Positions 1-64,000 of a stretch of 64,000 bases of DNA are shown here, piece by piece (positions within the stretch are counted from its first letter, which is position 1; every line of letters starts with the position of its first letter). The stretch is from positions 8,312-72,311 of the forward strand of contig WGMQ01000021.1 in NCBI GenBank assembly GCA_016125005.1. Direction: 5' to 3'. Under the pieces are notes generated by a model, which worked only from the letters and a program-made list of their open reading frames with translations, was not told the origin of the DNA and searched no databases. The position numbers and the translations under genes were made by a program. The DNA is from a bacterium (GTDB lineage Bacteria > Sumerlaeota > Sumerlaeia > SLMS01).

Positions 1-290
1 TTTCGGCTCCCGGTGTCGGTGATCCGGCACTCGGGGGGCAGATTGGGCATGTCGATGTTTTCGTAGTGGATGATCGCGTGGGCACGGGAAGCCGTGTCGT
101 CGTGGAGGGCGATGTCCTGCTCGTGGTCGCGTCCGATGCGCGTTTCCTTCTGGGTGAGCAGGTGCCACTCCATCATGTCGTCCTTGTCGAAGACGACGAG
201 GACGGGCTTTCCGCGGCGCGGCGCTTCCGCGTAGGGGGTCTCCCCAACCTTCTCATTTGAGACCGTATCGTTGGCGTTCATCAATCCTCC
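1..290 (-). CDS. FHA-domain protein, N-terminal part (C-terminus runs off the window edge)
   Basis: Reverse-strand ATG at 288-290 opens MNANDTVSNEKVGETPYAEAPRRGKPVLVVFDKDDMMEWHLLTQKETRIGRDHEQDIALHDDTASRAHAIIHYENID...; the GR-x-DI-x-L-x(n)-SRxHA pattern is the classic FHA signature. The frame stays open to position 1. Confidence 0.5.
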
Positions 291-421
291 TCGGCAGCCT
301 ACGACCGACTATTCACAGTGGGCTTATCCGAAGGGCGGTGCCCCGACAAGGAAAAGCGCCCCTCGTCGCGCGCGAATCCGGATTGCCTGCCAGTCCTCCC
401 CCGGGTCTTGGCCTGCCGGAC

Positions 422-1282
422 TCAGGGAGCAGCGAGCTCGCTCATCTCCGGTCCGACCTCGACCTCGCCGCGGAAACGCATGGTCGCCGGTCCGGAGAGC
501 GTGATGGCGCGGAAGCCATCGGGCTGGGCATCGAAGCCGACTCCGAGGGGAATTCCACCGGTCGGGACCACGACGTAGCGTTGCGGCCCCGTCGCGCCCG
601 CAAGCCATGCGTGGCAGCAGCAGGTGGCCACCGAGCCCGTTCCACACGCCTGGGTTTCCTCCTCGACACCGCGCTCGTAGGTGCGCACATGCAGGCGGTC
701 ACCCACCATTTGAGCGAAGTTCATGTTCGTGCCCGCAGGTGCAAAAGCCGGATCATGGCGCATTTCACGGCCGAGCTGCGCCACATCGACCAAATCCAGG
801 TCCTCCACGAAGACGACCGCGTGAGGAACACCCATCGGAAGGAAAAGAGCCTCCTCAACGGGACGAAGGGGACCGAGCGGGGTACGTCGTTCCGGCAGCC
901 AGGGCGCATCGGGAAAGTCAATGCGCGCGCCGCCGGGGATGATGGCGCCGGTATACGCCCCAGCCCCGGTCATGAAACGCATACTGGTTGGGGCCGCGCC
1001 GAGGTGATGGGCGAAGACCGCGATGCAGCGCGCGCCGTTGCCGCACATTCCGCCAACAGAGCCGTCCGCATTGAGGTAAAGCATCGTGAAGTGAAAGTCC
1101 GGTGAGGGCGGGTCCAGCACCATCAATACCCCATCGGCGCCGATTCCGTGGTGGCGGTTGCAGAGGAGTCGGGCGAGCGCTCCGGCCATGTCCTCCGGCA
1201 GGGGGACCTTTCCGCGCCAGTCAATCCCGACGAAATCGTTTCCCGCACCATCCAGCTTCACGAATGGAACTTTCATTGCCAA
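422..1282 (-). CDS. dapF: diaminopimelate epimerase
   Basis: 286-aa ORF; VKLDGAGNDF near the N-terminus, GNGARC and C-terminal ACGTGSVA motifs typical of DapF (two catalytic Cys). Confidence 0.9.
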   Translation of the reverse strand: MAMKVPFVKLDGAGNDFVGIDWRGKVPLPEDMAGALARLLCNRHHGIGADGVLMVLDPPSPDFHFTMLYLNADGSVGGMCGNGARCIAVFAHHLGAAPTSMRFMTGAGAYTGAIIPGGARIDFPDAPWLPERRTPLGPLRPVEEALFLPMGVPHAVVFVEDLDLVDVAQLGREMRHDPAFAPAGTNMNFAQMVGDRLHVRTYERGVEEETQACGTGSVATCCCHAWLAGATGPQRYVVVPTGGIPLGVGFDAQPDGFRAITLSGPATMRFRGEVEVGPEMSELAAP

Positions 1283-1366
1283 CTCCCGCGTGGTTCCGTG
1301 ACGCTCACGTCGCGCCCGGCCCAGATGTCACCCAAGCCGCGGCATGGTGAAAGGGGTTTTTCCTAC

Positions 1367-2377
1367 ATGATGCGTTCGATTGCGATGCTGTTCGCCATCC
1401 TTGTGATGGTAACGTCTCTGAGCGGTTGTATTATCCTCGCCCCCGGCGGGCTCTTGGGCGGTGCCTCCGATTACCGGGAGATCGAGCTCAAGGACGGATC
1501 CTACGGCAAGAAGATCCTCGTGCTGGATATCGACGGTGTCATCAACAGCGGCGCCAACCAGGCCCCGGGACTTTTCTCGGCCGGCGAGAGCACCGTGAAC
1601 GAGGTGGCGGAGAAGCTCGCCAAGGCGCGCCGCGACAAGTCCATCAAGGCCGTGGTCCTCCGCGTTGACAGCCCCGGGGGCGGCGTCACCGCCAGCGACG
1701 TCGTCTATCGCCTCATCAAGGAATACAAGGAAGAGACCAAGGTTCCCGTTTACGCATCGATGCTCGACATGGCCACCAGCGGCGGCTACTACGTTTCCAT
1801 GGCGGCCGATCGCGTCTATGCCCATCCCACGACCGTGACGGGCTCCATCGGCGTGATCGCCATTTTCCCGCAGTTCCAGGATTTGGGCCGCAAGATCGGC
1901 CTCTACGCAGAGGTCATCAAGTCCGGCGCCAACAAGGACCTGACCGGCGGCTTCGTGAACATGACTCCCGAGCAGCGCCAGATCCTCCAGAACATGATCG
2001 ATGAGATGTACCAGCGCTTCGTCACGGTGGTGAAGGAAGGGCGCCCGAACCTTGAGCGCGACGAGATCCTCAAGCTCGCGGACGGACGGATCTATACGGC
2101 CCAGCAAGCCGTCGACAACAAGCTGATCGACGGGGTGAAGTACACCGACGAGGTGATCGAGCAGGCGAAGCAGGACGTGGGCGCCCGCCGCGCACGCGTC
2201 GTCCTTTATCGGCGCAGCGGTCGTGAGACCGTCTCGAGCTTCTATGCCAAGTCCCCCGCAGTGGCTCCCGCCGCCCAGACAACCGAGACCAACAACAGCT
2301 TGGTCCACGTGGACGCGGGCCAAATGCACCTCCCCGGCGTTGGACAGCCGGTCTTCCAATACATGTGGACGCCGTAA
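1367..2377 (+). CDS. sppA: signal peptide peptidase SppA (S49 protease), membrane-anchored
   Basis: Start taken at the tandem ATGATG at 1367 (the tracked ORF from 1148 overlaps dapF). N-terminal TM segment, then KKILVLDIDGVI...VVLRVDSPGGGVTASD...GSIGVIA, the S49/ClpP-fold SppA signature. Confidence 0.85.
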   Translation: MMRSIAMLFAILVMVTSLSGCIILAPGGLLGGASDYREIELKDGSYGKKILVLDIDGVINSGANQAPGLFSAGESTVNEVAEKLAKARRDKSIKAVVLRVDSPGGGVTASDVVYRLIKEYKEETKVPVYASMLDMATSGGYYVSMAADRVYAHPTTVTGSIGVIAIFPQFQDLGRKIGLYAEVIKSGANKDLTGGFVNMTPEQRQILQNMIDEMYQRFVTVVKEGRPNLERDEILKLADGRIYTAQQAVDNKLIDGVKYTDEVIEQAKQDVGARRARVVLYRRSGRETVSSFYAKSPAVAPAAQTTETNNSLVHVDAGQMHLPGVGQPVFQYMWTP

Positions 2378-2461
2378 GTGACTCGCGATTGTCGTTTGCA
2401 GAACCGTCGGTTAACCGTCTCCAATAACGTCGGCCCCTAGGCCCAAAGGATTGATGCCAGT

Positions 2462-3433
2462 ATGATGACAAGAAAACTCACTTGGGGATTGGTACTGCTT
2501 GGCGGCTGTGCACTGCTCAGTGCCTGCGGACAGTCCCCGGTCGCATCCACGGACACTGCCGCACTCGTCACCAACCAATACGTCGTTCCCGACGGCGCGC
2601 CCGTCCCGATCAAGGTCATGTCGTGGAATCTGGAGCACTTCGTCGACCCGTTTGACGACCCCTACGTCAAGAATGAGAAGGAGGATACTCCCGAGGTGAA
2701 GCCAAGCGAGGTCCTCCAGAGCCTCGCCTACTCCATCAAGGAGATCAATCCGGACGTCATGATCCTTGAGGAGGTGGAGAGCGATCGCGCGGTGCGACTC
2801 TTCCTCGACAGCTTCCTTCCCGGCCACGACTACAAGTACTACGCAGGCGTGGAGGCGATGGACTGGTATCAGAACGTGGTGATCGTCAGCCGCCTGCCCA
2901 TCGGCCGCATCGTGTCCCTTCGCGAGCGGGAAATCACCAGCGCCACGCAGAATCGTACCCGCAACGACATCAACAACCGCCTGCTGGGCGCCGAGATCCT
3001 GGGTCCGGGACGGAGCCGCTTTTTCGTGGCGGGCCTCCATTTGAAGGCCGGTCGCCCTGATGCCGATGTAGAGTGGCGCAAGCTCCAGGCGGGCATCGTA
3101 CAGGAAATGCTGGCCCACGAGAGCGCTGCCGAGCCGGGACTCCCGATCCTTGTTGCCGGAGACATGAACATGCTGCCGAAGTCGGAGGAATACGTCGCGC
3201 TGACTGAAGGCGGGTCGATCAAGCTCCAGTCCCCGTTTGAGAAGTGGGGCTTCCCCTTCACCCATACCGCTGACGCGCCCGAGCGGACCTTCGACTACAT
3301 CTTCCACAACAGCGCCATGGAGGCCTTCTACGCCGCTGAGAGCGCTTCTGTTCCTACCCCCCTCTCGCCGCAGGACATGCGCAAGATCAGCGATCACCTC
3401 CCCGTTGTGGCGACCTATAACATTCCCCAGTAG
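2462..3433 (+). CDS. endonuclease/exonuclease/phosphatase (EEP) family lipoprotein
   Basis: Signal peptide with lipobox (LLSAC-G); EEP-like WNLEHF...ILEEV...VAGDMNM...SDHLPV motifs. Predicted secreted or outer-surface nuclease/phosphatase. Confidence 0.7.
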   Translation: MMTRKLTWGLVLLGGCALLSACGQSPVASTDTAALVTNQYVVPDGAPVPIKVMSWNLEHFVDPFDDPYVKNEKEDTPEVKPSEVLQSLAYSIKEINPDVMILEEVESDRAVRLFLDSFLPGHDYKYYAGVEAMDWYQNVVIVSRLPIGRIVSLREREITSATQNRTRNDINNRLLGAEILGPGRSRFFVAGLHLKAGRPDADVEWRKLQAGIVQEMLAHESAAEPGLPILVAGDMNMLPKSEEYVALTEGGSIKLQSPFEKWGFPFTHTADAPERTFDYIFHNSAMEAFYAAESASVPTPLSPQDMRKISDHLPVVATYNIPQ

Positions 3434-3521
3434 CCCACCGGCATCAACTCTGCTTCATGTTGGGGGCGGGCAGGAATAACTGCCCGCCCTTTCCATTTCA
3501 GCCCAAGAAGGGTCAGGCTCC

Positions 3522-4136
3522 ATGTCCATGCGCATCACCCGCGTCTATACACGATCCGGCGACGACGGCCACACGGGCCTTGTCGGGGGTCAACGCGTTC
3601 CCAAGACCAACCCGCGGATTCAGGCCTACGGAACCACGGACGAACTGGCTTCCTTCATCGGCTGGGCACGGCAGGAACTGGCCGCAGAGCGCGATCTGCT
3701 CAAGGTTCCCGCGGATGCGGAACTGATCGACAAGTTGCTCGAGTACCTCGGCAACAAGCTCTTCACGCTGGGGGGGGACCTTGCCACCCGCATCGAGGAT
3801 CGCCACCCCATGATGCCCGTCATCGTCGATGAGGATATCGCCTGGCTGGAACAAGTGTGTGATCGCTACAACGAGCCGCTGCCGCCGCTGAAGGACTTTA
3901 TCCTCCCCGGTGGATCGCGCACCGCAGCGGCGCTTCACGTGGCCCGGACCATCGCCCGCCGGGCCGAACGCGAAGTCCTTCACCTGCAAGCGGTCGAGGA
4001 CACGGCAGGACTCCCGGGGCGCTATCTCAACCGGCTTTCCGATGCGCTTTTCGTGGTCGCCCGTTGGGTGAATCATCGGATGGGGATCGCAGAGGTGATC
4101 TGGCGCCGGGACTTGGCCGTCCCTCCCCTTCCCTGA
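3522..4136 (+). CDS. cob(I)yrinic acid a,c-diamide adenosyltransferase, PduO type
   Basis: N-terminal ITRVYTRSGDDGHTGL motif (TRxGDxGxT) followed by the helical PduO-type ATR bundle. Confidence 0.85.
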   Translation: MSMRITRVYTRSGDDGHTGLVGGQRVPKTNPRIQAYGTTDELASFIGWARQELAAERDLLKVPADAELIDKLLEYLGNKLFTLGGDLATRIEDRHPMMPVIVDEDIAWLEQVCDRYNEPLPPLKDFILPGGSRTAAALHVARTIARRAEREVLHLQAVEDTAGLPGRYLNRLSDALFVVARWVNHRMGIAEVIWRRDLAVPPLP

Positions 4137-4137
4137 C

Positions 4138-4156
4138 ATGCGCAATTCCTGCGCAT
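4138..4156. promoter_or_regulatory. perfect 7-5-7 palindrome ATGCGCA-attcc-TGCGCAT just after the PduO stop and upstream of the secretion operon
   Basis: Read directly from the sequence. No T-run follows, so it looks more like an operator or binding site than an intrinsic terminator. Confidence 0.35.
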
Positions 4157-4212
4157 ACCAACACCCTCCGTTTGCGCAGCCTCTTCCAGGCTCACCTCGA
4201 GAATCCGGGCTT

Positions 4213-4240
4213 TTGAGCAGTTTCGCGACTGTCATACAAT
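4213..4240 (+). promoter_or_regulatory. candidate sigma-70-like promoter of the secretion operon (-35 TTGAGC, 16-nt spacer, -10 TACAAT)
   Basis: TTGAGC at 4213-4218 and TACAAT at 4235-4240, about 70 nt upstream of the EF-hand gene ATG with its GGAGA Shine-Dalgarno. Confidence 0.3.
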
Positions 4241-4310
4241 CTGCTTAACCAGAAGGGTGAAATGCCGCAGCTCTTCAGGCGGTAAACTTCATCACTCGGA
4301 GAAAGCAGTC

Positions 4311-4970
4311 ATGAGGACATCGTGGACAATTCGGGCATGGGTTCTGGCTGTGGCCACCTCCCTAATCATCATCCCCGCCGTGGGTACCTGCCAGGACGAG
4401 GCGCCCGCAGAGGGCGGACGTCGCGGTCGTGGTAACTTCGATCCCGCTCAGATGTTTGCGCGCATGGACGCCAACGGCGACGGCACCATCGAGAAGTCCG
4501 AATTCCGCGGGCCGGAAGATCGCTTCGGCGATCTCGACAAGGACAAGGACGGCAAGGTCACCAAGGCTGAGTTCGACGAGGCGCGCGCCAGTTGGGGCAA
4601 CCGTCGCGAAGGCGGACGCGGTCCCGGTGGACCCGGTGGTTTTGGTGGATTGAATGCCGAGGCCATCATCGAGAAGCTTGGTCTCAGCACCGAGGAATCC
4701 GCGGTGCTCAAGCCCCGCATCGAGAAGCTGGTAACCATGGTCAACAGCGCGCGTCCCGGCCGCAATAACCAGATGCCCGAGATGGAGGCGCTCCGCACCA
4801 CCGTTGAGTCGGCGGACTCCACTCCCGAGCAGATCAGCAAGGCCGTCGCCGACCTGCGCAAGGCTCGCGAAGCACGCGCTGCTGAGCTGAAGACCGCCCG
4901 CGAGGAACTGCGCGAACTCCTCACCCCGAAGCAGGAAGCCATCCTCATCGTCGACGGCCTCCTCGACTAA
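4311..4970 (+). CDS. secreted EF-hand calcium-binding protein, first gene of the secretion operon
   Basis: Signal peptide; two canonical EF-hand loops DANGDGTIEKSEF and DKDKDGKVTKAEF. ATG at 4311 has a GGAGAAAG Shine-Dalgarno. Stops 9 nt before gspE. Confidence 0.65.
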   Translation: MRTSWTIRAWVLAVATSLIIIPAVGTCQDEAPAEGGRRGRGNFDPAQMFARMDANGDGTIEKSEFRGPEDRFGDLDKDKDGKVTKAEFDEARASWGNRREGGRGPGGPGGFGGLNAEAIIEKLGLSTEESAVLKPRIEKLVTMVNSARPGRNNQMPEMEALRTTVESADSTPEQISKAVADLRKAREARAAELKTAREELRELLTPKQEAILIVDGLLD

Positions 4971-4979
4971 CGGACAATC

Positions 4980-6692
4980 ATGACAAACGCGACCCAGCCA
5001 GCCAGCACCCCCAAGCTCGAAGAGCAGCCTATCCTCCAGCGCATGGTTGCCGCCCGCCAGATTCCCTCCGGCGACGCGGCCCAGTTCCTTGCCGCCTTTC
5101 GCGGTGAGGTGGCCACGGAGGAGGAGGTGCTGGCCTGGCTGGCCGCCGAGTACGATTGTCTATACAACGACCTGGAGGGCGCGGCGCCTGAGCGCGAGAC
5201 GCTCGCCCTCTTTCCTCCCCGCCTCCTGCTGAAGGAAGGCATTCTTCCCCTGCGCCGCGACGGCGAAGTGATCGAGGCCGCCACCAGTCGCCTTTTTGCG
5301 CCCGAGGCCTTCGACAGCCTTCGTGTCGTCACCGGCCTCACCATTCGCCCTGTCCTCTCCCCCACCGTCGCGATTCAGCGCGAGACGAAGAAGTGGCTGG
5401 GTGTCGGCGCCGATACCATCGGCACCATCGAGGAGGAAGAGGGTCTTCAGGTTGTCTCCGACGAGGGCGCCGAGGACGGCGACCTGGACGATGCCGCCGA
5501 GGATGCCTCTATCATCCGCTTCGTCAACCAGGTGCTGACCGACGCGGTAAACCTGCGTGCGTCCGACATCCATCTGGAACCGTTCGAGGACGAGCTGCGC
5601 CTACGCTATCGTATAGACGGCCTGCTTCAGGAAATTCCAGTCCCCGCCAGCCTCAAGCGATTCCAGCCCGCCATCGTTTCCCGCATCAAGATCCTCAGCC
5701 AGTTGGACATTGCCGAGAAGCGCCTCCCGCAGGACGGACGCATCAAGATCCGCCTGGAGCAGAAGGAAATCGACGTCCGCGTTTCGCTGATTCCCATGCT
5801 CTACGGCGAAGGCGTCGTCATGCGCCTCCTGCGCCAGGACCGTTCCATCGCGGGCCTCGGTGAAATGGGCATGGCACCGCGCGACGTGAGCGTCTTCCGC
5901 CAATTGCTCGATGTGCCCCACGGCATCGTGCTCGTCACCGGCCCGACCGGCAGCGGCAAGTCCACCACGCTCTATTCCGCCCTCAGCGAGATCAACGATC
6001 AGGTCCGCAAGATCATCACCATCGAGGACCCGGTCGAGTATCACATCAAGGGCGTGAACCAGATTCAGGTGAACGAGAAGACGGGCCTTACCTTCGCCCG
6101 CGGCCTCCGCTCGATCCTGCGTCACGATCCCGACGTGGTGCTGATCGGCGAAATCCGCGACAACGAGACGGCCCGCATCGCCGTGCAGGCGTCCCTCACG
6201 GGTCACTTGGTCTTTTCGACGCTGCATACCAACGACGCCCCCGGCGCCCCGACCCGCCTGATCGACATGGGGATCGAACCCTATCTCGTCGCCTCCTCCC
6301 TTGAAGGCATCATGGCCCAGCGCCTCGTCCGTGTCCTGTGTCGTTCTTGTCGCCGCGAGGACACCACTTCCGCAAGCCGTCTATACGCCCGCCAGATGGG
6401 CATTGCCGACAGTGCACGTCTATACGTACCCGAGGGCTGCGAGAAGTGCCGCCGCACCGGCTACGATGGACGACGTGGCATCTTTGAACTCATGCGCCTC
6501 GACGATTCGCTGCGCGAGATGATCCTCCATTCCCGTTCCTCCGTCGCGCTGCGTGATGCGGCGCGCCTGGCGGGAATGCGGACCCTTGCCGAAGACGGCA
6601 CACGCCTTGTGGGCGAAGGGGTCACATCCTTCGACGAAGTGCTTCGCGTGAGTCGCGTTGAGGGCAACGCGGCTAAGAACGAGGCTGGCTGA
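4980..6692 (+). CDS. gspE: type II secretion / type IV pilus assembly ATPase
   Basis: Walker A GPTGSGKST, Asp box, His box and a C-terminal tetracysteine (CRSC...CEKC) zinc motif; GspE/PilB family. Confidence 0.9.
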   Translation: MTNATQPASTPKLEEQPILQRMVAARQIPSGDAAQFLAAFRGEVATEEEVLAWLAAEYDCLYNDLEGAAPERETLALFPPRLLLKEGILPLRRDGEVIEAATSRLFAPEAFDSLRVVTGLTIRPVLSPTVAIQRETKKWLGVGADTIGTIEEEEGLQVVSDEGAEDGDLDDAAEDASIIRFVNQVLTDAVNLRASDIHLEPFEDELRLRYRIDGLLQEIPVPASLKRFQPAIVSRIKILSQLDIAEKRLPQDGRIKIRLEQKEIDVRVSLIPMLYGEGVVMRLLRQDRSIAGLGEMGMAPRDVSVFRQLLDVPHGIVLVTGPTGSGKSTTLYSALSEINDQVRKIITIEDPVEYHIKGVNQIQVNEKTGLTFARGLRSILRHDPDVVLIGEIRDNETARIAVQASLTGHLVFSTLHTNDAPGAPTRLIDMGIEPYLVASSLEGIMAQRLVRVLCRSCRREDTTSASRLYARQMGIADSARLYVPEGCEKCRRTGYDGRRGIFELMRLDDSLREMILHSRSSVALRDAARLAGMRTLAEDGTRLVGEGVTSFDEVLRVSRVEGNAAKNEAG

Positions 6693-7912
6693 TGGGCATG
6701 TACTCGTACAGGGCTGTCGGCCCCGCGGGGATGACCGAGGGCCAGATCGAAGCGGGAGGCCGCCAGGAGGCGCTTCGGCTCCTCGAAGGACGCGGCCTGC
6801 GTCCCATCCGTGTCGACGACAGCGTGGCACGCCCTGCGCAGGCGAGCGGCAGTGGTTGGAACCTGCTTCCCAGCCAGGTCACCGCCCGCGACCTCGAACG
6901 TTTCACACGCCAGCTTTCCAGCCTTCTCGCCGCGGGCGTTCCCCTGAGCCGCTGTCTTTCGATTTTGGGTCGCGACGGTTCCCGTCCCGCGGCCGTTGCC
7001 GCATGGCGCCAGCTCCGTGACATGGTGGTCGATGGCGTGGCGCTCGCCGATGCGATGGCGCGGCAGCCGACGGTCTTCCCGCGTGTCTATACAGCCATGG
7101 TTCGGGCCGGCGAGGCGGGTGGATTCCTCCCGCTCGTGCTCGGCCAGGTGGCTGATTTCCAGGCGCGCGACAAGGAACTGCGCTCGCGCCTTGTCTCCGC
7201 CATGACCTACCCGGCGGTCCTGCTGCTGCTCACCATCGCCGTGCTGATCTTCCTCATGACCTTCTTCATCCCGCGCTTTCAGGTCATGTTCGAGGGTCTC
7301 GGCGCGCCGCTCCCCGCGTTGACAAACGTCATCATCGCGGCGAGCGAGATCGTCCGCTCCTACGGCTTCATCGTGACCGGCGTACTCATCGTCGGCGTGG
7401 TTGCGGCACGGCAGTGGCTCGCGTCCGACGAAGGTCGCCGCGCCTGGCAATCACTTGTCCTCAAGATGCCGGTCTACGGCCCGCTTGCCGGTCGCCTGGC
7501 CGCCACGCGCTTCTGCCGCATGCTCGGCACGCTGACCAAGTCCGGTGTCGAGCTCATCGCCGCCCTGCAAATCGCCCGCGAATCGCTCGGCAATCAGATC
7601 CTCGCGGATGCCCTCACCACCGCCATCGAGCGCGTCCGCAAGGGCGAGTCACTGGCCAAGGGCCTCGCACTCTGCCCTGACCTTTTTCCCCCGACCATCA
7701 TCGAAATGATCGCCGTGGCGGAGGAGTCGGGCAATCTGGACACCGAATTGGTGCGCCTCGCCGAGGAATCGGAGAAGGAACTCGACGCACAACTTCGCCT
7801 CGCGGTCGCGCTCGCAGAACCGGCGCTTCTCTTCATCATGGCCTCGTTCATCGGGACGATCTTTGTCGGCATGGTCCTGCCGATTTTCACCATCCAAGAC
7901 TACATCAAGTAA
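6692..7912 (+). CDS. gspF: type II secretion inner-membrane platform protein
   Basis: 406 aa, duplicated GspF/PilC domain, three TM segments; the ATG overlaps the gspE TGA (TGATG). Confidence 0.9.
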   Translation: MGMYSYRAVGPAGMTEGQIEAGGRQEALRLLEGRGLRPIRVDDSVARPAQASGSGWNLLPSQVTARDLERFTRQLSSLLAAGVPLSRCLSILGRDGSRPAAVAAWRQLRDMVVDGVALADAMARQPTVFPRVYTAMVRAGEAGGFLPLVLGQVADFQARDKELRSRLVSAMTYPAVLLLLTIAVLIFLMTFFIPRFQVMFEGLGAPLPALTNVIIAASEIVRSYGFIVTGVLIVGVVAARQWLASDEGRRAWQSLVLKMPVYGPLAGRLAATRFCRMLGTLTKSGVELIAALQIARESLGNQILADALTTAIERVRKGESLAKGLALCPDLFPPTIIEMIAVAEESGNLDTELVRLAEESEKELDAQLRLAVALAEPALLFIMASFIGTIFVGMVLPIFTIQDYIK

Positions 7913-7934
7913 CCAAACAAAAGGAGCCTCACAC

Positions 7935-8360
7935 ATGATCCGCCAAGGAAGAAACTCACGCCGCCGCGGCTTCTCGCTCGTCGAGATGCTGCTGGTGCTC
8001 GTCATCCTCGCCACGCTGGCCGCCATCGTAATCCCGCGCTTCGCGGGCCGCAGCGAGCAGGCCAAGGTCACCGCCGCGGAGACGCAAATCACCAGCATCT
8101 CCACTGCCCTCGATTCCTTCGAGGTCGACAACGGGTTCTACCCGCCCTCCGGCGAGGGTCTCACCCAGCTGACCACGAAGCCCGACAGTGCGACCAACTG
8201 GCGGGGGCCGTACCTCAAGCAGGGCGTTCCCAACGATCCGTGGGGTGCCGCCTACGTCTACGAGTTCCCCGGCAAGAACAACGAGCAGGGGTATGACCTT
8301 TCGTCCCTGGGTCCCGACGGTCGCGCCGGCACCGACGACGACATCAAGAACTGGAAGTAA
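7935..8360 (+). CDS. gspG: major pseudopilin (prepilin-type N-terminal cleavage/methylation domain)
   Basis: AAGGAG Shine-Dalgarno 9 nt upstream; leader MIRQGRNSRRRG then FSLVEMLLVLVILATLAAIV with Glu at +5; C-terminal GspG-like core (NDPWG...Y). Confidence 0.85.
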   Translation: MIRQGRNSRRRGFSLVEMLLVLVILATLAAIVIPRFAGRSEQAKVTAAETQITSISTALDSFEVDNGFYPPSGEGLTQLTTKPDSATNWRGPYLKQGVPNDPWGAAYVYEFPGKNNEQGYDLSSLGPDGRAGTDDDIKNWK

Positions 8361-8369
8361 CCGACGGCC

Positions 8370-8873
8370 ATGACCTCGCTCCGCCAACAACGCTCGCGAT
8401 CGGGAGGCTTCACACTGCTGGAGCTGATGGTCGTGCTTGCGCTGCTGGCGCTGGCGGGGGCGCTGGTCGCACCCAACCTGAAGGGTCTCGCCCAGGGCCG
8501 CGGTCCCGAGGAGGAGTCCAGACGCCTCCTCGCTGCTCTGACCCACGCGCGGGACCTGGCGCGGAACAAGGGCGACCGCATCGTTTTCTGGGTGGCCGCC
8601 GACGGGAAAAGCTACGGTCTCCGCGAGACCCGTTCGGGTCGCGATGCATTTGTCTATACAGTTGGCGAGCGCCTTCGCGTGCAGGCCTTCGACGCAGAAT
8701 CGAAGGCAGTGGAGCAGCAGGAGGCGGACGCTTCCTTCTGGCCCGACGGCCTACCCGATGACGCGGCGACACCTCGGTTTCAGTTGCTGGAAAATGAGAC
8801 GGAAGTCGCCAACCTGACGCTCGACACCAACACACGCCGATACGTCCTGACGGTGGCCGCCAATGCGCCCTGA
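8370..8873 (+). CDS. minor pseudopilin, GspH-like
   Basis: Prepilin leader ...SGG|FTLLELMVVLALLAL with Glu+5; size and position after gspG fit GspH. Confidence 0.6.
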   Translation: MTSLRQQRSRSGGFTLLELMVVLALLALAGALVAPNLKGLAQGRGPEEESRRLLAALTHARDLARNKGDRIVFWVAADGKSYGLRETRSGRDAFVYTVGERLRVQAFDAESKAVEQQEADASFWPDGLPDDAATPRFQLLENETEVANLTLDTNTRRYVLTVAANAP

Positions 8874-9237
8874 TCGCGGACAGAACGCCATGACCTTCGC
8901 CGAGTTGCTCGCCGCCATGACCATCATCGCCATCGTGATGCCCGTCATGGTCGGCGCGGTCCTGTTTGCGAACCGGACCGCGGTGATGGGCTCGCGCCGT
9001 GCGGAGGCGGCGTGGCAGGCTGATCAACTCATGCAGGAGGCCATCGCCACGGGAACTTGGCAGGACGGCGACGAGGAAGGTGAACTCAGCAACGGCATGA
9101 CCTGGCGTCGGGAGACCGATGACTGGGATGTGGAGGCACTCTCCACCGTGACCGTGTCCGTCGACTATACGGTGCAGGGAACTGTCTATACAGAGTCCGT
9201 CGTGCGTGCTGTCCGGGTGCCGGAGGCAGAAGAATGA
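8863..9237 (+). CDS. minor pseudopilin, GspI-like
   Basis: Short leader MRPDRGQNA then MTFAELLAAMTIIAIV with Glu+5; the alternative start at 8890 is in the same frame. Overlaps the GspH-like gene by 11 nt. Confidence 0.55.
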   Translation: MRPDRGQNAMTFAELLAAMTIIAIVMPVMVGAVLFANRTAVMGSRRAEAAWQADQLMQEAIATGTWQDGDEEGELSNGMTWRRETDDWDVEALSTVTVSVDYTVQGTVYTESVVRAVRVPEAEE

Positions 9238-9905
9238 ACCGCCGCCGCGCCTTCACCTTGATTGAAGTCCTGATCTCGCTGGCGATTGCCGGTGTGTTGC
9301 TGGCTGCGGTCATCTCGGCCTTGATCGGTTCTATTCGCCTGCGCCGCACCGCCGAACGTCTGGAAACGGAATCAGAGCCCCTTGCCTGGTTCCGCTCCAC
9401 CGTCCGACGCGACTTCGCCAACGCCGTCGTTCCGTCCGGCATCCTTGCTGGCTCCTTCATCGTCACCTCGTCGGGTGAGGAGGAATCCTCCCGCGATCAC
9501 ATTTGGTTCTATACCACTGCGGGCGTCGTGACCGACGCGGCACCGTGGGGCGATGTGCGCAAGGTAGAGTATTTCCTCGATGAGGAGTCTCCTGCCGAGG
9601 GGGAGGAGGAGGCTTATCCTCTCATCCGCCGCGAGACGTTCAATCTCCTCTCCACCGTTGCCGACGAGACGACCTGGCGCGACACGGTGCTGGAGGCGAA
9701 GGCCACCGGCTTTTCCATCGAATGCAGTGACGGCGAGGAGTGGACTGAGTCCTGGGATTCCACTGTCGTGGAAAACGAGAATCCCACGGCAGTGCGCCTC
9801 ACTGTCTATACAGCAAGTGCTGAGCCGCGCGTCGTCGTGCAGGAGATCGTCACACAGCCCCGCCCCGTGGCCGCTGTGGCCGCTGCAGGTGGAGGCACGC
9901 CATGA
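9234..9905 (+). CDS. minor pseudopilin, GspJ-like
   Basis: Leader MNRRRA then FTLIEVLISLAIAGVLLA with Glu+5; 223 aa. Confidence 0.55.
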   Translation: MNRRRAFTLIEVLISLAIAGVLLAAVISALIGSIRLRRTAERLETESEPLAWFRSTVRRDFANAVVPSGILAGSFIVTSSGEEESSRDHIWFYTTAGVVTDAAPWGDVRKVEYFLDEESPAEGEEEAYPLIRRETFNLLSTVADETTWRDTVLEAKATGFSIECSDGEEWTESWDSTVVENENPTAVRLTVYTASAEPRVVVQEIVTQPRPVAAVAAAGGGTP

Positions 9906-11242
9906 GACTCGACCGCCGCGGCATCGTGTTCGTCGTCCTGCTGTGGGCTATCATGGCCCTAACAACCGTCGCCATCTACTTTGCCCATTCCTCGCGCCTT
10001 GTCTATCTCGCCAGCGAATCAGCCGCCGCAGGCTATCAGGCCGAGAATGCGATTTCCTCCGCCGTCGAGTATTTCCTCTATGCGATCCAGACGGAGGAGC
10101 CGGAAGGCAAGTATCTCGACCTGGAGACCGACGGCTACGAGGTGAGTCAAGTACCCCTCGGTGAGGCCCGGTTCTGGTTCCTCGGCTGGGATCGCAACGC
10201 CCTAACCGAGCCATCATCACCTGTCTATACAGCGGTCGACGAAGCAGCGAAGCTCAACATCAACACCGCCGATCAGGAAATGCTCGCAGCGCTCCCGGGC
10301 ATGACCAGCGAGTTGGCTGCGGCCATCGTCGATTGGCGTGATACCGACGAGGAACTTTCCTCGGAAGGCGCAGAGTCGGCCGACTATCTCACGCTCGACA
10401 CCCCCTACGCCGCAAAGAACTCGGAGTTCGAAAGCATCGACGAAATCCGCCTCCTCCACGGCGCCGATCCGGAGATCCTCTACGGCGAGGACCGGAACAT
10501 GAACGGCGTGCTCGACCAGAACGAAAACGACGGTGACGCCTCCTGGCCGCCCGACAACGAGGACGGTATCCTCCAGACGGGCATCATGCGCTACATCACG
10601 GTTTTTTCGCGCGAACCCAACACGAAGAGCGACGGATCGAACAAGGTGAACCTGCGCGGCCAAAGTGCCCGCAGCGACTTGCAGACGCTGGTCAGCGAGC
10701 GACTCGGCGGCGATGTCTTCAACCAGATAATCGCCAACGCGGGGAACAACCTGGGACGACCTGACAGCGTCCTTGCCTTCTATCTTTCCAGCGGTCTTTC
10801 CGAGGCCCAGTTCCGCGAGATCGAGAACGACCTCACCGTCTCGGAGGGCGAGTATCGCATCGGTGCCGTGAACGTGGTGACGGCGCCGCTCGCGGTGCTT
10901 GCGTGCCTGCCGGGAATCACCGGCGAGAAGGCAGAGGAGATCGTCAATGCGCGCCTCAGCCTCACCGACGAGCAGCGCGAGAGCGTGCTCTGGCTTACCA
11001 CGATTCTTGACCCCGACACCTGCCGATTGGTCGGACCGCACATCACGGCGCAGAGTTGGCAGTACGGTCTGGACATCGTCGCCGTGGGTCGCAACGGGCG
11101 CGGCTTCCGCCGCGAATTCGTCGTGGTTGATGTCGAGGACCCGCCGACCGTGATTTTCCGCCGCGATCGATCCCGCGAGGGCTGGCCGCTCGGCGATGAA
11201 GAATTGGAATCCCAAACCGAAGGAGTCGCTTCCAGCCGATGA
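9902..11242 (+). CDS. gspK: minor pseudopilin GspK
   Basis: N-terminal TM without Glu+5 (typical of GspK); KLNINTADQEMLAALPGM...AAIVDWRD helix-hairpin-helix/SAM-like GspK signature. Confidence 0.75.
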   Translation: MRLDRRGIVFVVLLWAIMALTTVAIYFAHSSRLVYLASESAAAGYQAENAISSAVEYFLYAIQTEEPEGKYLDLETDGYEVSQVPLGEARFWFLGWDRNALTEPSSPVYTAVDEAAKLNINTADQEMLAALPGMTSELAAAIVDWRDTDEELSSEGAESADYLTLDTPYAAKNSEFESIDEIRLLHGADPEILYGEDRNMNGVLDQNENDGDASWPPDNEDGILQTGIMRYITVFSREPNTKSDGSNKVNLRGQSARSDLQTLVSERLGGDVFNQIIANAGNNLGRPDSVLAFYLSSGLSEAQFREIENDLTVSEGEYRIGAVNVVTAPLAVLACLPGITGEKAEEIVNARLSLTDEQRESVLWLTTILDPDTCRLVGPHITAQSWQYGLDIVAVGRNGRGFRREFVVVDVEDPPTVIFRRDRSREGWPLGDEELESQTEGVASSR

Positions 11243-12633
11243 TTTCCTTGTCCCAAGCGACAATCCGGGAACGCACGCGCAGGTTGCTGCTGTGCGAGTT
11301 CCGTCCCGATGGCGCGATGCTGTGTGAGTACGCGGTTGGCTCGGCGGGAGCGCGCCAGACCGCGGCGCTTTCCGCCGCCATCCCCGGCGATCCCTGCGGT
11401 CCTGACGCGGCCACGTTCGGCGCCCAGCTTCGCCTGCTCATGCAGGAGCACAAGCTTCGCGGCGGCGCGTGCCTCGTGCTGGTCCCGCTCTCGTGGGTCG
11501 TGACGCACAGCTTCGAAACGCCCGCGCTCTCAGACGCGGACCTGCAATCCATGATCACCCTTGAGGCCGAGAAGGTTTTCCCCTTCGGGCCGTCGGAGCA
11601 GGTCCTCGGCAACTCCGTCATCCGTCCTTCGGAATCGGCAGCCGTCGTCACGCTGGTGGCCATGCAGGCGACACGGCTCGATGCACTGGAGCGTGCGCTT
11701 CGCGGTGCGGGCCTCGGCCCTGTGGCCATCGCCGTCCAAGGCTTTGACGACAGCACCGAAGCCGCGAGTGCGCGCCTCCTGACGGGCCCTTCCGGCCTGC
11801 TGCTCTCGGTGAGCCAGAGCGGTTCCGTCGTGGCGCTGCGCCACCTTTGCGACGCGACGGCGCTCGGCGACCTGGCCGAGCCAGCGCGCCGCGCTGATCT
11901 CGTGCGCGAGGTGAAGATGTCCCTCCGCGCGCTTCCGCAGGCCCTGGGTGCCGCACCGACTGCCATCGTGCTCGAATGGGATCAGGGGCTTCAGGAAAGC
12001 CAGATCGCACCGCTCGCCGAACAGTTCCGCAAAAGTGGCTTCGACCTGCAAAGCCGCCGGGTGACCGAAGGCGAGCAGCGCGTCCGCCTGATCGAGCGCT
12101 GGGCGAAGGAGCATCGCCTCGCGGTGAACCTGCTTCGCCCCCGCCTGTCGCGCTGGGAACGCACCTTCCGCGCGATGAACCGCCGCGGCCTACTGGTCCG
12201 TGCCGTGGCGGGTGCGGGCACCCTGGTGGCCCTCGTGGCGCTGCTGTTCCTCTACCGTGGCTGGCGTGCCTCCTCGCTCGAATCACAGTGGAGCCGCATG
12301 GAATCAGACGTCGCCGTGGTCGAGGGGCTCGAACAGGACATTCGCGCATGGCGGGCCTGGTACAACCCGGCCGTTCCCACGCTCGACCTGATGAAGTCGC
12401 TGACCGAGGCATTCCCCTCCGGTGGCGATGTCTATACAAAGACGCTTCAGATTCGTGACCAACGTGAAGTGATCTGCACCGGCACGGCCAAACGACGGGA
12501 GGATTTTGTGAAGTTTCAGGAGAAACTCGGTGCCACGGCGGGAGTCAGTGGATTGCAGGTCCAGCAGCTTCGCGGCGAGGAGCCCGTGCAGTTCAGCCTT
12601 ACGTTCCGCTGGGCAGGAAGGGGTGGCGCATGA
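11239..12633 (+). CDS. GspL-like assembly protein (cytoplasmic actin-like domain, TM, periplasmic domain; PilM/PilN-like fusion)
   Basis: 464 aa; one central TM (LLVRAVAGAGTLVALVALLFLY); position and topology match GspL. Confidence 0.5.
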   Translation: MISLSQATIRERTRRLLLCEFRPDGAMLCEYAVGSAGARQTAALSAAIPGDPCGPDAATFGAQLRLLMQEHKLRGGACLVLVPLSWVVTHSFETPALSDADLQSMITLEAEKVFPFGPSEQVLGNSVIRPSESAAVVTLVAMQATRLDALERALRGAGLGPVAIAVQGFDDSTEAASARLLTGPSGLLLSVSQSGSVVALRHLCDATALGDLAEPARRADLVREVKMSLRALPQALGAAPTAIVLEWDQGLQESQIAPLAEQFRKSGFDLQSRRVTEGEQRVRLIERWAKEHRLAVNLLRPRLSRWERTFRAMNRRGLLVRAVAGAGTLVALVALLFLYRGWRASSLESQWSRMESDVAVVEGLEQDIRAWRAWYNPAVPTLDLMKSLTEAFPSGGDVYTKTLQIRDQREVICTGTAKRREDFVKFQEKLGATAGVSGLQVQQLRGEEPVQFSLTFRWAGRGGA

Positions 12634-13163
12634 GCAACGATGCACGCAGGAAGCTCCTGATTGTCCTGGCGGGTTGCGGCGTCGGCCTCTTCCTGCTGGA
12701 TGCGGCAGTGCTCCGTCCGCTGGGCAATGCCTGGCAAAGTCAGGGGGAGCGCATCGCTACGGGCAGCCAGCAGGTGGAGCGCGGGAATGCCCTGCTTGAT
12801 CGACGCGATTCCACGAGCGGTCGTTGGAAGAGCATGAAGGACGGCTCGCTCCCGAAGGATACCGCCAAGGCCGAGTCGCTTGTGCTGAGTGCCATCGGCA
12901 ATTGGGCCGGACGTAGTGGGCTCACGGTGTCGAATATTCGCCCGCGCTGGGTCGTGATGAAGAACGTGGGCGACCGGTTCGAAGTCCGCCTGTCCGCCGA
13001 TGGCGACCTTGAGCGAGTCACGCGGTTCATCTATGAGTTGGAGACCGATAGTCTGCCGCTCGCGGTGGAGGAAACGCTCATCCGGTCGAAGACTGACTCT
13101 GGCGACGACCTGAGTCTTGAACTGCGCTTTTCGGCGCTTCGGATCGGGGGAACCGGCGCATGA
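12630..13163 (+). CDS. GspM/PilO-like bitopic inner-membrane protein
   Basis: 177 aa with an N-terminal TM (LLIVLAGCGVGLFLL) then a periplasmic domain; operon position. Confidence 0.45.
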   Translation: MSNDARRKLLIVLAGCGVGLFLLDAAVLRPLGNAWQSQGERIATGSQQVERGNALLDRRDSTSGRWKSMKDGSLPKDTAKAESLVLSAIGNWAGRSGLTVSNIRPRWVVMKNVGDRFEVRLSADGDLERVTRFIYELETDSLPLAVEETLIRSKTDSGDDLSLELRFSALRIGGTGA

Positions 13164-13696
13164 GACTCGTTGCTGTTGGTTGCCTTATCCTGGTCGCAGC
13201 CGTCGCGCTGGTCGGTGCGCAGGAATCCCGCAAGCCCGCGTCCGCGCGGTCCTTCTCCGACTACAACATCCTGCTCCAGCGGAACATCTTCAGCGCCAAG
13301 CGTCGCGCACCGGTCGTGGGCACACGCTCGACTGGGCCTGTCTCCACGGCGCCCACCATCGAGACGGTGACGCTCGTTGGTGTGGTGCTCCGTGACACGG
13401 GAAACATCGCGATCTTCGCCTCTGCGCTCAGTTCCGAGAGCGGTTCTCGAAACCCCGGTGAATCGGTGGCAGGGTTTCGTATAGACGAGATCAGGACGAC
13501 CTCCATCACCATGACGCGTGATGAGAAGAAGCTGGAATGGACGGTGGGGGGAATCCTCCGCCGTATAGACGGTGGCGATTGGTACCTCCCCGAGGCACCA
13601 GGCGCCGCCAGCGACATCACCGCCGATCCCGCCGCCGAGGCGGCAATCCTGAAACGTATGCGCGCCCGCCGGGCGCAGGAGGCCAGCAATGAGTAA
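13160..13696 (+). CDS. GspC/PilP-like secretin-interacting periplasmic protein (putative)
   Basis: 178 aa, N-terminal TM/signal anchor, then a predicted beta-rich domain; sits directly before the secretin genes. Confidence 0.4.
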   Translation: MRLVAVGCLILVAAVALVGAQESRKPASARSFSDYNILLQRNIFSAKRRAPVVGTRSTGPVSTAPTIETVTLVGVVLRDTGNIAIFASALSSESGSRNPGESVAGFRIDEIRTTSITMTRDEKKLEWTVGGILRRIDGGDWYLPEAPGAASDITADPAAEAAILKRMRARRAQEASNE

Positions 13697-15410
13697 GTAC
13701 CGACGTCTTTCCGCCCTGATCCTCTCCGGTGCGCTGGTGTTCCCACTCCTTGCGCAACCGGATCAAGCCCCGGAGCCGACACCGGAAGAGACCCCGGCAC
13801 CCACGCCGGAGCCTACGCCTGAACCGACTCCAGAGCCGACGCCGGAACTCATCCTCCTGGCACCCGTCGAGCCCGGTCCGCCCGATGAATCAGGCGCACC
13901 CCCTGCCGATATGGAGGGCGCTCCACCCGCAGGGATCGACACACCGGAGATGAATGGTTCCGCGATGGACTTCGAGGCCCAGATGCGCCTTCGTCGCCGC
14001 GACTCCGAGATGGAAGGCTCATCGTCCGGCTCTTCGCAGACCTCCGCCGAACCGACGCCGATTCCCAAGCTCATCAGCCTCAACTTCAAAGGCGCGCCCC
14101 TCAATACGGTGCTCGACTACCTCGCGGAGAGCACCGGCTACTCGGTCGTGCGCGGCACCACGGTCGAAGGCACTGTCGACGTCATCAGTCCGACCGCGCT
14201 CTCCACAGAGGATGCGTTGGAACTCGTCACCACGGTCCTCTACCAGCGCGGCTACGCGGCGCTTCGCGTCGGCAAGACGCTGACCATCGTGAAGCGCGAT
14301 GACGCCAGCAAGCGCAACGTCCCGGTCCGTCAGGGGGCCGATCCCGAGGAGATTCCCCTCAGTGACCAGATCGTGACGCAGATCATCCCGGTGCGCTACA
14401 GCCGCGCCAGCGAACTGGTCGACAACATCAAACCCCTCCTGCCCGAGAACTCGATCATCACGGCAAACCAGGGGAGCAACGCCATCATCCTGACCGACTC
14501 GCAGATGAACGTGCGTCGCGTGGTCGAGATCATCTCGGCGCTCGACAAGTCCTTCTCCGAGATCACGACGGTGCGCGCCTTCACGCTTCAGTATGCCGAC
14601 GCGAAGGCGACCGCGACGCTCATCACGACCCTCTTCCAATCGAACACCGCGACAGGGCAGAACGGACGCAACAACGGCGGTACCCAGTTCCGCGGCCCGG
14701 GCGGCCCCTTCGGCGGGAACCGCGGGGGCGACAGCTCCAGCTCCGATTCGTCCGCCGCGGCGCTTCAGGCTTCCTCTCGCATCGCCGCCGGTGCGGACGA
14801 GCGAACCAACACGCTGGTCGTGGCGGCGCCTGGAGCCCTGATGCCTGCCATCGAGGAGCTCCTCACGCAGATCGACAAGTCGACGGACGTCCTCACCGAG
14901 GTACGCGTCTTCCCCCTCAAGTACGCTGACGCCCAGGAGATGGCCACGCTGGTGACCAGTGTGTTCGCCCCGAGCAGTACAACAACCACCAGCGGCAGCA
15001 ATAACAACAATCGGGGCCAGCGCTTCTTCCAGTTCGGTGGCTTTGGCGGTTTCCGGGGACAAGGTGGCAACAGCCAGCAGACAGCGGGTCAGAGTGAGCG
15101 CCAACAGGCTGAGGATTCCGTCGTCGCCGTCGCGGACACGCGCACCAACTCGATCGTCGTGAGCGCCGTCGGAAGCGTGCTGGACCAGGTCGAGCAGGTC
15201 GTCAAGGGTCTCGACCGCGATCCATCCGGCACGAAGAAGGTCCACGTCTACGAGTTGAAGAACGCGCGCCCCGAGGAGGTCTCGGCCCTCATCGAGGAGA
15301 TGTTTGGCACCTCGACCTCGTCGTCGACCACGACGCGATCCTCGAACAATAACACGCGCTCGAACAACACGGGGACGCGGAACAATAATAACCGGAACAC
15401 GGGGAACTGA
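13689..15410 (+). CDS. secretin N-terminal module (N0-N1-N2 plus the first half of N3), separate ORF with its own signal peptide
   Basis: Signal peptide, then a (PEPT)n linker, an N0 domain (LISLNFKGAPLNTVLDYLAESTGYSVV) and repeated secretin N-domain beta-alpha units (IIPVRYSRASELVDNIKPLL; VRAFTLQYADAKATATLITTLF; VRVFPLKYADAQEMATLVTSVF; VHVYELKNARPEEVSALIEEMF). Each unit is interrupted by a Gly/Asn/Ser-rich low-complexity loop. The ORF stops at TGA 15408-15410. Confidence 0.7.
   Translation: MSKYRRLSALILSGALVFPLLAQPDQAPEPTPEETPAPTPEPTPEPTPEPTPELILLAPVEPGPPDESGAPPADMEGAPPAGIDTPEMNGSAMDFEAQMRLRRRDSEMEGSSSGSSQTSAEPTPIPKLISLNFKGAPLNTVLDYLAESTGYSVVRGTTVEGTVDVISPTALSTEDALELVTTVLYQRGYAALRVGKTLTIVKRDDASKRNVPVRQGADPEEIPLSDQIVTQIIPVRYSRASELVDNIKPLLPENSIITANQGSNAIILTDSQMNVRRVVEIISALDKSFSEITTVRAFTLQYADAKATATLITTLFQSNTATGQNGRNNGGTQFRGPGGPFGGNRGGDSSSSDSSAAALQASSRIAAGADERTNTLVVAAPGALMPAIEELLTQIDKSTDVLTEVRVFPLKYADAQEMATLVTSVFAPSSTTTTSGSNNNNRGQRFFQFGGFGGFRGQGGNSQQTAGQSERQQAEDSVVAVADTRTNSIVVSAVGSVLDQVEQVVKGLDRDPSGTKKVHVYELKNARPEEVSALIEEMFGTSTSSSTTTRSSNNNTRSNNTGTRNNNNRNTGN
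13776..13850 (+). repeat. tandem Pro-Glu-Pro-Thr coding repeat (PEPTPEETPAPTPEPTPEPTPEPTPE) in the secretin N-module linker
   Basis: Direct reading of the gagccgac / ccggag(c)c triplet-based repeats. Confidence 0.6.
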
Positions 15411-15418
15411 GCGCGATC

Positions 15419-16498
15419 ATGAGAAACGGAACCCAATTGTTCGTCGCCGCCATGGCGGCAGCCGCCCTGATCTCGGGCCAGCAGGCATCGGCACAGCCGG
15501 GCGAAGGAGGTCGCCAGGGAACCCGTGGCAACCTCGGCACCACGCTCGCGAAGGATGCCGTCGTCAAGTATGACCCGGAGACCAACTCGATCATCGTCAT
15601 TACCGACGACGACACGAACGAGCAAATCGCCCAACTCATCAACAAGCTGGACCAGCCCACACCGCAGGTCCTCATCAACGTGCTGTTCCTTGAGGTGACC
15701 TACACCAACGACCTCGACTACGGCCTTGAGGCTTCCTTCAACTGGAACAATGGCCGCGGCGTCGCGGAGAGCGACTTCGGCCTCGCGGGCGCGTCGCAAG
15801 GCGGCTTTCTGCGTATCCTGCAGGACGATATCTCGGTGACCATGCGGGCGCTTGCCGAGCGCGGCAAGCTGGAGGTCCTTTCGCGTCCGTCGGTCCTCGC
15901 ACGCAACAACGAGGAAGCCACCATCACCATCGGCCAGGAAGTCCCCTTCATCCGCAACTCGCGCGTGACGGACAACGGCCAGACCATCAACACCATCGAG
16001 TACGAGGACATCGGCATCATCCTCACGGTGACGCCGTCGATCAGCCCCGAGGGCCTGGTCGAGATGGAGGTCGCGCCGGAGATTTCAACGCTCACCAGCC
16101 AGACCGTTCCCATCACCGACACGACCAACGCCCAGGTCATCGCCAAGCGCTCAGCCAGCACCCGCGTGGTCGTTGCCGACGGGAAGACCGTTGTCATCGG
16201 CGGCCTGATGGAGGACAACTTCACCGAATCGGTTCGCAAGCTGCCACTGCTCGGCGACATTCCCGTGCTTGGTCCGTTGCTCTTCAGCCGCACGATCAAG
16301 AACAAGAGCAAGACCGAGCTGCTGATCTTCCTGACCCCAAGCGTCGTCACCGGGATCGAGGATCTGAGCCGCACCACCGACGAGGAACGTGCCCGCCTGC
16401 GCTTGGTCGACAAGGCCTTCAAGGGTGTCGACACCACACGCTATATCGACTCGCTCGAGAAGCCGTCCGAGTCGACCGAGGGCGAAGAGAAGAAGTAA
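15419..16498 (+). CDS. gspD: secretin C-terminal module (second half of N3, then secretin/gate domain), own signal peptide
   Basis: MRNGTQLFVAAMAAAALISGQQASA|QP signal peptide; AVVKYDPETNSIIVITDDDTNEQIAQLINKLD completes an N-domain; then the canonical secretin core (VLINVLFLEV...LSRPSVLARNNEEATITIGQEVPF...VVIGGLMED...LPLLGDIPVLGPLF...TELLIFLTPSVV). Confidence 0.8.
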   Translation: MRNGTQLFVAAMAAAALISGQQASAQPGEGGRQGTRGNLGTTLAKDAVVKYDPETNSIIVITDDDTNEQIAQLINKLDQPTPQVLINVLFLEVTYTNDLDYGLEASFNWNNGRGVAESDFGLAGASQGGFLRILQDDISVTMRALAERGKLEVLSRPSVLARNNEEATITIGQEVPFIRNSRVTDNGQTINTIEYEDIGIILTVTPSISPEGLVEMEVAPEISTLTSQTVPITDTTNAQVIAKRSASTRVVVADGKTVVIGGLMEDNFTESVRKLPLLGDIPVLGPLLFSRTIKNKSKTELLIFLTPSVVTGIEDLSRTTDEERARLRLVDKAFKGVDTTRYIDSLEKPSESTEGEEKK

Positions 16499-16522
16499 CG
16501 AGACGGAGCGAGGCATCGTCGC

Positions 16523-18076
16523 ATGGTGACGTTCGAGACACGCGAGAAGAGGCTGTTGCCGATCAGGGTCACGCTCGTGGCCCTGTGGGTGGCACTGGCC
16601 GTGTGGCTTGGCGTCGAGCACATGCACACGCAACGCAAGGCTCGGACGGCGTTGCTCCAGCGGGCCCGCGACATCTCGGACACGATCGCGCTGATCAGCC
16701 GCTCAAGTCGCTCTGGCCTGATTCGCGAAGACCGCCTTAATCGCGCACTCAGCGAACTCGTGCAGTGGGATTTGCTCGAGGCCATTGTCCTCCTGAACGC
16801 CCGTGGCGAGACCGTGGCATCCGCTGGTCACACGGAGCGTTACGATCCCAAGACGCTCGAACTCGGCGCGGTGCGCTGGTCCGAGGACTCGGTCATCGTG
16901 ATGAACCTCGTCGACCTTGGCTCCGAGCCGGGAAGCGAACCGCAGACCCGCAATCCCACCATCGTCATCCCGGCACCGGATCGGGAGGACCAACGCTTCC
17001 GCCCGCCGGGCGACCGCGATACAAGCGGCACGCTTGAGCGCCGCGAAATGCCCATGGGACCGCCGCCTCCACCCCCACCTGACGATAGGGTGACGTCCGG
17101 CCCGCTCCGCCAACAGCAACGACCGGCCCGCCCCCCGTGGGCACGCGATTCGTCGGGACGCCCGCCATGGATGAGCGAAAGCGAGTTCCGCGACCTGATC
17201 GAGCGCCGCGGCTTCCACAGCTTCGTGCTGATCCTCAACGCACGCCCCATGCGCGACGACCTCGCCGCAGACCGAAACCTGCGCCTCATTGTGGCGGTCA
17301 TCAGCCTGCTTGGCGTCGCCGGTCTGTTGGCGGGGCTGACGCAATGGAGTCGCTCCACCAGCCTCCTTCTCAAGCTGGTGCAGAGCCAGCAGCAGAACGA
17401 GTCCCTTCGCGAGTTGAACCTGGCCGCCGCAGGTCTGGCTCATGAGACACGCAATCCGCTCAACGTCGTGCGCGGCGTCGCGCAACTCATCGATCACGAC
17501 CCTGCCTCCCCTCCCGAGATTCGCGACCGTGTCCGTCAGATCATGGAAGAGATCGACATGGTCACGTTCCGGCTCAATGAGTTCATCCGCTACTCGCGCC
17601 CACCACAGCCGCACCTTTCCGCGACCAACCCGACGACGGTCGCGGAGAACGTTCGTACTGCCCTGCAAAGCGACATCGAGGGACGCGACGTCACCATCGA
17701 GGTGGAGACCGCCTCCTATCGTGTGGAAGCGGACGAGATGCTGCTGCGCCAGTTGCTCTTCAACCTCATGATGAACGCGGTGCAGGCCGTCTGCGAACCG
17801 GGTCGCATCCGCGTGCACGCCGAGCCCGGCGAAGGCGGGCAGTTGCGCCTGATCGTGGACGACAACGGCCCCGGCGTCGCGGAGGACTTGCGCCAGGAAG
17901 TCTTCCGCCCCTACTTCACCACCAGCGACCGGGGCAGCGGACTCGGTCTCGCTGTCGTGCGCCAGATCTGCGTCGCACACGGTTGGAACATTGAGTGCAC
18001 CACGGCACCCCTTGGCGGAGCCCGGTTTGTCCTCAGCGGCCTGCGAATGACCACCACACCACCGGCCACCTCATGA
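16523..18076 (+). CDS. sensor histidine kinase (PilS-like) with two TM segments and a Pro-rich periplasmic loop
   Basis: HisKA H-box LAHETRNPLNVV and an HATPase_c domain (N, G1 DDNGPG, G2 GSGLGLAV boxes); TM segments near residues 15-35 and about 250. Confidence 0.8.
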   Translation: MVTFETREKRLLPIRVTLVALWVALAVWLGVEHMHTQRKARTALLQRARDISDTIALISRSSRSGLIREDRLNRALSELVQWDLLEAIVLLNARGETVASAGHTERYDPKTLELGAVRWSEDSVIVMNLVDLGSEPGSEPQTRNPTIVIPAPDREDQRFRPPGDRDTSGTLERREMPMGPPPPPPPDDRVTSGPLRQQQRPARPPWARDSSGRPPWMSESEFRDLIERRGFHSFVLILNARPMRDDLAADRNLRLIVAVISLLGVAGLLAGLTQWSRSTSLLLKLVQSQQQNESLRELNLAAAGLAHETRNPLNVVRGVAQLIDHDPASPPEIRDRVRQIMEEIDMVTFRLNEFIRYSRPPQPHLSATNPTTVAENVRTALQSDIEGRDVTIEVETASYRVEADEMLLRQLLFNLMMNAVQAVCEPGRIRVHAEPGEGGQLRLIVDDNGPGVAEDLRQEVFRPYFTTSDRGSGLGLAVVRQICVAHGWNIECTTAPLGGARFVLSGLRMTTTPPATS

Positions 18077-19431
18077 CACGAATGCCCGAAAACACGCCCG
18101 TCCTGATCGTCGACGATGACGAGAACCAGCGGCGACTTCTCTCCGGCTGCCTCGCGCAGCACGGCTATGCAACCCTAACGGCGGCGGACGGGCTGGATGC
18201 GCTGGATCGGCTCGCCCGCGACCCCGTGGCGATGATCATCTCCGACATGCGGATGCCGCGCATGACCGGGCTGGACCTTCTCCGTGCGGCACGGGAGCGA
18301 GGCTACGATTTCCCGTTCCTGTTGGTGACGGCCTTCCCAGACGTGCGTGACGCCGTCGGCGCCATGCGCGACGGAGCGGTGAATTATCTGGAGAAGCCCA
18401 TCGATCTCGACGAGCTGCTGACCTCGGTTCGCACGGCACTCGGTAGAAGGATCTCCTCGGAAATCGCTCGCCCCGACGTGGCGATTCCTCCCGGCGTCAT
18501 CGCCGACAGCCCCCCCATGCGCAGCATCCTGCGCGACGTGGCGCTCGTTGGGCCGACCGATTCGCGCGTGCTCCTCACAGGCGAAAGCGGCACCGGCAAG
18601 GAGGTCATCGCCGACGCGCTCCATCGCATCAGCCCTCGCGCGCGCCAGCCCTTCCTCAAGGTCAACTGCGCGGCTATTCCCGAGAACCTCCTTGAAAGCG
18701 AGCTGTTCGGTCACGAAAAGGGCGCCTTCTCCGGTGCGGTGGCCCGTCGCGTAGGTGTCTTCGAGGAAGCGGACGGCGGCACCATCCTGCTCGACGAAAT
18801 CGGCGACATGCCGATGGCCCTTCAGGCCAAGCTCCTCCGCGTCATCCAGGACGGCGTCTTCCGCCGCATCGGCGGCTCGCAGACCCTCCACACCGACATC
18901 CGCCTCATCGCTTCAACGAACCGCGATCTGGAACAGGACATGATCGCGGGGCGCTTTCGCGAGGACCTTTTCTTCCGCCTCAACGTGTTCGAGATCCACC
19001 TTCCGCCGCTGCGCGAACGTCCCGAGGACATCATCCCCCTGGCCACGCACTTCGCCTCGGGATTCCTCGGCGGCAAGGTCCGCTTCTCCCCCGCAGCCGT
19101 CGCGCTACTCAGCGCCTATCGCTGGCCCGGAAACGTGCGCGAGCTGCGCAACGCCATGGAGCGCGCGGTCCTGGTGGCCCGCAGCGAGGTCATCCTCCCC
19201 GAACATTTCCCGCCCCGCCTCCAAACCCGCGACCACACGGCACCCGTGCAGCCTGCCTCCTCCGGCATGATCGCTGACGTCGAGCGCTCCCTGATCCTTC
19301 AGACCCTGAAGGCCAATCGCTACAACCGATCCGAATCGGCACGGGAACTCGGCATCAGCCGCCGCGCGCTCCTGTACAAGCTCCAGCGCCTCCGCGAAAT
19401 GGGCTTCGACGTCGACGGTGAGGCTCGGTAA
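18073..19431 (+). CDS. sigma-54-dependent response regulator (NtrC/PilR family)
   Basis: ATG overlaps the kinase TGA (ATGA). REC domain (LIVDDDE...D), AAA+ sigma-54 activator core (GESGTGKE, GAFSGA, ESELFGHEKGAF) and a C-terminal Fis-type HTH. Confidence 0.9.
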   Translation: MTRMPENTPVLIVDDDENQRRLLSGCLAQHGYATLTAADGLDALDRLARDPVAMIISDMRMPRMTGLDLLRAARERGYDFPFLLVTAFPDVRDAVGAMRDGAVNYLEKPIDLDELLTSVRTALGRRISSEIARPDVAIPPGVIADSPPMRSILRDVALVGPTDSRVLLTGESGTGKEVIADALHRISPRARQPFLKVNCAAIPENLLESELFGHEKGAFSGAVARRVGVFEEADGGTILLDEIGDMPMALQAKLLRVIQDGVFRRIGGSQTLHTDIRLIASTNRDLEQDMIAGRFREDLFFRLNVFEIHLPPLRERPEDIIPLATHFASGFLGGKVRFSPAAVALLSAYRWPGNVRELRNAMERAVLVARSEVILPEHFPPRLQTRDHTAPVQPASSGMIADVERSLILQTLKANRYNRSESARELGISRRALLYKLQRLREMGFDVDGEAR

Positions 19432-19544
19432 AGCCTCAATGTCGGTCACGCACAATTGTTTGCTTGCCATCCGTCAGCGGAATGGTAAACATCCCCCTGC
19501 GTGCTGGGGAGCACGCCGACATTTATTCACACGGGGGAATTACC

Positions 19545-21761
19545 ATGAAACGAAGTGCTATTCTCGCATTGGGTCTGGCGCTGTGCGCCGGATGGGCGCA
19601 GGCATCGGAGCAGTGGCTCTACGCCGCAGACACTTCCACGGGCATCATCTATGGCACACCGGTGGAGAGCGCTGGATCGCAACCGCTTATGCCGATTTCC
19701 GGCTACGCGACCGTCACCGCTACTCGCTTGGTCTACCTGAATGCGGACGAAGTCATTTTCGAGCCGCTGGGCACCGGGATTCTGGCGCACTTGGTCCTGT
19801 CGACAGGGACGCTCACCGAACTGGGCCCCTATGCGGGTAGCCCTGTCATGCTGCGGACGCACCCAGATGGCAACGGGGTCACGCTCATGAGCACGGTCGG
19901 CTCCCAAATTCGCCTGACTACACTGACTCGCGCCGCGGCGGGCGCCGATTTTGACTCCGACTTTGTAGAGTTCCCCGTCCCCGCGTCGGCCACCGGCCGC
20001 GCATTCCTACCGGCGCCCGACGGGGACGGGTGGCTCCTGCTCGACTGGGGCACCGCGCTTAACGCGGAGAGCCAGTTCGTGCCCATCAGCCGTGTGTGGA
20101 AGATTGGAACCGATGCATCGGCAACCGAGCTGACCTCTTTCCCGCTGCAATACACTCGCATCGAACCGGCGCCGAACAACCGAATCGCGCTTTTCGCCAC
20201 CGGTTCCCCGGCGCAGCTTCTGGAGGCCGACGGCACACCGGTCAGCCCGCTGGGCCTGGCGCCGGAAATCGAGCAAGGCACAATCGAGACGATAGCCCTC
20301 GGCGAGACGCCGCGGGCCGCCGCGGTGCTCAACTCGGCAACCAGCGGGCGTGGGTCCTTCGCCGTGCAGGAAGGCGCCACCACCGACACGCTTCAGATTC
20401 TCCAGCCCCCCTTCACCTTGGGAGACGAGAACATCACCCTGCAAGGGGCCGCCAGCTTGTCCCAGGTCGACTCCAACACGTGGAATTATCACGATTCGGT
20501 CATGGGCGGCATCCGCCAGTTTGATCGCAGCACCCGCAAGGCGAAGCAGTACTTCAATCTCCACCGCGGCACCGGCCCTGTCATGAACGAGATCCGTGCG
20601 ATCACGGTGGGCGGCGACCATCAGCTCTACGTCTTGAACCGCGCTGATCTGGGGATGCAGATCCTGCGGGTGGACCCAGCCACCGGCGATAGAACCGAGG
20701 TCTGCCTGATCACCGGGCGCGATCTGGAACCCACCATCGGCAACCAGCTTCCCAACCAGTTCTATCTGATGGAGCGGACTGCCGCGATCTCCACCGCCAC
20801 CGATTCGCGTCTGGGGATTCGGGTCCTCCATGCCATCGTGGACGAGGGAAGTGTGGCGTTTCAGGAAGGCCCCATCGCCGATATCGCCCATTCAGTGGCT
20901 GATGTGTCGGTCAGTTCCGGGGGTGTGGGCTCGGTCCTGATCTCTTCCAACAACGAGGGTGGCTACGTGCATCTGGACCTTTCGAGTGCCAGGCGCGCCA
21001 ACACCTCCTTCGAGGTGCCCCTCCAGAATTGGGTGCTCAATACCCAAAGCAACACCTACGACGCCACCTACGCGCTCCCGCCGGAGATTTCGCAGGCGAC
21101 CAGCCTTGCCTTCCGCACCACCCGCTCGCTCGGCCAAAGCACCATCGACCTGCGGGACCTGGGCTTCACGCTCCCAGGGGAATCGGGGATGCGGCATGTG
21201 GTCCCCAGCGTCATTGGTCAGTTCGCACCGAGCACCTCATACGGCGCAGCATTCAGCACCAAGGACCTGCCGATTCAGGAAGGTGATCTTCAGGTCTCCC
21301 TCCAGTTCTTCGGCTCCACGGCGGGCATCCTCCCCCTCGAGCTCAAGGGCGAGATGCTCACCAACGGCATGATCCTGATCCCCTCGACCGTCGACCAGCC
21401 GCGCGTTGCCGTCATCCAGCCGACCATCCAGCGCATGAGCACGCTTTCGCCGTCACCGCTGCTCGAAGGCATCGATCAGACCGTGCAGCTTTCTGGTGCG
21501 GATACCGAGGTAGCCGGCCTGCTGCGGATCAGTTCCGCAGTCCGTGTCCCGGGTAGCACTTCGGATATCCTCGCGTTTTCTCGAGAGGGCTGGCGGCTCC
21601 TCCACATCGACGCGTTTACGGGTGAGGTGACCTCGCTGGGCTCCATCGAACCAGACGTCATCAATGGTCGCCTGCTCGGTAACTCACCGGATCCTTGGGT
21701 CGAGCTGACTACTGGGCTGATGTCGACGCCTGCATCGGTGACCGGTTGGGCACTTGATTGA
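19545..21761 (+). CDS. large secreted protein of unknown function (candidate secretion cargo)
   Basis: Start moved to MKRSAILALGLALCAGWAQA (signal peptide) at 19545; 738 aa; no recognisable catalytic motif. Confidence 0.55.
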   Translation: MKRSAILALGLALCAGWAQASEQWLYAADTSTGIIYGTPVESAGSQPLMPISGYATVTATRLVYLNADEVIFEPLGTGILAHLVLSTGTLTELGPYAGSPVMLRTHPDGNGVTLMSTVGSQIRLTTLTRAAAGADFDSDFVEFPVPASATGRAFLPAPDGDGWLLLDWGTALNAESQFVPISRVWKIGTDASATELTSFPLQYTRIEPAPNNRIALFATGSPAQLLEADGTPVSPLGLAPEIEQGTIETIALGETPRAAAVLNSATSGRGSFAVQEGATTDTLQILQPPFTLGDENITLQGAASLSQVDSNTWNYHDSVMGGIRQFDRSTRKAKQYFNLHRGTGPVMNEIRAITVGGDHQLYVLNRADLGMQILRVDPATGDRTEVCLITGRDLEPTIGNQLPNQFYLMERTAAISTATDSRLGIRVLHAIVDEGSVAFQEGPIADIAHSVADVSVSSGGVGSVLISSNNEGGYVHLDLSSARRANTSFEVPLQNWVLNTQSNTYDATYALPPEISQATSLAFRTTRSLGQSTIDLRDLGFTLPGESGMRHVVPSVIGQFAPSTSYGAAFSTKDLPIQEGDLQVSLQFFGSTAGILPLELKGEMLTNGMILIPSTVDQPRVAVIQPTIQRMSTLSPSPLLEGIDQTVQLSGADTEVAGLLRISSAVRVPGSTSDILAFSREGWRLLHIDAFTGEVTSLGSIEPDVINGRLLGNSPDPWVELTTGLMSTPASVTGWALD

Positions 21762-21863
21762 TCGAAGCGCCCAACCGCTTCCACTTGCTCCACAACATGA
21801 GGTGCGGAAAGGTGGACCGTCATTGGTCCACCTTTTCTTTTTGCCGCGAGGAACCACGCCCTG

Positions 21864-24446
21864 ATGAAACCATACGCCACTGTCCTGCAAGGCCTTGCCT
21901 TTGCCCTGATTCTTGGACCGGTGCTGGCCGACGAGCCTGCCGCATCGGACCCTGCCGCGGCGCTCGCCTCCGGCAAGCTGGTCATTCACTACCATCGTTT
22001 CGACGGCAATTACGATACCCCGGGCCTTTGGACCTGGGATGGGCGAAAGCAGAAGGAGCCTACCTCGCCCGAGGTCCTTTCCTCCGGGAAGACCGATTAC
22101 GGCGCTTGGTTCGCCGTCGACCTTGCCGAGTTCGGCAACGACGACGGTCCCGAGGAGCGGATCGGGTTCATCCCGCGGTTACGGCGTGACTGGAACATGA
22201 AGGACGGCAGTGATCGCTACTGGACGCCCGAACTGGGACGCGAGGTCTGGTTGATCGGCAACGACCCGCGCATCTATACGGTGCGACCCGACACCTCCCC
22301 CAAGATCGATCAGGCCTACGTCGACTCGGCCCGCCAGGTGACCCTCGTGCTCTCGACGGCGCTCCCCGCCGCCGAGGCCAAGCCCGGCACCTTCACCGTG
22401 ACCGACAGCGACAAGAAGAACTATCCGGTCAGCGCCGTGCAGCTTGTCTCCGCCAAGGACGGCGCCAGCAAGTTGGTCGAGGTGAGTCTTGCCGAGGATC
22501 TAGACTTCCTGAGCCAGACAGTGACCGTTTCCAGCGAGGCCTATCGTCCGGCCGACGCGGTGCTCCGACGCGTGCTCGACGACAAGTCCCGCTTCTTTTC
22601 CAGCGAACCCATGGGCGCTGTCTATACGCCCGAGGCAACGACCTTCCGCCTCTTCTCCCCCACCACCCGCGAAGTCAGGCTGGTGCTGTACGACAATGCG
22701 ACGGGCAAGGATGGCCGCAAGGAAGTCCCCATGACTCGCGGCACCAACGGCGTCTGGTCGGCTGAGGTGAAGGGTAATCTGGAGGGACGCCACTACAAGT
22801 ATCTGGTGACCAGCCAGCGCTATGACACGCAGGAGATCAACGACCCCAACGCGACCAATACCACCGGCGACGACGGCAACGCCCGCATCACCAACGTGCG
22901 CGCCCTTGACCCACCCGGTTTCCGTCCCATCAAGCGCCCCGACTACGGCAAATCGCCGACGGACGCCATCATCTACCAGATGCACGTCCGCGACTTCACC
23001 GTGCTCGCCAGTTCCGGCGTCTCGGCCGATAACCGTGGCAAGTATCTTGGCCTGACCGAGTCGGACACGCACCTGCCCAGCGACGAGGGAATCAAGACCG
23101 CCTTGGCCCACCTGAAGGAACTGGGCGTGACCCATGTCCAGATCCAGCCCTTCCACGACTGGGACAATGACGAGGACAAGCCGGAGTACAACTGGGGCTA
23201 CATGACCGCCTTCTTCAACTCTCCTGAGGGCTCCCTCTCCAGCGACATCCGCTCCACAGCCCGCATCCGCGAAGTGAAGCAGATGGTGCAGGCCATCAAG
23301 GAAGCAGGTCTGGGCGTGATCCTGGACGTCGTCTATAACCACACGGGCGTTCAGAACACCTTCGAGCACTCGGCGCCCGGCTACTTCCTGCGGATGCGCC
23401 CCGACGGCTCGTTTTGGAACGGGTCCGGCACGGGGAACGAACTGCGCACCGAGGCCCCGATGGCCCGGCGATTCGTCATCGACTCGCTCAAGTACTGGGT
23501 GGACGAGTATGGCATCGACGGCTTCCGCTTTGACCTGATGGGACTGATCGATCTGGAGACCCTCAAACAGGCCAAGACGGAGCTGAGGGCTCTCTATCCC
23601 GAGATCATGTTCTACGGCGAGCCTTGGGCCGCAGCCGGTCCCGACGGCGTTGGGGTCGCCCAGATCGTCTACAAGGATGTGCTGAAGGGCACGGGGATCG
23701 CCGCATTCAACGATCACTTCCGCGATGCGCTCAAGGGATCACCGGACGGCAACGATCCCGGCTACATCGTCAACGGCACGCGCCGCGACGGCGTCATCCG
23801 CGGCATCGCCGGTTCCATCGACGACTGGACCACGAGCCCCATCCAGTCCATCAACTACGCCGACGTCCACGACAACCTGATCCTGCATGACAAGATCAAG
23901 TACTCGGCTCCGGATGCCACGGAAGAGGAGCGGGCGCAGATGCAGATGCTCAGCGGCGGCATCCTCGCCGTCTCGCAAGGCATCATGCTGGTCCACACCG
24001 GCGCGGACTTCCTTCGCAGCAAGAAGGGCGAGCACAACAGCTACAACGCAGGCGACGAGATCAATGGCGTCCACTGGGAGTTGAAGAAGCAGCACCACGA
24101 CGTCTTCGAGTTCTATAAGGGCGTCATCGCGATTCGCAAGGCTCACCCGATGTTCCGCCTTGGCTCCGCCGAGGAGGTCCGCAAGCGCGTCAAGTTCATG
24201 GAGGATCAGCGCCCCAACGCCGAGTCCATCGTCTTCACGGTGAGCGGTGAAGGCCTGGAAGGCGAGACGTGGAAGGAATCATGTGTCCTGATCAACCCCA
24301 CCGCCGAGCCTGTCTACTTTGAGATCCCCGGCGACGATCCGTGGAACGTATTTGTCCTCGGTGACAAGGCAGGGACCGAGAGCCTCGGCGAACAGCGCGG
24401 CAGCCTTGAGGTTCCCGGACGCGGAATGGCCGTCCTCGGCCGCTGA
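21864..24446 (+). CDS. pullulanase-type GH13 debranching enzyme, secreted
   Basis: Signal peptide; GH13 regions YNHTG, GFRFDLMG, YGEPW and a conserved His/Asp region; pullulanase-like N-terminal CBM/E-set domains. Pullulanase is the prototype type II secretion substrate. Confidence 0.85.
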   Translation: MKPYATVLQGLAFALILGPVLADEPAASDPAAALASGKLVIHYHRFDGNYDTPGLWTWDGRKQKEPTSPEVLSSGKTDYGAWFAVDLAEFGNDDGPEERIGFIPRLRRDWNMKDGSDRYWTPELGREVWLIGNDPRIYTVRPDTSPKIDQAYVDSARQVTLVLSTALPAAEAKPGTFTVTDSDKKNYPVSAVQLVSAKDGASKLVEVSLAEDLDFLSQTVTVSSEAYRPADAVLRRVLDDKSRFFSSEPMGAVYTPEATTFRLFSPTTREVRLVLYDNATGKDGRKEVPMTRGTNGVWSAEVKGNLEGRHYKYLVTSQRYDTQEINDPNATNTTGDDGNARITNVRALDPPGFRPIKRPDYGKSPTDAIIYQMHVRDFTVLASSGVSADNRGKYLGLTESDTHLPSDEGIKTALAHLKELGVTHVQIQPFHDWDNDEDKPEYNWGYMTAFFNSPEGSLSSDIRSTARIREVKQMVQAIKEAGLGVILDVVYNHTGVQNTFEHSAPGYFLRMRPDGSFWNGSGTGNELRTEAPMARRFVIDSLKYWVDEYGIDGFRFDLMGLIDLETLKQAKTELRALYPEIMFYGEPWAAAGPDGVGVAQIVYKDVLKGTGIAAFNDHFRDALKGSPDGNDPGYIVNGTRRDGVIRGIAGSIDDWTTSPIQSINYADVHDNLILHDKIKYSAPDATEEERAQMQMLSGGILAVSQGIMLVHTGADFLRSKKGEHNSYNAGDEINGVHWELKKQHHDVFEFYKGVIAIRKAHPMFRLGSAEEVRKRVKFMEDQRPNAESIVFTVSGEGLEGETWKESCVLINPTAEPVYFEIPGDDPWNVFVLGDKAGTESLGEQRGSLEVPGRGMAVLGR

Positions 24447-24470
24447 TCTCCGGCGATCAGGAGCAAATAA

Positions 24471-24508
24471 GGGCCGCGGTCAACTCGACCGCGGCCCTTT
24501 GCATTATT
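24471..24508. terminator. rho-independent terminator shared by the convergent pullulanase and hflX genes
   Basis: GGGCCGCGGTC-aactc-GACCGCGGCCC perfect 11-bp stem followed by TTTGCATTATT. Confidence 0.6.
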
Positions 24509-25847
24509 CGAGGAAATCCTCAACACGGTGGCGGTGTTTCGCCGCCAGTTCCACTTCCATGTGAACGCCGTCCTCCTCGTAGGCCTCGTGACGCACGTGA
24601 CCTTCGCGGTGGAGGAACCCCACCAGATCATGCCGTGAATGAGGGACCACGAGAGTGAAGGGAACCAGCCCCTCGCGCGTGAAGTCCGCCAGGTGCTCGA
24701 CCAGTTCGTCGATCCCCTGACCGGTCAGGCCGCTCACCATCACATTCGGTGTCGCGTGGGCACGAAGCTCTGCCAGGACGATGGGATCGATGGGACGATC
24801 AATCTTGTTCAGCACGTAGAGGGTCGGTCGATTAAGGACGTTGATTTCCTCGAGCACCTTGTGAGTTGCGCGCAGGTGATCGAGGGCCTGGGGGTGTGAC
24901 GCATCCACCACATGCAGCAGCATGTCGGCGAGTTGCGACTCCTCAAGTGTTGCCATGAAGGCGTCCACCAGCATGTGCGGCAGCTTGCGGATGAAGCCCA
25001 CCGTGTCGGTCAGGAGCAGTTCCTGATTGTTGGGCAGATTGACGCGCCGCGTGGTCGGGTCGAGCGTGGCGAAGAGCTTGTCCTCGGCCAGCACGCCGGC
25101 CTTGGTCATGTAGTTGAGGAGCGTCGACTTCCCTGCATTCGTATAGCCGATGATCGCGGCGGTCGGCACGGGCTTCCCTTGGCGACGGGCACGCATGGTG
25201 GCGCGGGAGCGGCGAACTTCCTTCAACTCGCGCTTGAGCTTCAGGATGTCCTCGCGGACCATACGCCGATCGACTTCGATCTGCGCTTCGCCGGCGCCGC
25301 CGGTAAAGCCACCACCGCCGCGCTGGCGCTCAAGGTGCGTCCACGCACGCTTGAGCCGCGGCAGCGAGTACTCGAGCCGCGCCAACTGCACTTGCAACCG
25401 AGCTTCGCGGGTCTGGGCGCGCTGCTGGAAAATATCCAGGATCACCTCGCGCCGGTCGATCACGGCGAGACCGGTTAACTTCTCCCAGTTTCGCTGCTGG
25501 GCGGGGGTCAAATCGTCATCGATGATGATGAGGTTTGCCTGCGCCATCTCGGCGCGGGCCTTGATTTCCTCGGCCTTGCCGGTACCGAGGAGGTACTGTG
25601 GCGTCGGCGACTGGACGGCGGCAATTTCCTCGCCGAGCACTGGCGTGCCCATGGTGGCCACCAGTTGCGTCAATTCTTCCAAGTGTTCCTGGGCGCTGGT
25701 CGGTGTATCTTCCCGGCGCCTGACTCCGACAAGGTAGGCTCTGAGCGGATCGGAACTCGTCTCTTTAGTGGTCTCAAACAAGCAGGTAGGGTATCCTGGA
25801 ACGTGCGATGTGCTGACAGGTGGAATTGTGCAATGGCCACCGGGCAA
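24504..25847 (-). CDS. hflX: GTPase HflX
   Basis: HflX N-domain, then G-domain GYTNAGKSTLLN...DTVGF...NKID. The exact start is uncertain; an in-frame TTG near 25790 is an alternative. Confidence 0.8.
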   Translation of the reverse strand: MPGGHCTIPPVSTSHVPGYPTCLFETTKETSSDPLRAYLVGVRRREDTPTSAQEHLEELTQLVATMGTPVLGEEIAAVQSPTPQYLLGTGKAEEIKARAEMAQANLIIIDDDLTPAQQRNWEKLTGLAVIDRREVILDIFQQRAQTREARLQVQLARLEYSLPRLKRAWTHLERQRGGGGFTGGAGEAQIEVDRRMVREDILKLKRELKEVRRSRATMRARRQGKPVPTAAIIGYTNAGKSTLLNYMTKAGVLAEDKLFATLDPTTRRVNLPNNQELLLTDTVGFIRKLPHMLVDAFMATLEESQLADMLLHVVDASHPQALDHLRATHKVLEEINVLNRPTLYVLNKIDRPIDPIVLAELRAHATPNVMVSGLTGQGIDELVEHLADFTREGLVPFTLVVPHSRHDLVGFLHREGHVRHEAYEEDGVHMEVELAAKHRHRVEDFLE

Positions 25848-26423
25848 AGAGCAACCCCCCTCTTGCGAGGGGGGCTGAAGCGTCTGGTGGTGAGCGGGAG
25901 AGGATCAGAGAGAACTAACAGGTGGGTTTGTGTTAGGTAGGAAGGTGTCCCTTGAGAGGGAGCGAGGGAATGATGTGAGGTGGGAAGTTCCCGGGTTATC
26001 CGGGGTGGAAGGCCTCATCCCTGCTGCTGATCCACCAAGACTGAGCAAATGGGCAATTGAACGATGCTTGACTCCTTCATCTTTCTGGTCATTTGACCCT
26101 GGCGCCATTCGGAAGGTTTGGTTGTAAGACCTTGCCTTCATGAGGATAAGTAGAGCGCAATCCGTGCCAGTTTAGCGTGGGGCCAAAAGCTCCCCCTGTC
26201 GCCTCTGCACCGCCGCATGGGGACCCGGTGCGACGACATGCTACGCCACTCGGTGCAGCCCCGCGACGAAAGCGTCCGTCAGTGGATGCCAACGCCTTCG
26301 GGATGTTTGCGGAATCTATATGCGGAAATCCCCGGCCCTGTGCAGGGCACACTAGCCAACATGCTATCGATAGCGTGCGGGATGTGAGCGGCCCGTGGTC
26401 GGAACGGCCTGATCCCGCTAGCC

Positions 26424-28058
26424 TCAGCTGGTCGTCTTGGGCTCGAAGAAAGGGACCTTATCCTTGGACGTGGAGATCTCCATGTTGTCCTCGGCGGCTT
26501 TTGCCTTCCGGTTCCGCTCCGCTTCCTCGGGCAGCAGTTCCTGCTGAAGGAACTTTTCGAAGGCCTCAACAATGGCTGGGTCGAAGTGCTTGCCGCTGGT
26601 CGAGCGAATCCGATCGCCTGCCTGGGTGAAGGTCATCGGCTTGTTATAGCTGCGCTGGCTCGTCATGGCGTCGAGCGCGTCTGCGAGAGCGATGATGCGC
26701 CCCTCGAGCGGGCATTCCTCGCCCTTCAGTCCGTCGGGGTAACCGGTCCCGTCCCACTTCTCATGGTGCCCGCGAATATACGGTAGCAGGTCGTGGAGGA
26801 ACGTGATCGGACGGAGGATCTTCTCGCCCATCTCCACGTGATCCTTGATCGTGTGATATTCCGTGTCGGTCAAGGCGCCGGGCTTGTTGATGATCCCTTC
26901 CTTAATGCCGATCTTGCCGATGTCGTGCAGGTCCGCCGCCATCTTGAGGCGCCCGAGCCGGTAGTCGTCCAACCCCATCCGCTTGCCGATGCCGACGCTA
27001 TAGCGGCTCACGCGGGCCGTGTGACCCATCGTGTAGGAGTCCTTGGCCTCGATCGCATTGACCAGTGCCTGGAGCGTCTGGATGTAGTGCGCTTGCAGCG
27101 TGTCGCACAGGTTCGCATTCTCAATCGCAATGGCGCACTGGTTGGCGAACGCCGTGACCAACTCGGCGTCCAAATCGTCGTAGTGGACGTTGGCCATGCG
27201 GTTCTGGAAGTAGAGCGCGCCGAGCACGTTGTCGCCCGTGATGAGGGGGGCGCACATGACGCTCTTGACCGAGAAGCCAATGATCGACTCGCTGCTCGAC
27301 AGGCGGGAATCCTGCGCCGCGTCGTTTGCGATCAGTGTGCACTTTTCCTGGATGGCGCGATCAAGCACGGTGCGACTAATCGTCACGCTGGGCTCCTCGT
27401 CGCTGTCGCGCGAAGCCGCGTGACGCACCACCATCGATTTCTTCTCCGAGTCCTGCAGGAGGACCACCAGATTCTCGGCCCCCTCAAACACGTCGAACAG
27501 GCTCTTGCTGATGTGCGGCAGAAGCTCGGGGATCGAGACGATCTTGGTCATCGTCTGGGAGATGGCGAAAATAGTCTGGAGGCCATTAAGGAGGCGCTCC
27601 GTGCGCGCCAGCGTCTTCTTCTCCTCCTCGGAGATATTCGGCTGGTTCTCGGCGTAGTAGCGGAAGATCGATGAGAACTTGCCGGCCAGGTCCTCGATGC
27701 GCACCTTCTGAGTGCTGACCTTGCTGGTGACCGCCGACTCCACGTTGCTCATGAAGTTGATGGTGCGGAAGTCGTCTTCCTGAAGGAGCGCAAACTCGTT
27801 GCTGCCCAGCTTCAAAACGTCCCCGTGCTGGATCTCCGCCTCGCTGACACGCTCACCATTCAGGAAGGTGCCGTTGGTCGACTTGTTGTCGTTGAAGTAA
27901 AGCCGTCCGTCACGGACCACGAAGGTGCCATGCACGCGGGAGACCTTGGGATCGTCCAGCATGATACCACAGGTCGCCTCGCGCCCCACGGTGGTGGGCC
28001 CGTTGATTGTCAGAGTGCGACCCTTCGCGGGCCCATTCTGGCAGGTCAGTTGGAACAT
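26424..28058 (-). CDS. FHA-GAF-HD-GYP three-domain protein (predicted phosphothreonine-gated c-di-GMP phosphodiesterase)
   Basis: Start moved to MFQLTCQNGPAKGRTLTINGPTTVGREATCGIMLDDPKVSRVHG (FHA domain); central GAF domain; C-terminal HD-GYP with HD...HHEKWDGTGYP. Confidence 0.8.
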   Translation of the reverse strand: MFQLTCQNGPAKGRTLTINGPTTVGREATCGIMLDDPKVSRVHGTFVVRDGRLYFNDNKSTNGTFLNGERVSEAEIQHGDVLKLGSNEFALLQEDDFRTINFMSNVESAVTSKVSTQKVRIEDLAGKFSSIFRYYAENQPNISEEEKKTLARTERLLNGLQTIFAISQTMTKIVSIPELLPHISKSLFDVFEGAENLVVLLQDSEKKSMVVRHAASRDSDEEPSVTISRTVLDRAIQEKCTLIANDAAQDSRLSSSESIIGFSVKSVMCAPLITGDNVLGALYFQNRMANVHYDDLDAELVTAFANQCAIAIENANLCDTLQAHYIQTLQALVNAIEAKDSYTMGHTARVSRYSVGIGKRMGLDDYRLGRLKMAADLHDIGKIGIKEGIINKPGALTDTEYHTIKDHVEMGEKILRPITFLHDLLPYIRGHHEKWDGTGYPDGLKGEECPLEGRIIALADALDAMTSQRSYNKPMTFTQAGDRIRSTSGKHFDPAIVEAFEKFLQQELLPEEAERNRKAKAAEDNMEISTSKDKVPFFEPKTTS

Positions 28059-28166
28059 CGATAGCACGGAAAAAAAGGTCCTGTTTGGGCGGATGAATCG
28101 CGCGGGGCGGTGAGGATTATTCGCGCCCGAGCACACCATGTTGTCAAGGACGGCATGGGGTGTTTC

Positions 28167-28883
28167 TCAGCCCAGCGACTCGATCAGCCCCCGGAGCTCG
28201 TCGTCGATCTCGGCGGGGTCGGCCACAGTCTCCGCAACGCGTGCGCGGAGTTCCTCACGATAGCGTTTCCTCATGCGTGAAACGGCCATCTTCACCGCAT
28301 CCACCGTCATGCCAAGAACGGCCGCCGCCTCCGCGTGACGCTCGGCTTCCTCCCCACGGGCGATCTGAGGGTGAAGCCGTTCGAACAGCGCCCCGCGACC
28401 TTCCTTCTCGTAACGACGACGCAGCGCCGCCAGCGAATCCTCCATGAGCGCCAACGCCCATTGTCGTCGATAGGACTTTTCCGGCGTCATGGCGTCGACC
28501 GGCTCCAGCGCCAAGGCTCGCTCAACCGCATCGACTTCCAGCGGAAGGACCGGTACTCCCCCGCCACGCTTTGCCGCACCGTCCCGACGGCGCACGTCCG
28601 CCACGAAGTGATTCAGCGCCGCCAGCAGGTAGGTCCGAAACCGCCCTCGCTCCTGTTCGGGAGTTCCGACGCCGCCCTTCTCAAGCAGCGACGCGATGAA
28701 GCCCTGCGTCAGGTCCATGGCCGAGTCGGGGTCGTTTCCGATCCGCCGCAGGTAACAGTACACTGGCTTCCAGTAGAGGACACACAGTTCGCCCAAGGCA
28801 CGCTTGGCGTCACTGCCCGGTGCCTGCCGCGCAGCGAGGACCAGGGACCACCTGGTTGTCCGAAATGGAGCCTGAGTGGTCAC
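28167..28883 (-). CDS. ECF-type RNA polymerase sigma factor (TRWSLV N-terminal motif family)
   Basis: MTTQAPFRTTRWSLVLAA start typical of PVC-group ECF sigmas, followed by sigma-70 region 2 and region 4 helices. Confidence 0.7.
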   Translation of the reverse strand: MTTQAPFRTTRWSLVLAARQAPGSDAKRALGELCVLYWKPVYCYLRRIGNDPDSAMDLTQGFIASLLEKGGVGTPEQERGRFRTYLLAALNHFVADVRRRDGAAKRGGGVPVLPLEVDAVERALALEPVDAMTPEKSYRRQWALALMEDSLAALRRRYEKEGRGALFERLHPQIARGEEAERHAEAAAVLGMTVDAVKMAVSRMRKRYREELRARVAETVADPAEIDDELRGLIESLG

Positions 28884-29017
28884 GCTTCGAGCCTCCGAAC
28901 TGGGTAGACCAAAGATTCACGTCCGACTGTCATGGGGTCAATAAGACTGCCGCCTCCCCGTGAAGGGAGGCGGCAGGGGTGGAGCGGTTGTGTTGAGTCG
29001 CCCGTGGGCGAGTCAGC

Positions 29018-30598
29018 TTAGTAGTTGGACCAGTCGCTGACGGTGCTGTTGGTCGTCAGGTAGGACGGACGGAAGGGGACAGGGGCTGTGGAGCCACTGG
29101 CCACAGCAGCGCGGCCCGACTTCAGGTCGACGGTGAAGCTGTAGGCAGCGGCGTTGGTAACATCGAGGCCGGGGTAGTTCGGGCTGAATCCGATGTGGTG
29201 TGTGAGACCACGGGGGTTGACTTCGACCTGCTCGTCAGCGGCCTGAGCCCAGCTGCCGGTCCAAGTGGCTGTACGAGCGGCGACCTTCCACTCGAGGCCA
29301 GTTCCACCGAGAAGCGCGGTGAAGGTACCACTCCACACGCCGTCACCGATGCTGCTCAGTTCCATTCCTGCGCCGCTCGGGGTCGGGGTCCAGTCGCCGA
29401 GAGAAGCGTCGCCGGTCAGGAACTCAGACTGGAGCGCACCAACGATTTCCGCGTCCGTGAAGACGTTGAGGAGCGAGTGGGTCGCGTCGTCGTTCACGAC
29501 GGAGATGAAGTCGGAGGCGGGGAGGAAGCCGTCAGAGTAGGTGTTACGGTCGAAGTACACGCGAACGGACTGGTTCGGCGTGGTCGTGTTGAAGGTGTAG
29601 CCGTCGGGGCCGGTGGCACCAGCGGTGAGTTCAACGGCACCTGCCGGCCAGACTGTGGTGTTCTCGTCGTAAACGCGGACCCAGTGGTCGCCAGCGGTCG
29701 GGATCACGAAGGTCTTGGCGTAAAGGTTGGGGCTGATGACATCCATCTTTTCGGCGGGGGTATATCCCTGCGCCGTGGAGTCGAAGCTGACGTAATAGCC
29801 CGGGTCGATGACGACAGCGGACTGGACGTCAACCTTCACGCGACCCGTTTCGATGTTGAGAAGGATCTGGGCGGTGTCAGCGGTGCTGAGAATGTTGATT
29901 GAAAGGTTGCTGCCGCCGTCGAGGCCGCTCTGGCCAATCTTCGGGTCGTAATCGCCGTCAGCCTCAATGATGAGGCCTTCGTAGGTACCGGCAGGGATAC
30001 CAGTCCAAACAGGGGTGGCCCAAATGTTATCGCCGAGAGTGCCGTTGCCGGCGTCGGTCAGAGCAACGCCCGTTGCATAGGTCCAGTCGGTGCCGGCGCC
30101 GATTTCGCTCTGAATGGAGCCGTGGAAGCGCCATTCACCGGCCGTGGCCGTGAAGACGAGCGCCGTGGCGCTGCTGCCAACAAAGCCTTCGGACGGATCG
30201 GGAAGATATCCATCACCGAATGCAGAGTTGCGAGCGTTGAAGGTGATGGCCGTGTTTGGGTCGGCGGGAGCGCGGAGCACGTTGGCCGGGCCTGACGGGA
30301 TCACAGAGCCAAAGCCGCTGGTGGCAATCTTGTAGTAGTAGAAGGTGCCGGGCGTCAGTGAGTGGTTGGGGACAGCGCCAGAAGCACCGTTGATCGTGAT
30401 GCTGGCCGTTCCGCCGGAGAAGGCGGGGAGTGCCAGATCACCGGCAACACCGATGGTACCACCATCAAAGCGAGCGGCAGTGCCCGGGGACCAGTCGGCA
30501 TCCGTCACGGTGCCCGTGATGTAATACTGGGCTGAAGCGCTGGAGGCCAGTGCGGCCACCGAAAGCGCCAAAAGCGAAATGAAGCTCGAAACGCGCAT
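29018..30598 (-). CDS. secreted Gly/Thr-rich beta-rich protein of unknown function
   Basis: Clear signal peptide MRVSSFISLLALSVAALASSASA|QYY; 526 aa; no recognisable motif. Immediately downstream of a prepilin-like gene. Confidence 0.5.
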   Translation of the reverse strand: MRVSSFISLLALSVAALASSASAQYYITGTVTDADWSPGTAARFDGGTIGVAGDLALPAFSGGTASITINGASGAVPNHSLTPGTFYYYKIATSGFGSVIPSGPANVLRAPADPNTAITFNARNSAFGDGYLPDPSEGFVGSSATALVFTATAGEWRFHGSIQSEIGAGTDWTYATGVALTDAGNGTLGDNIWATPVWTGIPAGTYEGLIIEADGDYDPKIGQSGLDGGSNLSINILSTADTAQILLNIETGRVKVDVQSAVVIDPGYYVSFDSTAQGYTPAEKMDVISPNLYAKTFVIPTAGDHWVRVYDENTTVWPAGAVELTAGATGPDGYTFNTTTPNQSVRVYFDRNTYSDGFLPASDFISVVNDDATHSLLNVFTDAEIVGALQSEFLTGDASLGDWTPTPSGAGMELSSIGDGVWSGTFTALLGGTGLEWKVAARTATWTGSWAQAADEQVEVNPRGLTHHIGFSPNYPGLDVTNAAAYSFTVDLKSGRAAVASGSTAPVPFRPSYLTTNSTVSDWSNY

Positions 30599-30670
30599 GA
30601 GTTTTCCCTTTCTTGCGTGGAGAGTGTCCCAGGGGGGCGATGAGGCCCCGCTGTTAGATCCTGAGTTTGG

Positions 30671-31345
30671 TTAGTTCTTGCCCGTGCCGGAACGATCACT
30701 GAAGACCACGATATCGCCGTAGGACACGGTGCCGTTCGTGGGATCGTAAACGCGGGCCTTGTCCGCGCTCCAACCGGCGCGCTGAGCAGAGATGCCGGCG
30801 TCACGATCATCAAGATTGTCCGGACCAACAGACTTCATCAGCCACTCGCCGGAACGGGAGACGGCCACAGCACCGGGGGTGAGGGCGCCTTGGGCGATGT
30901 AGTAGAGACGGTCGCTGTTGTAGTTCGGGTCGTTCGTGCTTGGATCGTTTAGGAAGCGGCGCACGTAAAGGTAGGACTTCACCGTGGAGGCCACCTTGGG
31001 GTCGGAGGAACTGGCAGAACCGTAGTTCTCCTTCCAGGGCGAGGCGGGAATTGAGGTCAGATAGGAGATCGGGGTGGTCAGGCGGAGGATCGATCGCTTG
31101 CCTGTTGCCAGAGCAGCGATACCCTGATCCGTTTCCGGATAGCGGTTATTGTCGACGTAATACGACTCCAAGCCGGTCCGAATCGTTCGCATGTCGGCCA
31201 GCGTCCGGCTTACCTTGGAGCGGACCTGCGCTTCAAGGAAGTTGGGGACGGCGATTGCCGCCAGGATCGCGATGATCGCGACGACGATCAGGAGCTCGAT
31301 AAGCGTGAAGCCTGACCGACGGTTCAAAATTGGCGCTACTTTCAT
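30671..31345 (-). CDS. prepilin-type N-terminal cleavage/methylation domain protein with DUF1559-like C-terminal domain
   Basis: Start moved to MKVAPILNRRSG|FTLIELLIVVAIIAILAAIAVPNF (Glu+5); the C-terminal part resembles the PVC-specific H-X9-DG/DUF1559 family. Confidence 0.7.
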   Translation of the reverse strand: MKVAPILNRRSGFTLIELLIVVAIIAILAAIAVPNFLEAQVRSKVSRTLADMRTIRTGLESYYVDNNRYPETDQGIAALATGKRSILRLTTPISYLTSIPASPWKENYGSASSSDPKVASTVKSYLYVRRFLNDPSTNDPNYNSDRLYYIAQGALTPGAVAVSRSGEWLMKSVGPDNLDDRDAGISAQRAGWSADKARVYDPTNGTVSYGDIVVFSDRSGTGKN

Positions 31346-31490
31346 GGGGGACACCAATCCTCTCAAAAAGTTAAGTGCAAACTCTTGCGGTTTTTGCACT
31401 GGCATTTGATTGGTTATCTCTAGTAACCCCGCCGGTCAAGACAAATGTTGGACAGTCCCAAGGTTCTTTTTCCCGCACCAGACGGGGCTT

Positions 31491-32609
31491 CTAGCAAGTT
31501 TTTATTGATCCGCTCGAACAATCGCCCAGCCCGGTCCAAGCCTGTGCAAGCCTTCTCCCCGTCACGGGCGCCAGCAGGATTCCATTGCGAAAGTGTCCGA
31601 GTGCAACAAGCAGGTTTGCGCGCCCTTGTGCGAGCCCCATCAACGGTTCACCATTTCCCATCCTGGGACGGAAACCAATCCACGATTCGGAGATGGGAAT
31701 GCGGCGGAGTCCGGGGGCCAGTTCCACCGCCAGACGGTGCAAGTCACGGTTCACACCGCCGTCCACGCTGGGGCTGAATCCGACGTCTTCCATGGTGGCG
31801 CCGACGACGATTCCCTGTCCGCTCCGCGGCGCCAGATAGATGTGGTGTTCGTGGACGACATGACGGAGCCAGCCGTCGGGAACGTCGAAGCGGGCAATCT
31901 GTCCCTTGATGGGTGTCACGTCGAGGTGGAGGCCGAAGAGTTCCCCGAGGTGGTGGGACCAGGCGCCGGTGGCCAACAGGGCCTGCACGGGCTCGACGCG
32001 GGTTTCGTCGTCGAGGAGCACGGCAGTGAGGGTCGCTTCTTCGAATTCCACGGCGCGTAGTCTCTGGCGAATGAAGCTGCCGCCCCGGCGAAGGAACTCG
32101 GCGCTCAGCGCATCGTGCATCAGGCGGGGATTGACGATGCCGCCGGGGATGCGCAGGGCAGCTGTGCACCTGCCTCCGTGAAGGGCCGGCTCAGCCTCGT
32201 GGAGGGCGGCGCCGGAAAGTTCCTCGATCTCGGCAAAGCGCGAGGCGAACTCTGCGATGCGCCGCGAGCGTGCCTGCGAGGCATCGCTGGCGGGGATGAG
32301 GAGCCCTCGCGGTTCCACTCGCGGGCCGTGCGGGCAGAATCGTGCGAGGAACTCGGGATAATAATCGAATGACTCCATGGAGAGTCGAAAGAGGTCGCTT
32401 TCCTCTTCGAACTCGGCCAGGGGCGCGAGCATGCCGGCGGCAGCGCGGGACGCGATACCGGGGTTGGTGGGGGCGTCGAGGATGCTGACGCGCAGCGCGG
32501 GGCTCGTCTCCATGATGTGGAGCGCGCAACTCAGGCCGATGACGCCCCCTCCGATCACCAGCAGATCGGTGGTCAATGTGGTAACGATGGGGCTCGTGAC
32601 CGGCTTCAT
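31491..32609 (-). CDS. FAD-dependent oxidoreductase (glycine/D-amino-acid oxidase, ThiO-like)
   Basis: N-terminal dinucleotide-binding LLVIGGGVIGLSCA (GxGxxG) and DAO-family C-terminal G(H)xRNG-like region. Confidence 0.65.
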   Translation of the reverse strand: MKPVTSPIVTTLTTDLLVIGGGVIGLSCALHIMETSPALRVSILDAPTNPGIASRAAAGMLAPLAEFEEESDLFRLSMESFDYYPEFLARFCPHGPRVEPRGLLIPASDASQARSRRIAEFASRFAEIEELSGAALHEAEPALHGGRCTAALRIPGGIVNPRLMHDALSAEFLRRGGSFIRQRLRAVEFEEATLTAVLLDDETRVEPVQALLATGAWSHHLGELFGLHLDVTPIKGQIARFDVPDGWLRHVVHEHHIYLAPRSGQGIVVGATMEDVGFSPSVDGGVNRDLHRLAVELAPGLRRIPISESWIGFRPRMGNGEPLMGLAQGRANLLVALGHFRNGILLAPVTGRRLAQAWTGLGDCSSGSIKTC

Positions 32610-32843
32610 GGGATTCCTGGGGGCCGTGGGGGATGCTTACTGCGTCGGGTCAATTGGAGCATCCGAATGGCGGGGCTCAACAAGGATCATGAGGCGGAGG
32701 CAAAGAAGCTGTGGAATGGCGGGTTCCGTGGCCCGTCTTGGCCTTGACAGGCCCTCGCTCCCACCCTTTGACTCTCCCGGCTTTGTGAACCAATTCACAA
32801 TCTTGGTAGTATCATCCCCCGCGAACGGTCACCCGGCGCCCCA

Positions 32844-33260
32844 ATGAACGCGATACCAGTCCTCGCCTACACACCGCTTGATCAGGCCTATGTGCCGGTT
32901 CTGGTCATGCTGGTCATTGCCCTAGCCTTCGGGCTTGGGACGATGATCGTCTCCCCGTTTTTCGGCAAGAACAAGCCGAACGCAGCCAAAATGGAACCTT
33001 ATGAGTGCGGTATCCCCACCGTGGGGACGTCGCGCATTCAGGTTTTCGTGCGGTTTTACCTCGTGGCGCTGCTGTTCCTGCTATTTGACATGGAAATTGT
33101 GTACATCGTGGTGTGGGCGCTGGCGATGACGAATCCGGCCAATGCCCAAGTACCGGGCTTCGTGTGGTTTTCGATGCTCGTCATGTTTGCCTACACGGCG
33201 ATCCTGCTCGTCGGCCTGATCTACGAGTGGAAGAAAGGGGTCCTCAATTGGAACAAGTAA
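32844..33260 (+). CDS. nuoA: NADH-quinone oxidoreductase subunit A
   Basis: 138 aa, three TM helices, conserved EPYECG motif. Confidence 0.85.
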
Positions 33261-33805
33261 AGGGTAGTGGAATCCTGACGGCATCGGCCGGCACCACGGT
33301 GATCCCCGGTGTTGGTGTTCAGGAGGGCGAGTCGGACTTCGTCACCCTCCAGTCGCCGGAAAATGCACTCACCAAGACGCTGAGCGACGCCATTGCCTAT
33401 GCGCGCCGCAATTCGATCTGGCCGCTGATGATGGGGCTGAGCTGCTGCGGTATCGAAATGATGGCTACCGCTGCCTCGCGCTTTGACTTGTCGCGCTTCG
33501 GCTCCGAGGTGTTCCGTCCCTCGCCCCGCCAGGCGGACCTGATGATCGTGGCCGGCACGGTGACCAAGAAGATGGCTCCCGTGGTGCGTCGCCTTTATGA
33601 CCAGATGGCCGAGCCCAAGTGGGTCATCGCCATGGGCGCCTGCTCTTCCTGCGGCGGCATGTACAACGTCTACTCGGTGCTTCAGGGCGTCGACGAGATC
33701 GTTCCCGTGGACGTCTACGTGCCCGGCTGCCCGCCGCGCCCCGAGGCCCTCATCTACGGCATCATGCAACTCCAGAAGAAGATCGGCCGCGAACCGATCT
33801 TCTGA
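33247..33805 (+). CDS. nuoB: NADH-quinone oxidoreductase subunit B
   Basis: CCxxE...GxCxxxGG...CPP cluster-N2 ligands ([24 protein letters not shown]). Start set at in-frame TTG 33247; in-frame GTG 33299 is an alternative. The tracked ATG at 33113 would overlap nuoA by 150 nt and was not used. Confidence 0.8.
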
Positions 33806-33835
33806 TTTCCCTCCGTCCAGAAAGGTAGCCCAGGC

Positions 33836-34408
33836 GTGGCTGTTGACCTCAACAAGCTTCAGGAACTCCTCCGCAACAAGATGAGCGAGTACTATGGCGA
33901 CAAGGTGTATTCCATCACCATCGCCCACGGTGAACTCGTCATGGTCGTCGACCGGGCCATCATCGTCCAGGCTTGCACGACTCTGCGCGACGATCCCGAC
34001 TTTCAGTTCGACTTCCTCTCCTACGTGACGGCCATCGACTGGTCGGCCATGAACAAGCAGCCGCGCTACGAGGTGATCTACCAGCTCCTGTCGCTGAAGA
34101 AGACGCACCGGATGCGCGTCAAGGCTGGCGTCCCCGATTCGGATCCCGCCATTGACACGGTTTGTGACGTGTGGCCGGGCGCCAACTGGATGGAGCGCGA
34201 GACCTTCGACATGTTCGGCATCATTTTCCGCGGTCACCCGGACCTGCGCCGCATCCTGATGCCGGAGGACTGGGAAGGGCACCCGCTCCGCAAGGAGTTC
34301 CCCCTCGGCGGCGTGAAGTCCTTCTACTTCAAGCGCTCCACCGAGCCGCGCGCCGGCGAGCCAAAGAACCTGGTCCCGCGCGTTCGCGAGCAGCTCTCGG
34401 ATATCTGA
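33836..34408 (+). CDS. nuoC: NADH-quinone oxidoreductase subunit C (30 kDa)
   Basis: GTG start; ANWMERETFDMFGIIFRGHPDLRRIL signature of NuoC/Nqo5. Confidence 0.85.
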   Translation: MAVDLNKLQELLRNKMSEYYGDKVYSITIAHGELVMVVDRAIIVQACTTLRDDPDFQFDFLSYVTAIDWSAMNKQPRYEVIYQLLSLKKTHRMRVKAGVPDSDPAIDTVCDVWPGANWMERETFDMFGIIFRGHPDLRRILMPEDWEGHPLRKEFPLGGVKSFYFKRSTEPRAGEPKNLVPRVREQLSDI

Positions 34409-34427
34409 CGACCAACAGAAGGCTTCC

Positions 34428-35639
34428 ATGACAACCAAGCGCATCGTAGAGCATACATTCGAAAGCCTCGAGAGCATGTCGCTCAACATGGGCCCCCAGC
34501 ACCCGTCGACCCACGGCGTGCTCCGGGTGGTTCTGGAACTCGACGGCGAAATCATTGAGAAGGCCACCTGCCACCTTGGCTACCTGCACCGGGCCAAGGA
34601 AAAGCACGCCGAGCACAAGACCTATCACCAGTTCATCCCCTACACGGACCGCATGGACTACCTTTCCCCGATGACCAACAACACGGCCTTCTGCATGACC
34701 GTGGAAAAGGCGCTGGGCTTGGAAGTCACGCAACGCTGCAAGTACATGCGCACGCTTCTCTGCGAGCTGGCCCGCATGTCCTCCCACCTGCTGTGGCTCG
34801 GCACGGGCGCGCTCGAACTGGGCGCCATGACGATCTTCCTCTGGTCCTTTACCCAGCGTGAGAAGCTCTACGACATCTTCGAGTGGATCTCGGGAGCGCG
34901 CTTCACCGTCAGCTACATGCGCGTCGGTGGTGTGGCGCGTGCCGATTATCCCGAGTGGCGCCGCATGGTGAAGGACTTCCTGAACCAATACATGGCCGCC
35001 CACAAAGAGTTCGAGACGATGCTGAACGGGAACGAGATCTTCCTGAACCGCGTCGTGGATGTGGGTCGTATCTCGGCGCAGGACGCCATCGCCCTGAGCC
35101 TCTCCGGCCCGTCGCTGCGTGCCTCTGGCATCGATTGGGACGCCCGTCGTGACACCCCCTACCTCGCCTACGAGGAAATGGACTTCGATGTCCACATCGA
35201 GACGAAGGGCGACTGCATGGCCCGCTACGTCGTCCGCATGAATGAGATCGTCGAATCGTGGAAGATCTGCTGCCAGGCGCTCGAGAAGCTGGAGAAATGC
35301 GCGAATCAGCCAATGAACATCGACAATCCCAAGGTGATCTTCCCGCCGAAGGAGAACGTCAAGAAGTCGATGGAGGACTTGATCCATCACTTCCTGCTCG
35401 CCTCCGAGGGCTTCAAGGTTCCTCCGGCAGAGGTGTATCAGGCCATTGAATCACCGAAGGGCGAATTGGGCTTCTTCCTCGTCTCCGACGGCGGACCGAA
35501 GGCCTATCGCCTCGGCGTGCGGAGCCCAAGCTTCATCAACCTTCAGGGTCTTGAATCCATGTCGATCGGACACACCATCTCGGACATCGTGGCGATCATC
35601 GCCTCGCTGGACCCGGTGATGGGTGAAGTCGATCGCTAA
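34428..35639 (+). CDS. nuoD: NADH-quinone oxidoreductase subunit D (49 kDa)
   Basis: NMGPQHPSTHGVLR N-terminal signature and C-terminal ...IASLDPVMGEVDR typical of NuoD/Nqo4. Confidence 0.9.
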   Translation: MTTKRIVEHTFESLESMSLNMGPQHPSTHGVLRVVLELDGEIIEKATCHLGYLHRAKEKHAEHKTYHQFIPYTDRMDYLSPMTNNTAFCMTVEKALGLEVTQRCKYMRTLLCELARMSSHLLWLGTGALELGAMTIFLWSFTQREKLYDIFEWISGARFTVSYMRVGGVARADYPEWRRMVKDFLNQYMAAHKEFETMLNGNEIFLNRVVDVGRISAQDAIALSLSGPSLRASGIDWDARRDTPYLAYEEMDFDVHIETKGDCMARYVVRMNEIVESWKICCQALEKLEKCANQPMNIDNPKVIFPPKENVKKSMEDLIHHFLLASEGFKVPPAEVYQAIESPKGELGFFLVSDGGPKAYRLGVRSPSFINLQGLESMSIGHTISDIVAIIASLDPVMGEVDR

Positions 35640-35748
35640 GCGGGCGGCGCACACCGTGCAGCTTGAATGCAAAACCGAAGGGGCAGCCGGGGGACCGCGC
35701 TGCCCCTTCGCTCGTTTACTGGGCACACGGCGGGGACGCGCGGCCCTG

Positions 35749-35904
35749 ATGACGCTGGTCTTGCTTGGGGTGACGCACTACTTCGGCAACGGCTGGGTGT
35801 CCGATGCGGCCTTCGTGCTGATGTGGCTTCTGGCGCTCGGCCTGTGCGGCTGGGTCCTCCTCCCCACTCGCGCCCGCAAGGCCCCAAAAGTTGAACCCGT
35901 GTAA
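35749..35904 (+). CDS. small two-helix membrane protein (speculative)
   Basis: MTLVLLGVTHYFGNGWVSDAAFVLMWLLALGLCGWVLLPTRARK. Hydrophobic, but the region is also compatible with non-coding sequence after nuoD. Confidence 0.2.
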   Translation: MTLVLLGVTHYFGNGWVSDAAFVLMWLLALGLCGWVLLPTRARKAPKVEPV

Positions 35905-36057
35905 TTTTTTCAAGGCCGGAAGCAAACCGCCGCACCGACGGTCCAGTCTATCAGCATGTGGGCACTTGACCCGGCGACGCCAAATCCCATCGATTGTCGC
36001 AGCCGATACTCTACCCCCAGGCGCCGACCGCCTGGCGACCCCCTAGGAGACCTCTCC

Positions 36058-36822
36058 ATGATTCGCAGAACCTTCCTCGGCACGGCACTGGCCCTTGCGG
36101 CCGCCTTGACCTTCACGACCTCTGCCAATGCCCAGACCGATCGCGGCCCGGAACTCGACGCCTCGAAGGACTACTTCGCCCGGATGATCACCAACAAGGG
36201 CGACATCTACCTCAAGCTGTACGATGACAAGGCCCCCGTCACGGTGAAGAACTTCGTGAACCTGGCCGAGGGCACCGGCGAGTTCCGCGACCCGAAGTCC
36301 GGCAAGTGGGTCAAGCGCCCCTACTTCAACGGCATTCAGTTCCACCGCGTGATCCCGAACTTCATGATCCAAGGTGGCGACCCGACCGCGACCGGCCGCG
36401 GCGGCCCGGGCTATAACTTCCGCGATGAATTTGTCCCAGAACTGAACTTCACCAAGCCCGGCATCCTGGCCATGGCCAACAGCGGCCCCAACACCAATGG
36501 CTCCCAGTTCTTCATCACGGACGCCGCCACCGACTGGCTGAACCAGAAGCACTCGATCTTTGGCGAGGTGCTGGAAGGCACCGACGGCATCAACGTGGTG
36601 AAGTCCATCGCCAACGCCCCCCGTGACGCCGGCGACCGCCCCACTTCCCCCATCGTGATCGAACGTCTCATCATTGCCAAGCTCGACACCGGCGCCAGCG
36701 CTGCCTCGGCGTTGGAAGCACTCAAGGCCGCTCCCGAGACCGCACCCGCCACCGAAGCCGCTCCGGCAGCCCCCGCCAAGACCGACGAGGCCCCGGCCGC
36801 GACTCCCGCCACCGCCCCGTAA
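36058..36822 (+). CDS. cyclophilin-type peptidyl-prolyl cis-trans isomerase with Tat-like signal and Ala/Pro-rich C-terminal tail
   Basis: TAGGAGA Shine-Dalgarno, then MIRRTFLGTALALAAALTFTTSANA (RRxFL twin-arginine-like). Cyclophilin core (FHRVIPNFMIQGGDP...ANSGPNTNGSQFFIT); tail of Ala/Pro/Thr/Glu low complexity. Confidence 0.85.
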   Translation: MIRRTFLGTALALAAALTFTTSANAQTDRGPELDASKDYFARMITNKGDIYLKLYDDKAPVTVKNFVNLAEGTGEFRDPKSGKWVKRPYFNGIQFHRVIPNFMIQGGDPTATGRGGPGYNFRDEFVPELNFTKPGILAMANSGPNTNGSQFFITDAATDWLNQKHSIFGEVLEGTDGINVVKSIANAPRDAGDRPTSPIVIERLIIAKLDTGASAASALEALKAAPETAPATEAAPAAPAKTDEAPAATPATAP

Positions 36823-36919
36823 CGAAAGGCAGCAACCAGTGACACCACGGTCCCCCGGCAAGCGTGAGGCTGGCCGGGGGATTATTCTTGGGAGCGCGTG
36901 GCGTCGGCGAAAACGAAGC

Positions 36920-38020
36920 CTACTGGTAGAGCAACCAGTCTTGCGCGGAGAGCGTCGCGGCAGGGGCGGCAAGGGCCTTCACCACCGTATCGAAGACCGC
37001 CGCCTTGGCCGCTGGCGTCGGCACCGTCACGGCAATGAACTCGCACTCATGCTGGAGGGGGAGCGTGACGGTTGCGTTGACCGTCTCGTAACCCTCCAAC
37101 TCGACGGTAAATGTCACTGGAGTGGTCGGCATGGCCGTGGAGGGGCGTAGTTGGGTGCCGAAAGTCACCAGACTCCCGTTCGGTGCGACGAAGTCGGCGG
37201 GATAGTCCGGATAGACAGCGGGATGATAGGGCCAAGGCCACCCGGGGTAGTCATTTGTGCACCAAAAGGCCTTCACATCATGCGGAAAAGTCCCGTAGAA
37301 GTCACGATAGGGATAGACTGCCGCCACGAGAGAGGACAAATGATCGGTAAACGTCAGCGTCGCGGTAGAGTCGATGTCCACCATGTTGGGAACGCACATG
37401 GAAGGGATCAGCACACCCGCTTGGCTGGTGTCTTCCATCACCATGAAGCTAACGGTCGCGATGGAAGATGGATCAGTGTACGGAGTGTTCTGGCCGATCT
37501 CGCCCGAATTCGAGCGCACGATATCCAGGTCCCATCCGGTAGCATCCACGGGAACGCCGATGGTCAGCGCCTCCACCGTGCTCGAGTTTCGGAGATCCGG
37601 CATCGCGAAGTTGACGAAACACTCCCCCTCGATCACGCCGTAGCTGGGAATGGTGTAGGTATACTCATATTCGCGACCGGGGGTAGCGTCTACAGGAAGC
37701 GGCGGGAATGTTTGGCTGGAAATGCCTACAACCCCGCCAGAGCCGCTACAAGTCTGCTGAAGAAAGACAGTCCCTGTGTCCTTCCAGCGCAGCTCGATTT
37801 CGGAACCGGCGAGGTAGCTGGAAGCGGCGGCGGACTTCTCGGCGCGAATGACTCCCTTACCCGACACCGTGTCGACGAGGTTGACGTTGATGGTAATCCA
37901 ACGTGGGTCCGTGTCATCGTGGCCCGGCGTGGGAATCCAGACGGCATGAGCACTAGTGGTCAAGAGTACGAGCAGCGCCAAGGCACAAAGAGCGATGAAT
38001 GTTTTACGACATGTCTTCAT
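36920..38020 (-). CDS. secreted protein of unknown function
   Basis: Signal peptide MKTCRKTFIALCALALLVLLTTSAHA; 366 aa; Trp/Tyr/Pro-rich segment; no recognisable motif. Confidence 0.5.
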   Translation of the reverse strand: MKTCRKTFIALCALALLVLLTTSAHAVWIPTPGHDDTDPRWITINVNLVDTVSGKGVIRAEKSAAASSYLAGSEIELRWKDTGTVFLQQTCSGSGGVVGISSQTFPPLPVDATPGREYEYTYTIPSYGVIEGECFVNFAMPDLRNSSTVEALTIGVPVDATGWDLDIVRSNSGEIGQNTPYTDPSSIATVSFMVMEDTSQAGVLIPSMCVPNMVDIDSTATLTFTDHLSSLVAAVYPYRDFYGTFPHDVKAFWCTNDYPGWPWPYHPAVYPDYPADFVAPNGSLVTFGTQLRPSTAMPTTPVTFTVELEGYETVNATVTLPLQHECEFIAVTVPTPAAKAAVFDTVVKALAAPAATLSAQDWLLYQ

Positions 38021-38073
38021 GATGCGATCCTCCCCTGGATCGAATGGAAAAAGGTGAATGGTTCCGCGGACAA

Positions 38074-40098
38074 TCAGTCAGCCACTTCCGTGATGCGCAC
38101 GGAGGTGCCTGACGAACTTCCGCTCTTCGGATCGACAATGACGATTTCGACCATCTCCCCCTTAACGGGCTCGGAAGGAAGCCCCGCGTCCGTCCCCAAA
38201 TCCGCTTCAATGGTAACAATCCCCGACCCGGGGGCAACGCCAGAGGCCAGCCGCAATGCATCACCCGTCACCGGCTTCCAGAACGACATGCCGGCTTGGG
38301 GGCCGGATAGCGAGACCCGACGGGTGAAGATCCGACAACGGTCGAGCGCAAAGCCCTCCGCCATGACGGCAAACACTACCTTCTGCTTGGACACGACCAC
38401 TCCCTCCCCATTGAGGATCGGTATCACCCGCGTGGCGGTGAAGGCCGACTGACCCGTCGCCGCAACCTCACGGGTTGCGACCAGACCTGCTTGAACCGTC
38501 GCAACGTCCTTGAACGTGGTTCCCGAATTCCCGGAAACCACATCCTTCGCCGGATCAACCTCCTCCTCGAACTTGATCGTTCTCCACATGATCGAGGCAC
38601 GTTGCTCAGAGCCGATTCCTTCACCGCCATGCAGACCGACGCTCACGCGCAGCGCGTTCTCTTTTAGATCGAAGTAGATGAGTCCCACGCGGTCGGGGTT
38701 TGCGATGGTCTCGTCAAAGGTGGGCGGCTCGCTGCGAGGTTGCAGGTGCAACACATCGCGAACATGAACGACGTCACTGTCGTAACCACTGCCGAGCTTT
38801 TGACCATCTCCCAGCACGACCGAGCCGTTGGCAACGATCGAGGCACGGTTGATGGAACTGGCCGTCTCCACCTCTGTCTCAATCCCGAAGTTGACCACGT
38901 TCGAAACCGGTTCGCCACCACCGAGCGCCTCCAGCAGATCCGGAATGTCGTTCGGGGTCTCGGAGACCCGGATGCCGATGCTTGTGGCAATGACTCCGCA
39001 GGGATCGACGAAGGCTGGGACATCGATGCCGTATGCTTCGCGAATGTGCGACCCTTGGCACCTTTCACTGTCGCCGCATAGCCGGGTGGAGGACTGGGTG
39101 AAAAATGGGGATTCCAAGATCACCACGTTGGCCTGCATGGCCGCCACATAGTTGGCGTTCACCCATGAGCCTTCTACCAATGCGACGACACTGTTGCGGG
39201 CTCCCACAACGAAATCCGCATAGCCTGCCCGATTGCTATGGGGCTTGCCGGCGGCCGCCATGAGCCCGGGGATTTCGTAGTCAGTCTTCTTGTTGTCGAG
39301 CCAAACAGTGCTTTGATTGCCATACATGACACGGATGGCCGCAGGGGTTCGCGTCCAGTCCTCGTCCTCCTTGTAGGTGGCGAAGCGCCCGTCAATCGGG
39401 CCGTAGAGAGTGCCACCAGACTCGCTGGCAATCCAGTTCGAACAGGCCAGCGCATTGAGTTCTGCGCCGGAAACGGTGTTCACCCACATTTGGCGCCGTT
39501 CGTTGGTTGATGCGCCCGATTCGAGCGACAGGGGGTTGTGAAATGCCGTGAAGGCCGCAGCCGCGATGCCGACATGATTGTTGTAGTCGTAGATGCTCTG
39601 CCCGCGAGTGGCAATCGAACGACAATCCGCCCCAAAGACATACTTCTGGCTTGTTACCTCAGCTACGGTAGCAAACTTACGTGATAGTCCTGGGCCGGAT
39701 GCAACATTGGAGATAGCAATGAAGTTGCCAGCAGTCTTGAAAATTATCCGATCAGCATAATCGGCGGCTTGGCTGGCATTCCAGAGTGCACCCTCGTAAA
39801 CGGCCTGAGAAGTCAAGGGCGAGTACTCGTTGGGGAAGGGCGATACCGCTGATGTATCGATAAGGGGATTCAGAGCTCGAGATGGGGTGAGCGTAGTGCG
39901 GGCCGCGTTGACGTTCAGTGGGTAACGACTACCAAAAGTCGCCCACTCCCCCTCAATTAGGCGCTGGTTGATGAGGTCCGCAGTCGGCGTGCTGGCGGGA
40001 ATCGGGGTTGGGGTGGGTGCGGGGGTAACGACGGGACAACTGGTCGCCGTGCAGGAGCACGTCTGTCCCAAAATCCTAGATGCCTGCCCCGCCGTCAC
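38074..40098 (-). CDS. large (674 aa) Thr/Ser/Gly-rich protein of unknown function
   Basis: Longest ORF starts at GTG 40098. The in-frame upstream codons (…THTHTQRAKLLLLCLTVTAGQAS…) look like a signal peptide but no canonical start codon is available; see the (GT)7 finding. Confidence 0.45.
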   Translation of the reverse strand: MTAGQASRILGQTCSCTATSCPVVTPAPTPTPIPASTPTADLINQRLIEGEWATFGSRYPLNVNAARTTLTPSRALNPLIDTSAVSPFPNEYSPLTSQAVYEGALWNASQAADYADRIIFKTAGNFIAISNVASGPGLSRKFATVAEVTSQKYVFGADCRSIATRGQSIYDYNNHVGIAAAAFTAFHNPLSLESGASTNERRQMWVNTVSGAELNALACSNWIASESGGTLYGPIDGRFATYKEDEDWTRTPAAIRVMYGNQSTVWLDNKKTDYEIPGLMAAAGKPHSNRAGYADFVVGARNSVVALVEGSWVNANYVAAMQANVVILESPFFTQSSTRLCGDSERCQGSHIREAYGIDVPAFVDPCGVIATSIGIRVSETPNDIPDLLEALGGGEPVSNVVNFGIETEVETASSINRASIVANGSVVLGDGQKLGSGYDSDVVHVRDVLHLQPRSEPPTFDETIANPDRVGLIYFDLKENALRVSVGLHGGEGIGSEQRASIMWRTIKFEEEVDPAKDVVSGNSGTTFKDVATVQAGLVATREVAATGQSAFTATRVIPILNGEGVVVSKQKVVFAVMAEGFALDRCRIFTRRVSLSGPQAGMSFWKPVTGDALRLASGVAPGSGIVTIEADLGTDAGLPSEPVKGEMVEIVIVDPKSGSSSGTSVRITEVAD

Positions 40099-40130
40099 GG
40101 TCAGGCACAGGAGCAGCAGTTTGGCACGCT

Positions 40131-40145
40131 GTGTGTGTGTGTGAG
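40131..40145. repeat. (GT)7 / (CA)7 dinucleotide microsatellite in a divergent intergenic/5' region
   Basis: gtgtgtgtgtgtgtg read directly; in frame it would encode THTHT immediately upstream of the GTG start of the 674-aa ORF. Confidence 0.9.
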
Positions 40146-40280
40146 TCTGGTTCTCACTTGATTAGCCCTCAGAAGCTGAGATCTGTTCAGCACTCGTTCG
40201 ATGACTTGCGCCTGTGCTCCTCGCCGGTCAACAGATTTTTTCCCGATCTAGAAAACGTCCGTTCCGGAGGGAACTCGCGT

Positions 40281-41264
40281 ATGATCCGCTTACGCCCGCT
40301 CTTGACAGTCTGCGGCCTGTTCGTCGGCATGGTGACCTTTCAGATCGGGCTGTCAGGGTGCGGCCGCGTCCAACCGACGGAAACAAAGGAGGAACTTCAC
40401 GCCATGTCGACGGAATGCCGTCAGTTTCACGAGGAACTGGAGCGGGCAGTGATCCGCGCGGAGGAGCAGCACCAATGCCGCATCGGGGTTTCCTTCCGCG
40501 ATCCGGCCCTTCCGTGCGCGGACTTTTCCTATCGCGGTGGCGAACTGTTCCATGCGGCGAGCACCATGAAGGTCCCTGTCATGATCGAGGTCTTCCGCCG
40601 CGTCGATGCGGGCGAGATCTCGCTCAGCGACACGATGACGCTCAATCCCATGTTCCACAGCATGATCGACGACTCGCCCTATGAGGTCGATCCCGCCAAG
40701 CACCTGAAGCCGCGGCTGGGCCACGAGGTGACGGTGCTGGAACTGGTGGAACAGATGATCGTGGTGTCGGACAATCTGGCGACGAACCTGTTGCTGACGC
40801 GGGTCCGCCCCCAACGGGTGACGGCGCTGCTGCGGGAGGCAGGCGTGAAAGATGGCTATATCCTTCGGTGTCTCATGGACATTCCCGCCTACGAATCCGG
40901 TGTTTCGAATCGGCTCACGGCTGATGGCCTGACGCGCCTCATGCAATGGATCGACGAAGGGAAGGCGGCTAGCCCGGAATCCTGCCGCGAGATGGAGCGC
41001 ATCCTGGAGGCGCAGGAGTACCGGGACTGCATTCCGGCGGGCGTGGGGCCCAAGGCGCGGGTCGGCAACAAGACGGGATCGATCAGCGGCGTGGCGCACG
41101 ACACGGCGATCGTCCACGACGCGGCGGGGGTGTATTACCTGACGATCATGACCGATGGACTGAAGGAAGGAAAGAAGGGGTGCGATGTGATCGCCCCGCT
41201 TGCACAGCTGATCCATCAAGAACGACTGCGGCTGGCAGCACAAGGCCACCAGCCGCAGTCGTAG
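40281..41264 (+). CDS. class A beta-lactamase-like serine hydrolase lipoprotein
   Basis: GGAGGGAA Shine-Dalgarno, then MIRLRPLLTVCGLFVGMVTFQIGLSGCG (lipobox). S-x-x-K (STMK), SDN and KTG motifs in the canonical class-A order. Confidence 0.7.
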   Translation: MIRLRPLLTVCGLFVGMVTFQIGLSGCGRVQPTETKEELHAMSTECRQFHEELERAVIRAEEQHQCRIGVSFRDPALPCADFSYRGGELFHAASTMKVPVMIEVFRRVDAGEISLSDTMTLNPMFHSMIDDSPYEVDPAKHLKPRLGHEVTVLELVEQMIVVSDNLATNLLLTRVRPQRVTALLREAGVKDGYILRCLMDIPAYESGVSNRLTADGLTRLMQWIDEGKAASPESCREMERILEAQEYRDCIPAGVGPKARVGNKTGSISGVAHDTAIVHDAAGVYYLTIMTDGLKEGKKGCDVIAPLAQLIHQERLRLAAQGHQPQS

Positions 41265-41292
41265 GGGTAACGGTTGTCATTACCAGCGATGA

Positions 41293-41502
41293 TTAGCCCT
41301 GAGCGGGGGGCACGTTGCTGGCCTGCTTGCCCTTCGGACCATCGACCTCGTCGTAGGAGACACGCTGGCCTTCCTTGAGGGTGCGAAAGCCGGAGATGTT
41401 GATCTGGGTGTGGTGAACGAAAAGATCACCCCCCTTGTCGTCTGGGGCGATGAATCCAAAGCCCTTCTGATCGTTGAACCACTTAACGGTGCCAGTCTTC
41501 AT
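41293..41502 (-). CDS. cspA: cold-shock protein
   Basis: MKTGTVKWFNDQKGFGFI...VHH, with RNP1 and RNP2 motifs of the CspA family. Confidence 0.9.
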   Translation of the reverse strand: MKTGTVKWFNDQKGFGFIAPDDKGGDLFVHHTQINISGFRTLKEGQRVSYDEVDGPKGKQASNVPPAQG

Positions 41503-41823
41503 TCTCGTCTAGCCTTTTCCTTGCTGCGGTACGGCGCACACCTGCTGTCAGCCAACATCTCGCGCAAGGTAGGGAACTTTTTCGAGAGAGTGCCGAATCA
41601 AACCAGTTGAGTCGCTCATGTCCGTGATCGCCAAAGTGCCACGGTGTTGTCAATGCCAGAGAGCAGATGATGCAAGTTTCTTTGCGGGACGGTTCCGTTG
41701 CCGTGATCCTGCGTCACTGGGCCTTGCCCCGAGTTTCTTTGCGGGGTCGGTCGACAAGTCCTTGAACCACTGAGGTCACGGCCTCCACGCTGGCCGTAGC
41801 GAATCCACTCCCGCCAGGTCCCC

Positions 41824-43155
41824 GTGAAGAAGCTGCTGCTGATCGCCTACGATTTTCCGCCGTCCTCGCTGGGCATCTGGCGCACGCTGAAGTTTTGCCG
41901 CTACATGGGCGAGTTCGGCTGGCATCCGAGCATCCTCACGGTGCGGCCAGTGCGCAGCCCGCGGCATGACATGGGGCCGATGAGTGAGCTTCCTTCGGGC
42001 ATTGAGGTGCGCCGCACCCACTCGCTCGATACGAACCGTCTGGCCTGGATGGCGTCGCAGGCGCTGGCCCGCGTACGCGGGCGCTCCCCCGCATCCGCTG
42101 CGCCGCGCGGCAAGGCCGCGGCGCGCTCGACTTTCGGACCGGGGCGAGCCGTGATGGACGTGCTGCGTTCCTGGCTACTGATTCCCGACGATCGCGCTGG
42201 CTGGTATCCGTTCGCCTTGGCCGAGGGCCGGCGCTGGCTGCGGCAGGAGCGCTTCGACGCCATTTACTCCACCTGCTATCCGCACACGGCCCATGTGGTC
42301 GGTGAACGCTTGGCGCGCGAATCGGGCCTGCCATTTCTTGCCGATTTCCGGGACATCTGGATCGGGAGCTACGTCTTCTATCATCCCGCAACAGCGTGGC
42401 ATGACCGGCTCCAGCGGAATCTGGAACGTCGCGTCGTGAGCCGCGCGGCCCGCGTGGTCACGGCGACCGATCCGATCACGACCGACTTCCGCGAGCGCTA
42501 CCCGGACCTGCCCCCGGAGCGCTTCGCGACCATCACCAACGGCTTCGACACGGGGGATTTCACGTCGCTGCCGGTCAAGCCGGACACGGACCATTTCACG
42601 ATCACCTTCACCGGGACGCTGTTCGGCTCCGCGTCGCCGCGTTCGTACTTCGAGGCGATCGCGCGGGTACTGACCGAGACGCCGCGCTGGCGCGACGCCC
42701 TTCGGCTGCGCTTCGCTGGCTCGATGATCGAGCCCTTCCGCGCCATGATCGGCGAGTTCGGTCTCGACGCGATCACGCGCGTGGACGCCTACCTGCCGCA
42801 CGACGAAGCGCTGACGCTCATGGCCGAGGCGGATGCCTTGCTGCTCATCGTGCCGCCCACGCCGGGGAGCCACATCATGCTGACGCAGAAGGTCTTCGAG
42901 TACGTCGCCGCGCGCCGCCCGGTGCTGGGCCTGGTGCCGGATGGGGCCGCCCGCGATTTCCTTCGCGAGATCGGCGAAGGCACGGTCGTCGACCCCGACG
43001 ACGTGGCCGGAATCGCTGCGGCCATCACGGCCATGCTGTCCGAGTGGGAACGCGCCGGTCGCAAGACGCTGGGAGACAACCCACGGCTGAATCGCTACAC
43101 GCGGCGAGAGCTGACACGCCAACTCTGTACGGAACTGGACGAGATTGCCAAGTGA
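41824..43155 (+). CDS. glycosyltransferase, GT4 (group 1) family
   Basis: GTG start; GT-B fold with C-terminal E-x7-E-like region (VFEYVAARRPVLG) typical of GT4. Confidence 0.65.
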   Translation: MKKLLLIAYDFPPSSLGIWRTLKFCRYMGEFGWHPSILTVRPVRSPRHDMGPMSELPSGIEVRRTHSLDTNRLAWMASQALARVRGRSPASAAPRGKAAARSTFGPGRAVMDVLRSWLLIPDDRAGWYPFALAEGRRWLRQERFDAIYSTCYPHTAHVVGERLARESGLPFLADFRDIWIGSYVFYHPATAWHDRLQRNLERRVVSRAARVVTATDPITTDFRERYPDLPPERFATITNGFDTGDFTSLPVKPDTDHFTITFTGTLFGSASPRSYFEAIARVLTETPRWRDALRLRFAGSMIEPFRAMIGEFGLDAITRVDAYLPHDEALTLMAEADALLLIVPPTPGSHIMLTQKVFEYVAARRPVLGLVPDGAARDFLREIGEGTVVDPDDVAGIAAAITAMLSEWERAGRKTLGDNPRLNRYTRRELTRQLCTELDEIAK

Positions 43156-43192
43156 AGTGGTGGGCCGGAGGCAACTCCGGCCCACGCCTCCA

Positions 43193-43543
43193 TCAGATCG
43201 GGTCAGGCAGGGGCCGCAGCGGGCGGATCTCGACCGTGCCCTTCTCTGCCGGGGGAAGCCGCCGCGCGATGGCGATGGCCTCGTCCAGGTTCTCCACATC
43301 GACGATGTAGTAGCCACCCAGTTGCTCGACGGTTTCCGCGAAGGGGCCGTCGGTCACCTGTTGCCGACCGTTGCGCACCCGCACGCTGGTGGCCACGGCG
43401 ACAGAGTGCAGCGGTGAGGCGGAGACCAGCTTCCCCTCGCCCGCCAGCTCATCGCAGATCGCCATGGACTTCCTCATGCAGGCAACGTGCTCATCCGGCG
43501 TCCAGGTGCTCTCGTCGCCGTAGATCAGGAGCATGTACTTCAT
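43193..43543 (-). CDS. YciI-like (DGPF domain, COG3795) protein
   Basis: MKYMLLIYGDE...TDGPFAETVEQLGGYYI; start taken at the ATG giving MKYMLLIY; it overlaps the upstream stop (TAATG). Confidence 0.7.
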   Translation of the reverse strand: MKYMLLIYGDESTWTPDEHVACMRKSMAICDELAGEGKLVSASPLHSVAVATSVRVRNGRQQVTDGPFAETVEQLGGYYIVDVENLDEAIAIARRLPPAEKGTVEIRPLRPLPDPI

Positions 43544-44409
43544 TACTTGCAACCCCCATCGGGGGCCGTTTCGCCTTCGACCATCACCATCCAGCCGAGG
43601 CCGAACTTGTCGGTGACCTGACCGTAGAGGGGCGACCAGAAGGTCTTCATCAGGGGCATGTCCACCTTGCCGCCCTCCGCCAGAGCGTTAAAGGCCAGAT
43701 TGGCCTCGGATACTCCCTTGACCGTGAGGCTGAGGCGGAATCCGGAGAAATTGCTCACATCATTACAGCCGTCCGAGGCCATGACCACGAGCTTGCCGAT
43801 GCGGAGGGAAGCATGCATGATCTTCTTCTCGAAGCCGGCCGGCAGCATCCCAGCGGGGATGGGATCGGGGCTCTGGTCAAAGCGCAGGACCATCTCGACG
43901 CGTGCCCCAAGGGCCTTCTTGTAGAACTCGATCGCCTCCTCGCAGCAGCCGCCGAAGAACAGGTACGGAGAAGTGGCAGCGTTTTGCAGGGCGATGATGT
44001 CGCGAAGACCCTCTTCCTCCTTCACGAACTTGCCGCTCGGGTCCCACTGGGCGAAGTCCTCGACCTCGTAGAACGGCCGAATCTCGATATCGGACTCCTC
44101 CTCCATCATGGGGTTGGGGCAGCGCTTCACCCATTCGATGGCCTCTTCCATCGACTTCACTTCCCAGAGCCAATAGCCCGCGACCAGTTCCTTGGTCTCG
44201 GTGAAGGGACCGTTGATCAGGGTGCGATCCTTGCCGGAGAATCGGATCCGGACGCCCTGGGAGCTGGGCTTCAGTCCGTCGCCGGACTGCATGATCCCTG
44301 CCTTGACCAACTCCTCGTTGAACTTGCCCATTTCTTCCATCAGTTCCTTGGTCGGCGGGACGCCTGCCTCGGACCCAGCGCTCGCCTTCACCATGACCAT
44401 CACTCGCAT
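43543..44409 (-). CDS. YciI-like (DGPF) domain fused to a VOC/glyoxalase (PhnB-like) domain
   Basis: N-terminal MVMVKASAGSE...INGPFTETKELVAGYWL (YciI-like); C-terminal FFGGCCEEAIEFYKKALGA...HASLRIGKLVVMASD (VOC fold). Confidence 0.65.
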   Translation of the reverse strand: MRVMVMVKASAGSEAGVPPTKELMEEMGKFNEELVKAGIMQSGDGLKPSSQGVRIRFSGKDRTLINGPFTETKELVAGYWLWEVKSMEEAIEWVKRCPNPMMEEESDIEIRPFYEVEDFAQWDPSGKFVKEEEGLRDIIALQNAATSPYLFFGGCCEEAIEFYKKALGARVEMVLRFDQSPDPIPAGMLPAGFEKKIMHASLRIGKLVVMASDGCNDVSNFSGFRLSLTVKGVSEANLAFNALAEGGKVDMPLMKTFWSPLYGQVTDKFGLGWMVMVEGETAPDGGCK

Positions 44410-44521
44410 TGTCCTTCTCCTTTTTTCAGGCCTGCGCGGCCTCGTTTTGTTGGTGCCTCGTCAAGTGATCGATTGGCGAGACCTGAAATCGACACGGTGC
44501 GAAGAAAAAAAAACTGTCGGG

Positions 44522-45778
44522 CTATTCCACGGTGGCAAGTTCCTCGATGCGGCGGCGCAGCAGACGGCGCTCGGGTTCCTGCTGGGAAAGCTCCAGCGCT
44601 CGTCCGAAAGCCTCCGCCGCCTGCACTTTCTCCCCCGCCCGGCGGAGCAACTCGCCGCGGGCCGCGTGGGCGAAATGATAGTCCACCAGCTCGCCCCGCG
44701 CGAGCAAGGCATCGATCTCGGCCAGCCCCGCCGCCGGGCCATCGCGCATGGCGAGCGCCACCGCGCGATTGAGCGCCACCACCGGCGACGGGTCGGCTTC
44801 CAGCAGGACCGTGTAGAGCGCCACGATCTGCGCCCAGTCCGTGCGGTCCGCCGTCCGGGCCTCCGCGTGGACGGCCGAGATAGCCGCCTGGATCGTATAG
44901 ACACCGAAGCTACGGCTGGCGAGTGCCCGTCGCACCAGAACAATGCCTTCGGCGATCAGCTCGCGATCCCAAAGTGCGCGGTCCTGATCCTCCAGCAACA
45001 CGATGTCGCCGTCGCCATTCGACCGCGCGACGCGGCGCGATTCGTGGAGGAGCATGAGCGCGAGCAATCCCATGACTTCGGGATCGGGATGCAGTTCGAG
45101 GAGCAGGCGACCGAGGCGAATGGCCTCGCCACTTAGATCCGCGCGGGTGTGGGACTCGCCCGATGACGCGCAATAGCCCTCGTTGAAGATCAGGTACACC
45201 ACGGCGAGGACCGCATCGAGCCGGTCCGGAAGGTCATCCAGCGACGGGATCGTGTAGGGAATTCGCGCGTCCCGAATCTTGGCCTTTCCGCGTACGATCC
45301 GCTGGGCCATGGCGCTGGGCGAGGTCAGGAATGCGCTGGCGATTTCCTCCGTGGTCAGGCCGCAGACCTCGCGCAGGGTCAGCGGAACCTGTACCTTCGG
45401 GTCGATGGCCGGGTGGCAACAGGTGAAGATCAGCCGCAACCGGTCGTCCTGAATGTCGCGCTCCGCAAGGGACAGATTGGCCGCCTCGATTTCATCGGCG
45501 CGCCGCAGCAACTCAGACTGAAGCCCATCGAGCCGGGAGCTCCGACGCATCAGGTCGATGGCCTTGAAACGCCCCGTCGACACAAGCCACGCCACGGGAT
45601 TGGCCGGAATGCCGTCGCGACGCCAGGTCTCCACCGCCGCTGCGAAGGCCTCGTGAGACGCCTCCTCGGCCAAGTCGAAGTCTCCGAGGATACGCACCAG
45701 GGTGGCGAACACCTTGCCGGAGTCCTCACGGTAGATCCGCGCCAGTTCTCGCTCGGTGGTGTCGTTGTGAGCATTCAC
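44522..45778 (-). CDS. ECF sigma factor with long C-terminal TPR-like extension (COG4941 type)
   Basis: Start set at GTG 45778 (AAGGAG upstream) giving [45 protein letters not shown]; sigma regions 2 and 4, then about 200 aa of helical repeats. This family is known to neighbour YciI-like genes. Confidence 0.75.
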
Positions 45779-46133
45779 TTGCCTTGATTGGCTCCTTCGG
45801 GGATCGCCCGGGATTTGCCGCTGGAGAACGACTCCGGGCAAGTGATGTTTGGGGCTGGAGAGTGCAGGCTCGGGCACCGCGCTTGCATGGAGAAAAGTCA
45901 GCGGAGGGGGGTTGATTCTAGTTGCATGTTTCGATCAACTTCGACGAGGCTTGGACTGCTAACGGGCTTTAGTGAGGCAATTCTCCCAAAGACCCGTTTG
46001 CTCTTGAGCCAACGCACCCGATGTGGGTTGCTCGTGAGGTTGCCAAGGGGGGGACCCGGTCGCGAATATCCTCCGCTCCCAACCGAAGCAGGCCCGAGCA
46101 CCCAAGGGACAGAGAGAGTAAAATAACCCGCCA

Positions 46134-47930
46134 ATGATGGGCTTCAACCCGCAAAACCCGATGATTGTCCAGGGAGATATGTCAATCTTCCTGGAGACCA
46201 ACAACCCTCTGTACACAGAGGTGCGCGACGTACTGGCGCGCTTTGCGGAACTGGAGAAAAGCCCCGACTATGTACACACCTACCGCATCACGCCGCTGAG
46301 CCTGTGGAACGCTGCATCGAGCGGGATGAAGGTGGACGAAATCTGCGATGCACTCCTGAAGTACTCGAAGTACCCGGTGCCCGAGGGCGTCATGGTGCGC
46401 GTCAGGGACCAGGCGAGCCGCTATGGCCAGTTGAAGCTGGTCAAGAAGGACGGGATGCTGGTGCTGGTCGGCCCCGACAAGCCCACGATGGTGCAGATTC
46501 AGCGGTTCAAGCAGGTCAAACCGCTGCTCAAGCGCCAGATTGACGCGACGAGCTTCGAGATCGATGAGGAGAACCGCGGCCTTCTGAAGCAGGCCCTGAT
46601 CAAGGTTGAGTTCCCCGTCGAGGATTTGGCGGGCTATGTTGATGGCGCACCGCTTGCGGTGGAACTGCGCGAGCAGCGTTTGGCGGGGAAGCCCTTCTCG
46701 CTGCGCAGCTACCAGCAGGATGCCGCCGAGATCTTCTACGCATCCGGTGGGGTGACCGGCGGCAGCGGCGTGCTCGTGCTCCCCTGCGGCGCGGGAAAGA
46801 CCGTCATCGGCATCGCCTCCATGTCGAAGGTGAAGCAGAAGACCCTCATCCTGACGACCAACATCACGGCGCTGCGCCAGTGGCGCACCGAGATTCTGGA
46901 CAAGACAACGCTCACCCCGGAGGAGGTCGGCGAGTACTCGGGCGAAGTGAAGGAAATCCGCCCGGTCACCGTTACCACCTACCAGCTGCTGACCTTCCGC
47001 AAGAAGAAGGGGGACGATTTCCTCCACATGGAAATCTTCAATGCGGAGAACTGGGGCCTGATCATCTACGACGAGGTTCACATGCTGCCGGCGCCCATTT
47101 TCCGCTCGGTCGCCAATATCCAGGCGCGCCGCCGCCTCGGACTGACGGCCACGCTGGTGCGCGAGGACGAGATGGAGGAGGACGTGTTCTCCCTCATCGG
47201 CCCGAAGAAGTTCGACGTGCCGTGGAAGAGTCTGGAATCGCAGGGCTGGATCGCGCGGGCCGAGTGCATCGAAGTCCGCGTTCCACTCCCACAGGCCATG
47301 CGCATGGAGTTCGCCACCTCCGACCAGCGGATCCAGTTCCGCCTGGCCTCGGAGAATCCGCTCAAGCTGACGATCATCCACCGCCTGATCAAGAAGCACA
47401 GCGACGACAATATCCTGATCATCGGCCAGTATCTGGACCAACTGGACCTGCTGAGCCGCGAGTTCAACGCCCCCATCATCACGGGCAAGACACCGAACAA
47501 GGAACGCGAGGAGATCTATGCCGCGTTCAAGAAGAAGACTCACAAGATCCTGATCGTCTCGAAGGTGGCAAACTTCGCCATCGACCTGCCGGACGCCAAT
47601 GTGGCGATCCAGGTTTCGGGCACGTTCGGATCACGCCAGGAAGAAGCCCAGCGCCTCGGTCGGGTGCTGCGCCCGAAGGGCGATGGCATCGAGAATATCG
47701 CCCACTTCTACTCCCTCACGACCAAGGACACCAGCGAGCAGGAGTTCGCCAACAAGCGGCAGCGCTTCCTGGCGGAGCAGGGGTACAGCTACAAGATCGA
47801 GTTCGAGGAACTGACCGACGCCGATGAGAAGACGGCAGGTCAACTGTGGGAGGACATGAAGTCGCGTCTGCTTGCCCCCACGAACGAGGACGATGAACCT
47901 GCGGCTGTGCAACCGGCCGCCACCAAGTAA
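46134..47930 (+). CDS. XPB/ERCC3-type SF2 DNA repair helicase (bacterial XPB)
   Basis: N-terminal damage-recognition-like domain, Walker A LPCGAGKT, DEVH box (IIYDEVHMLP), RED motif (TATLVREDE) and helicase C-terminal domain motifs. Confidence 0.85.
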   Translation: MMGFNPQNPMIVQGDMSIFLETNNPLYTEVRDVLARFAELEKSPDYVHTYRITPLSLWNAASSGMKVDEICDALLKYSKYPVPEGVMVRVRDQASRYGQLKLVKKDGMLVLVGPDKPTMVQIQRFKQVKPLLKRQIDATSFEIDEENRGLLKQALIKVEFPVEDLAGYVDGAPLAVELREQRLAGKPFSLRSYQQDAAEIFYASGGVTGGSGVLVLPCGAGKTVIGIASMSKVKQKTLILTTNITALRQWRTEILDKTTLTPEEVGEYSGEVKEIRPVTVTTYQLLTFRKKKGDDFLHMEIFNAENWGLIIYDEVHMLPAPIFRSVANIQARRRLGLTATLVREDEMEEDVFSLIGPKKFDVPWKSLESQGWIARAECIEVRVPLPQAMRMEFATSDQRIQFRLASENPLKLTIIHRLIKKHSDDNILIIGQYLDQLDLLSREFNAPIITGKTPNKEREEIYAAFKKKTHKILIVSKVANFAIDLPDANVAIQVSGTFGSRQEEAQRLGRVLRPKGDGIENIAHFYSLTTKDTSEQEFANKRQRFLAEQGYSYKIEFEELTDADEKTAGQLWEDMKSRLLAPTNEDDEPAAVQPAATK

Positions 47931-47985
47931 CGGCTAACAGCCACGCCAGGCATGACCACGGAGACCCGCCCACAGAGGGCACTTT

Positions 47986-50754
47986 ATGAAACTTAAGAGC
48001 ATCCTGAAGACACTTTCCGTTTCGCATCTCCAGGCGATACAGGACTACTGGACCATCTCTCCGGTCGATCTGTCCGAGGCCTCGAACGACGAGGAGAAGC
48101 AGGGGCTACTCATCGCCAACCTTTATCAGCGTCTCCAGAATCGTTCCCTCTGGGAGAAGGCCTTCGGCCAGCTCTCGCCCGAGCAGGTGAATCTGGTCAA
48201 CTTTCTGGCGATCCACGGCGGCGATCTTGAGAAAAGCGAAGTTGCAACCCGCTTTGCGGAGGGGAACGTCGAGCTGTTGGATGCGATGGTCACGGACCTC
48301 GCCAACAAGGGCATCGTGTTCTATGACTCGGTCCCCGACATTTCCGAGGAGCTGACGCTGGTCGGCATCCCCGAGCCCTTCCTGCGGTACATCGACCTCC
48401 CCAGCTTCTGGGAGGGCTACCTCGGCAACTTCCTGAAGGAACACTCGAACAACGAGCTGAAGCACATGGCCACGCAGGGCCTGCGCCTTCAGCCCGAGAG
48501 CGCCTGCAAGAACTACCTGATCTGGCTCATCCGCAAGCACCTGCTCGACCCGAAGTTCCTGCGTCGCTATGTGGAGCGGATGCCCCCCGGGCCCCTGTCG
48601 GTCTTCCAGCTCATGCAGGAGAAGAAGGGGGTCTGCGTCTATCGCGACCTGCTGGAACTGAACGTGCAGCGTCGCTACGATCATTCGCGCGGCGATGCGA
48701 TCCAGTGGCTGCTGAACACGAGCGGTCTCGTCATCACCGCGGTCGCGGGCGGCAACAAGTACAACAACCTGCTGATGATTCCGCGCGACCTGGTCTATAT
48801 CATTTCGCAAAACTATCTGCCCGACGAACGCACCTTCCTGCAGCTCGACTCGATCTCGGTCGTCACGCGCGAGAACACCCCGTCCGTCATTATCGACAAC
48901 AGCAACACGATCCTCCGCGATCTCGTGTCCTTCTGCAATTTCGTGGACCGCTACCCGGTCAAGGTGTTGGCCACGGGCGGTATTGGGAAGAACGACCTAA
49001 AGAAGGTCCTCCCGGTCCTGAGCCGCTTCAAGTCGCTCAAGTACGCGGAGTTCCTGTCGCTCTTCGCGATCCAGAAGAAGTTTCTGGTTTCGACCGGTGA
49101 TTCCTACCGCGTCTCCGCTGCCTTCCTTTCGTGGCTGGAAAACGCCCAGCAGGCCTATGCGGACCTGATTTCCTGGTGGCTCAAGACCCCCGAGTGGAAC
49201 GAGGAGTTCATCGAGGGGAACACGATCCACGTCGAGCCTCCGCCGCAAGGCCTTACCTCGATTGTGCAGTTCCGCCGCACGGTCCTCGAAGCACTGAACG
49301 AGATGCCGCGCGACCGCTGGGTCGTCTACCAGGGCTTCCTTGAGGAAGGGCTCCCGATGGTGGAGCAGGAGATCCCCGGCCGCAGCGAGCCGCTCAGCTA
49401 CGACAAGCACACCCGCAGCAACGAGGTCGTGGTCGAGTCCATCGTGGCGGAGTGCCTGAACTGGCTGGGTATCCTGACGCTGGGCCTCCAAAGCGAGAAG
49501 GACGCCGAGGGAATCGGCATGCGCCAAGGGGATGGCAAGACCATGAAGGCACGCGGCGGCAGCCGCGGGCGCCCCCGCAAGCAGCATGAGATCGAGTTCG
49601 CCTTCCGTTTCACCGACCTGGGCCGCTTCGTGTTCAACGTCCATCCGGAACACTGGGTGGAGGTCTTCCGCAGCTCCGACGAAAACGTCGTGATGCCGCT
49701 GGCCTACGACGTGAACCATTTCATCGTCCAGCCGACGCACGAGATCATCGTTCCGCCGGACCTGAACCTGCGCACCTTCTATCACCTGAACGAAATCGCC
49801 GCCGTGCGGTCGATCGACGTGATGTCGGTCATGACGATCACGCGCGAGAGCCTGCGCGAGGGCCTCGACCGTGGCCTGCGCGGGGAGGAAATCCTCGAGT
49901 TCCTCAAGAAGAACTCCCGGACGCCGCTCCCCGAGTCCCTGATCCAGCTCATCAAGGACTGCTCGGACAAGCACGGCGAAGTGAACATGGGCTACGCGGG
50001 CGGCTATATCGTGATCGACGATCGCGCCCTTCTGGAGCAGGTCCGCATCAACAAGCGGATCGGCCCCTCCATCAAGGATGTGATCGACAACCGAATCGTC
50101 CTGCTGAACGCCGATGTGGACGTGAAGCGGCTGGCACGCGAACTCCAGAAGCTCGGGTTCATGCCACGACTTGGCAGCGAACATGTGCACCTGAAGGACG
50201 ATGACATGTACCACCTCTCGCTGACGCGCGAGGACATGTACACGCTCATCGCCGCAGTGCGCTATGGCCTCGGGTGCCGCGACCAGCGCGGGCACTTCGT
50301 GGCGGAGGAACGCCTCAACCCGCTGCTCGAACGCCTCAAGCCGGATCCGCGCACGTTCATCTCGCTCAACGAACTGGCGGAACCGCTCGTTCGTACCTGG
50401 ACCAAGAGTGCCGAGGCGGCCATCGAGGCCCAGCTTGAGGAGGTGAAGGAGCAGTACCAGAGCCAGCTCACCCGCATCGTCTCGCACGCGGTGCCGCGAG
50501 GGATCTCGAAGCATAACTTCGACGGCCCCAACCCGGCTACCGAACCGGACGACGTGGAGAAGCTGCTGGACTTCGCCGTCGAGAACGAGTTCGAGGTCGA
50601 GATCAAGTACGTGAAAAGCAACCGCGAGGAGGTCACGGAAGTCGTGGCCCCCGAAAGCGTCGAACGCGACCGCCTGTTGGGCCGCTGCCGCTCGCGCGAA
50701 AACAGCTTCGCCGTCTACAAGATCGACCGCATCGTGGAGGCACGGCTGGTGTAG
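47986..50754 (+). CDS. large (922 aa) XPB-associated protein with C-terminal WYL-like domain
   Basis: 56 nt downstream of the XPB gene. No enzymatic motif recognised in the first 850 aa; the last 70 aa (EVEIKYVKSNREEVTEVVAPESVERDRLLGRCRSRENSFAVYKIDRIVEARL) match the WYL pattern (…IxY…R.V.P…L.G.C…R.F+xDRI). Confidence 0.55.
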   Translation: MKLKSILKTLSVSHLQAIQDYWTISPVDLSEASNDEEKQGLLIANLYQRLQNRSLWEKAFGQLSPEQVNLVNFLAIHGGDLEKSEVATRFAEGNVELLDAMVTDLANKGIVFYDSVPDISEELTLVGIPEPFLRYIDLPSFWEGYLGNFLKEHSNNELKHMATQGLRLQPESACKNYLIWLIRKHLLDPKFLRRYVERMPPGPLSVFQLMQEKKGVCVYRDLLELNVQRRYDHSRGDAIQWLLNTSGLVITAVAGGNKYNNLLMIPRDLVYIISQNYLPDERTFLQLDSISVVTRENTPSVIIDNSNTILRDLVSFCNFVDRYPVKVLATGGIGKNDLKKVLPVLSRFKSLKYAEFLSLFAIQKKFLVSTGDSYRVSAAFLSWLENAQQAYADLISWWLKTPEWNEEFIEGNTIHVEPPPQGLTSIVQFRRTVLEALNEMPRDRWVVYQGFLEEGLPMVEQEIPGRSEPLSYDKHTRSNEVVVESIVAECLNWLGILTLGLQSEKDAEGIGMRQGDGKTMKARGGSRGRPRKQHEIEFAFRFTDLGRFVFNVHPEHWVEVFRSSDENVVMPLAYDVNHFIVQPTHEIIVPPDLNLRTFYHLNEIAAVRSIDVMSVMTITRESLREGLDRGLRGEEILEFLKKNSRTPLPESLIQLIKDCSDKHGEVNMGYAGGYIVIDDRALLEQVRINKRIGPSIKDVIDNRIVLLNADVDVKRLARELQKLGFMPRLGSEHVHLKDDDMYHLSLTREDMYTLIAAVRYGLGCRDQRGHFVAEERLNPLLERLKPDPRTFISLNELAEPLVRTWTKSAEAAIEAQLEEVKEQYQSQLTRIVSHAVPRGISKHNFDGPNPATEPDDVEKLLDFAVENEFEVEIKYVKSNREEVTEVVAPESVERDRLLGRCRSRENSFAVYKIDRIVEARLV

Positions 50755-51046
50755 GGGCGAAAGCCCTCGGCACAGCTCTGGCTGCTCTTTGTGCATTCTC
50801 CTTCTCAAGGATGAAATGGGACACCCAGTTGGACGGCGCGAGGCCGGTGTAAGTTGCGCGAACGTAGGCGCAGGGATACTGAAATCCTTGCCAGGTCCAG
50901 CCAGTACGTTCCATCCTTGATTTGGGAGTCGGGCACAGGCCCGGTGTGTGGTGGCGGGGGACCTTTCCCGTTGACCAGATTGCACTCGGCATGATGCCCT
51001 CCCGGCCTGTCTGCCAAGGGCCAGCAAACCTGCATGGAGTGACCCC

Positions 51047-52852
51047 GTGAGAACACGCGTTGCGATGGTAACAACCTTCAATCCAGGAGCCGCAGGCCCC
51101 CGGTATGTGGCAGGGCACCTGAATGAGCACGGACATGACGTGAAGTTCTTCCACGTCAAGGAGTTGCGCGCCGTCGCAATCCCCACGACCGACTTCGAGA
51201 AGCACGAGGCCCTCAACCGCTTCTCGAATGACGTTCAGTTCATCGCCATCCAGCACCCGGGCGAGGTCCTCTACGTCCCCTATCCCACGGCGATCACCGA
51301 CAAGGAAATCCAGCTTTTCGTCGACGAGCTGAAGGCCTACGATCCGCATATCGTCGGCATCTCGATGTTCAGCGTGACGGTGAACATCGCCCGTCGCCTG
51401 ACCAAGCTGATCCACGAGCAGATCCCCGGCCTCCCGGTCATCTGGGGCGGCATCCACTGCATGGTCCACCCCGAAACCTGCCTTGAGGGCCTGCGCCCGA
51501 ACCCGATTAGCGGCGAGACCAACCCGCTCCAGGTTCCCGACATCGTGTGCGTCACCGAGGGCGAGTACCCGATGACGGAACTGATGAACCGCTGGGACGA
51601 GTTTACCGCGGGGAACGTCCCCGACGTGGCCGGTCTCTGGTTCGTGAAGGGTGGTGAGGTCACCAAGTTCAACAAGAAGCCCTTTGAGCCGAACCTGGAC
51701 AACTACGCTCTGCCTGTCTACGCCCAGAAGGAAGTCCTCATCGACGACGACAAGGTCGATAACAAGTTCGAGGACCCCAAGGGCTTCATCCAGCACCACA
51801 TCTACGTCTTCACCGAGCGCGGCTGCCCGTATTCCTGCTCCTTCTGCATTCACTCGACCATCAACAAGATGGACGAGGGCTACTCCCGCATTCGTCGCCG
51901 CTCGGTCGCCCACGTCATGGGCGAGATCGAGAAGCGCATCGAGGAAAACGACCTCAAGCACTTCATCCTCCACGACGAAATCTTCGCGATCCAGAAGAAG
52001 TGGATCATGGAGTTCGCCGACGAATGGGAGAAGCGCTTCACGAAGCACGGCATCACCTTCACCGGCTATGTGCACCCGATCGCCACCGACGAGGAAATGG
52101 TCGATCGTCTGTTCGAGGTTGGTATGTCGCGTACTGGCATCGCGATCCAGACCGGCAGCGTCCGTACCTCGAAGCTGATGTATGATCGTCCGCTTCACCG
52201 CGAGAAGATCATCCGCATGTCGGAGTACGTTGCGAAGCACAAGTTCGACCTAGTTCAGGTCGAAGTCATTACCGACTCGGCCTACGAGTTGGATGAGGAT
52301 CGTCGCGATACGCTGAATCTGCTCCTCGACATGAAGCCGACCTTCTATGTGGAGACCTTCGGCCTCCAGACCTACTCGACCTCCGAGCTGGCCAACAAGA
52401 AGCGTCTGATGGAAGAAGTGCCGTGGAACGAGCGCCTGTTCTGGAACATGCTCTTCCACCTGACCGGCAACACCTACGTCACTCGTGACACGATCGTCGG
52501 CCTGAGCAACGACCCGCACCTGCGCGAGAACCCGCTGCTTCTCGAGCAGCTCGTGATCGACCTCAAGGCCCAGTACTACCGCTCCCTCAAGGGCCAGCTC
52601 CGTTACGACGACGAGAAGAACCTCGTCACCGCGGACAAGGCCGCCAAGGAGCAGTACGACCCGCGCAAGGAGGCGATCCTTGAGATGCGCCGCCGCTCGC
52701 AGGCCTACAACGGCGCCGAGGGAAGCCTCGAGGAAGAGAACGCACGCCGTGGCGTCACGAACCCCGTCGGCCAGATCGGCGAGGGCGAGTTTTCCGGCTA
52801 CCGCTTCAAGCGTCTCTTCAAGGAGAGCATCAAGAAGCTCCTCAACCGCTGA
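51047..52852 (+). CDS. B12-binding domain radical SAM protein (class B radical SAM)
   Basis: N-terminal cobalamin-binding Rossmann-like region, then the CxxxCxxC radical SAM motif (ERGCPYSCSFC); 601 aa. Confidence 0.8.
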   Translation: MRTRVAMVTTFNPGAAGPRYVAGHLNEHGHDVKFFHVKELRAVAIPTTDFEKHEALNRFSNDVQFIAIQHPGEVLYVPYPTAITDKEIQLFVDELKAYDPHIVGISMFSVTVNIARRLTKLIHEQIPGLPVIWGGIHCMVHPETCLEGLRPNPISGETNPLQVPDIVCVTEGEYPMTELMNRWDEFTAGNVPDVAGLWFVKGGEVTKFNKKPFEPNLDNYALPVYAQKEVLIDDDKVDNKFEDPKGFIQHHIYVFTERGCPYSCSFCIHSTINKMDEGYSRIRRRSVAHVMGEIEKRIEENDLKHFILHDEIFAIQKKWIMEFADEWEKRFTKHGITFTGYVHPIATDEEMVDRLFEVGMSRTGIAIQTGSVRTSKLMYDRPLHREKIIRMSEYVAKHKFDLVQVEVITDSAYELDEDRRDTLNLLLDMKPTFYVETFGLQTYSTSELANKKRLMEEVPWNERLFWNMLFHLTGNTYVTRDTIVGLSNDPHLRENPLLLEQLVIDLKAQYYRSLKGQLRYDDEKNLVTADKAAKEQYDPRKEAILEMRRRSQAYNGAEGSLEEENARRGVTNPVGQIGEGEFSGYRFKRLFKESIKKLLNR

Positions 52853-52882
52853 CAAGCGACTCAGTCCCCCAGATAAACCAAT

Positions 52883-52913
52883 CCCCCGCCAGCGATGGCG
52901 GGGGATTTTTTCG
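52883..52913 (+). terminator. rho-independent terminator after the radical SAM gene (possibly bidirectional)
   Basis: CCCCCGCC-agcgat-GGCGGGGG stem followed by ATTTTTTCG; a GTCTATAC motif copy follows immediately. Confidence 0.75.
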
Positions 52914-52931
52914 TCTATACAGGCAACAGCT

Positions 52932-53714
52932 TCAGCGCGTTCCACGCCACCGAAGCGTCAGCAGGTTGCCGATCCCGGTGATGAGCGCAAACATGGCGAG
53001 GCCCAGCAGCGTTGAGGAAATCACCGCCGCGAAGAGGTAGGACGTCTTGAGCGTCGCATTCGCGAAATAGATCAGATAGCCGAGGCCGAACTTGTTGCCG
53101 CCGAAACCGGCAAAGAACTCGCCGACGATGACGCCGATGACTGAAAGCCCGCTGGAGATTCGCGCCCCGGCGACGATGTAGGGAACGGCACCCGGGAGTT
53201 GCAGCTTCAGCAGCCGTTGGAGTCTGGTCGCGTTGTTCACCTCGAACAGTTCCACCATGTTCGGGTCCAGTGTTGTCAGACCCGTTGTCGTGTTGGTGAT
53301 GATTGGAAAAAGGCTCACGATGAAGGATATAATGACGATGCTTTGGAAGCCGTGGCCGAACCAGAGGATGATGAGCGGCGCGATGGCGACGATGGGTACC
53401 GTCTGGAGAAAAATCGCGTAGGGATAGCCGGCCCGCTGGATCAGCCGCGATTGGGAGAAGACGAAGGCGATCAGGATTCCGACGACAAGGCTGGCCAGAA
53501 GGCCCAGCAGGGCAGCCTTGCCGGTGAGGAGTGCACCGCTCCAGAGAGCGGCCCGGTTTTCCTTGGCAACGTTGAGCACCGCAACCGGCGTCGGCACCAG
53601 ATAGGGTGGCAGCTCCCAGTAAACCACGGCGCCATTCCATGCAATGACGACGAGTGCGAACAGCACGAGCGGTGGAAGAAAGAGGGCCAGGGCGCGATGC
53701 AGGAGCGGATTCAT
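52932..53714 (-). CDS. ABC transporter permease, nitrate/sulfonate/taurine (NitT/TauT) family
   Basis: 260 aa, six TM helices, EAA-like loop; SsuC/TauC-like. Confidence 0.8.
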   Translation of the reverse strand: MNPLLHRALALFLPPLVLFALVVIAWNGAVVYWELPPYLVPTPVAVLNVAKENRAALWSGALLTGKAALLGLLASLVVGILIAFVFSQSRLIQRAGYPYAIFLQTVPIVAIAPLIILWFGHGFQSIVIISFIVSLFPIITNTTTGLTTLDPNMVELFEVNNATRLQRLLKLQLPGAVPYIVAGARISSGLSVIGVIVGEFFAGFGGNKFGLGYLIYFANATLKTSYLFAAVISSTLLGLAMFALITGIGNLLTLRWRGTR

Positions 53715-54499
53715 CGGAAGGACTCCCGCAAGGTCCGGCTAACATCGCCGGTGAGTCGTGCAAAGTCCGGCTCCGCCCGCAGCTCGGCGTTGCGGGGGAA
53801 GCTGAAAGGGACCGGTACCTCGGCGAGGACGCGCCCGGGGCGGGCACTCATGACGACGACCCGTTGGCTGAGGAAGACCGCCTCCGAGACGTTGTGAGTG
53901 ACGAAGATGGCCGTGAAGCGATCCCGGCCCCATAGTGCGAGCAGTTCCTCGTTGAGTCGCTGGCGTGTGATGTCGTCGAGGGCGGCAAAGGGCTCGTCGA
54001 GGATGAGCAGACTCGGCCGGGTCACGAGCGCCCGGGCGAGCGACACCCTCATCTGCATTCCGCCGGATAGCTGGGCGGGATAAAACCGCGCGAAATCACG
54101 AAGTCCCACTAGGTCGATGACCTCGGCGACACGACGGCGGCCTTCGTCGCCGACCCGCCCGCGCAGTTCCAGAGGCAACCGGACGTTCTTTTCCACGGAT
54201 CGCCAAGGGAGCAGGGTGGGCTGCTGGAAGACGAAGCTAATGTCGCGACGGGTTTGCCGACCGGCGAGCTTGGTGTCTCCGCCGATGTGGACAGAACCGC
54301 TTGTTGGCCGCAGGAGCCCCGCAACGAGCCGGAGCATGGTGCTTTTGCCGCAGCCGGATGGTCCGACTACCGAGAGAAACTCCCCATCGCCCACGCGCAG
54401 ATTGAGGTCGTGCAGAGCCTCTACGCCCCGGTCGAAACGGAGGGAGACCTGCTCGAGCGTCACGGAAGTCTGGCGGGCGGAATCGGGGGGAAATGACAT
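53711..54499 (-). CDS. ABC transporter ATP-binding protein (SsuB/TauB-like)
   Basis: Walker A GPSGCGKST, signature LSGGMQMR, Walker B LILDEPF; overlaps the permease start. Confidence 0.85.
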   Translation of the reverse strand: MSFPPDSARQTSVTLEQVSLRFDRGVEALHDLNLRVGDGEFLSVVGPSGCGKSTMLRLVAGLLRPTSGSVHIGGDTKLAGRQTRRDISFVFQQPTLLPWRSVEKNVRLPLELRGRVGDEGRRRVAEVIDLVGLRDFARFYPAQLSGGMQMRVSLARALVTRPSLLILDEPFAALDDITRQRLNEELLALWGRDRFTAIFVTHNVSEAVFLSQRVVVMSARPGRVLAEVPVPFSFPRNAELRAEPDFARLTGDVSRTLRESFR

Positions 54500-54600
54500 G
54501 AGGGGAGTGGGAAGCAGGAACTCAGCCAGTCTACTTCACGAAGAAACCCCCGCGGCTTCGGTGCCGCGGGGGTTCGGTGTCGGTCGATTCGGGGTACAGC

Positions 54601-55359
54601 TTACTCGGAGGTCTTGGCGTCGGCGTCGAGCCCCGGAGTGTCCGCATTGACGCTGAGGTCAACGCTCAGGTTGTTGAGCTCAGCACGGCGGGTCAGTTCG
54701 CGAACAACCTGGAGCAGGTGGAGAAGCGCGGCCTCGTCGGCGCTGAGGTCCTCGCCAGCGACTAGTCGATCCATGATGTCGGCGATGTCGCTGAGCCCCT
54801 GGCCATAGGTGTCGACGTCCTCGCGGATTTCCTCCTCGGAGATCGACTCCTCGATGACCTTGTAGAGGGCGTCCTCGAACTCCTTGGTGCCTTCCTCGGT
54901 CTTCAGCTTGGCGGCGAATTCCTTGATATTGGTGCCGTACTTGGCAATCGTGTCGTCCACGCCCTTGTAGATCTCGTCCTCGTACTTCTGGAGGAGCTTG
55001 GCGGATTCGGTCTTGATGGATTCCTGGAGGGCCTTGCGACCGGCGGGAAGCTGCTCGTCGAGGGCCTTGGTGATCACGTCGTCGAGGATCTTGGGAGCCT
55101 CGCCCTTGATGTAGGCCTGGGCGCTTTCGTTCACGCCTTCAACCTGCTCCTTGATCTTGGAGCCAATGACGGAGGCGACGCCTTCAGGCTCGAGGGCGTC
55201 ACGGGTCAGACCGGACATGAAGCCGAAGTAACCGAGGAGCAACACGATGAAGACGATGCCAACAACAATGGTGACAACCTGAGAGCGACGGGCCTTGTCG
55301 GTCTGAGCGTCGATCTTGGCGGCGAGTGCCGCGATTTTCTGGGAAGTGGTATCAGCCAT
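54601..55359 (-). CDS. single-pass membrane protein with long acidic coiled-coil ectodomain (paralogue 2)
   Basis: N-terminal short basic region, one TM (VVTIVVGIVFIVLLLGYFGF), then Glu/Lys/Asp-rich helical sequence; start overlaps the upstream stop (TAATG). Confidence 0.5.
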   Translation of the reverse strand: MADTTSQKIAALAAKIDAQTDKARRSQVVTIVVGIVFIVLLLGYFGFMSGLTRDALEPEGVASVIGSKIKEQVEGVNESAQAYIKGEAPKILDDVITKALDEQLPAGRKALQESIKTESAKLLQKYEDEIYKGVDDTIAKYGTNIKEFAAKLKTEEGTKEFEDALYKVIEESISEEEIREDVDTYGQGLSDIADIMDRLVAGEDLSADEAALLHLLQVVRELTRRAELNNLSVDLSVNADTPGLDADAKTSE

Positions 55360-56153
55360 TACTGGTTAGCCCCCTTCTTGGGATCTTCGGAGACATGACG
55401 GAGGAACTCGCGGGACTCGGGGTTGAGGAAGTGACGCAGAGCAGTGGTGGCGTAGACACCAAGCGAGTTGGTCAGCTCTTCACGCAGGGCGAGGTCGTCC
55501 ATCTCCTCGATTTCCTTGGGAATCTCGAGCACGCCGAGGTTGTTTCCGATCCGGTTGACGGAGTCGATGTGGACCTTGAAGTGCGTGTTGAGGGAGCGCT
55601 CAACAGCCGAGTTCATGGCTGCGGCGGCGTTGGCCATGATCTTCTCGGCCTCCTCCTGGTCGCGCAGCTCGGGGGCCTCGTCCTTGAGCTTCTCGATGAT
55701 GGAGTTTTCGATGCGCACGCGGCGGGTCTCAAACTCGTTCGCGCCGAACTCGTGCATCTCGCTAAGGAACGCCTCAACCTCGTTGTAGCTCTTGGCGAGA
55801 ATTTCCTGCTCGCGCTCCTGATACTTCTTCATCGCCACGGACTGAAGCATGGGAATGGCTTCCTTGAGGAGAGCCTTGCCTTCTTCCTCCACGGCCGGGA
55901 CGACTGTGGCCTGAATTTCCTTCACCATCGCGTCCTGAAAGGTTGCCCGGTTCTGATAAGCGGTGTACACGGGGGACAGGATCATATACACGCCGACGAC
56001 GGCGGCCGCGGCCACCAAGATGCCAACTGCGCGGGTGACGTTTTTGGCGGTGGCGTTTGCTGCCATCGCGGCGTCGAGTTTGGCGTTGAGTTCGTCTATC
56101 CGTCGGGAAACGTCCTGCTGGTCACCCGACGAAACAGGTCCGTCTGCTGCCAT
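55359..56153 (-). CDS. single-pass membrane protein with long coiled-coil ectodomain (paralogue 1)
   Basis: Start moved to MAADGPVSSGDQQ (GGAGG Shine-Dalgarno 7 nt upstream); TM (AVGILVAAAAVVGVYMIL), then a helical Glu/Lys-rich domain; same architecture as the downstream gene. Confidence 0.5.
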   Translation of the reverse strand: MAADGPVSSGDQQDVSRRIDELNAKLDAAMAANATAKNVTRAVGILVAAAAVVGVYMILSPVYTAYQNRATFQDAMVKEIQATVVPAVEEEGKALLKEAIPMLQSVAMKKYQEREQEILAKSYNEVEAFLSEMHEFGANEFETRRVRIENSIIEKLKDEAPELRDQEEAEKIMANAAAAMNSAVERSLNTHFKVHIDSVNRIGNNLGVLEIPKEIEEMDDLALREELTNSLGVYATTALRHFLNPESREFLRHVSEDPKKGANQ

Positions 56154-56404
56154 GGAGAGACCTCCAGAGAGTGAAATTCCAACTAGTAAAACAGGCTTTG
56201 TACAGCTTGAGCAATGGCGTCGGGGCCACAAGGACAATCTGGCACAAGAGTTTGCCTCGGCAGTGCAAGTTGCAATGGTTGGGACATTGGTCGGTCCACA
56301 TTCACTGGGTGATTTCCGGGCGCCGGAATCCGCCTTGCCTTTGTTCTGCACTAACGGCCCAGTAGCGGGAGTCCAGCCTATCCTGCCGGAGAATTGCCAC
56401 AACG

Positions 56405-57367
56405 GTGCTTGAACCTCGCATTCTTGGCCTCGACCACAAGCCCGGTTGGGATCGCCTCTGGGGTCGCGCCGGTGAACCGCTGGGGCTTTCCTGGGCTTTC
56501 CCGGACCTGGTTGCGGGCTCCCTTGGTGCGGTTCGACGCATCGGCCTCTTCACAAGCGGTGGCGAGATGGTCGCCGGAACTCAGTTTGTGCTGCGCCGCC
56601 ACCGATGGATGACGCTTTGGGCACACGCCGCTCCAGCTCCCTGGGGAGGAATCCTTTGCGATCCCGAGTCCGCCCGTCAGGAGACTTTCCTCCGTGAAGT
56701 GGCGGCGGGGTTGGGCAAGGTCCTTTCGAGGGAGTCGTTGTGGGCACAGCTGATCCTCTCGCCCGAAGTGCGTGACGCGCGTCCGTTCCTCTGGGCGGAT
56801 CCTCACTGGTCGGCACGGGTCCATTACAACTACCTAAATCGGATCGATTCACCGACATCGCTTGAGGAAGGTGCCGAGGGATCGGTTCGCCGTCAGGCGC
56901 GCAAGGCTCGCGAGGCCGGGGTTGAGTTCCGCGAAGGCGCCGATCTGCTGCCTGCCTTTGCACGCCTCTTTGCGGGAACACGCCAGCGGCAGGGCTTCGC
57001 GCGCATTCTGGGGGACGAGGCATTGCGCCAGCTGGCGGATCCAACAACGGGCGGTTGGTTGGTCGGAGTGATGCGTGGAGAAGACATGCTGGCAGGCGCA
57101 GTCATCCGGACAGACCGCGAGCGCGCCTACTATCTTGTCGGCGCGAGTGAGTCCGCGCAGGACGACGGTTCGGGTGCGCCAACGCTGCTGCACATCGAGG
57201 CCACGCGGCGTCTGTTCGAGCGGCGCGGTGCGTTCGTTTGGGACTGGGTCGGGGCCAACACGCCCTCAGTGGCGCAGTTCAAGAAAAAGTTCCGGCCTGA
57301 GCTGGAAATGAGCCTTCGCGTGACGTGGCGAAGAGGCTTGGGCAACCTGATCAGGGTTGGTCGCTGA
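56405..57367 (+). CDS. GNAT-fold acetyltransferase (FemAB-like / Acetyltransf_6-like), putative
   Basis: 320 aa; the C-terminal half (…GEDMLAGAVIRTDRERAYYLVGASE…LLHIEATRRLFERRGAFVWDW…) resembles the FemAB-type GNAT core. GTG start uncertain. Confidence 0.4.
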   Translation: MLEPRILGLDHKPGWDRLWGRAGEPLGLSWAFPDLVAGSLGAVRRIGLFTSGGEMVAGTQFVLRRHRWMTLWAHAAPAPWGGILCDPESARQETFLREVAAGLGKVLSRESLWAQLILSPEVRDARPFLWADPHWSARVHYNYLNRIDSPTSLEEGAEGSVRRQARKAREAGVEFREGADLLPAFARLFAGTRQRQGFARILGDEALRQLADPTTGGWLVGVMRGEDMLAGAVIRTDRERAYYLVGASESAQDDGSGAPTLLHIEATRRLFERRGAFVWDWVGANTPSVAQFKKKFRPELEMSLRVTWRRGLGNLIRVGR

Positions 57368-57557
57368 GGGGGCCAAATCGAAATCAGCAACCGCCGGTGA
57401 CGAAATCGATCAAAAGGAGCGGGCACAGTTCTCGCCGATGAGGAGCTGAGGCGAAGAAATCGCCTTGCACTGCTGCCGCCCGCCCATAAGCTCCCGTCAC
57501 TCGCGTGGTTGGCACAGAAGGTCAATCACTCCCCTACCGATCCCGCTGGAGGTCTCC

Positions 57558-57791
57558 ATGGCAGACAAGGCCAACAAGTTCCCCGAAAACTCTCAGGGCA
57601 AATTCTACGTCGACGACCAGTGCATTGACTGCGACGCCTGCCGTGCAACCGCCCCAGACAACTTCACCCGTCATGACGAGAAGGGTTACTCCTACGTCAT
57701 GAAGCAGCCCGCCAACGACACCGAGTTCCAGCTCTGCGTCGACGCAATGGAAGGCTGCCCCGTGGAAGCCATTGGCAACGACGGCGCCTGA
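57558..57791 (+). CDS. single-cluster 4Fe-4S ferredoxin
   Basis: GGAGGTC Shine-Dalgarno, then MADKANKF...CIDCDAC...CP (C-x2-C-x2-C…CP), 77 aa. Confidence 0.8.
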   Translation: MADKANKFPENSQGKFYVDDQCIDCDACRATAPDNFTRHDEKGYSYVMKQPANDTEFQLCVDAMEGCPVEAIGNDGA

Positions 57792-57828
57792 TTCACAATA
57801 GCATCAGGAAACACAACGGGCGGCGCAT

Positions 57829-57872
57829 GGGTTTGATCCCCACGCGCCGCCGGTTTCTTTTTACTCGGTGCC
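57829..57872 (+). terminator. intrinsic terminator after the ferredoxin gene
   Basis: GGCGGCGC…(17-nt loop)…GCGCCGCC followed by GGTTTCTTTTT. Confidence 0.5.
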
Positions 57873-59378
57873 TTCGACCATCACCAGGATCGGAACGATG
57901 CGCTCGCGACCGCCGTCGTCGCTCGGAATGTTGACGACGCAGTAGGGAAGGTTCTCGCGGAGTCGGTCCTCCGGGCCTGCCCCTTCGATGGCCATGACGG
58001 AGGATCCGCCGCCGTCGAGGTTGATGGCGGATTCGCAACCCACCCAGGCCATGAGAGAGGCCAGCCCCTCCAGCGTCACGCCACAGCTATGCTCACCACT
58101 GCGACGCCCGTCGACGACGACCATCTTCATGCCACCGGCGGACGTGCGTCCCAACGCGGTGCGCGGCGCCCGCGTTTTCTCCACGTCGAAGGGGAAGCGG
58201 GTCGGTGCAGGACCCATGGGGCGGAACTCGCCAGCATTCGGCTCGGCCAGCATGTGATCGGAGGGCACGGCGACTGAGTTCCGCACCAGGAAGGGTCCGG
58301 CGCTAATCATCCAGACCGGCTTCTTTGCGCCGCTGGTCCGTAGCTTCAGGGAAACCTTGCGCGTTCCTCCAGTGGCGAGGACGGCCTTGGCGTGGTCTCC
58401 TTCGACGAGCACCATGACGCCGCCCTTGGGAGGAATCAGTCCCGGCGCGGCGGGCACGGCGGAAATCAGCGTGCTGCCCGTGAACATCAGTGCCGCGGCA
58501 CCGTCCGGGGCGGGAAACTCCGACTGGTCAAAGAAGCGCCACACGGCCCCGTGATGGGGCTCGGCAAAGTGCCCGCGATGGAGCGCGACCGGGCTCAAGC
58601 CTTCGATGTGCAGTTCCACCAGGTCGGTGCCGTAAATTCCCTCCACGATGCTGCCATCGTCGTAACCGATGAAGCCGGGGCGGGATATCCACGGGGGCGA
58701 GAGCACGCGCCCCTTCACCATGTGTCCGCCAAGGGGCTGGTGGAGCGCCGAGACGCCGTCGTTGTACTCCTCTGGGAAGTTGAGGAAGTATCCGGCGTTC
58801 GTGGCGGCCAGAATGTTGGAGGAAGACTGGACGAGACGGGAAGCGGGGAAAGCGGGGAGGAACCGAGCCACTGCATAGCCGCCTGCGGGTTGCTCGACCC
58901 AGCGGGGGTCCAGTTCCGCGAGCGTATCAAGGAAGCGCTCCTCGAAGGCAGTCGCCTTCTCGGCTTCTGCCAGCGCGGCGAGAAGCTCCTCGCGGCGGGC
59001 CGCATCCTCCTCGAAGAAGATTCCACCCATGTTCACGTACAGGCGGCTTTCCTTCACGTTGGAGGCGCTGTTGTCGCGGAGGGCACCCTTGGCAAATGTT
59101 GTGGCCCAGTAGGCGTTCTCGACCTCGGGAAGTTCGAGAAGATCCGGATACTCGCCGGCAAGGCGGGGGCTGATGGTCGCCTTGGCGTGGGAGTCGATGG
59201 TGAGTTCGTTGACGCAGAGACCCTCGTGCCGTGTCGCAGGGCCGTTGGGGCCCTGTTCCTCGACCAGGAACTGGAACCGGCGACGGCGCCAGAAAACGCC
59301 AGGCGCGAGATTCTTGGTATGGTCCTCGGTGAGTTGGAAGTCCTGACGCAGGACATTCATCCCGAGGATGCGGGACAT
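57861..59378 (-). CDS. phosphodiester glycosidase (NAGPA-like) family protein
   Basis: C-terminal AINLDGGGSS motif and surrounding region typical of the phosphodiester glycosidase family. Start moved to MSRILGMNV (59378); the tracked start at 59669 would abut larB and was not used. Confidence 0.55.
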   Translation of the reverse strand: MSRILGMNVLRQDFQLTEDHTKNLAPGVFWRRRRFQFLVEEQGPNGPATRHEGLCVNELTIDSHAKATISPRLAGEYPDLLELPEVENAYWATTFAKGALRDNSASNVKESRLYVNMGGIFFEEDAARREELLAALAEAEKATAFEERFLDTLAELDPRWVEQPAGGYAVARFLPAFPASRLVQSSSNILAATNAGYFLNFPEEYNDGVSALHQPLGGHMVKGRVLSPPWISRPGFIGYDDGSIVEGIYGTDLVELHIEGLSPVALHRGHFAEPHHGAVWRFFDQSEFPAPDGAAALMFTGSTLISAVPAAPGLIPPKGGVMVLVEGDHAKAVLATGGTRKVSLKLRTSGAKKPVWMISAGPFLVRNSVAVPSDHMLAEPNAGEFRPMGPAPTRFPFDVEKTRAPRTALGRTSAGGMKMVVVDGRRSGEHSCGVTLEGLASLMAWVGCESAINLDGGGSSVMAIEGAGPEDRLRENLPYCVVNIPSDDGGRERIVPILVMVEGTE

Positions 59379-59688
59379 GACGGCGGAGTCGATCAGGTTA
59401 TGGCTGAGCACGGTCTTGCGGAACAACCTCTGCGTTGTGGATTTCAGGAGACGGAACACGAAAATACCCCGGCGTATTGAGGGCGCCAAGGAGCGGAGCA
59501 AAGCTGAAACGTCCGTCTTGGCACCGAAGGGTTTGCGAAATGGGTGCCCGGTGCAAGGGAGAGGTGAGGGGCATGAGCATCCGCTGTCTGCCCGGTGCCG
59601 ATTGACGCCGGGGTGGGAGTACGAATGCTTGACGGGTGCGGGCGTCAAACTCTGGCGGTCGGCATGCAATCAAGGGAGACGGTTCGAG

Positions 59689-60447
59689 ATGGAATCATCA
59701 CCGGTGCGGCGCATTCTGGATGACCTGGCGGCCGGCCGTATCTCGGCGGATGTGGCCGAGAAGCAGCTCGCGGCAGGTCAGATCGGAGAGATGGGGTTCG
59801 CGGCCCTGGATCTGTGGCGCGAGGCGCGCCGCGGGCGTCCCGAGGTGGTTTTTGGCGAGGGCAAGACGGCGGAGCAAATCGCGGCGATCGCCCTGCGAAT
59901 GACTCAGGCTGGCCAGAATGTCCTGGTTACCCGGGTCGATGCCGCCAAGCGAGCAGCCGTTGCGGCGCTGGTCGGAGAGATTCCCCACGTTGAGTCGGAG
60001 GCGGGTCGGCTCATGCAGTTCCGTGTCCAGGAGACGAAGCCGCGCGGTGGGTTGGTGGCGGTCCTGGCGGCGGGAACCAGCGATTTGCCCGTGGCGGAGG
60101 AGGCAGCCTGTACCGCGGAGTGGCTCGGCAGTCCGGTGGAGCGGGCCTACGACGTGGGGGTGGCGGGTTTGCACCGGTTGCTTGCGCGGGGCGAGTTGCT
60201 CCGCAAGGCGCGGGTTCTGGTGGTTGTGGCGGGGATGGAGGGGGCGCTCCCGACGGTCGTTAGCGGTCTGGTGGCGCGTCCGGTAATCGCCGTGCCCACG
60301 AGTGTGGGGTACGGGGCAAGTTTCCGGGGATTGTCGGCACTTCTGACGATGCTGAACAGCTGTTCAAGTGGGGTTTCGGTGGTCAACATCGACAACGGGT
60401 TCGGCGCCGGGTACCTGGCCGACATGATCAATGAGGGTGGGGGATGA
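59689..60447 (+). CDS. larB: nickel-pincer cofactor biosynthesis protein LarB (PurE-like carboxylase/hydrolase)
   Basis: AGGGAG Shine-Dalgarno; LarB-type N-terminal extension (ILDDLAAGRISADVAEKQL), then a PurE-like domain with AGTSDLPVA and GMEGALP motifs. Confidence 0.7.
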   Translation: MESSPVRRILDDLAAGRISADVAEKQLAAGQIGEMGFAALDLWREARRGRPEVVFGEGKTAEQIAAIALRMTQAGQNVLVTRVDAAKRAAVAALVGEIPHVESEAGRLMQFRVQETKPRGGLVAVLAAGTSDLPVAEEAACTAEWLGSPVERAYDVGVAGLHRLLARGELLRKARVLVVVAGMEGALPTVVSGLVARPVIAVPTSVGYGASFRGLSALLTMLNSCSSGVSVVNIDNGFGAGYLADMINEGGG

Positions 60448-61052
60448 ACCCAGAGTTGCAGTCGAAGGGATTGGTCGTCGGGCTCGACGCCTGGATGGTG
60501 CTGTTTGGTGCGATTCCCGACGTGGGAGTGGGCGACGTGGTGTGGTTTGCCCTGAGGGCAATCCCAGTGGTCGCAGAGCTCGGGTGCCACGATGCGGGCA
60601 TCTGTCATCTGGGGTTGAACTACTACACGCTTGGTGGGGTGCTGCGCCGCGGCGACGCGGGAGTAATGACGCTGGAAACCGAGCTTGGCCCGCTCCACGT
60701 CACGGGCGGTGCGCTACCGCATGCATGGGTCGATGAGGATGTCAGGGGAGAATTTGAGCTGGTCGTCGACGCGGATGCTCCCGACCGTGGTCGCGCCCTT
60801 CATCCTTGGCGGGTGCGCTCGATCACGCGGGAGACATCGAACTGGCGGGATCGCCGCACGGAGGAGAACCGCCCCATCAGGCCCGGGCGTCGCCTGCTGA
60901 AGTTCTCGGATCTGCTAAAACGCCCCGGGTTGCGCTTTCAGGGGAGCGAGGTTGATCGCTCCAACGCCGTGGGGGACGATGGCGGTCTGGCACATTACAA
61001 CATCGTGGTGGAACCGGCCGGCAAAGGGACGACCTGCGGGGGCGATTCCTGA
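60444..61052 (+). CDS. hypothetical protein
   Basis: ATG overlaps the larB TGA (ATGA); 202 aa; no recognisable motif. Confidence 0.35.
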   Translation: MNPELQSKGLVVGLDAWMVLFGAIPDVGVGDVVWFALRAIPVVAELGCHDAGICHLGLNYYTLGGVLRRGDAGVMTLETELGPLHVTGGALPHAWVDEDVRGEFELVVDADAPDRGRALHPWRVRSITRETSNWRDRRTEENRPIRPGRRLLKFSDLLKRPGLRFQGSEVDRSNAVGDDGGLAHYNIVVEPAGKGTTCGGDS

Positions 61053-61183
61053 TACCGCCAGGTCATTGCGTGGGGACATCATCCTGCGAAGAGCCTTGCC
61101 CAGTCTCTGGTTGCGAGTAGTGTCCGTCGCGAAGTGGCGCCGGATTTGCTCCCGGTGCTGTCAGCTTCTGCCGCGGAGAAATC

Positions 61184-61690
61184 ATGCATCCGATCCTGGC
61201 CCTACGAGCCTTCTTCCGAGTCCTGTTCCAAGGCGAACCGCCCGTCTCGATGCCGGTGGCTCCGGCGCCTGCTGTGGCCCCCCCGGCACCAGCACCGGCG
61301 TTCGCCCATTCGACCGAGCCCGCCATCCAACTATTGGCACTGCTCCAGAAGGAAGGCCGACTGATGGATTTCCTGCGCGAGGACATCGGTTCATACAAGG
61401 ACGCGGAGATCGGCGCGGCGGTGCGTGACATCCATCGGGGATGTCGTTCAGTGCTGGAGCGCCATGCCACACTGCGCGCCGTGGTGACCCAGAAGGAAGG
61501 GCAGTCGATCGACGTGCCCGCGGGCTTTGATCCATCGCAGATTGCCCTTCAGGGGAACGTGAGCGGCGCCGGTCCCTTTCGCGGCACGGTGGCTCATCCG
61601 GGGTGGTATGTGGAGGCGCTGAAGTTGCCAACGGTTCCTCCCGGAGCGGACCCCAAGGTGGTGGCGCCCGCCCAGGTGGAGGTGCGCTGA
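61184..61690 (+). CDS. DUF2760-like protein (Hsp70-neighbourhood family)
   Basis: 168 aa, N-terminal hydrophobic helix, a Pro/Ala linker, then a conserved core (LLALLQKEGRLMDFLREDIGSYKDAEIGAAVRDIHRGC); directly precedes and overlaps an Hsp70-like gene. Confidence 0.5.
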   Translation: MHPILALRAFFRVLFQGEPPVSMPVAPAPAVAPPAPAPAFAHSTEPAIQLLALLQKEGRLMDFLREDIGSYKDAEIGAAVRDIHRGCRSVLERHATLRAVVTQKEGQSIDVPAGFDPSQIALQGNVSGAGPFRGTVAHPGWYVEALKLPTVPPGADPKVVAPAQVEVR

Positions 61691-63552
61691 TGAGCAGTCG
61701 CTTCTCCATCGGCATCGACCTTGGGACAACCAACACCGCCTTGGCCTTCGTGGACACGGTGATCAGCCCGGACTCGCCGGACGAGGCGATGGTGGCAACC
61801 TTTCCCGTGGAGCAGGTGGTCGCCGCAGGGGCCGTCGACCAGCGCGAGACGCTTCCGAGCGCGGTGTATGTGGCGAGCGGGACCGAGGTTCCCGCCGGAT
61901 CGTTGAACCTCCCGTGGCGCGCGGAGGAGAAGGTCGTGGTGGGGCACTTTGCCCGCGAATTGGGTGCGCGCATCCCGACGCGCTTCATCCATTCGAGCAA
62001 GAGTTGGCTTTGCCACGGCGGCGTCGACCGCGAGGCGCCGATCCTGCCGCCCGGATCGCCGGAGGAGGATGCGCGGCGCTCCCCCGCCACCGTGGCCACG
62101 CTGATCCTCAAGCATCTGGCGGAAGCCTGGGACAATACGATGGCAGCGGAGGATCCATCGCTGGCGCTGGCCAATCAGGAGATCACGCTCTGCGTCCCGG
62201 CGAGCTTCGATGCGGGTGCGAGGAACCTCACGGTGGCGGCCGCAGAGCGCGCGGGCTTCCGACACCTGCATCTGCTGGAGGAACCGCAGGCCGCCTTTCA
62301 CAGCTGGATCGAGTCGGCAGGGCGGCAGTGGCGGTCACAGGTGCGTACCGGCGACTTGGTGTTGGTCGTGGACGTGGGCGGCGGCACCTCCGACTTCTCG
62401 TTGATCGGCGTGACGGAAAAGGATGGCGAGTTGGAGCTACGCCGCGTGGCCGTGGGCGACCACATCCTGCTTGGCGGCGACAACATGGACCTGGCGCTGG
62501 CGTACAGCGTGGCCGGGCGCCTGGAGAAGGAACGCGACAAGAAGCTGGACGCGTGGCAGATGATCGCGCTCGTGCAGCAATGCCGCACGGCGAAGGAGGC
62601 GCTGCTGAGCGACCCGTCCCTCGAATCTGCACCCATCGCGATTCTGGGCCGCGGCACATCCGTAATCGGCGGCACGATTCGCACGGAGCTGCCGCGTGCG
62701 GGGCTGGACGAGTTCCTGCTCGACGGCTTCTTTCCGCTCTGTGCCCCAACCGACCAGCCCGCGCGGGCGCGCCGCTCCGGCTTCCGCGAGACAGGGCTCC
62801 CCTACGCAACGGACCCGGCCATCACGCGTCATCTGGCCGCATTCCTTGTCAAGAACGGGCCGAGCGTTGCAGAGGTTTTCCCGGACCGCACACCAGCGCC
62901 GGGGCAGCCGATCCTTCCGACGGCGATCCTCTTCAACGGCGGTGTCTTCAAGGCTCAGCCACTGGCCGACCGCATCATCCAAACACTTGCCGCGTGGTCC
63001 CGCAGCGTCGGCGGCGAGGCCCCTCGTGTGCTGAACCACAGCGATCTGGACCTGGCGGTGGCACGCGGTGCCGCGTACCTCGGTCTGGCGCGACGCGGCC
63101 GCGGCGTCCGCATTCGCGGCGGCAGCGCCCGCAGCTACTACATCGGCATCGAGACCGCCGCCCCCGCCGTTCCCGGCATGGCGCCTCCGCTCAAGGCCAT
63201 GTGCGTGGTTCCCTACGGCATGGAAGAAGGCACCGCGGCGCAGATTTCAGGCCGCGAAATCGACCTCTGCATCTGGACGGGTGAGCCCGCCGCCTTCCGA
63301 TTCCTTTCCAGCACGACCCGTCGCCATGATCAGCCGGGACAGGTCTTCGATGTGGATGGTGAGGACTTCGAGGAGCACAACGCCATCGAGACCACGCTTC
63401 CCTCCGTAGGCGGAAGCGAGGGCGAGGCGGTCGAGGTGGACCTTCGGTCGCACCTGACCGAGATCGGCGTCCTCAATCTGTCTTGCGTGGATCGGCAATC
63501 GGGAAAAGAATACCTTCTCGAGTTCAACGTGCGGCAGCAATCCGCGGACTAA
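61690..63552 (+). CDS. non-canonical Hsp70/actin-fold ATPase (HscC/YegD-like)
   Basis: Start at MSSRFSIGIDLGTTNTALAFV (overlapping the upstream TGA). Hsp70 nucleotide-binding signatures (IGIDLGTTN; VDVGGGTSDFSLI; LLGGDNMD), but a divergent C-terminal region. Confidence 0.8.
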   Translation: MSSRFSIGIDLGTTNTALAFVDTVISPDSPDEAMVATFPVEQVVAAGAVDQRETLPSAVYVASGTEVPAGSLNLPWRAEEKVVVGHFARELGARIPTRFIHSSKSWLCHGGVDREAPILPPGSPEEDARRSPATVATLILKHLAEAWDNTMAAEDPSLALANQEITLCVPASFDAGARNLTVAAAERAGFRHLHLLEEPQAAFHSWIESAGRQWRSQVRTGDLVLVVDVGGGTSDFSLIGVTEKDGELELRRVAVGDHILLGGDNMDLALAYSVAGRLEKERDKKLDAWQMIALVQQCRTAKEALLSDPSLESAPIAILGRGTSVIGGTIRTELPRAGLDEFLLDGFFPLCAPTDQPARARRSGFRETGLPYATDPAITRHLAAFLVKNGPSVAEVFPDRTPAPGQPILPTAILFNGGVFKAQPLADRIIQTLAAWSRSVGGEAPRVLNHSDLDLAVARGAAYLGLARRGRGVRIRGGSARSYYIGIETAAPAVPGMAPPLKAMCVVPYGMEEGTAAQISGREIDLCIWTGEPAAFRFLSSTTRRHDQPGQVFDVDGEDFEEHNAIETTLPSVGGSEGEAVEVDLRSHLTEIGVLNLSCVDRQSGKEYLLEFNVRQQSAD

Positions 63553-63585
63553 CCCCGCACGGGCCGTTCGATCCGGGAGGTCATT

Positions 63586-64000
63586 ATGGCAGTCTCGTTG
63601 CTGGCGGGCCGCTCCGGTTCCGGCAAGACACACCACATCCTTGAGGAAGTCTGCGCTGCCTGCGCAGCCGATCCCTTCGGCGCGCCGATCTTCCTGCTGG
63701 TTCCTGAACAGGCCTCCTACCAGACCGAGAAGGCTCTGCTGACCCACGGCCCCATTCGTGGCTACACCCGGGTGCAGGTGCTGAGCTTTGCCCGTCTTGC
63801 CCAGTTTGTCTATACGACGAACCCGGCACCGACACTGCCGGTCCTCACCAACCAACACCGCGACTTCCTGGTTCTTCTCCTCCTTCATCGCTGGCGTCGC
63901 GAACGACCGGGCACGTTCCTGGACACGCCCGGCATCGAGGACTCCCTCACGCAACTGGTCGCAGAGGCGCGGCATCAGGCCGTTGAAGCCACCGATCTGC
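63586..64000 (+). CDS. addB: ATP-dependent helicase/nuclease subunit B (AddB/RexB), N-terminal part
   Basis: GGGAGG Shine-Dalgarno; MAVSLLAGRSGSGKTHHILEEV...APIFLLVPEQASYQTEKALL closely parallels the AddB N-terminus (…FLVGRSGSGKT…IIFLVPDQMTF…). Runs off the window end. Confidence 0.7.
   Translation, partial: MAVSLLAGRSGSGKTHHILEEVCAACAADPFGAPIFLLVPEQASYQTEKALLTHGPIRGYTRVQVLSFARLAQFVYTTNPAPTLPVLTNQHRDFLVLLLLHRWRRERPGTFLDTPGIEDSLTQLVAEARHQAVEATDL

Follow-up and report, generated by a model that had tools for sequence, protein, structure and literature searches.

A conserved XPB gene pair in Sumerlaeota: a bacterial helicase and a putative p52-like partner ending in a WYL domain

We analyzed a window of 64,000 nucleotides (the whole stretch of contig WGMQ01000021.1 examined here), in which an XPB helicase gene and the gene of a 922-aa protein form a conserved two-gene cassette and a real functional pair. 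We favor, with a probability of roughly 60%, the interpretation that this cassette is an operon encoding a helicase and its p52-like regulatory and docking subunit. A description of such a pair was not found in the literature searched. The features discussed below are listed in Table 1.

Table 1. Features of the XPB–partner locus and its downstream neighborhood (window positions)
Feature	Position	Strand	Size or residues	Basis and remarks
XPB (ERCC3/Rad25-type) SF2 helicase/translocase gene	46134..47930	+	598 aa	NCBIfam NF045503, Pfam, motifs
XPB N-terminal domain	46161..46541	+	aa 10–136	PF13625, E=5.8e-34
XPB–partner intergenic spacer	47931..47985	+	55 nt	GAGGG Shine-Dalgarno-like motif 5' of partner ATG, read from sequence
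Partner gene	47986..50754	+	922 aa	Starts 55 nt past the XPB stop codon
Partner, about four winged-helix (wHTH) domains	47986..49695	+	aa 1–570	AF2 models
Partner clutch domain	49711..50070	+	aa 576–695	Homologue of XPB N-domain and p52/Tfb2 clutch
Partner clutch–WYL linker	50071..50535	+	aa 696–850	Small alpha/beta segment, then long helix aa 794–832 (AF2)
Partner C-terminal WYL domain	50536..50754	+	aa 851–922 and stop codon	Family-level Pfam, Foldseek
Class-B (B12-binding) radical SAM gene	51047..52852	+		Pfam B12-binding and Radical_SAM; adjacent, outside the module
Hairpin terminator	52880..52907	.		12-pair stem, 8 G-C pairs, T run on + strand; detected on both strands

Conserved linkage of XPB and its partner

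The helicase scored 850.8 bits against the NCBIfam equivalog "DNA repair helicase XPB" (cutoff 610), matched Helicase_C_3, ResIII, and ERCC3_RAD25_C in Pfam, and carried GAGKT at position 219, DEVH at 313, TAT at 338, RED at 343, and QRLGRVLR at 506. This agrees with an earlier sequence-only reading of the locus, which had reported the XPB motif set including RED and DEVH, and whose three open reading frames were all recovered where it had placed them. The N-terminal domain that it described is also present, but the label "DRD-like" is imprecise, because PF13625 is the XPB/Ssl2 N-domain that binds p52; in TFIIH, the XPB N-domain pairs with the p52 clutch (Greber 2019, PMC6422496).

Upstream sequence of 2 kb or more was available for 44 Sumerlaeota loci; in 41 of these, XPB was located upstream of the partner on the same strand, and in 40 it was directly adjacent, the XPB alignment ending 8–583 nt ahead of the partner start. 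The remaining three loci had no upstream XPB. Identities of XPB and partner co-varied (r=0.95 over 40 pairs), and the pair was found across essentially the whole Sumerlaeota phylum. The same order was retained in three of ten distant lineages sampled (L058, L066, L068), in which the called genes were 81 nt apart, 14 nt apart, or overlapping by 4 nt, so that the pairing proposed from this single locus is borne out in other genomes. Its placement in PVC genomes is not, as the relatives belong to Candidatus Sumerlaeota, among the NCBI candidate phyla. The other seven distant members stood alone, with XPB not found within 5–6 kb; together with the three XPB-less loci, they suggest that the partner may function where no XPB lies beside it, or may rely on an XPB gene at another site. 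Synteny of other window genes was not detected, apart from generic ABC ATPase matches in five loci.

The partner gene follows XPB closely, as previously noted, although the spacer measures 55 nt rather than 56. Terminator-like sites on the plus strand were absent from the scanned region ahead of position 52880, and, judging from the sequence, the two genes are probably co-transcribed. Conservation of the N-terminus (MKLKS...) across the family supports the start codon assigned to the partner.

Domain architecture of the partner

From its N-terminus, the partner comprises approximately four winged-helix domains, a PF13625 domain, and an alpha/beta segment; a long helix then leads to the C-terminal WYL domain. 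AF2 pLDDT was 82.6 over the full length, 87.2 for aa 1–570, where H-H-H-E-E units are repeated, and lower (36–80) in the linker; many distant family members stop near profile position 730. Foldseek searches with aa 1–570 alone returned weak matches only, all to tandem winged-helix proteins, namely RPC3 (best, E=6.9e-3), TFIIIC, p52 (E=0.048), the MarR family, and SelB, and the p52 match was no better than those to other winged-helix repeat proteins in the PDB. A motif scan revealed no Walker A, DExx, or GIY motifs, and neither Pfam, NCBIfam, nor PADLOC assigned the protein to an enzyme family, consistent with the earlier statement that it has no recognizable catalytic motif. The nuclease or Bax1-like fold that had been suspected in it was not recovered: Foldseek detected no nuclease fold with the full model or aa 1–570, and Pfam, motif, and fold searches gave no Bax1 match.

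While rightly describing a non-catalytic protein with a WYL tail, the earlier reading overlooked a strong Pfam domain, PF13625 at aa 579–693 (E=4e-21), and with it the fold shared by the XPB N-domain and the p52 clutch. We consider this fold the most informative feature of the partner because it predicts the way in which XPB and partner dock. Sequence comparison identifies the domain as a paralogue of the N-terminal domain of XPB from the same locus (BLASTP, E=2e-11, 27% identity over 96 aa) and as a homologue of the TFIIH p52/Tfb2 clutch (hhalign, partner 576–657 versus p52 304–392 in the p52/Tfb2 family, 86.5% probability, E=4.6e-6). In p52, the clutch corresponds to residues 306–399 and pairs with the XPB N-domain (Greber 2019, PMC6422496). 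Vertebrate p52 proteins carry PF13625 matches too, and positions 312–356 of the Pfam Tfb2 profile were matched in 25 of 44 partner homologues (best E=4.1e-9). Chains of p52/Tfb2 were the top Foldseek PDB matches of the full partner model (E=1.6e-7, ~600 columns aligned), with TM-scores of 0.14–0.30 and rmsd of about 24 Å, indicating that only the domain order is alike and not the rigid shape. Given that sequence similarity to p52 is limited to about 80 residues, with nothing beyond the clutch aligning, and that Pfam detected no Tfb2_C (p8-binding) domain in the partner or its homologues, the partner is not a p52 orthologue.

The C-terminus, as anticipated in the earlier reading, is a WYL domain, with support at the family level. 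In this partner, the Pfam WYL match fell below the cutoff (14.1 versus 21.8 bits, E=0.05) and the W-Y-L triad is degenerate. Pfam WYL was matched in 32 of 44 homologues (best E=1.9e-5) and exceeded its cutoff in the distant members P0277 (69.7 bits) and P0187 (24.6 bits). Foldseek matched the partner model to BrxR (7qfz), CapW (7tb5 and 9c5g), and PafBC (9fnd), and the family profile matched a chain of the Pif1 entry 8bnv (residues 424–505, E=0.0045). The sequence pattern is typical (VEIKY...VAPE...C..R.....Y.IDRI), and R915 and P889 are invariant across the family. The WYL domains of CapW, PafBC, DriD, and Pif1 bind ssDNA, reporting DNA damage or helping a helicase hold its substrate (PMC11662680, PMC11804915, PMC12041258, PMC9964779), and by analogy the partner tail probably senses ssDNA. 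Its ligand could be something else; c-di-GMP is a known WYL ligand (PMC11880434).

Proposed mechanism and comparison with known systems

By analogy to p52 in TFIIH, the partner clutch (aa ~576–695) and the XPB N-domain would form a pseudo-symmetric dimer, which would tether the partner to the XPB motor and tune its ATPase; p52/p8 is the master regulator of XPB ATPase (PMC7708078). The WYL domain would bind ssDNA, arising from damage or as the strand that XPB displaces, and this binding may direct or gate the motor at ssDNA/dsDNA junctions, with the winged-helix array holding duplex DNA or perhaps recruiting other factors. On such analogies, the cellular role of the pair is likely DNA repair or DNA opening and not phage defence.

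The locus resembles the XPB–p52(Tfb2) arrangement of TFIIH in that the XPB PF13625 domain is matched by a homologous domain in a non-catalytic partner, where helical and winged-helix domains arrayed at the N-terminus precede it, and in that p52/Tfb2 provides both the best fold matches of the full model and a profile-level alignment of the clutch. In contrast to p52, the partner is twice as large (922 versus 462 aa), has an N-terminal region without profile-level homology to Tfb2 (hhalign, Foldseek), has no detected Tfb2_C/p8-binding domain, and ends in WYL, which Pfam reports in none of the p52 proteins listed. Unlike in TFIIH, the bacterial genes form an operon, and counterparts of other TFIIH subunits were not seen among the neighboring genes examined. 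As in archaeal XPB–Bax1 (PMC13024598), XPB lies beside the gene of a dedicated partner, an arrangement suggesting that two proteins work as one machine on DNA bubbles or forks. However, Bax1, a nuclease, binds XPB at the thumb motif and the second helicase domain, whereas the partner, in which neither a nuclease motif, a nuclease fold, nor a Bax1 match was detected, would dock via the XPB N-domain, apparently missing in Archaeoglobus fulgidus XPB (PMC3353954).

The C-terminal WYL fold is shared with PafBC, DriD, CapW/BrxR, and WYL-tailed Pif1, but the partner is not a wHTH-WYL-WCX dimeric regulator, is an accessory subunit with its own WYL, whereas in Pif1 the helicase itself bears the domain, and differs from these ssDNA sensors in its degenerate triad. 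The actinobacterial XPB of Mycobacterium tuberculosis belongs to the same helicase family and has the same N-domain; published work handled it alone, in which state it is a weak enzyme, and stated that bacteria had no known p52 homologue or partner (PMC3353954). Actinomycetota (Nocardia, Nonomuraea) encode clutch-bearing proteins too. In Nonomuraea, the clutch-bearing ORF and XPB are not direct neighbors, as XPB starts ~3.8 kb further downstream; in Nocardia, XPB was not found within 5 kb. Rv0862c, next to ercc3 (Rv0861c), may be the mycobacterial member of the partner family.

Alternative roles of the pair and the downstream radical SAM gene

The combination of winged helices with WYL, together with the Foldseek matches to BrxR, CapW, and PafBC, would also suit a giant relative of the wHTH-WYL regulators PafBC, CapW, BrxR, and DriD that acts mainly as a DNA-damage-responsive transcription factor for XPB or other genes, and in which the clutch would sense or sequester XPB rather than activate it. 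Known WYL regulators switch transcription on sensing ssDNA, a sigma-70 family gene lies 0.7–0.8 kb downstream of two distant stand-alone members (L061, L063), the window has an ECF-like sigma gene oriented divergently to XPB, and seven of the ten distant members sampled are not beside XPB. We nevertheless regard this role as unlikely. The architecture departs from wHTH-WYL-WCX, with WYL as the final domain, ~850 aa into the protein, and WCX not seen; the clutch is the best-supported domain, and the sole role assigned to it in the TFIIH literature examined is XPB N-domain pairing. Moreover, a tight operon with co-variation of r=0.95 is more readily reconciled with a stoichiometric complex than with a regulator acting on a target, and the window sigma gene is syntenic in none of the related loci. 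A far less probable role is that of an anti-phage defence or signaling module, also raised in the sequence-only reading, in which WYL would sense an infection cue and XPB would be the effector motor. WYL domains were reportedly first noted in defence contexts by Makarova et al. in 2014 (cited in PMC9964779), and the helicase core gives generic PADLOC PbeA matches (81 bits). However, PADLOC gave no match for the partner or the relevant flanks, and the flanking genes encode a beta-lactamase-like protein, a GT4 glycosyltransferase, a sigma factor, and an ABC transporter, in line with the earlier remark that no defence-island context is visible. Relatives were found neither in viral contigs nor on true plasmids, XPB exceeds the repair-helicase equivalog cutoff by 240 bits, and essentially phylum-wide presence with tight identity co-variation fits a vertically kept core pair and not a patchy mobile island.

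The least credible proposal, an extension made in the sequence-only reading, joins all three genes into one module, where the B12-dependent radical SAM enzyme encoded downstream would modify a nucleic acid or cofactor that XPB and its partner handle. The class-B assignment made earlier is sound, given the B12-binding and Radical_SAM domains and a CPYSCSFC motif at aa 260, with no NCBIfam equivalog matched. The gene lies on the same strand after a gap of 292 nt (not 290, as first given), with no plus-strand terminator-like site until one 3' of it, and its family is conserved in Sumerlaeota. However, radical SAM homologues were absent from all 57 related XPB–partner loci, even at E=1e-3, of which 36 had at least 2.2 kb and 32 at least 5 kb of downstream sequence, and none of the ten distant family members sampled had a radical SAM gene as its neighbor. 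Its orthologues occupy unrelated neighborhoods: one with 90% identity is flanked by rodA on one side and by a LOG-family gene plus OTCase on the other, with mreC also beside it, and one with 68% identity has an FKBP gene and a SPASM radical SAM gene as neighbors. In MAG CAZOKZ01, the 68% orthologue is encoded on a contig other than that of the XPB pair. This negative synteny test refutes the module, and the radical SAM gene is an unrelated chance neighbor of the pair. The terminator reported after this gene is real, and it is situated between the radical SAM gene and a convergent minus-strand ORF ending at 52915.

The XPB–partner operon

ORF listing and translation gave three same-strand genes, encoding XPB, its large partner and a radical SAM protein (rSAM), with gaps of 55 nt between XPB and partner and 292 nt between partner and rSAM. 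XPB scored 850.8 bits on the NCBIfam equivalog NF045503, whose cutoff is 610 (protein aa 9–556, profile positions 1–548), and its SF2 motifs were intact, including the XPB-specific RED motif. A hairpin terminator lies beyond rSAM; no further + strand terminator-like site was found 5' of it in the scanned region, the promoter scan of the locus found no sigma-70-like promoters, and no Rfam match came near significance across 45700–53100, so there was no sign of a riboswitch or other RNA in the gap before rSAM. The three ORFs, the identity of XPB, the class B assignment of rSAM and the terminator, all proposed by the sequence-only reading, were borne out by the ORF listing, NF045503, Pfam, motifs and the hairpin; its placement of the genome among PVC bacteria was mistaken, Candidatus Sumerlaeota being a candidate phylum outside PVC. 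The nearest relatives of all three proteins were from Candidatus Sumerlaeota.

A pattern scan with one genome per species yielded 57 loci, labelled essentially all as Sumerlaeota, with four records labelled as unclassified bacteria or metagenome. XPB was upstream on the same strand in 41 of the 44 loci that include the partner start together with 2 kb or more 5' of it (directly adjacent in 40, 3.1 kb away in one), and the identities of XPB and partner to the window proteins co-varied (r = 0.95, 40 pairs). XPB and the partner form a conserved operon, and the linkage of XPB with a large protein suspected from the sequence held in this neighbourhood check. The other window genes, among them those for the sigma factor, the glycosyltransferase and rSAM, showed no synteny at these loci, five of which had generic ABC ATPase matches. 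Three loci (L030, L048 and L052) had a partner with 7.6–10 kb upstream and no XPB there, even at E = 1e-3.

Features of the window and of related loci (L numbers, genomic loci around relatives; P number, protein from the partner-profile search)
Feature	Source	Position	Strand	Description
XPB	window	46134–47930	+	598 aa
XPB N-domain	XPB	aa 10–136		PF13625
SF2 motifs	XPB	aa 219, 313, 338, 343, 506		GAGKT (Walker A), DEVH, TAT, RED, QRLGRVLR (motif VI)
Partner	window	47986–50754	+	922 aa
Winged-helix-like array	partner model	aa 1–560		about four helix-helix-helix-strand-strand units
Alpha/beta domain	partner model	aa ~576–695
Helicase_C_3	partner	aa 579–693		PF13625, E = 4e-21
Small alpha/beta segment	partner model	between aa ~695 and 794
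Long helix	partner model	aa 794–832
Beta-barrel	partner model	aa 854–921
rSAM	window	51047–52852	+	601 aa
Terminator hairpin	window	52880–52907		3' of rSAM; 12-pair stem and T run
ECF-like sigma gene	window	44522–45877	-	Sigma70_r2, Sigma70_r4_2, DUF6596; divergent from XPB
ABC-type ATPase	window	53711–54499	-	3' of terminator
ORFs without Pfam family	window	38074–40098 (-), 43414–44772 (+), 52915–53847 (-), 54601–57367		674, 452, 310, 252, 347, 320 aa
XPB upstream of partner relative	L058			gap 81 nt
XPB upstream of partner relative	L066			gap 14 nt
XPB upstream of partner relative	L068			4-nt overlap
Clutch	P0181	aa 832–1003		protein of 1,106 aa
Sigma-70 family gene (r2, r3, r4)	L061	8217–9284		0.7–0.8 kb downstream of stand-alone partner relative
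Sigma-70 family genes (r2, r3, r4)	L063	8105–9178, 9247–10320		0.7–0.8 kb downstream of stand-alone partner relative
Helicase_C_3 gene	L063	5001–7265	+
Second Helicase_C_3 gene	L063	11160–12265	-	754-aa gene, inverted, cut by locus end
Setting of 90% rSAM orthologue	L069	2488–8815		also in L070
68% rSAM orthologue and SPASM-domain radical SAM gene	L071	7831–10836		SPASM gene ~130 nt downstream of the orthologue

Architecture of the partner and its likeness to p52

The partner carries a strong PF13625 domain, a family to which the XPB N-domain also belongs. The sequence-only reading had overlooked it, but the description given there of the protein as non-catalytic and WYL-tailed stood. Sub-threshold Pfam matches were to Tfb2 (profile positions 325–356 of 358) and WYL. 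Across 44 homologues (36–76% identity, every one 911–941 aa), PF13625 was found in all 44, WYL in 32 (best E = 1.9e-5) and Tfb2 in 25 (best E = 4.1e-9); the Tfb2 matches inspected covered profile positions 312–356 only, and one family member scored above cutoff.

Full-length AlphaFold2 modeling (mean pLDDT 82.6) predicted winged-helix-like units leading to an alpha/beta domain and, at the end, a beta-barrel. In Foldseek searches of the PDB, this model ranked TFIIH p52/Tfb2 chains at the top (8ebs_D, E = 1.6e-7; 7zs9_2; 6nmi_D; and 6trs, the p52/p8 crystal) over about 600 aligned columns, followed by XPB chains (~1e-4) and then by the WYL proteins BrxR, CapW and PafBC (~1e-2). Given the low TM-scores of these matches, the resemblance is one of domain content and order, while the overall shape differs. 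Modeled separately (pLDDT 87.2), aa 1–570 had no PDB match at E = 1e-3, and every weak match was to a protein with tandem winged helices (RPC3/C82, TFIIIC subunits, MarR-type regulators, SelB, ScpB and p52). The p52 matches, at E = 0.048 and, for the N-half crystal 6tru, E = 0.43, did not outscore other winged-helix repeat proteins.

The hidden or Bax1-like nuclease that had been suggested for the partner did not appear: in this respect the PDB searches with the full and aa 1–570 models returned winged-helix repeat proteins only, with neither Bax1 nor a nuclease fold among the Foldseek matches of either model, and the Bax1 family was absent from the Pfam and NCBIfam matches. The motif screen returned a PD..E.K-like string at aa 854, in the WYL region, and bare two-histidine strings, with no catalytic signature. 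The partner differs from Bax1, the archaeal XPB-binding nuclease, in showing no nuclease domain or fold.

When the partner family was aligned by hhalign with human p52, yeast Tfb2 (both queries verified by full-length identity to PDB chain sequences) and nine aligned vertebrate homologues, partner residues 576–657 matched p52 residues 304–392 (86.5% probability, E = 4.6e-6, 81 columns). This region is the p52 clutch, which spans residues 306–399, has the XPB N-domain fold and forms a pseudo-symmetric dimer with the XPB N-domain (Greber et al., 2019; PMC6422496). PF13625 also scored on vertebrate p52 proteins, and the partner clutch aligned with the window XPB N-domain at E = 2e-11 in BLASTP (27% identity over 96 aa); by sequence, it is a direct paralogue of the N-domain of the adjacent XPB. 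Outside the clutch, the Tfb2 N-terminal region (NTD and MD1, PF03849 positions 1–300) had no profile-level alignment in the partner. Additionally, the p8/Tfb5-binding Tfb2_C (PF18307), precomputed in vertebrate p52 proteins, was not detected by Pfam in the partner or its 44 homologues. Full orthology to p52 was rejected on these two grounds: the clutch is common to both proteins, whereas the N-terminal Tfb2 region and Tfb2_C of p52 were not detected in the partner. Judged by these alignments, the partner has the defining XPB-docking domain of p52 and a similar overall layout, and is not a p52 orthologue.

The WYL domain (PF13280) scored 14.1 bits in the window partner alone, below the cutoff of 21.8. 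Two other proteins of the family cleared this cutoff, P0277 with 69.7 bits and P0187 with 24.6, and the partner tail aligned with the WYL region of P0277 at E = 0.001 (BLASTP); the predicted tail fits the WYL profile and fold at family level. R915 was invariant in the family, other basic tail positions were kept in at least 80% of homologues, and the partner profile matched a chain of the Pif1 entry 8bnv (E = 0.0045).

Distant relatives, proposed mechanism and possible ancestry

Searching the partner profile against 1.84 billion cluster representatives gave 3,425 matches at E ≤ 1e-3, the weaker of which may comprise XPB N-domains, and 1,219 at E ≤ 1e-10, where about 1,200 clusters (50% identity) is a lower bound. 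Many matching proteins of 700–860 aa covered only profile positions ~1–730, indicating that the tail is missing in them. Others matched over the clutch-to-WYL half only and had different N-termini, as seen when P0142, P0145, P0148, P0154, P0246 and P0249 were compared with P0199, P0200, P0216 and P0230. The family therefore looks modular, occurring as the clutch-to-WYL half alone or as a winged-helix array and clutch ending near position 730 without WYL. Ten distant families were sampled, the named sources for some of them including Chthonomonadaceae, Chloroherpetonaceae, Chloroflexota and KSB1; XPB was directly upstream in three, and seven were stand-alone. Clutch-bearing ORFs were also found in the Actinomycetota Nonomuraea, where XPB starts ~3.8 kb downstream, and Nocardia, with no XPB within 5 kb.

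Based on operon linkage and the TFIIH literature, we propose that the partner clutch would pair with the N-domain of XPB in the way that the p52 clutch does in TFIIH; such docking is what an operon-encoded p52-type clutch predicts. Docking may then tune the XPB ATPase, by stimulating or limiting it, as does p52/p8, which is both activator and speed limiter of XPB (PMC7708078). Isolated M. tuberculosis XPB is an inefficient enzyme (PMC3353954), and partner-dependent tuning could explain this weak in-vitro activity. The WYL tail would bind ssDNA, as shown for the WYL domains of CapW, PafBC and DriD and reported for the WYL-tailed Pif1 of T. elfii (PMC11662680; PMC11804915; PMC12041258; PMC9964779), and the winged-helix array might contact duplex DNA or other proteins. 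A role of the pair in DNA repair or DNA opening is likely.

In the NCBI annotation, the partner family is labelled only as "helicase-associated domain-containing protein", and we found no paper on a bacterial clutch-bearing XPB partner in the searchable literature, which mostly excludes subscription-only journals. The 2012 M. tuberculosis study states that bacteria have neither a known p52 homologue nor a known partner (PMC3353954), and Bax1 is the sole prokaryotic partner mentioned in a 2026 XPB/XPD review (PMC13024598). The pairing of XPB with a clutch-bearing partner in bacteria, together with a putative WYL sensor, appears to be new, and is of a kind already known from TFIIH. The partner is a candidate for the missing partner of bacterial XPB, until now studied only as an isolated, feeble enzyme, and would tie a TFIIH-type motor to ssDNA sensing by WYL domains, a theme of bacterial damage responses.

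In archaea, the partner of XPB is Bax1 (PMC13024598), and A. fulgidus XPB is apparently without an N-domain (PMC3353954). Given that N-domain/clutch pairing would be common to bacteria and eukaryotes while archaea use Bax1, the eukaryotic module could share bacterial ancestry. The most far-reaching reading is tentative and less likely than not, with a probability of roughly 0.3: a widespread bacterial two-subunit counterpart of XPB-p52, in which a scaffold docks the N-domain, often with a WYL ssDNA gate, and which is ancestral to the eukaryotic module or shares ancestry with it. If true, the XPB-p52 module would not be a eukaryotic invention; in any case, the origin of this TFIIH module becomes a testable question.

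Alternative readings and neighboring genes

The partner could instead be a PafBC-like transcription factor, as its wHTH and WYL content would suit, and sigma-factor genes lie near two distant members, which might point to a connection with transcription. The window also has an ECF-like sigma gene; it is non-syntenic in other Sumerlaeota, so proximity to sigma genes may be coincidence. The architecture fits poorly: in the wHTH-WYL-WCX regulators PafBC, CapW, BrxR and DriD, an N-terminal wHTH directly precedes WYL and is followed by a WCX dimerization domain, for a length of ~300 aa, whereas the partner has 922 aa, ~850 of them before WYL, and ends with WYL without a WCX. Nor would such a factor account for the clutch. 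In one of the two loci with sigma genes (L063), a pair of convergent sigma-70 genes, each of 357 aa, sits between the two Helicase_C_3 copies; this inverted arrangement may reflect either a true inverted duplication or an assembly artefact that produced a palindrome.

A defence module has no evidence in its favor. The earlier observation that no defence-island context is visible held in PADLOC, the flanks and IMG/VR: the partner had no match in PADLOC-DB, XPB had generic helicase matches to PbeA only, and PADLOC runs on the three proteins and ten flanking ORFs gave nothing relevant. Viral contigs in IMG/VR had no partner relatives, and carriage on plasmids was dismissed, the two "plasmid" matches being megabase-scale, non-mobilizable actinobacterial records. 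The ABC-type ATPase beyond the terminator matched PADLOC mad3 (E = 1e-28) and mad8, most likely through generic ABC ATPase similarity, and its neighbors had no defence matches. Several sizeable ORFs near the locus had no Pfam family at E ≤ 1e-3; as long ORFs of the two strands often overlap in this high-GC window, some may not be genes.

The three-gene module of XPB, partner and rSAM put forward in the sequence-only reading was refuted by synteny, the criterion which that reading had itself set. No rSAM homologue occurred at any of the 57 XPB–partner loci, even at E = 1e-3, with at least 2.2 kb downstream available in 36 and at least 5 kb in 32, and rSAM orthologues in Sumerlaeota (37–90% identity) had other neighborhoods. 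In the MAG CAZOKZ01, the 68% orthologue was on contig 54 and the XPB pair on contig 58. The adjacency of rSAM to the pair is peculiar to the window genome, and removing the link keeps a false functional association from being propagated.

From its N-terminal B12-binding domain (PF02310, E = 2.4e-10) and radical SAM core (PF04055, E = 3.1e-12; CPYSCSFC, a CxxxCxxC motif, at aa 260), rSAM is a predicted class B, cobalamin-dependent enzyme. NCBIfam gave no equivalog-level assignment; BchE came closest, with 63 bits where the cutoff is 481. The 90% orthologue directly follows mreC, an unannotated ORF and rodA (FTSW_RODA_SPOVE), and has a LOG-family (Lysine_decarbox) gene and OTCase on its other side. 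This setting differs from that in the window and may be more informative about the uncharacterized family. The 68% orthologue is beside an FKBP gene and the SPASM radical SAM gene, the latter suggesting a possible peptide- or cofactor-maturation context.
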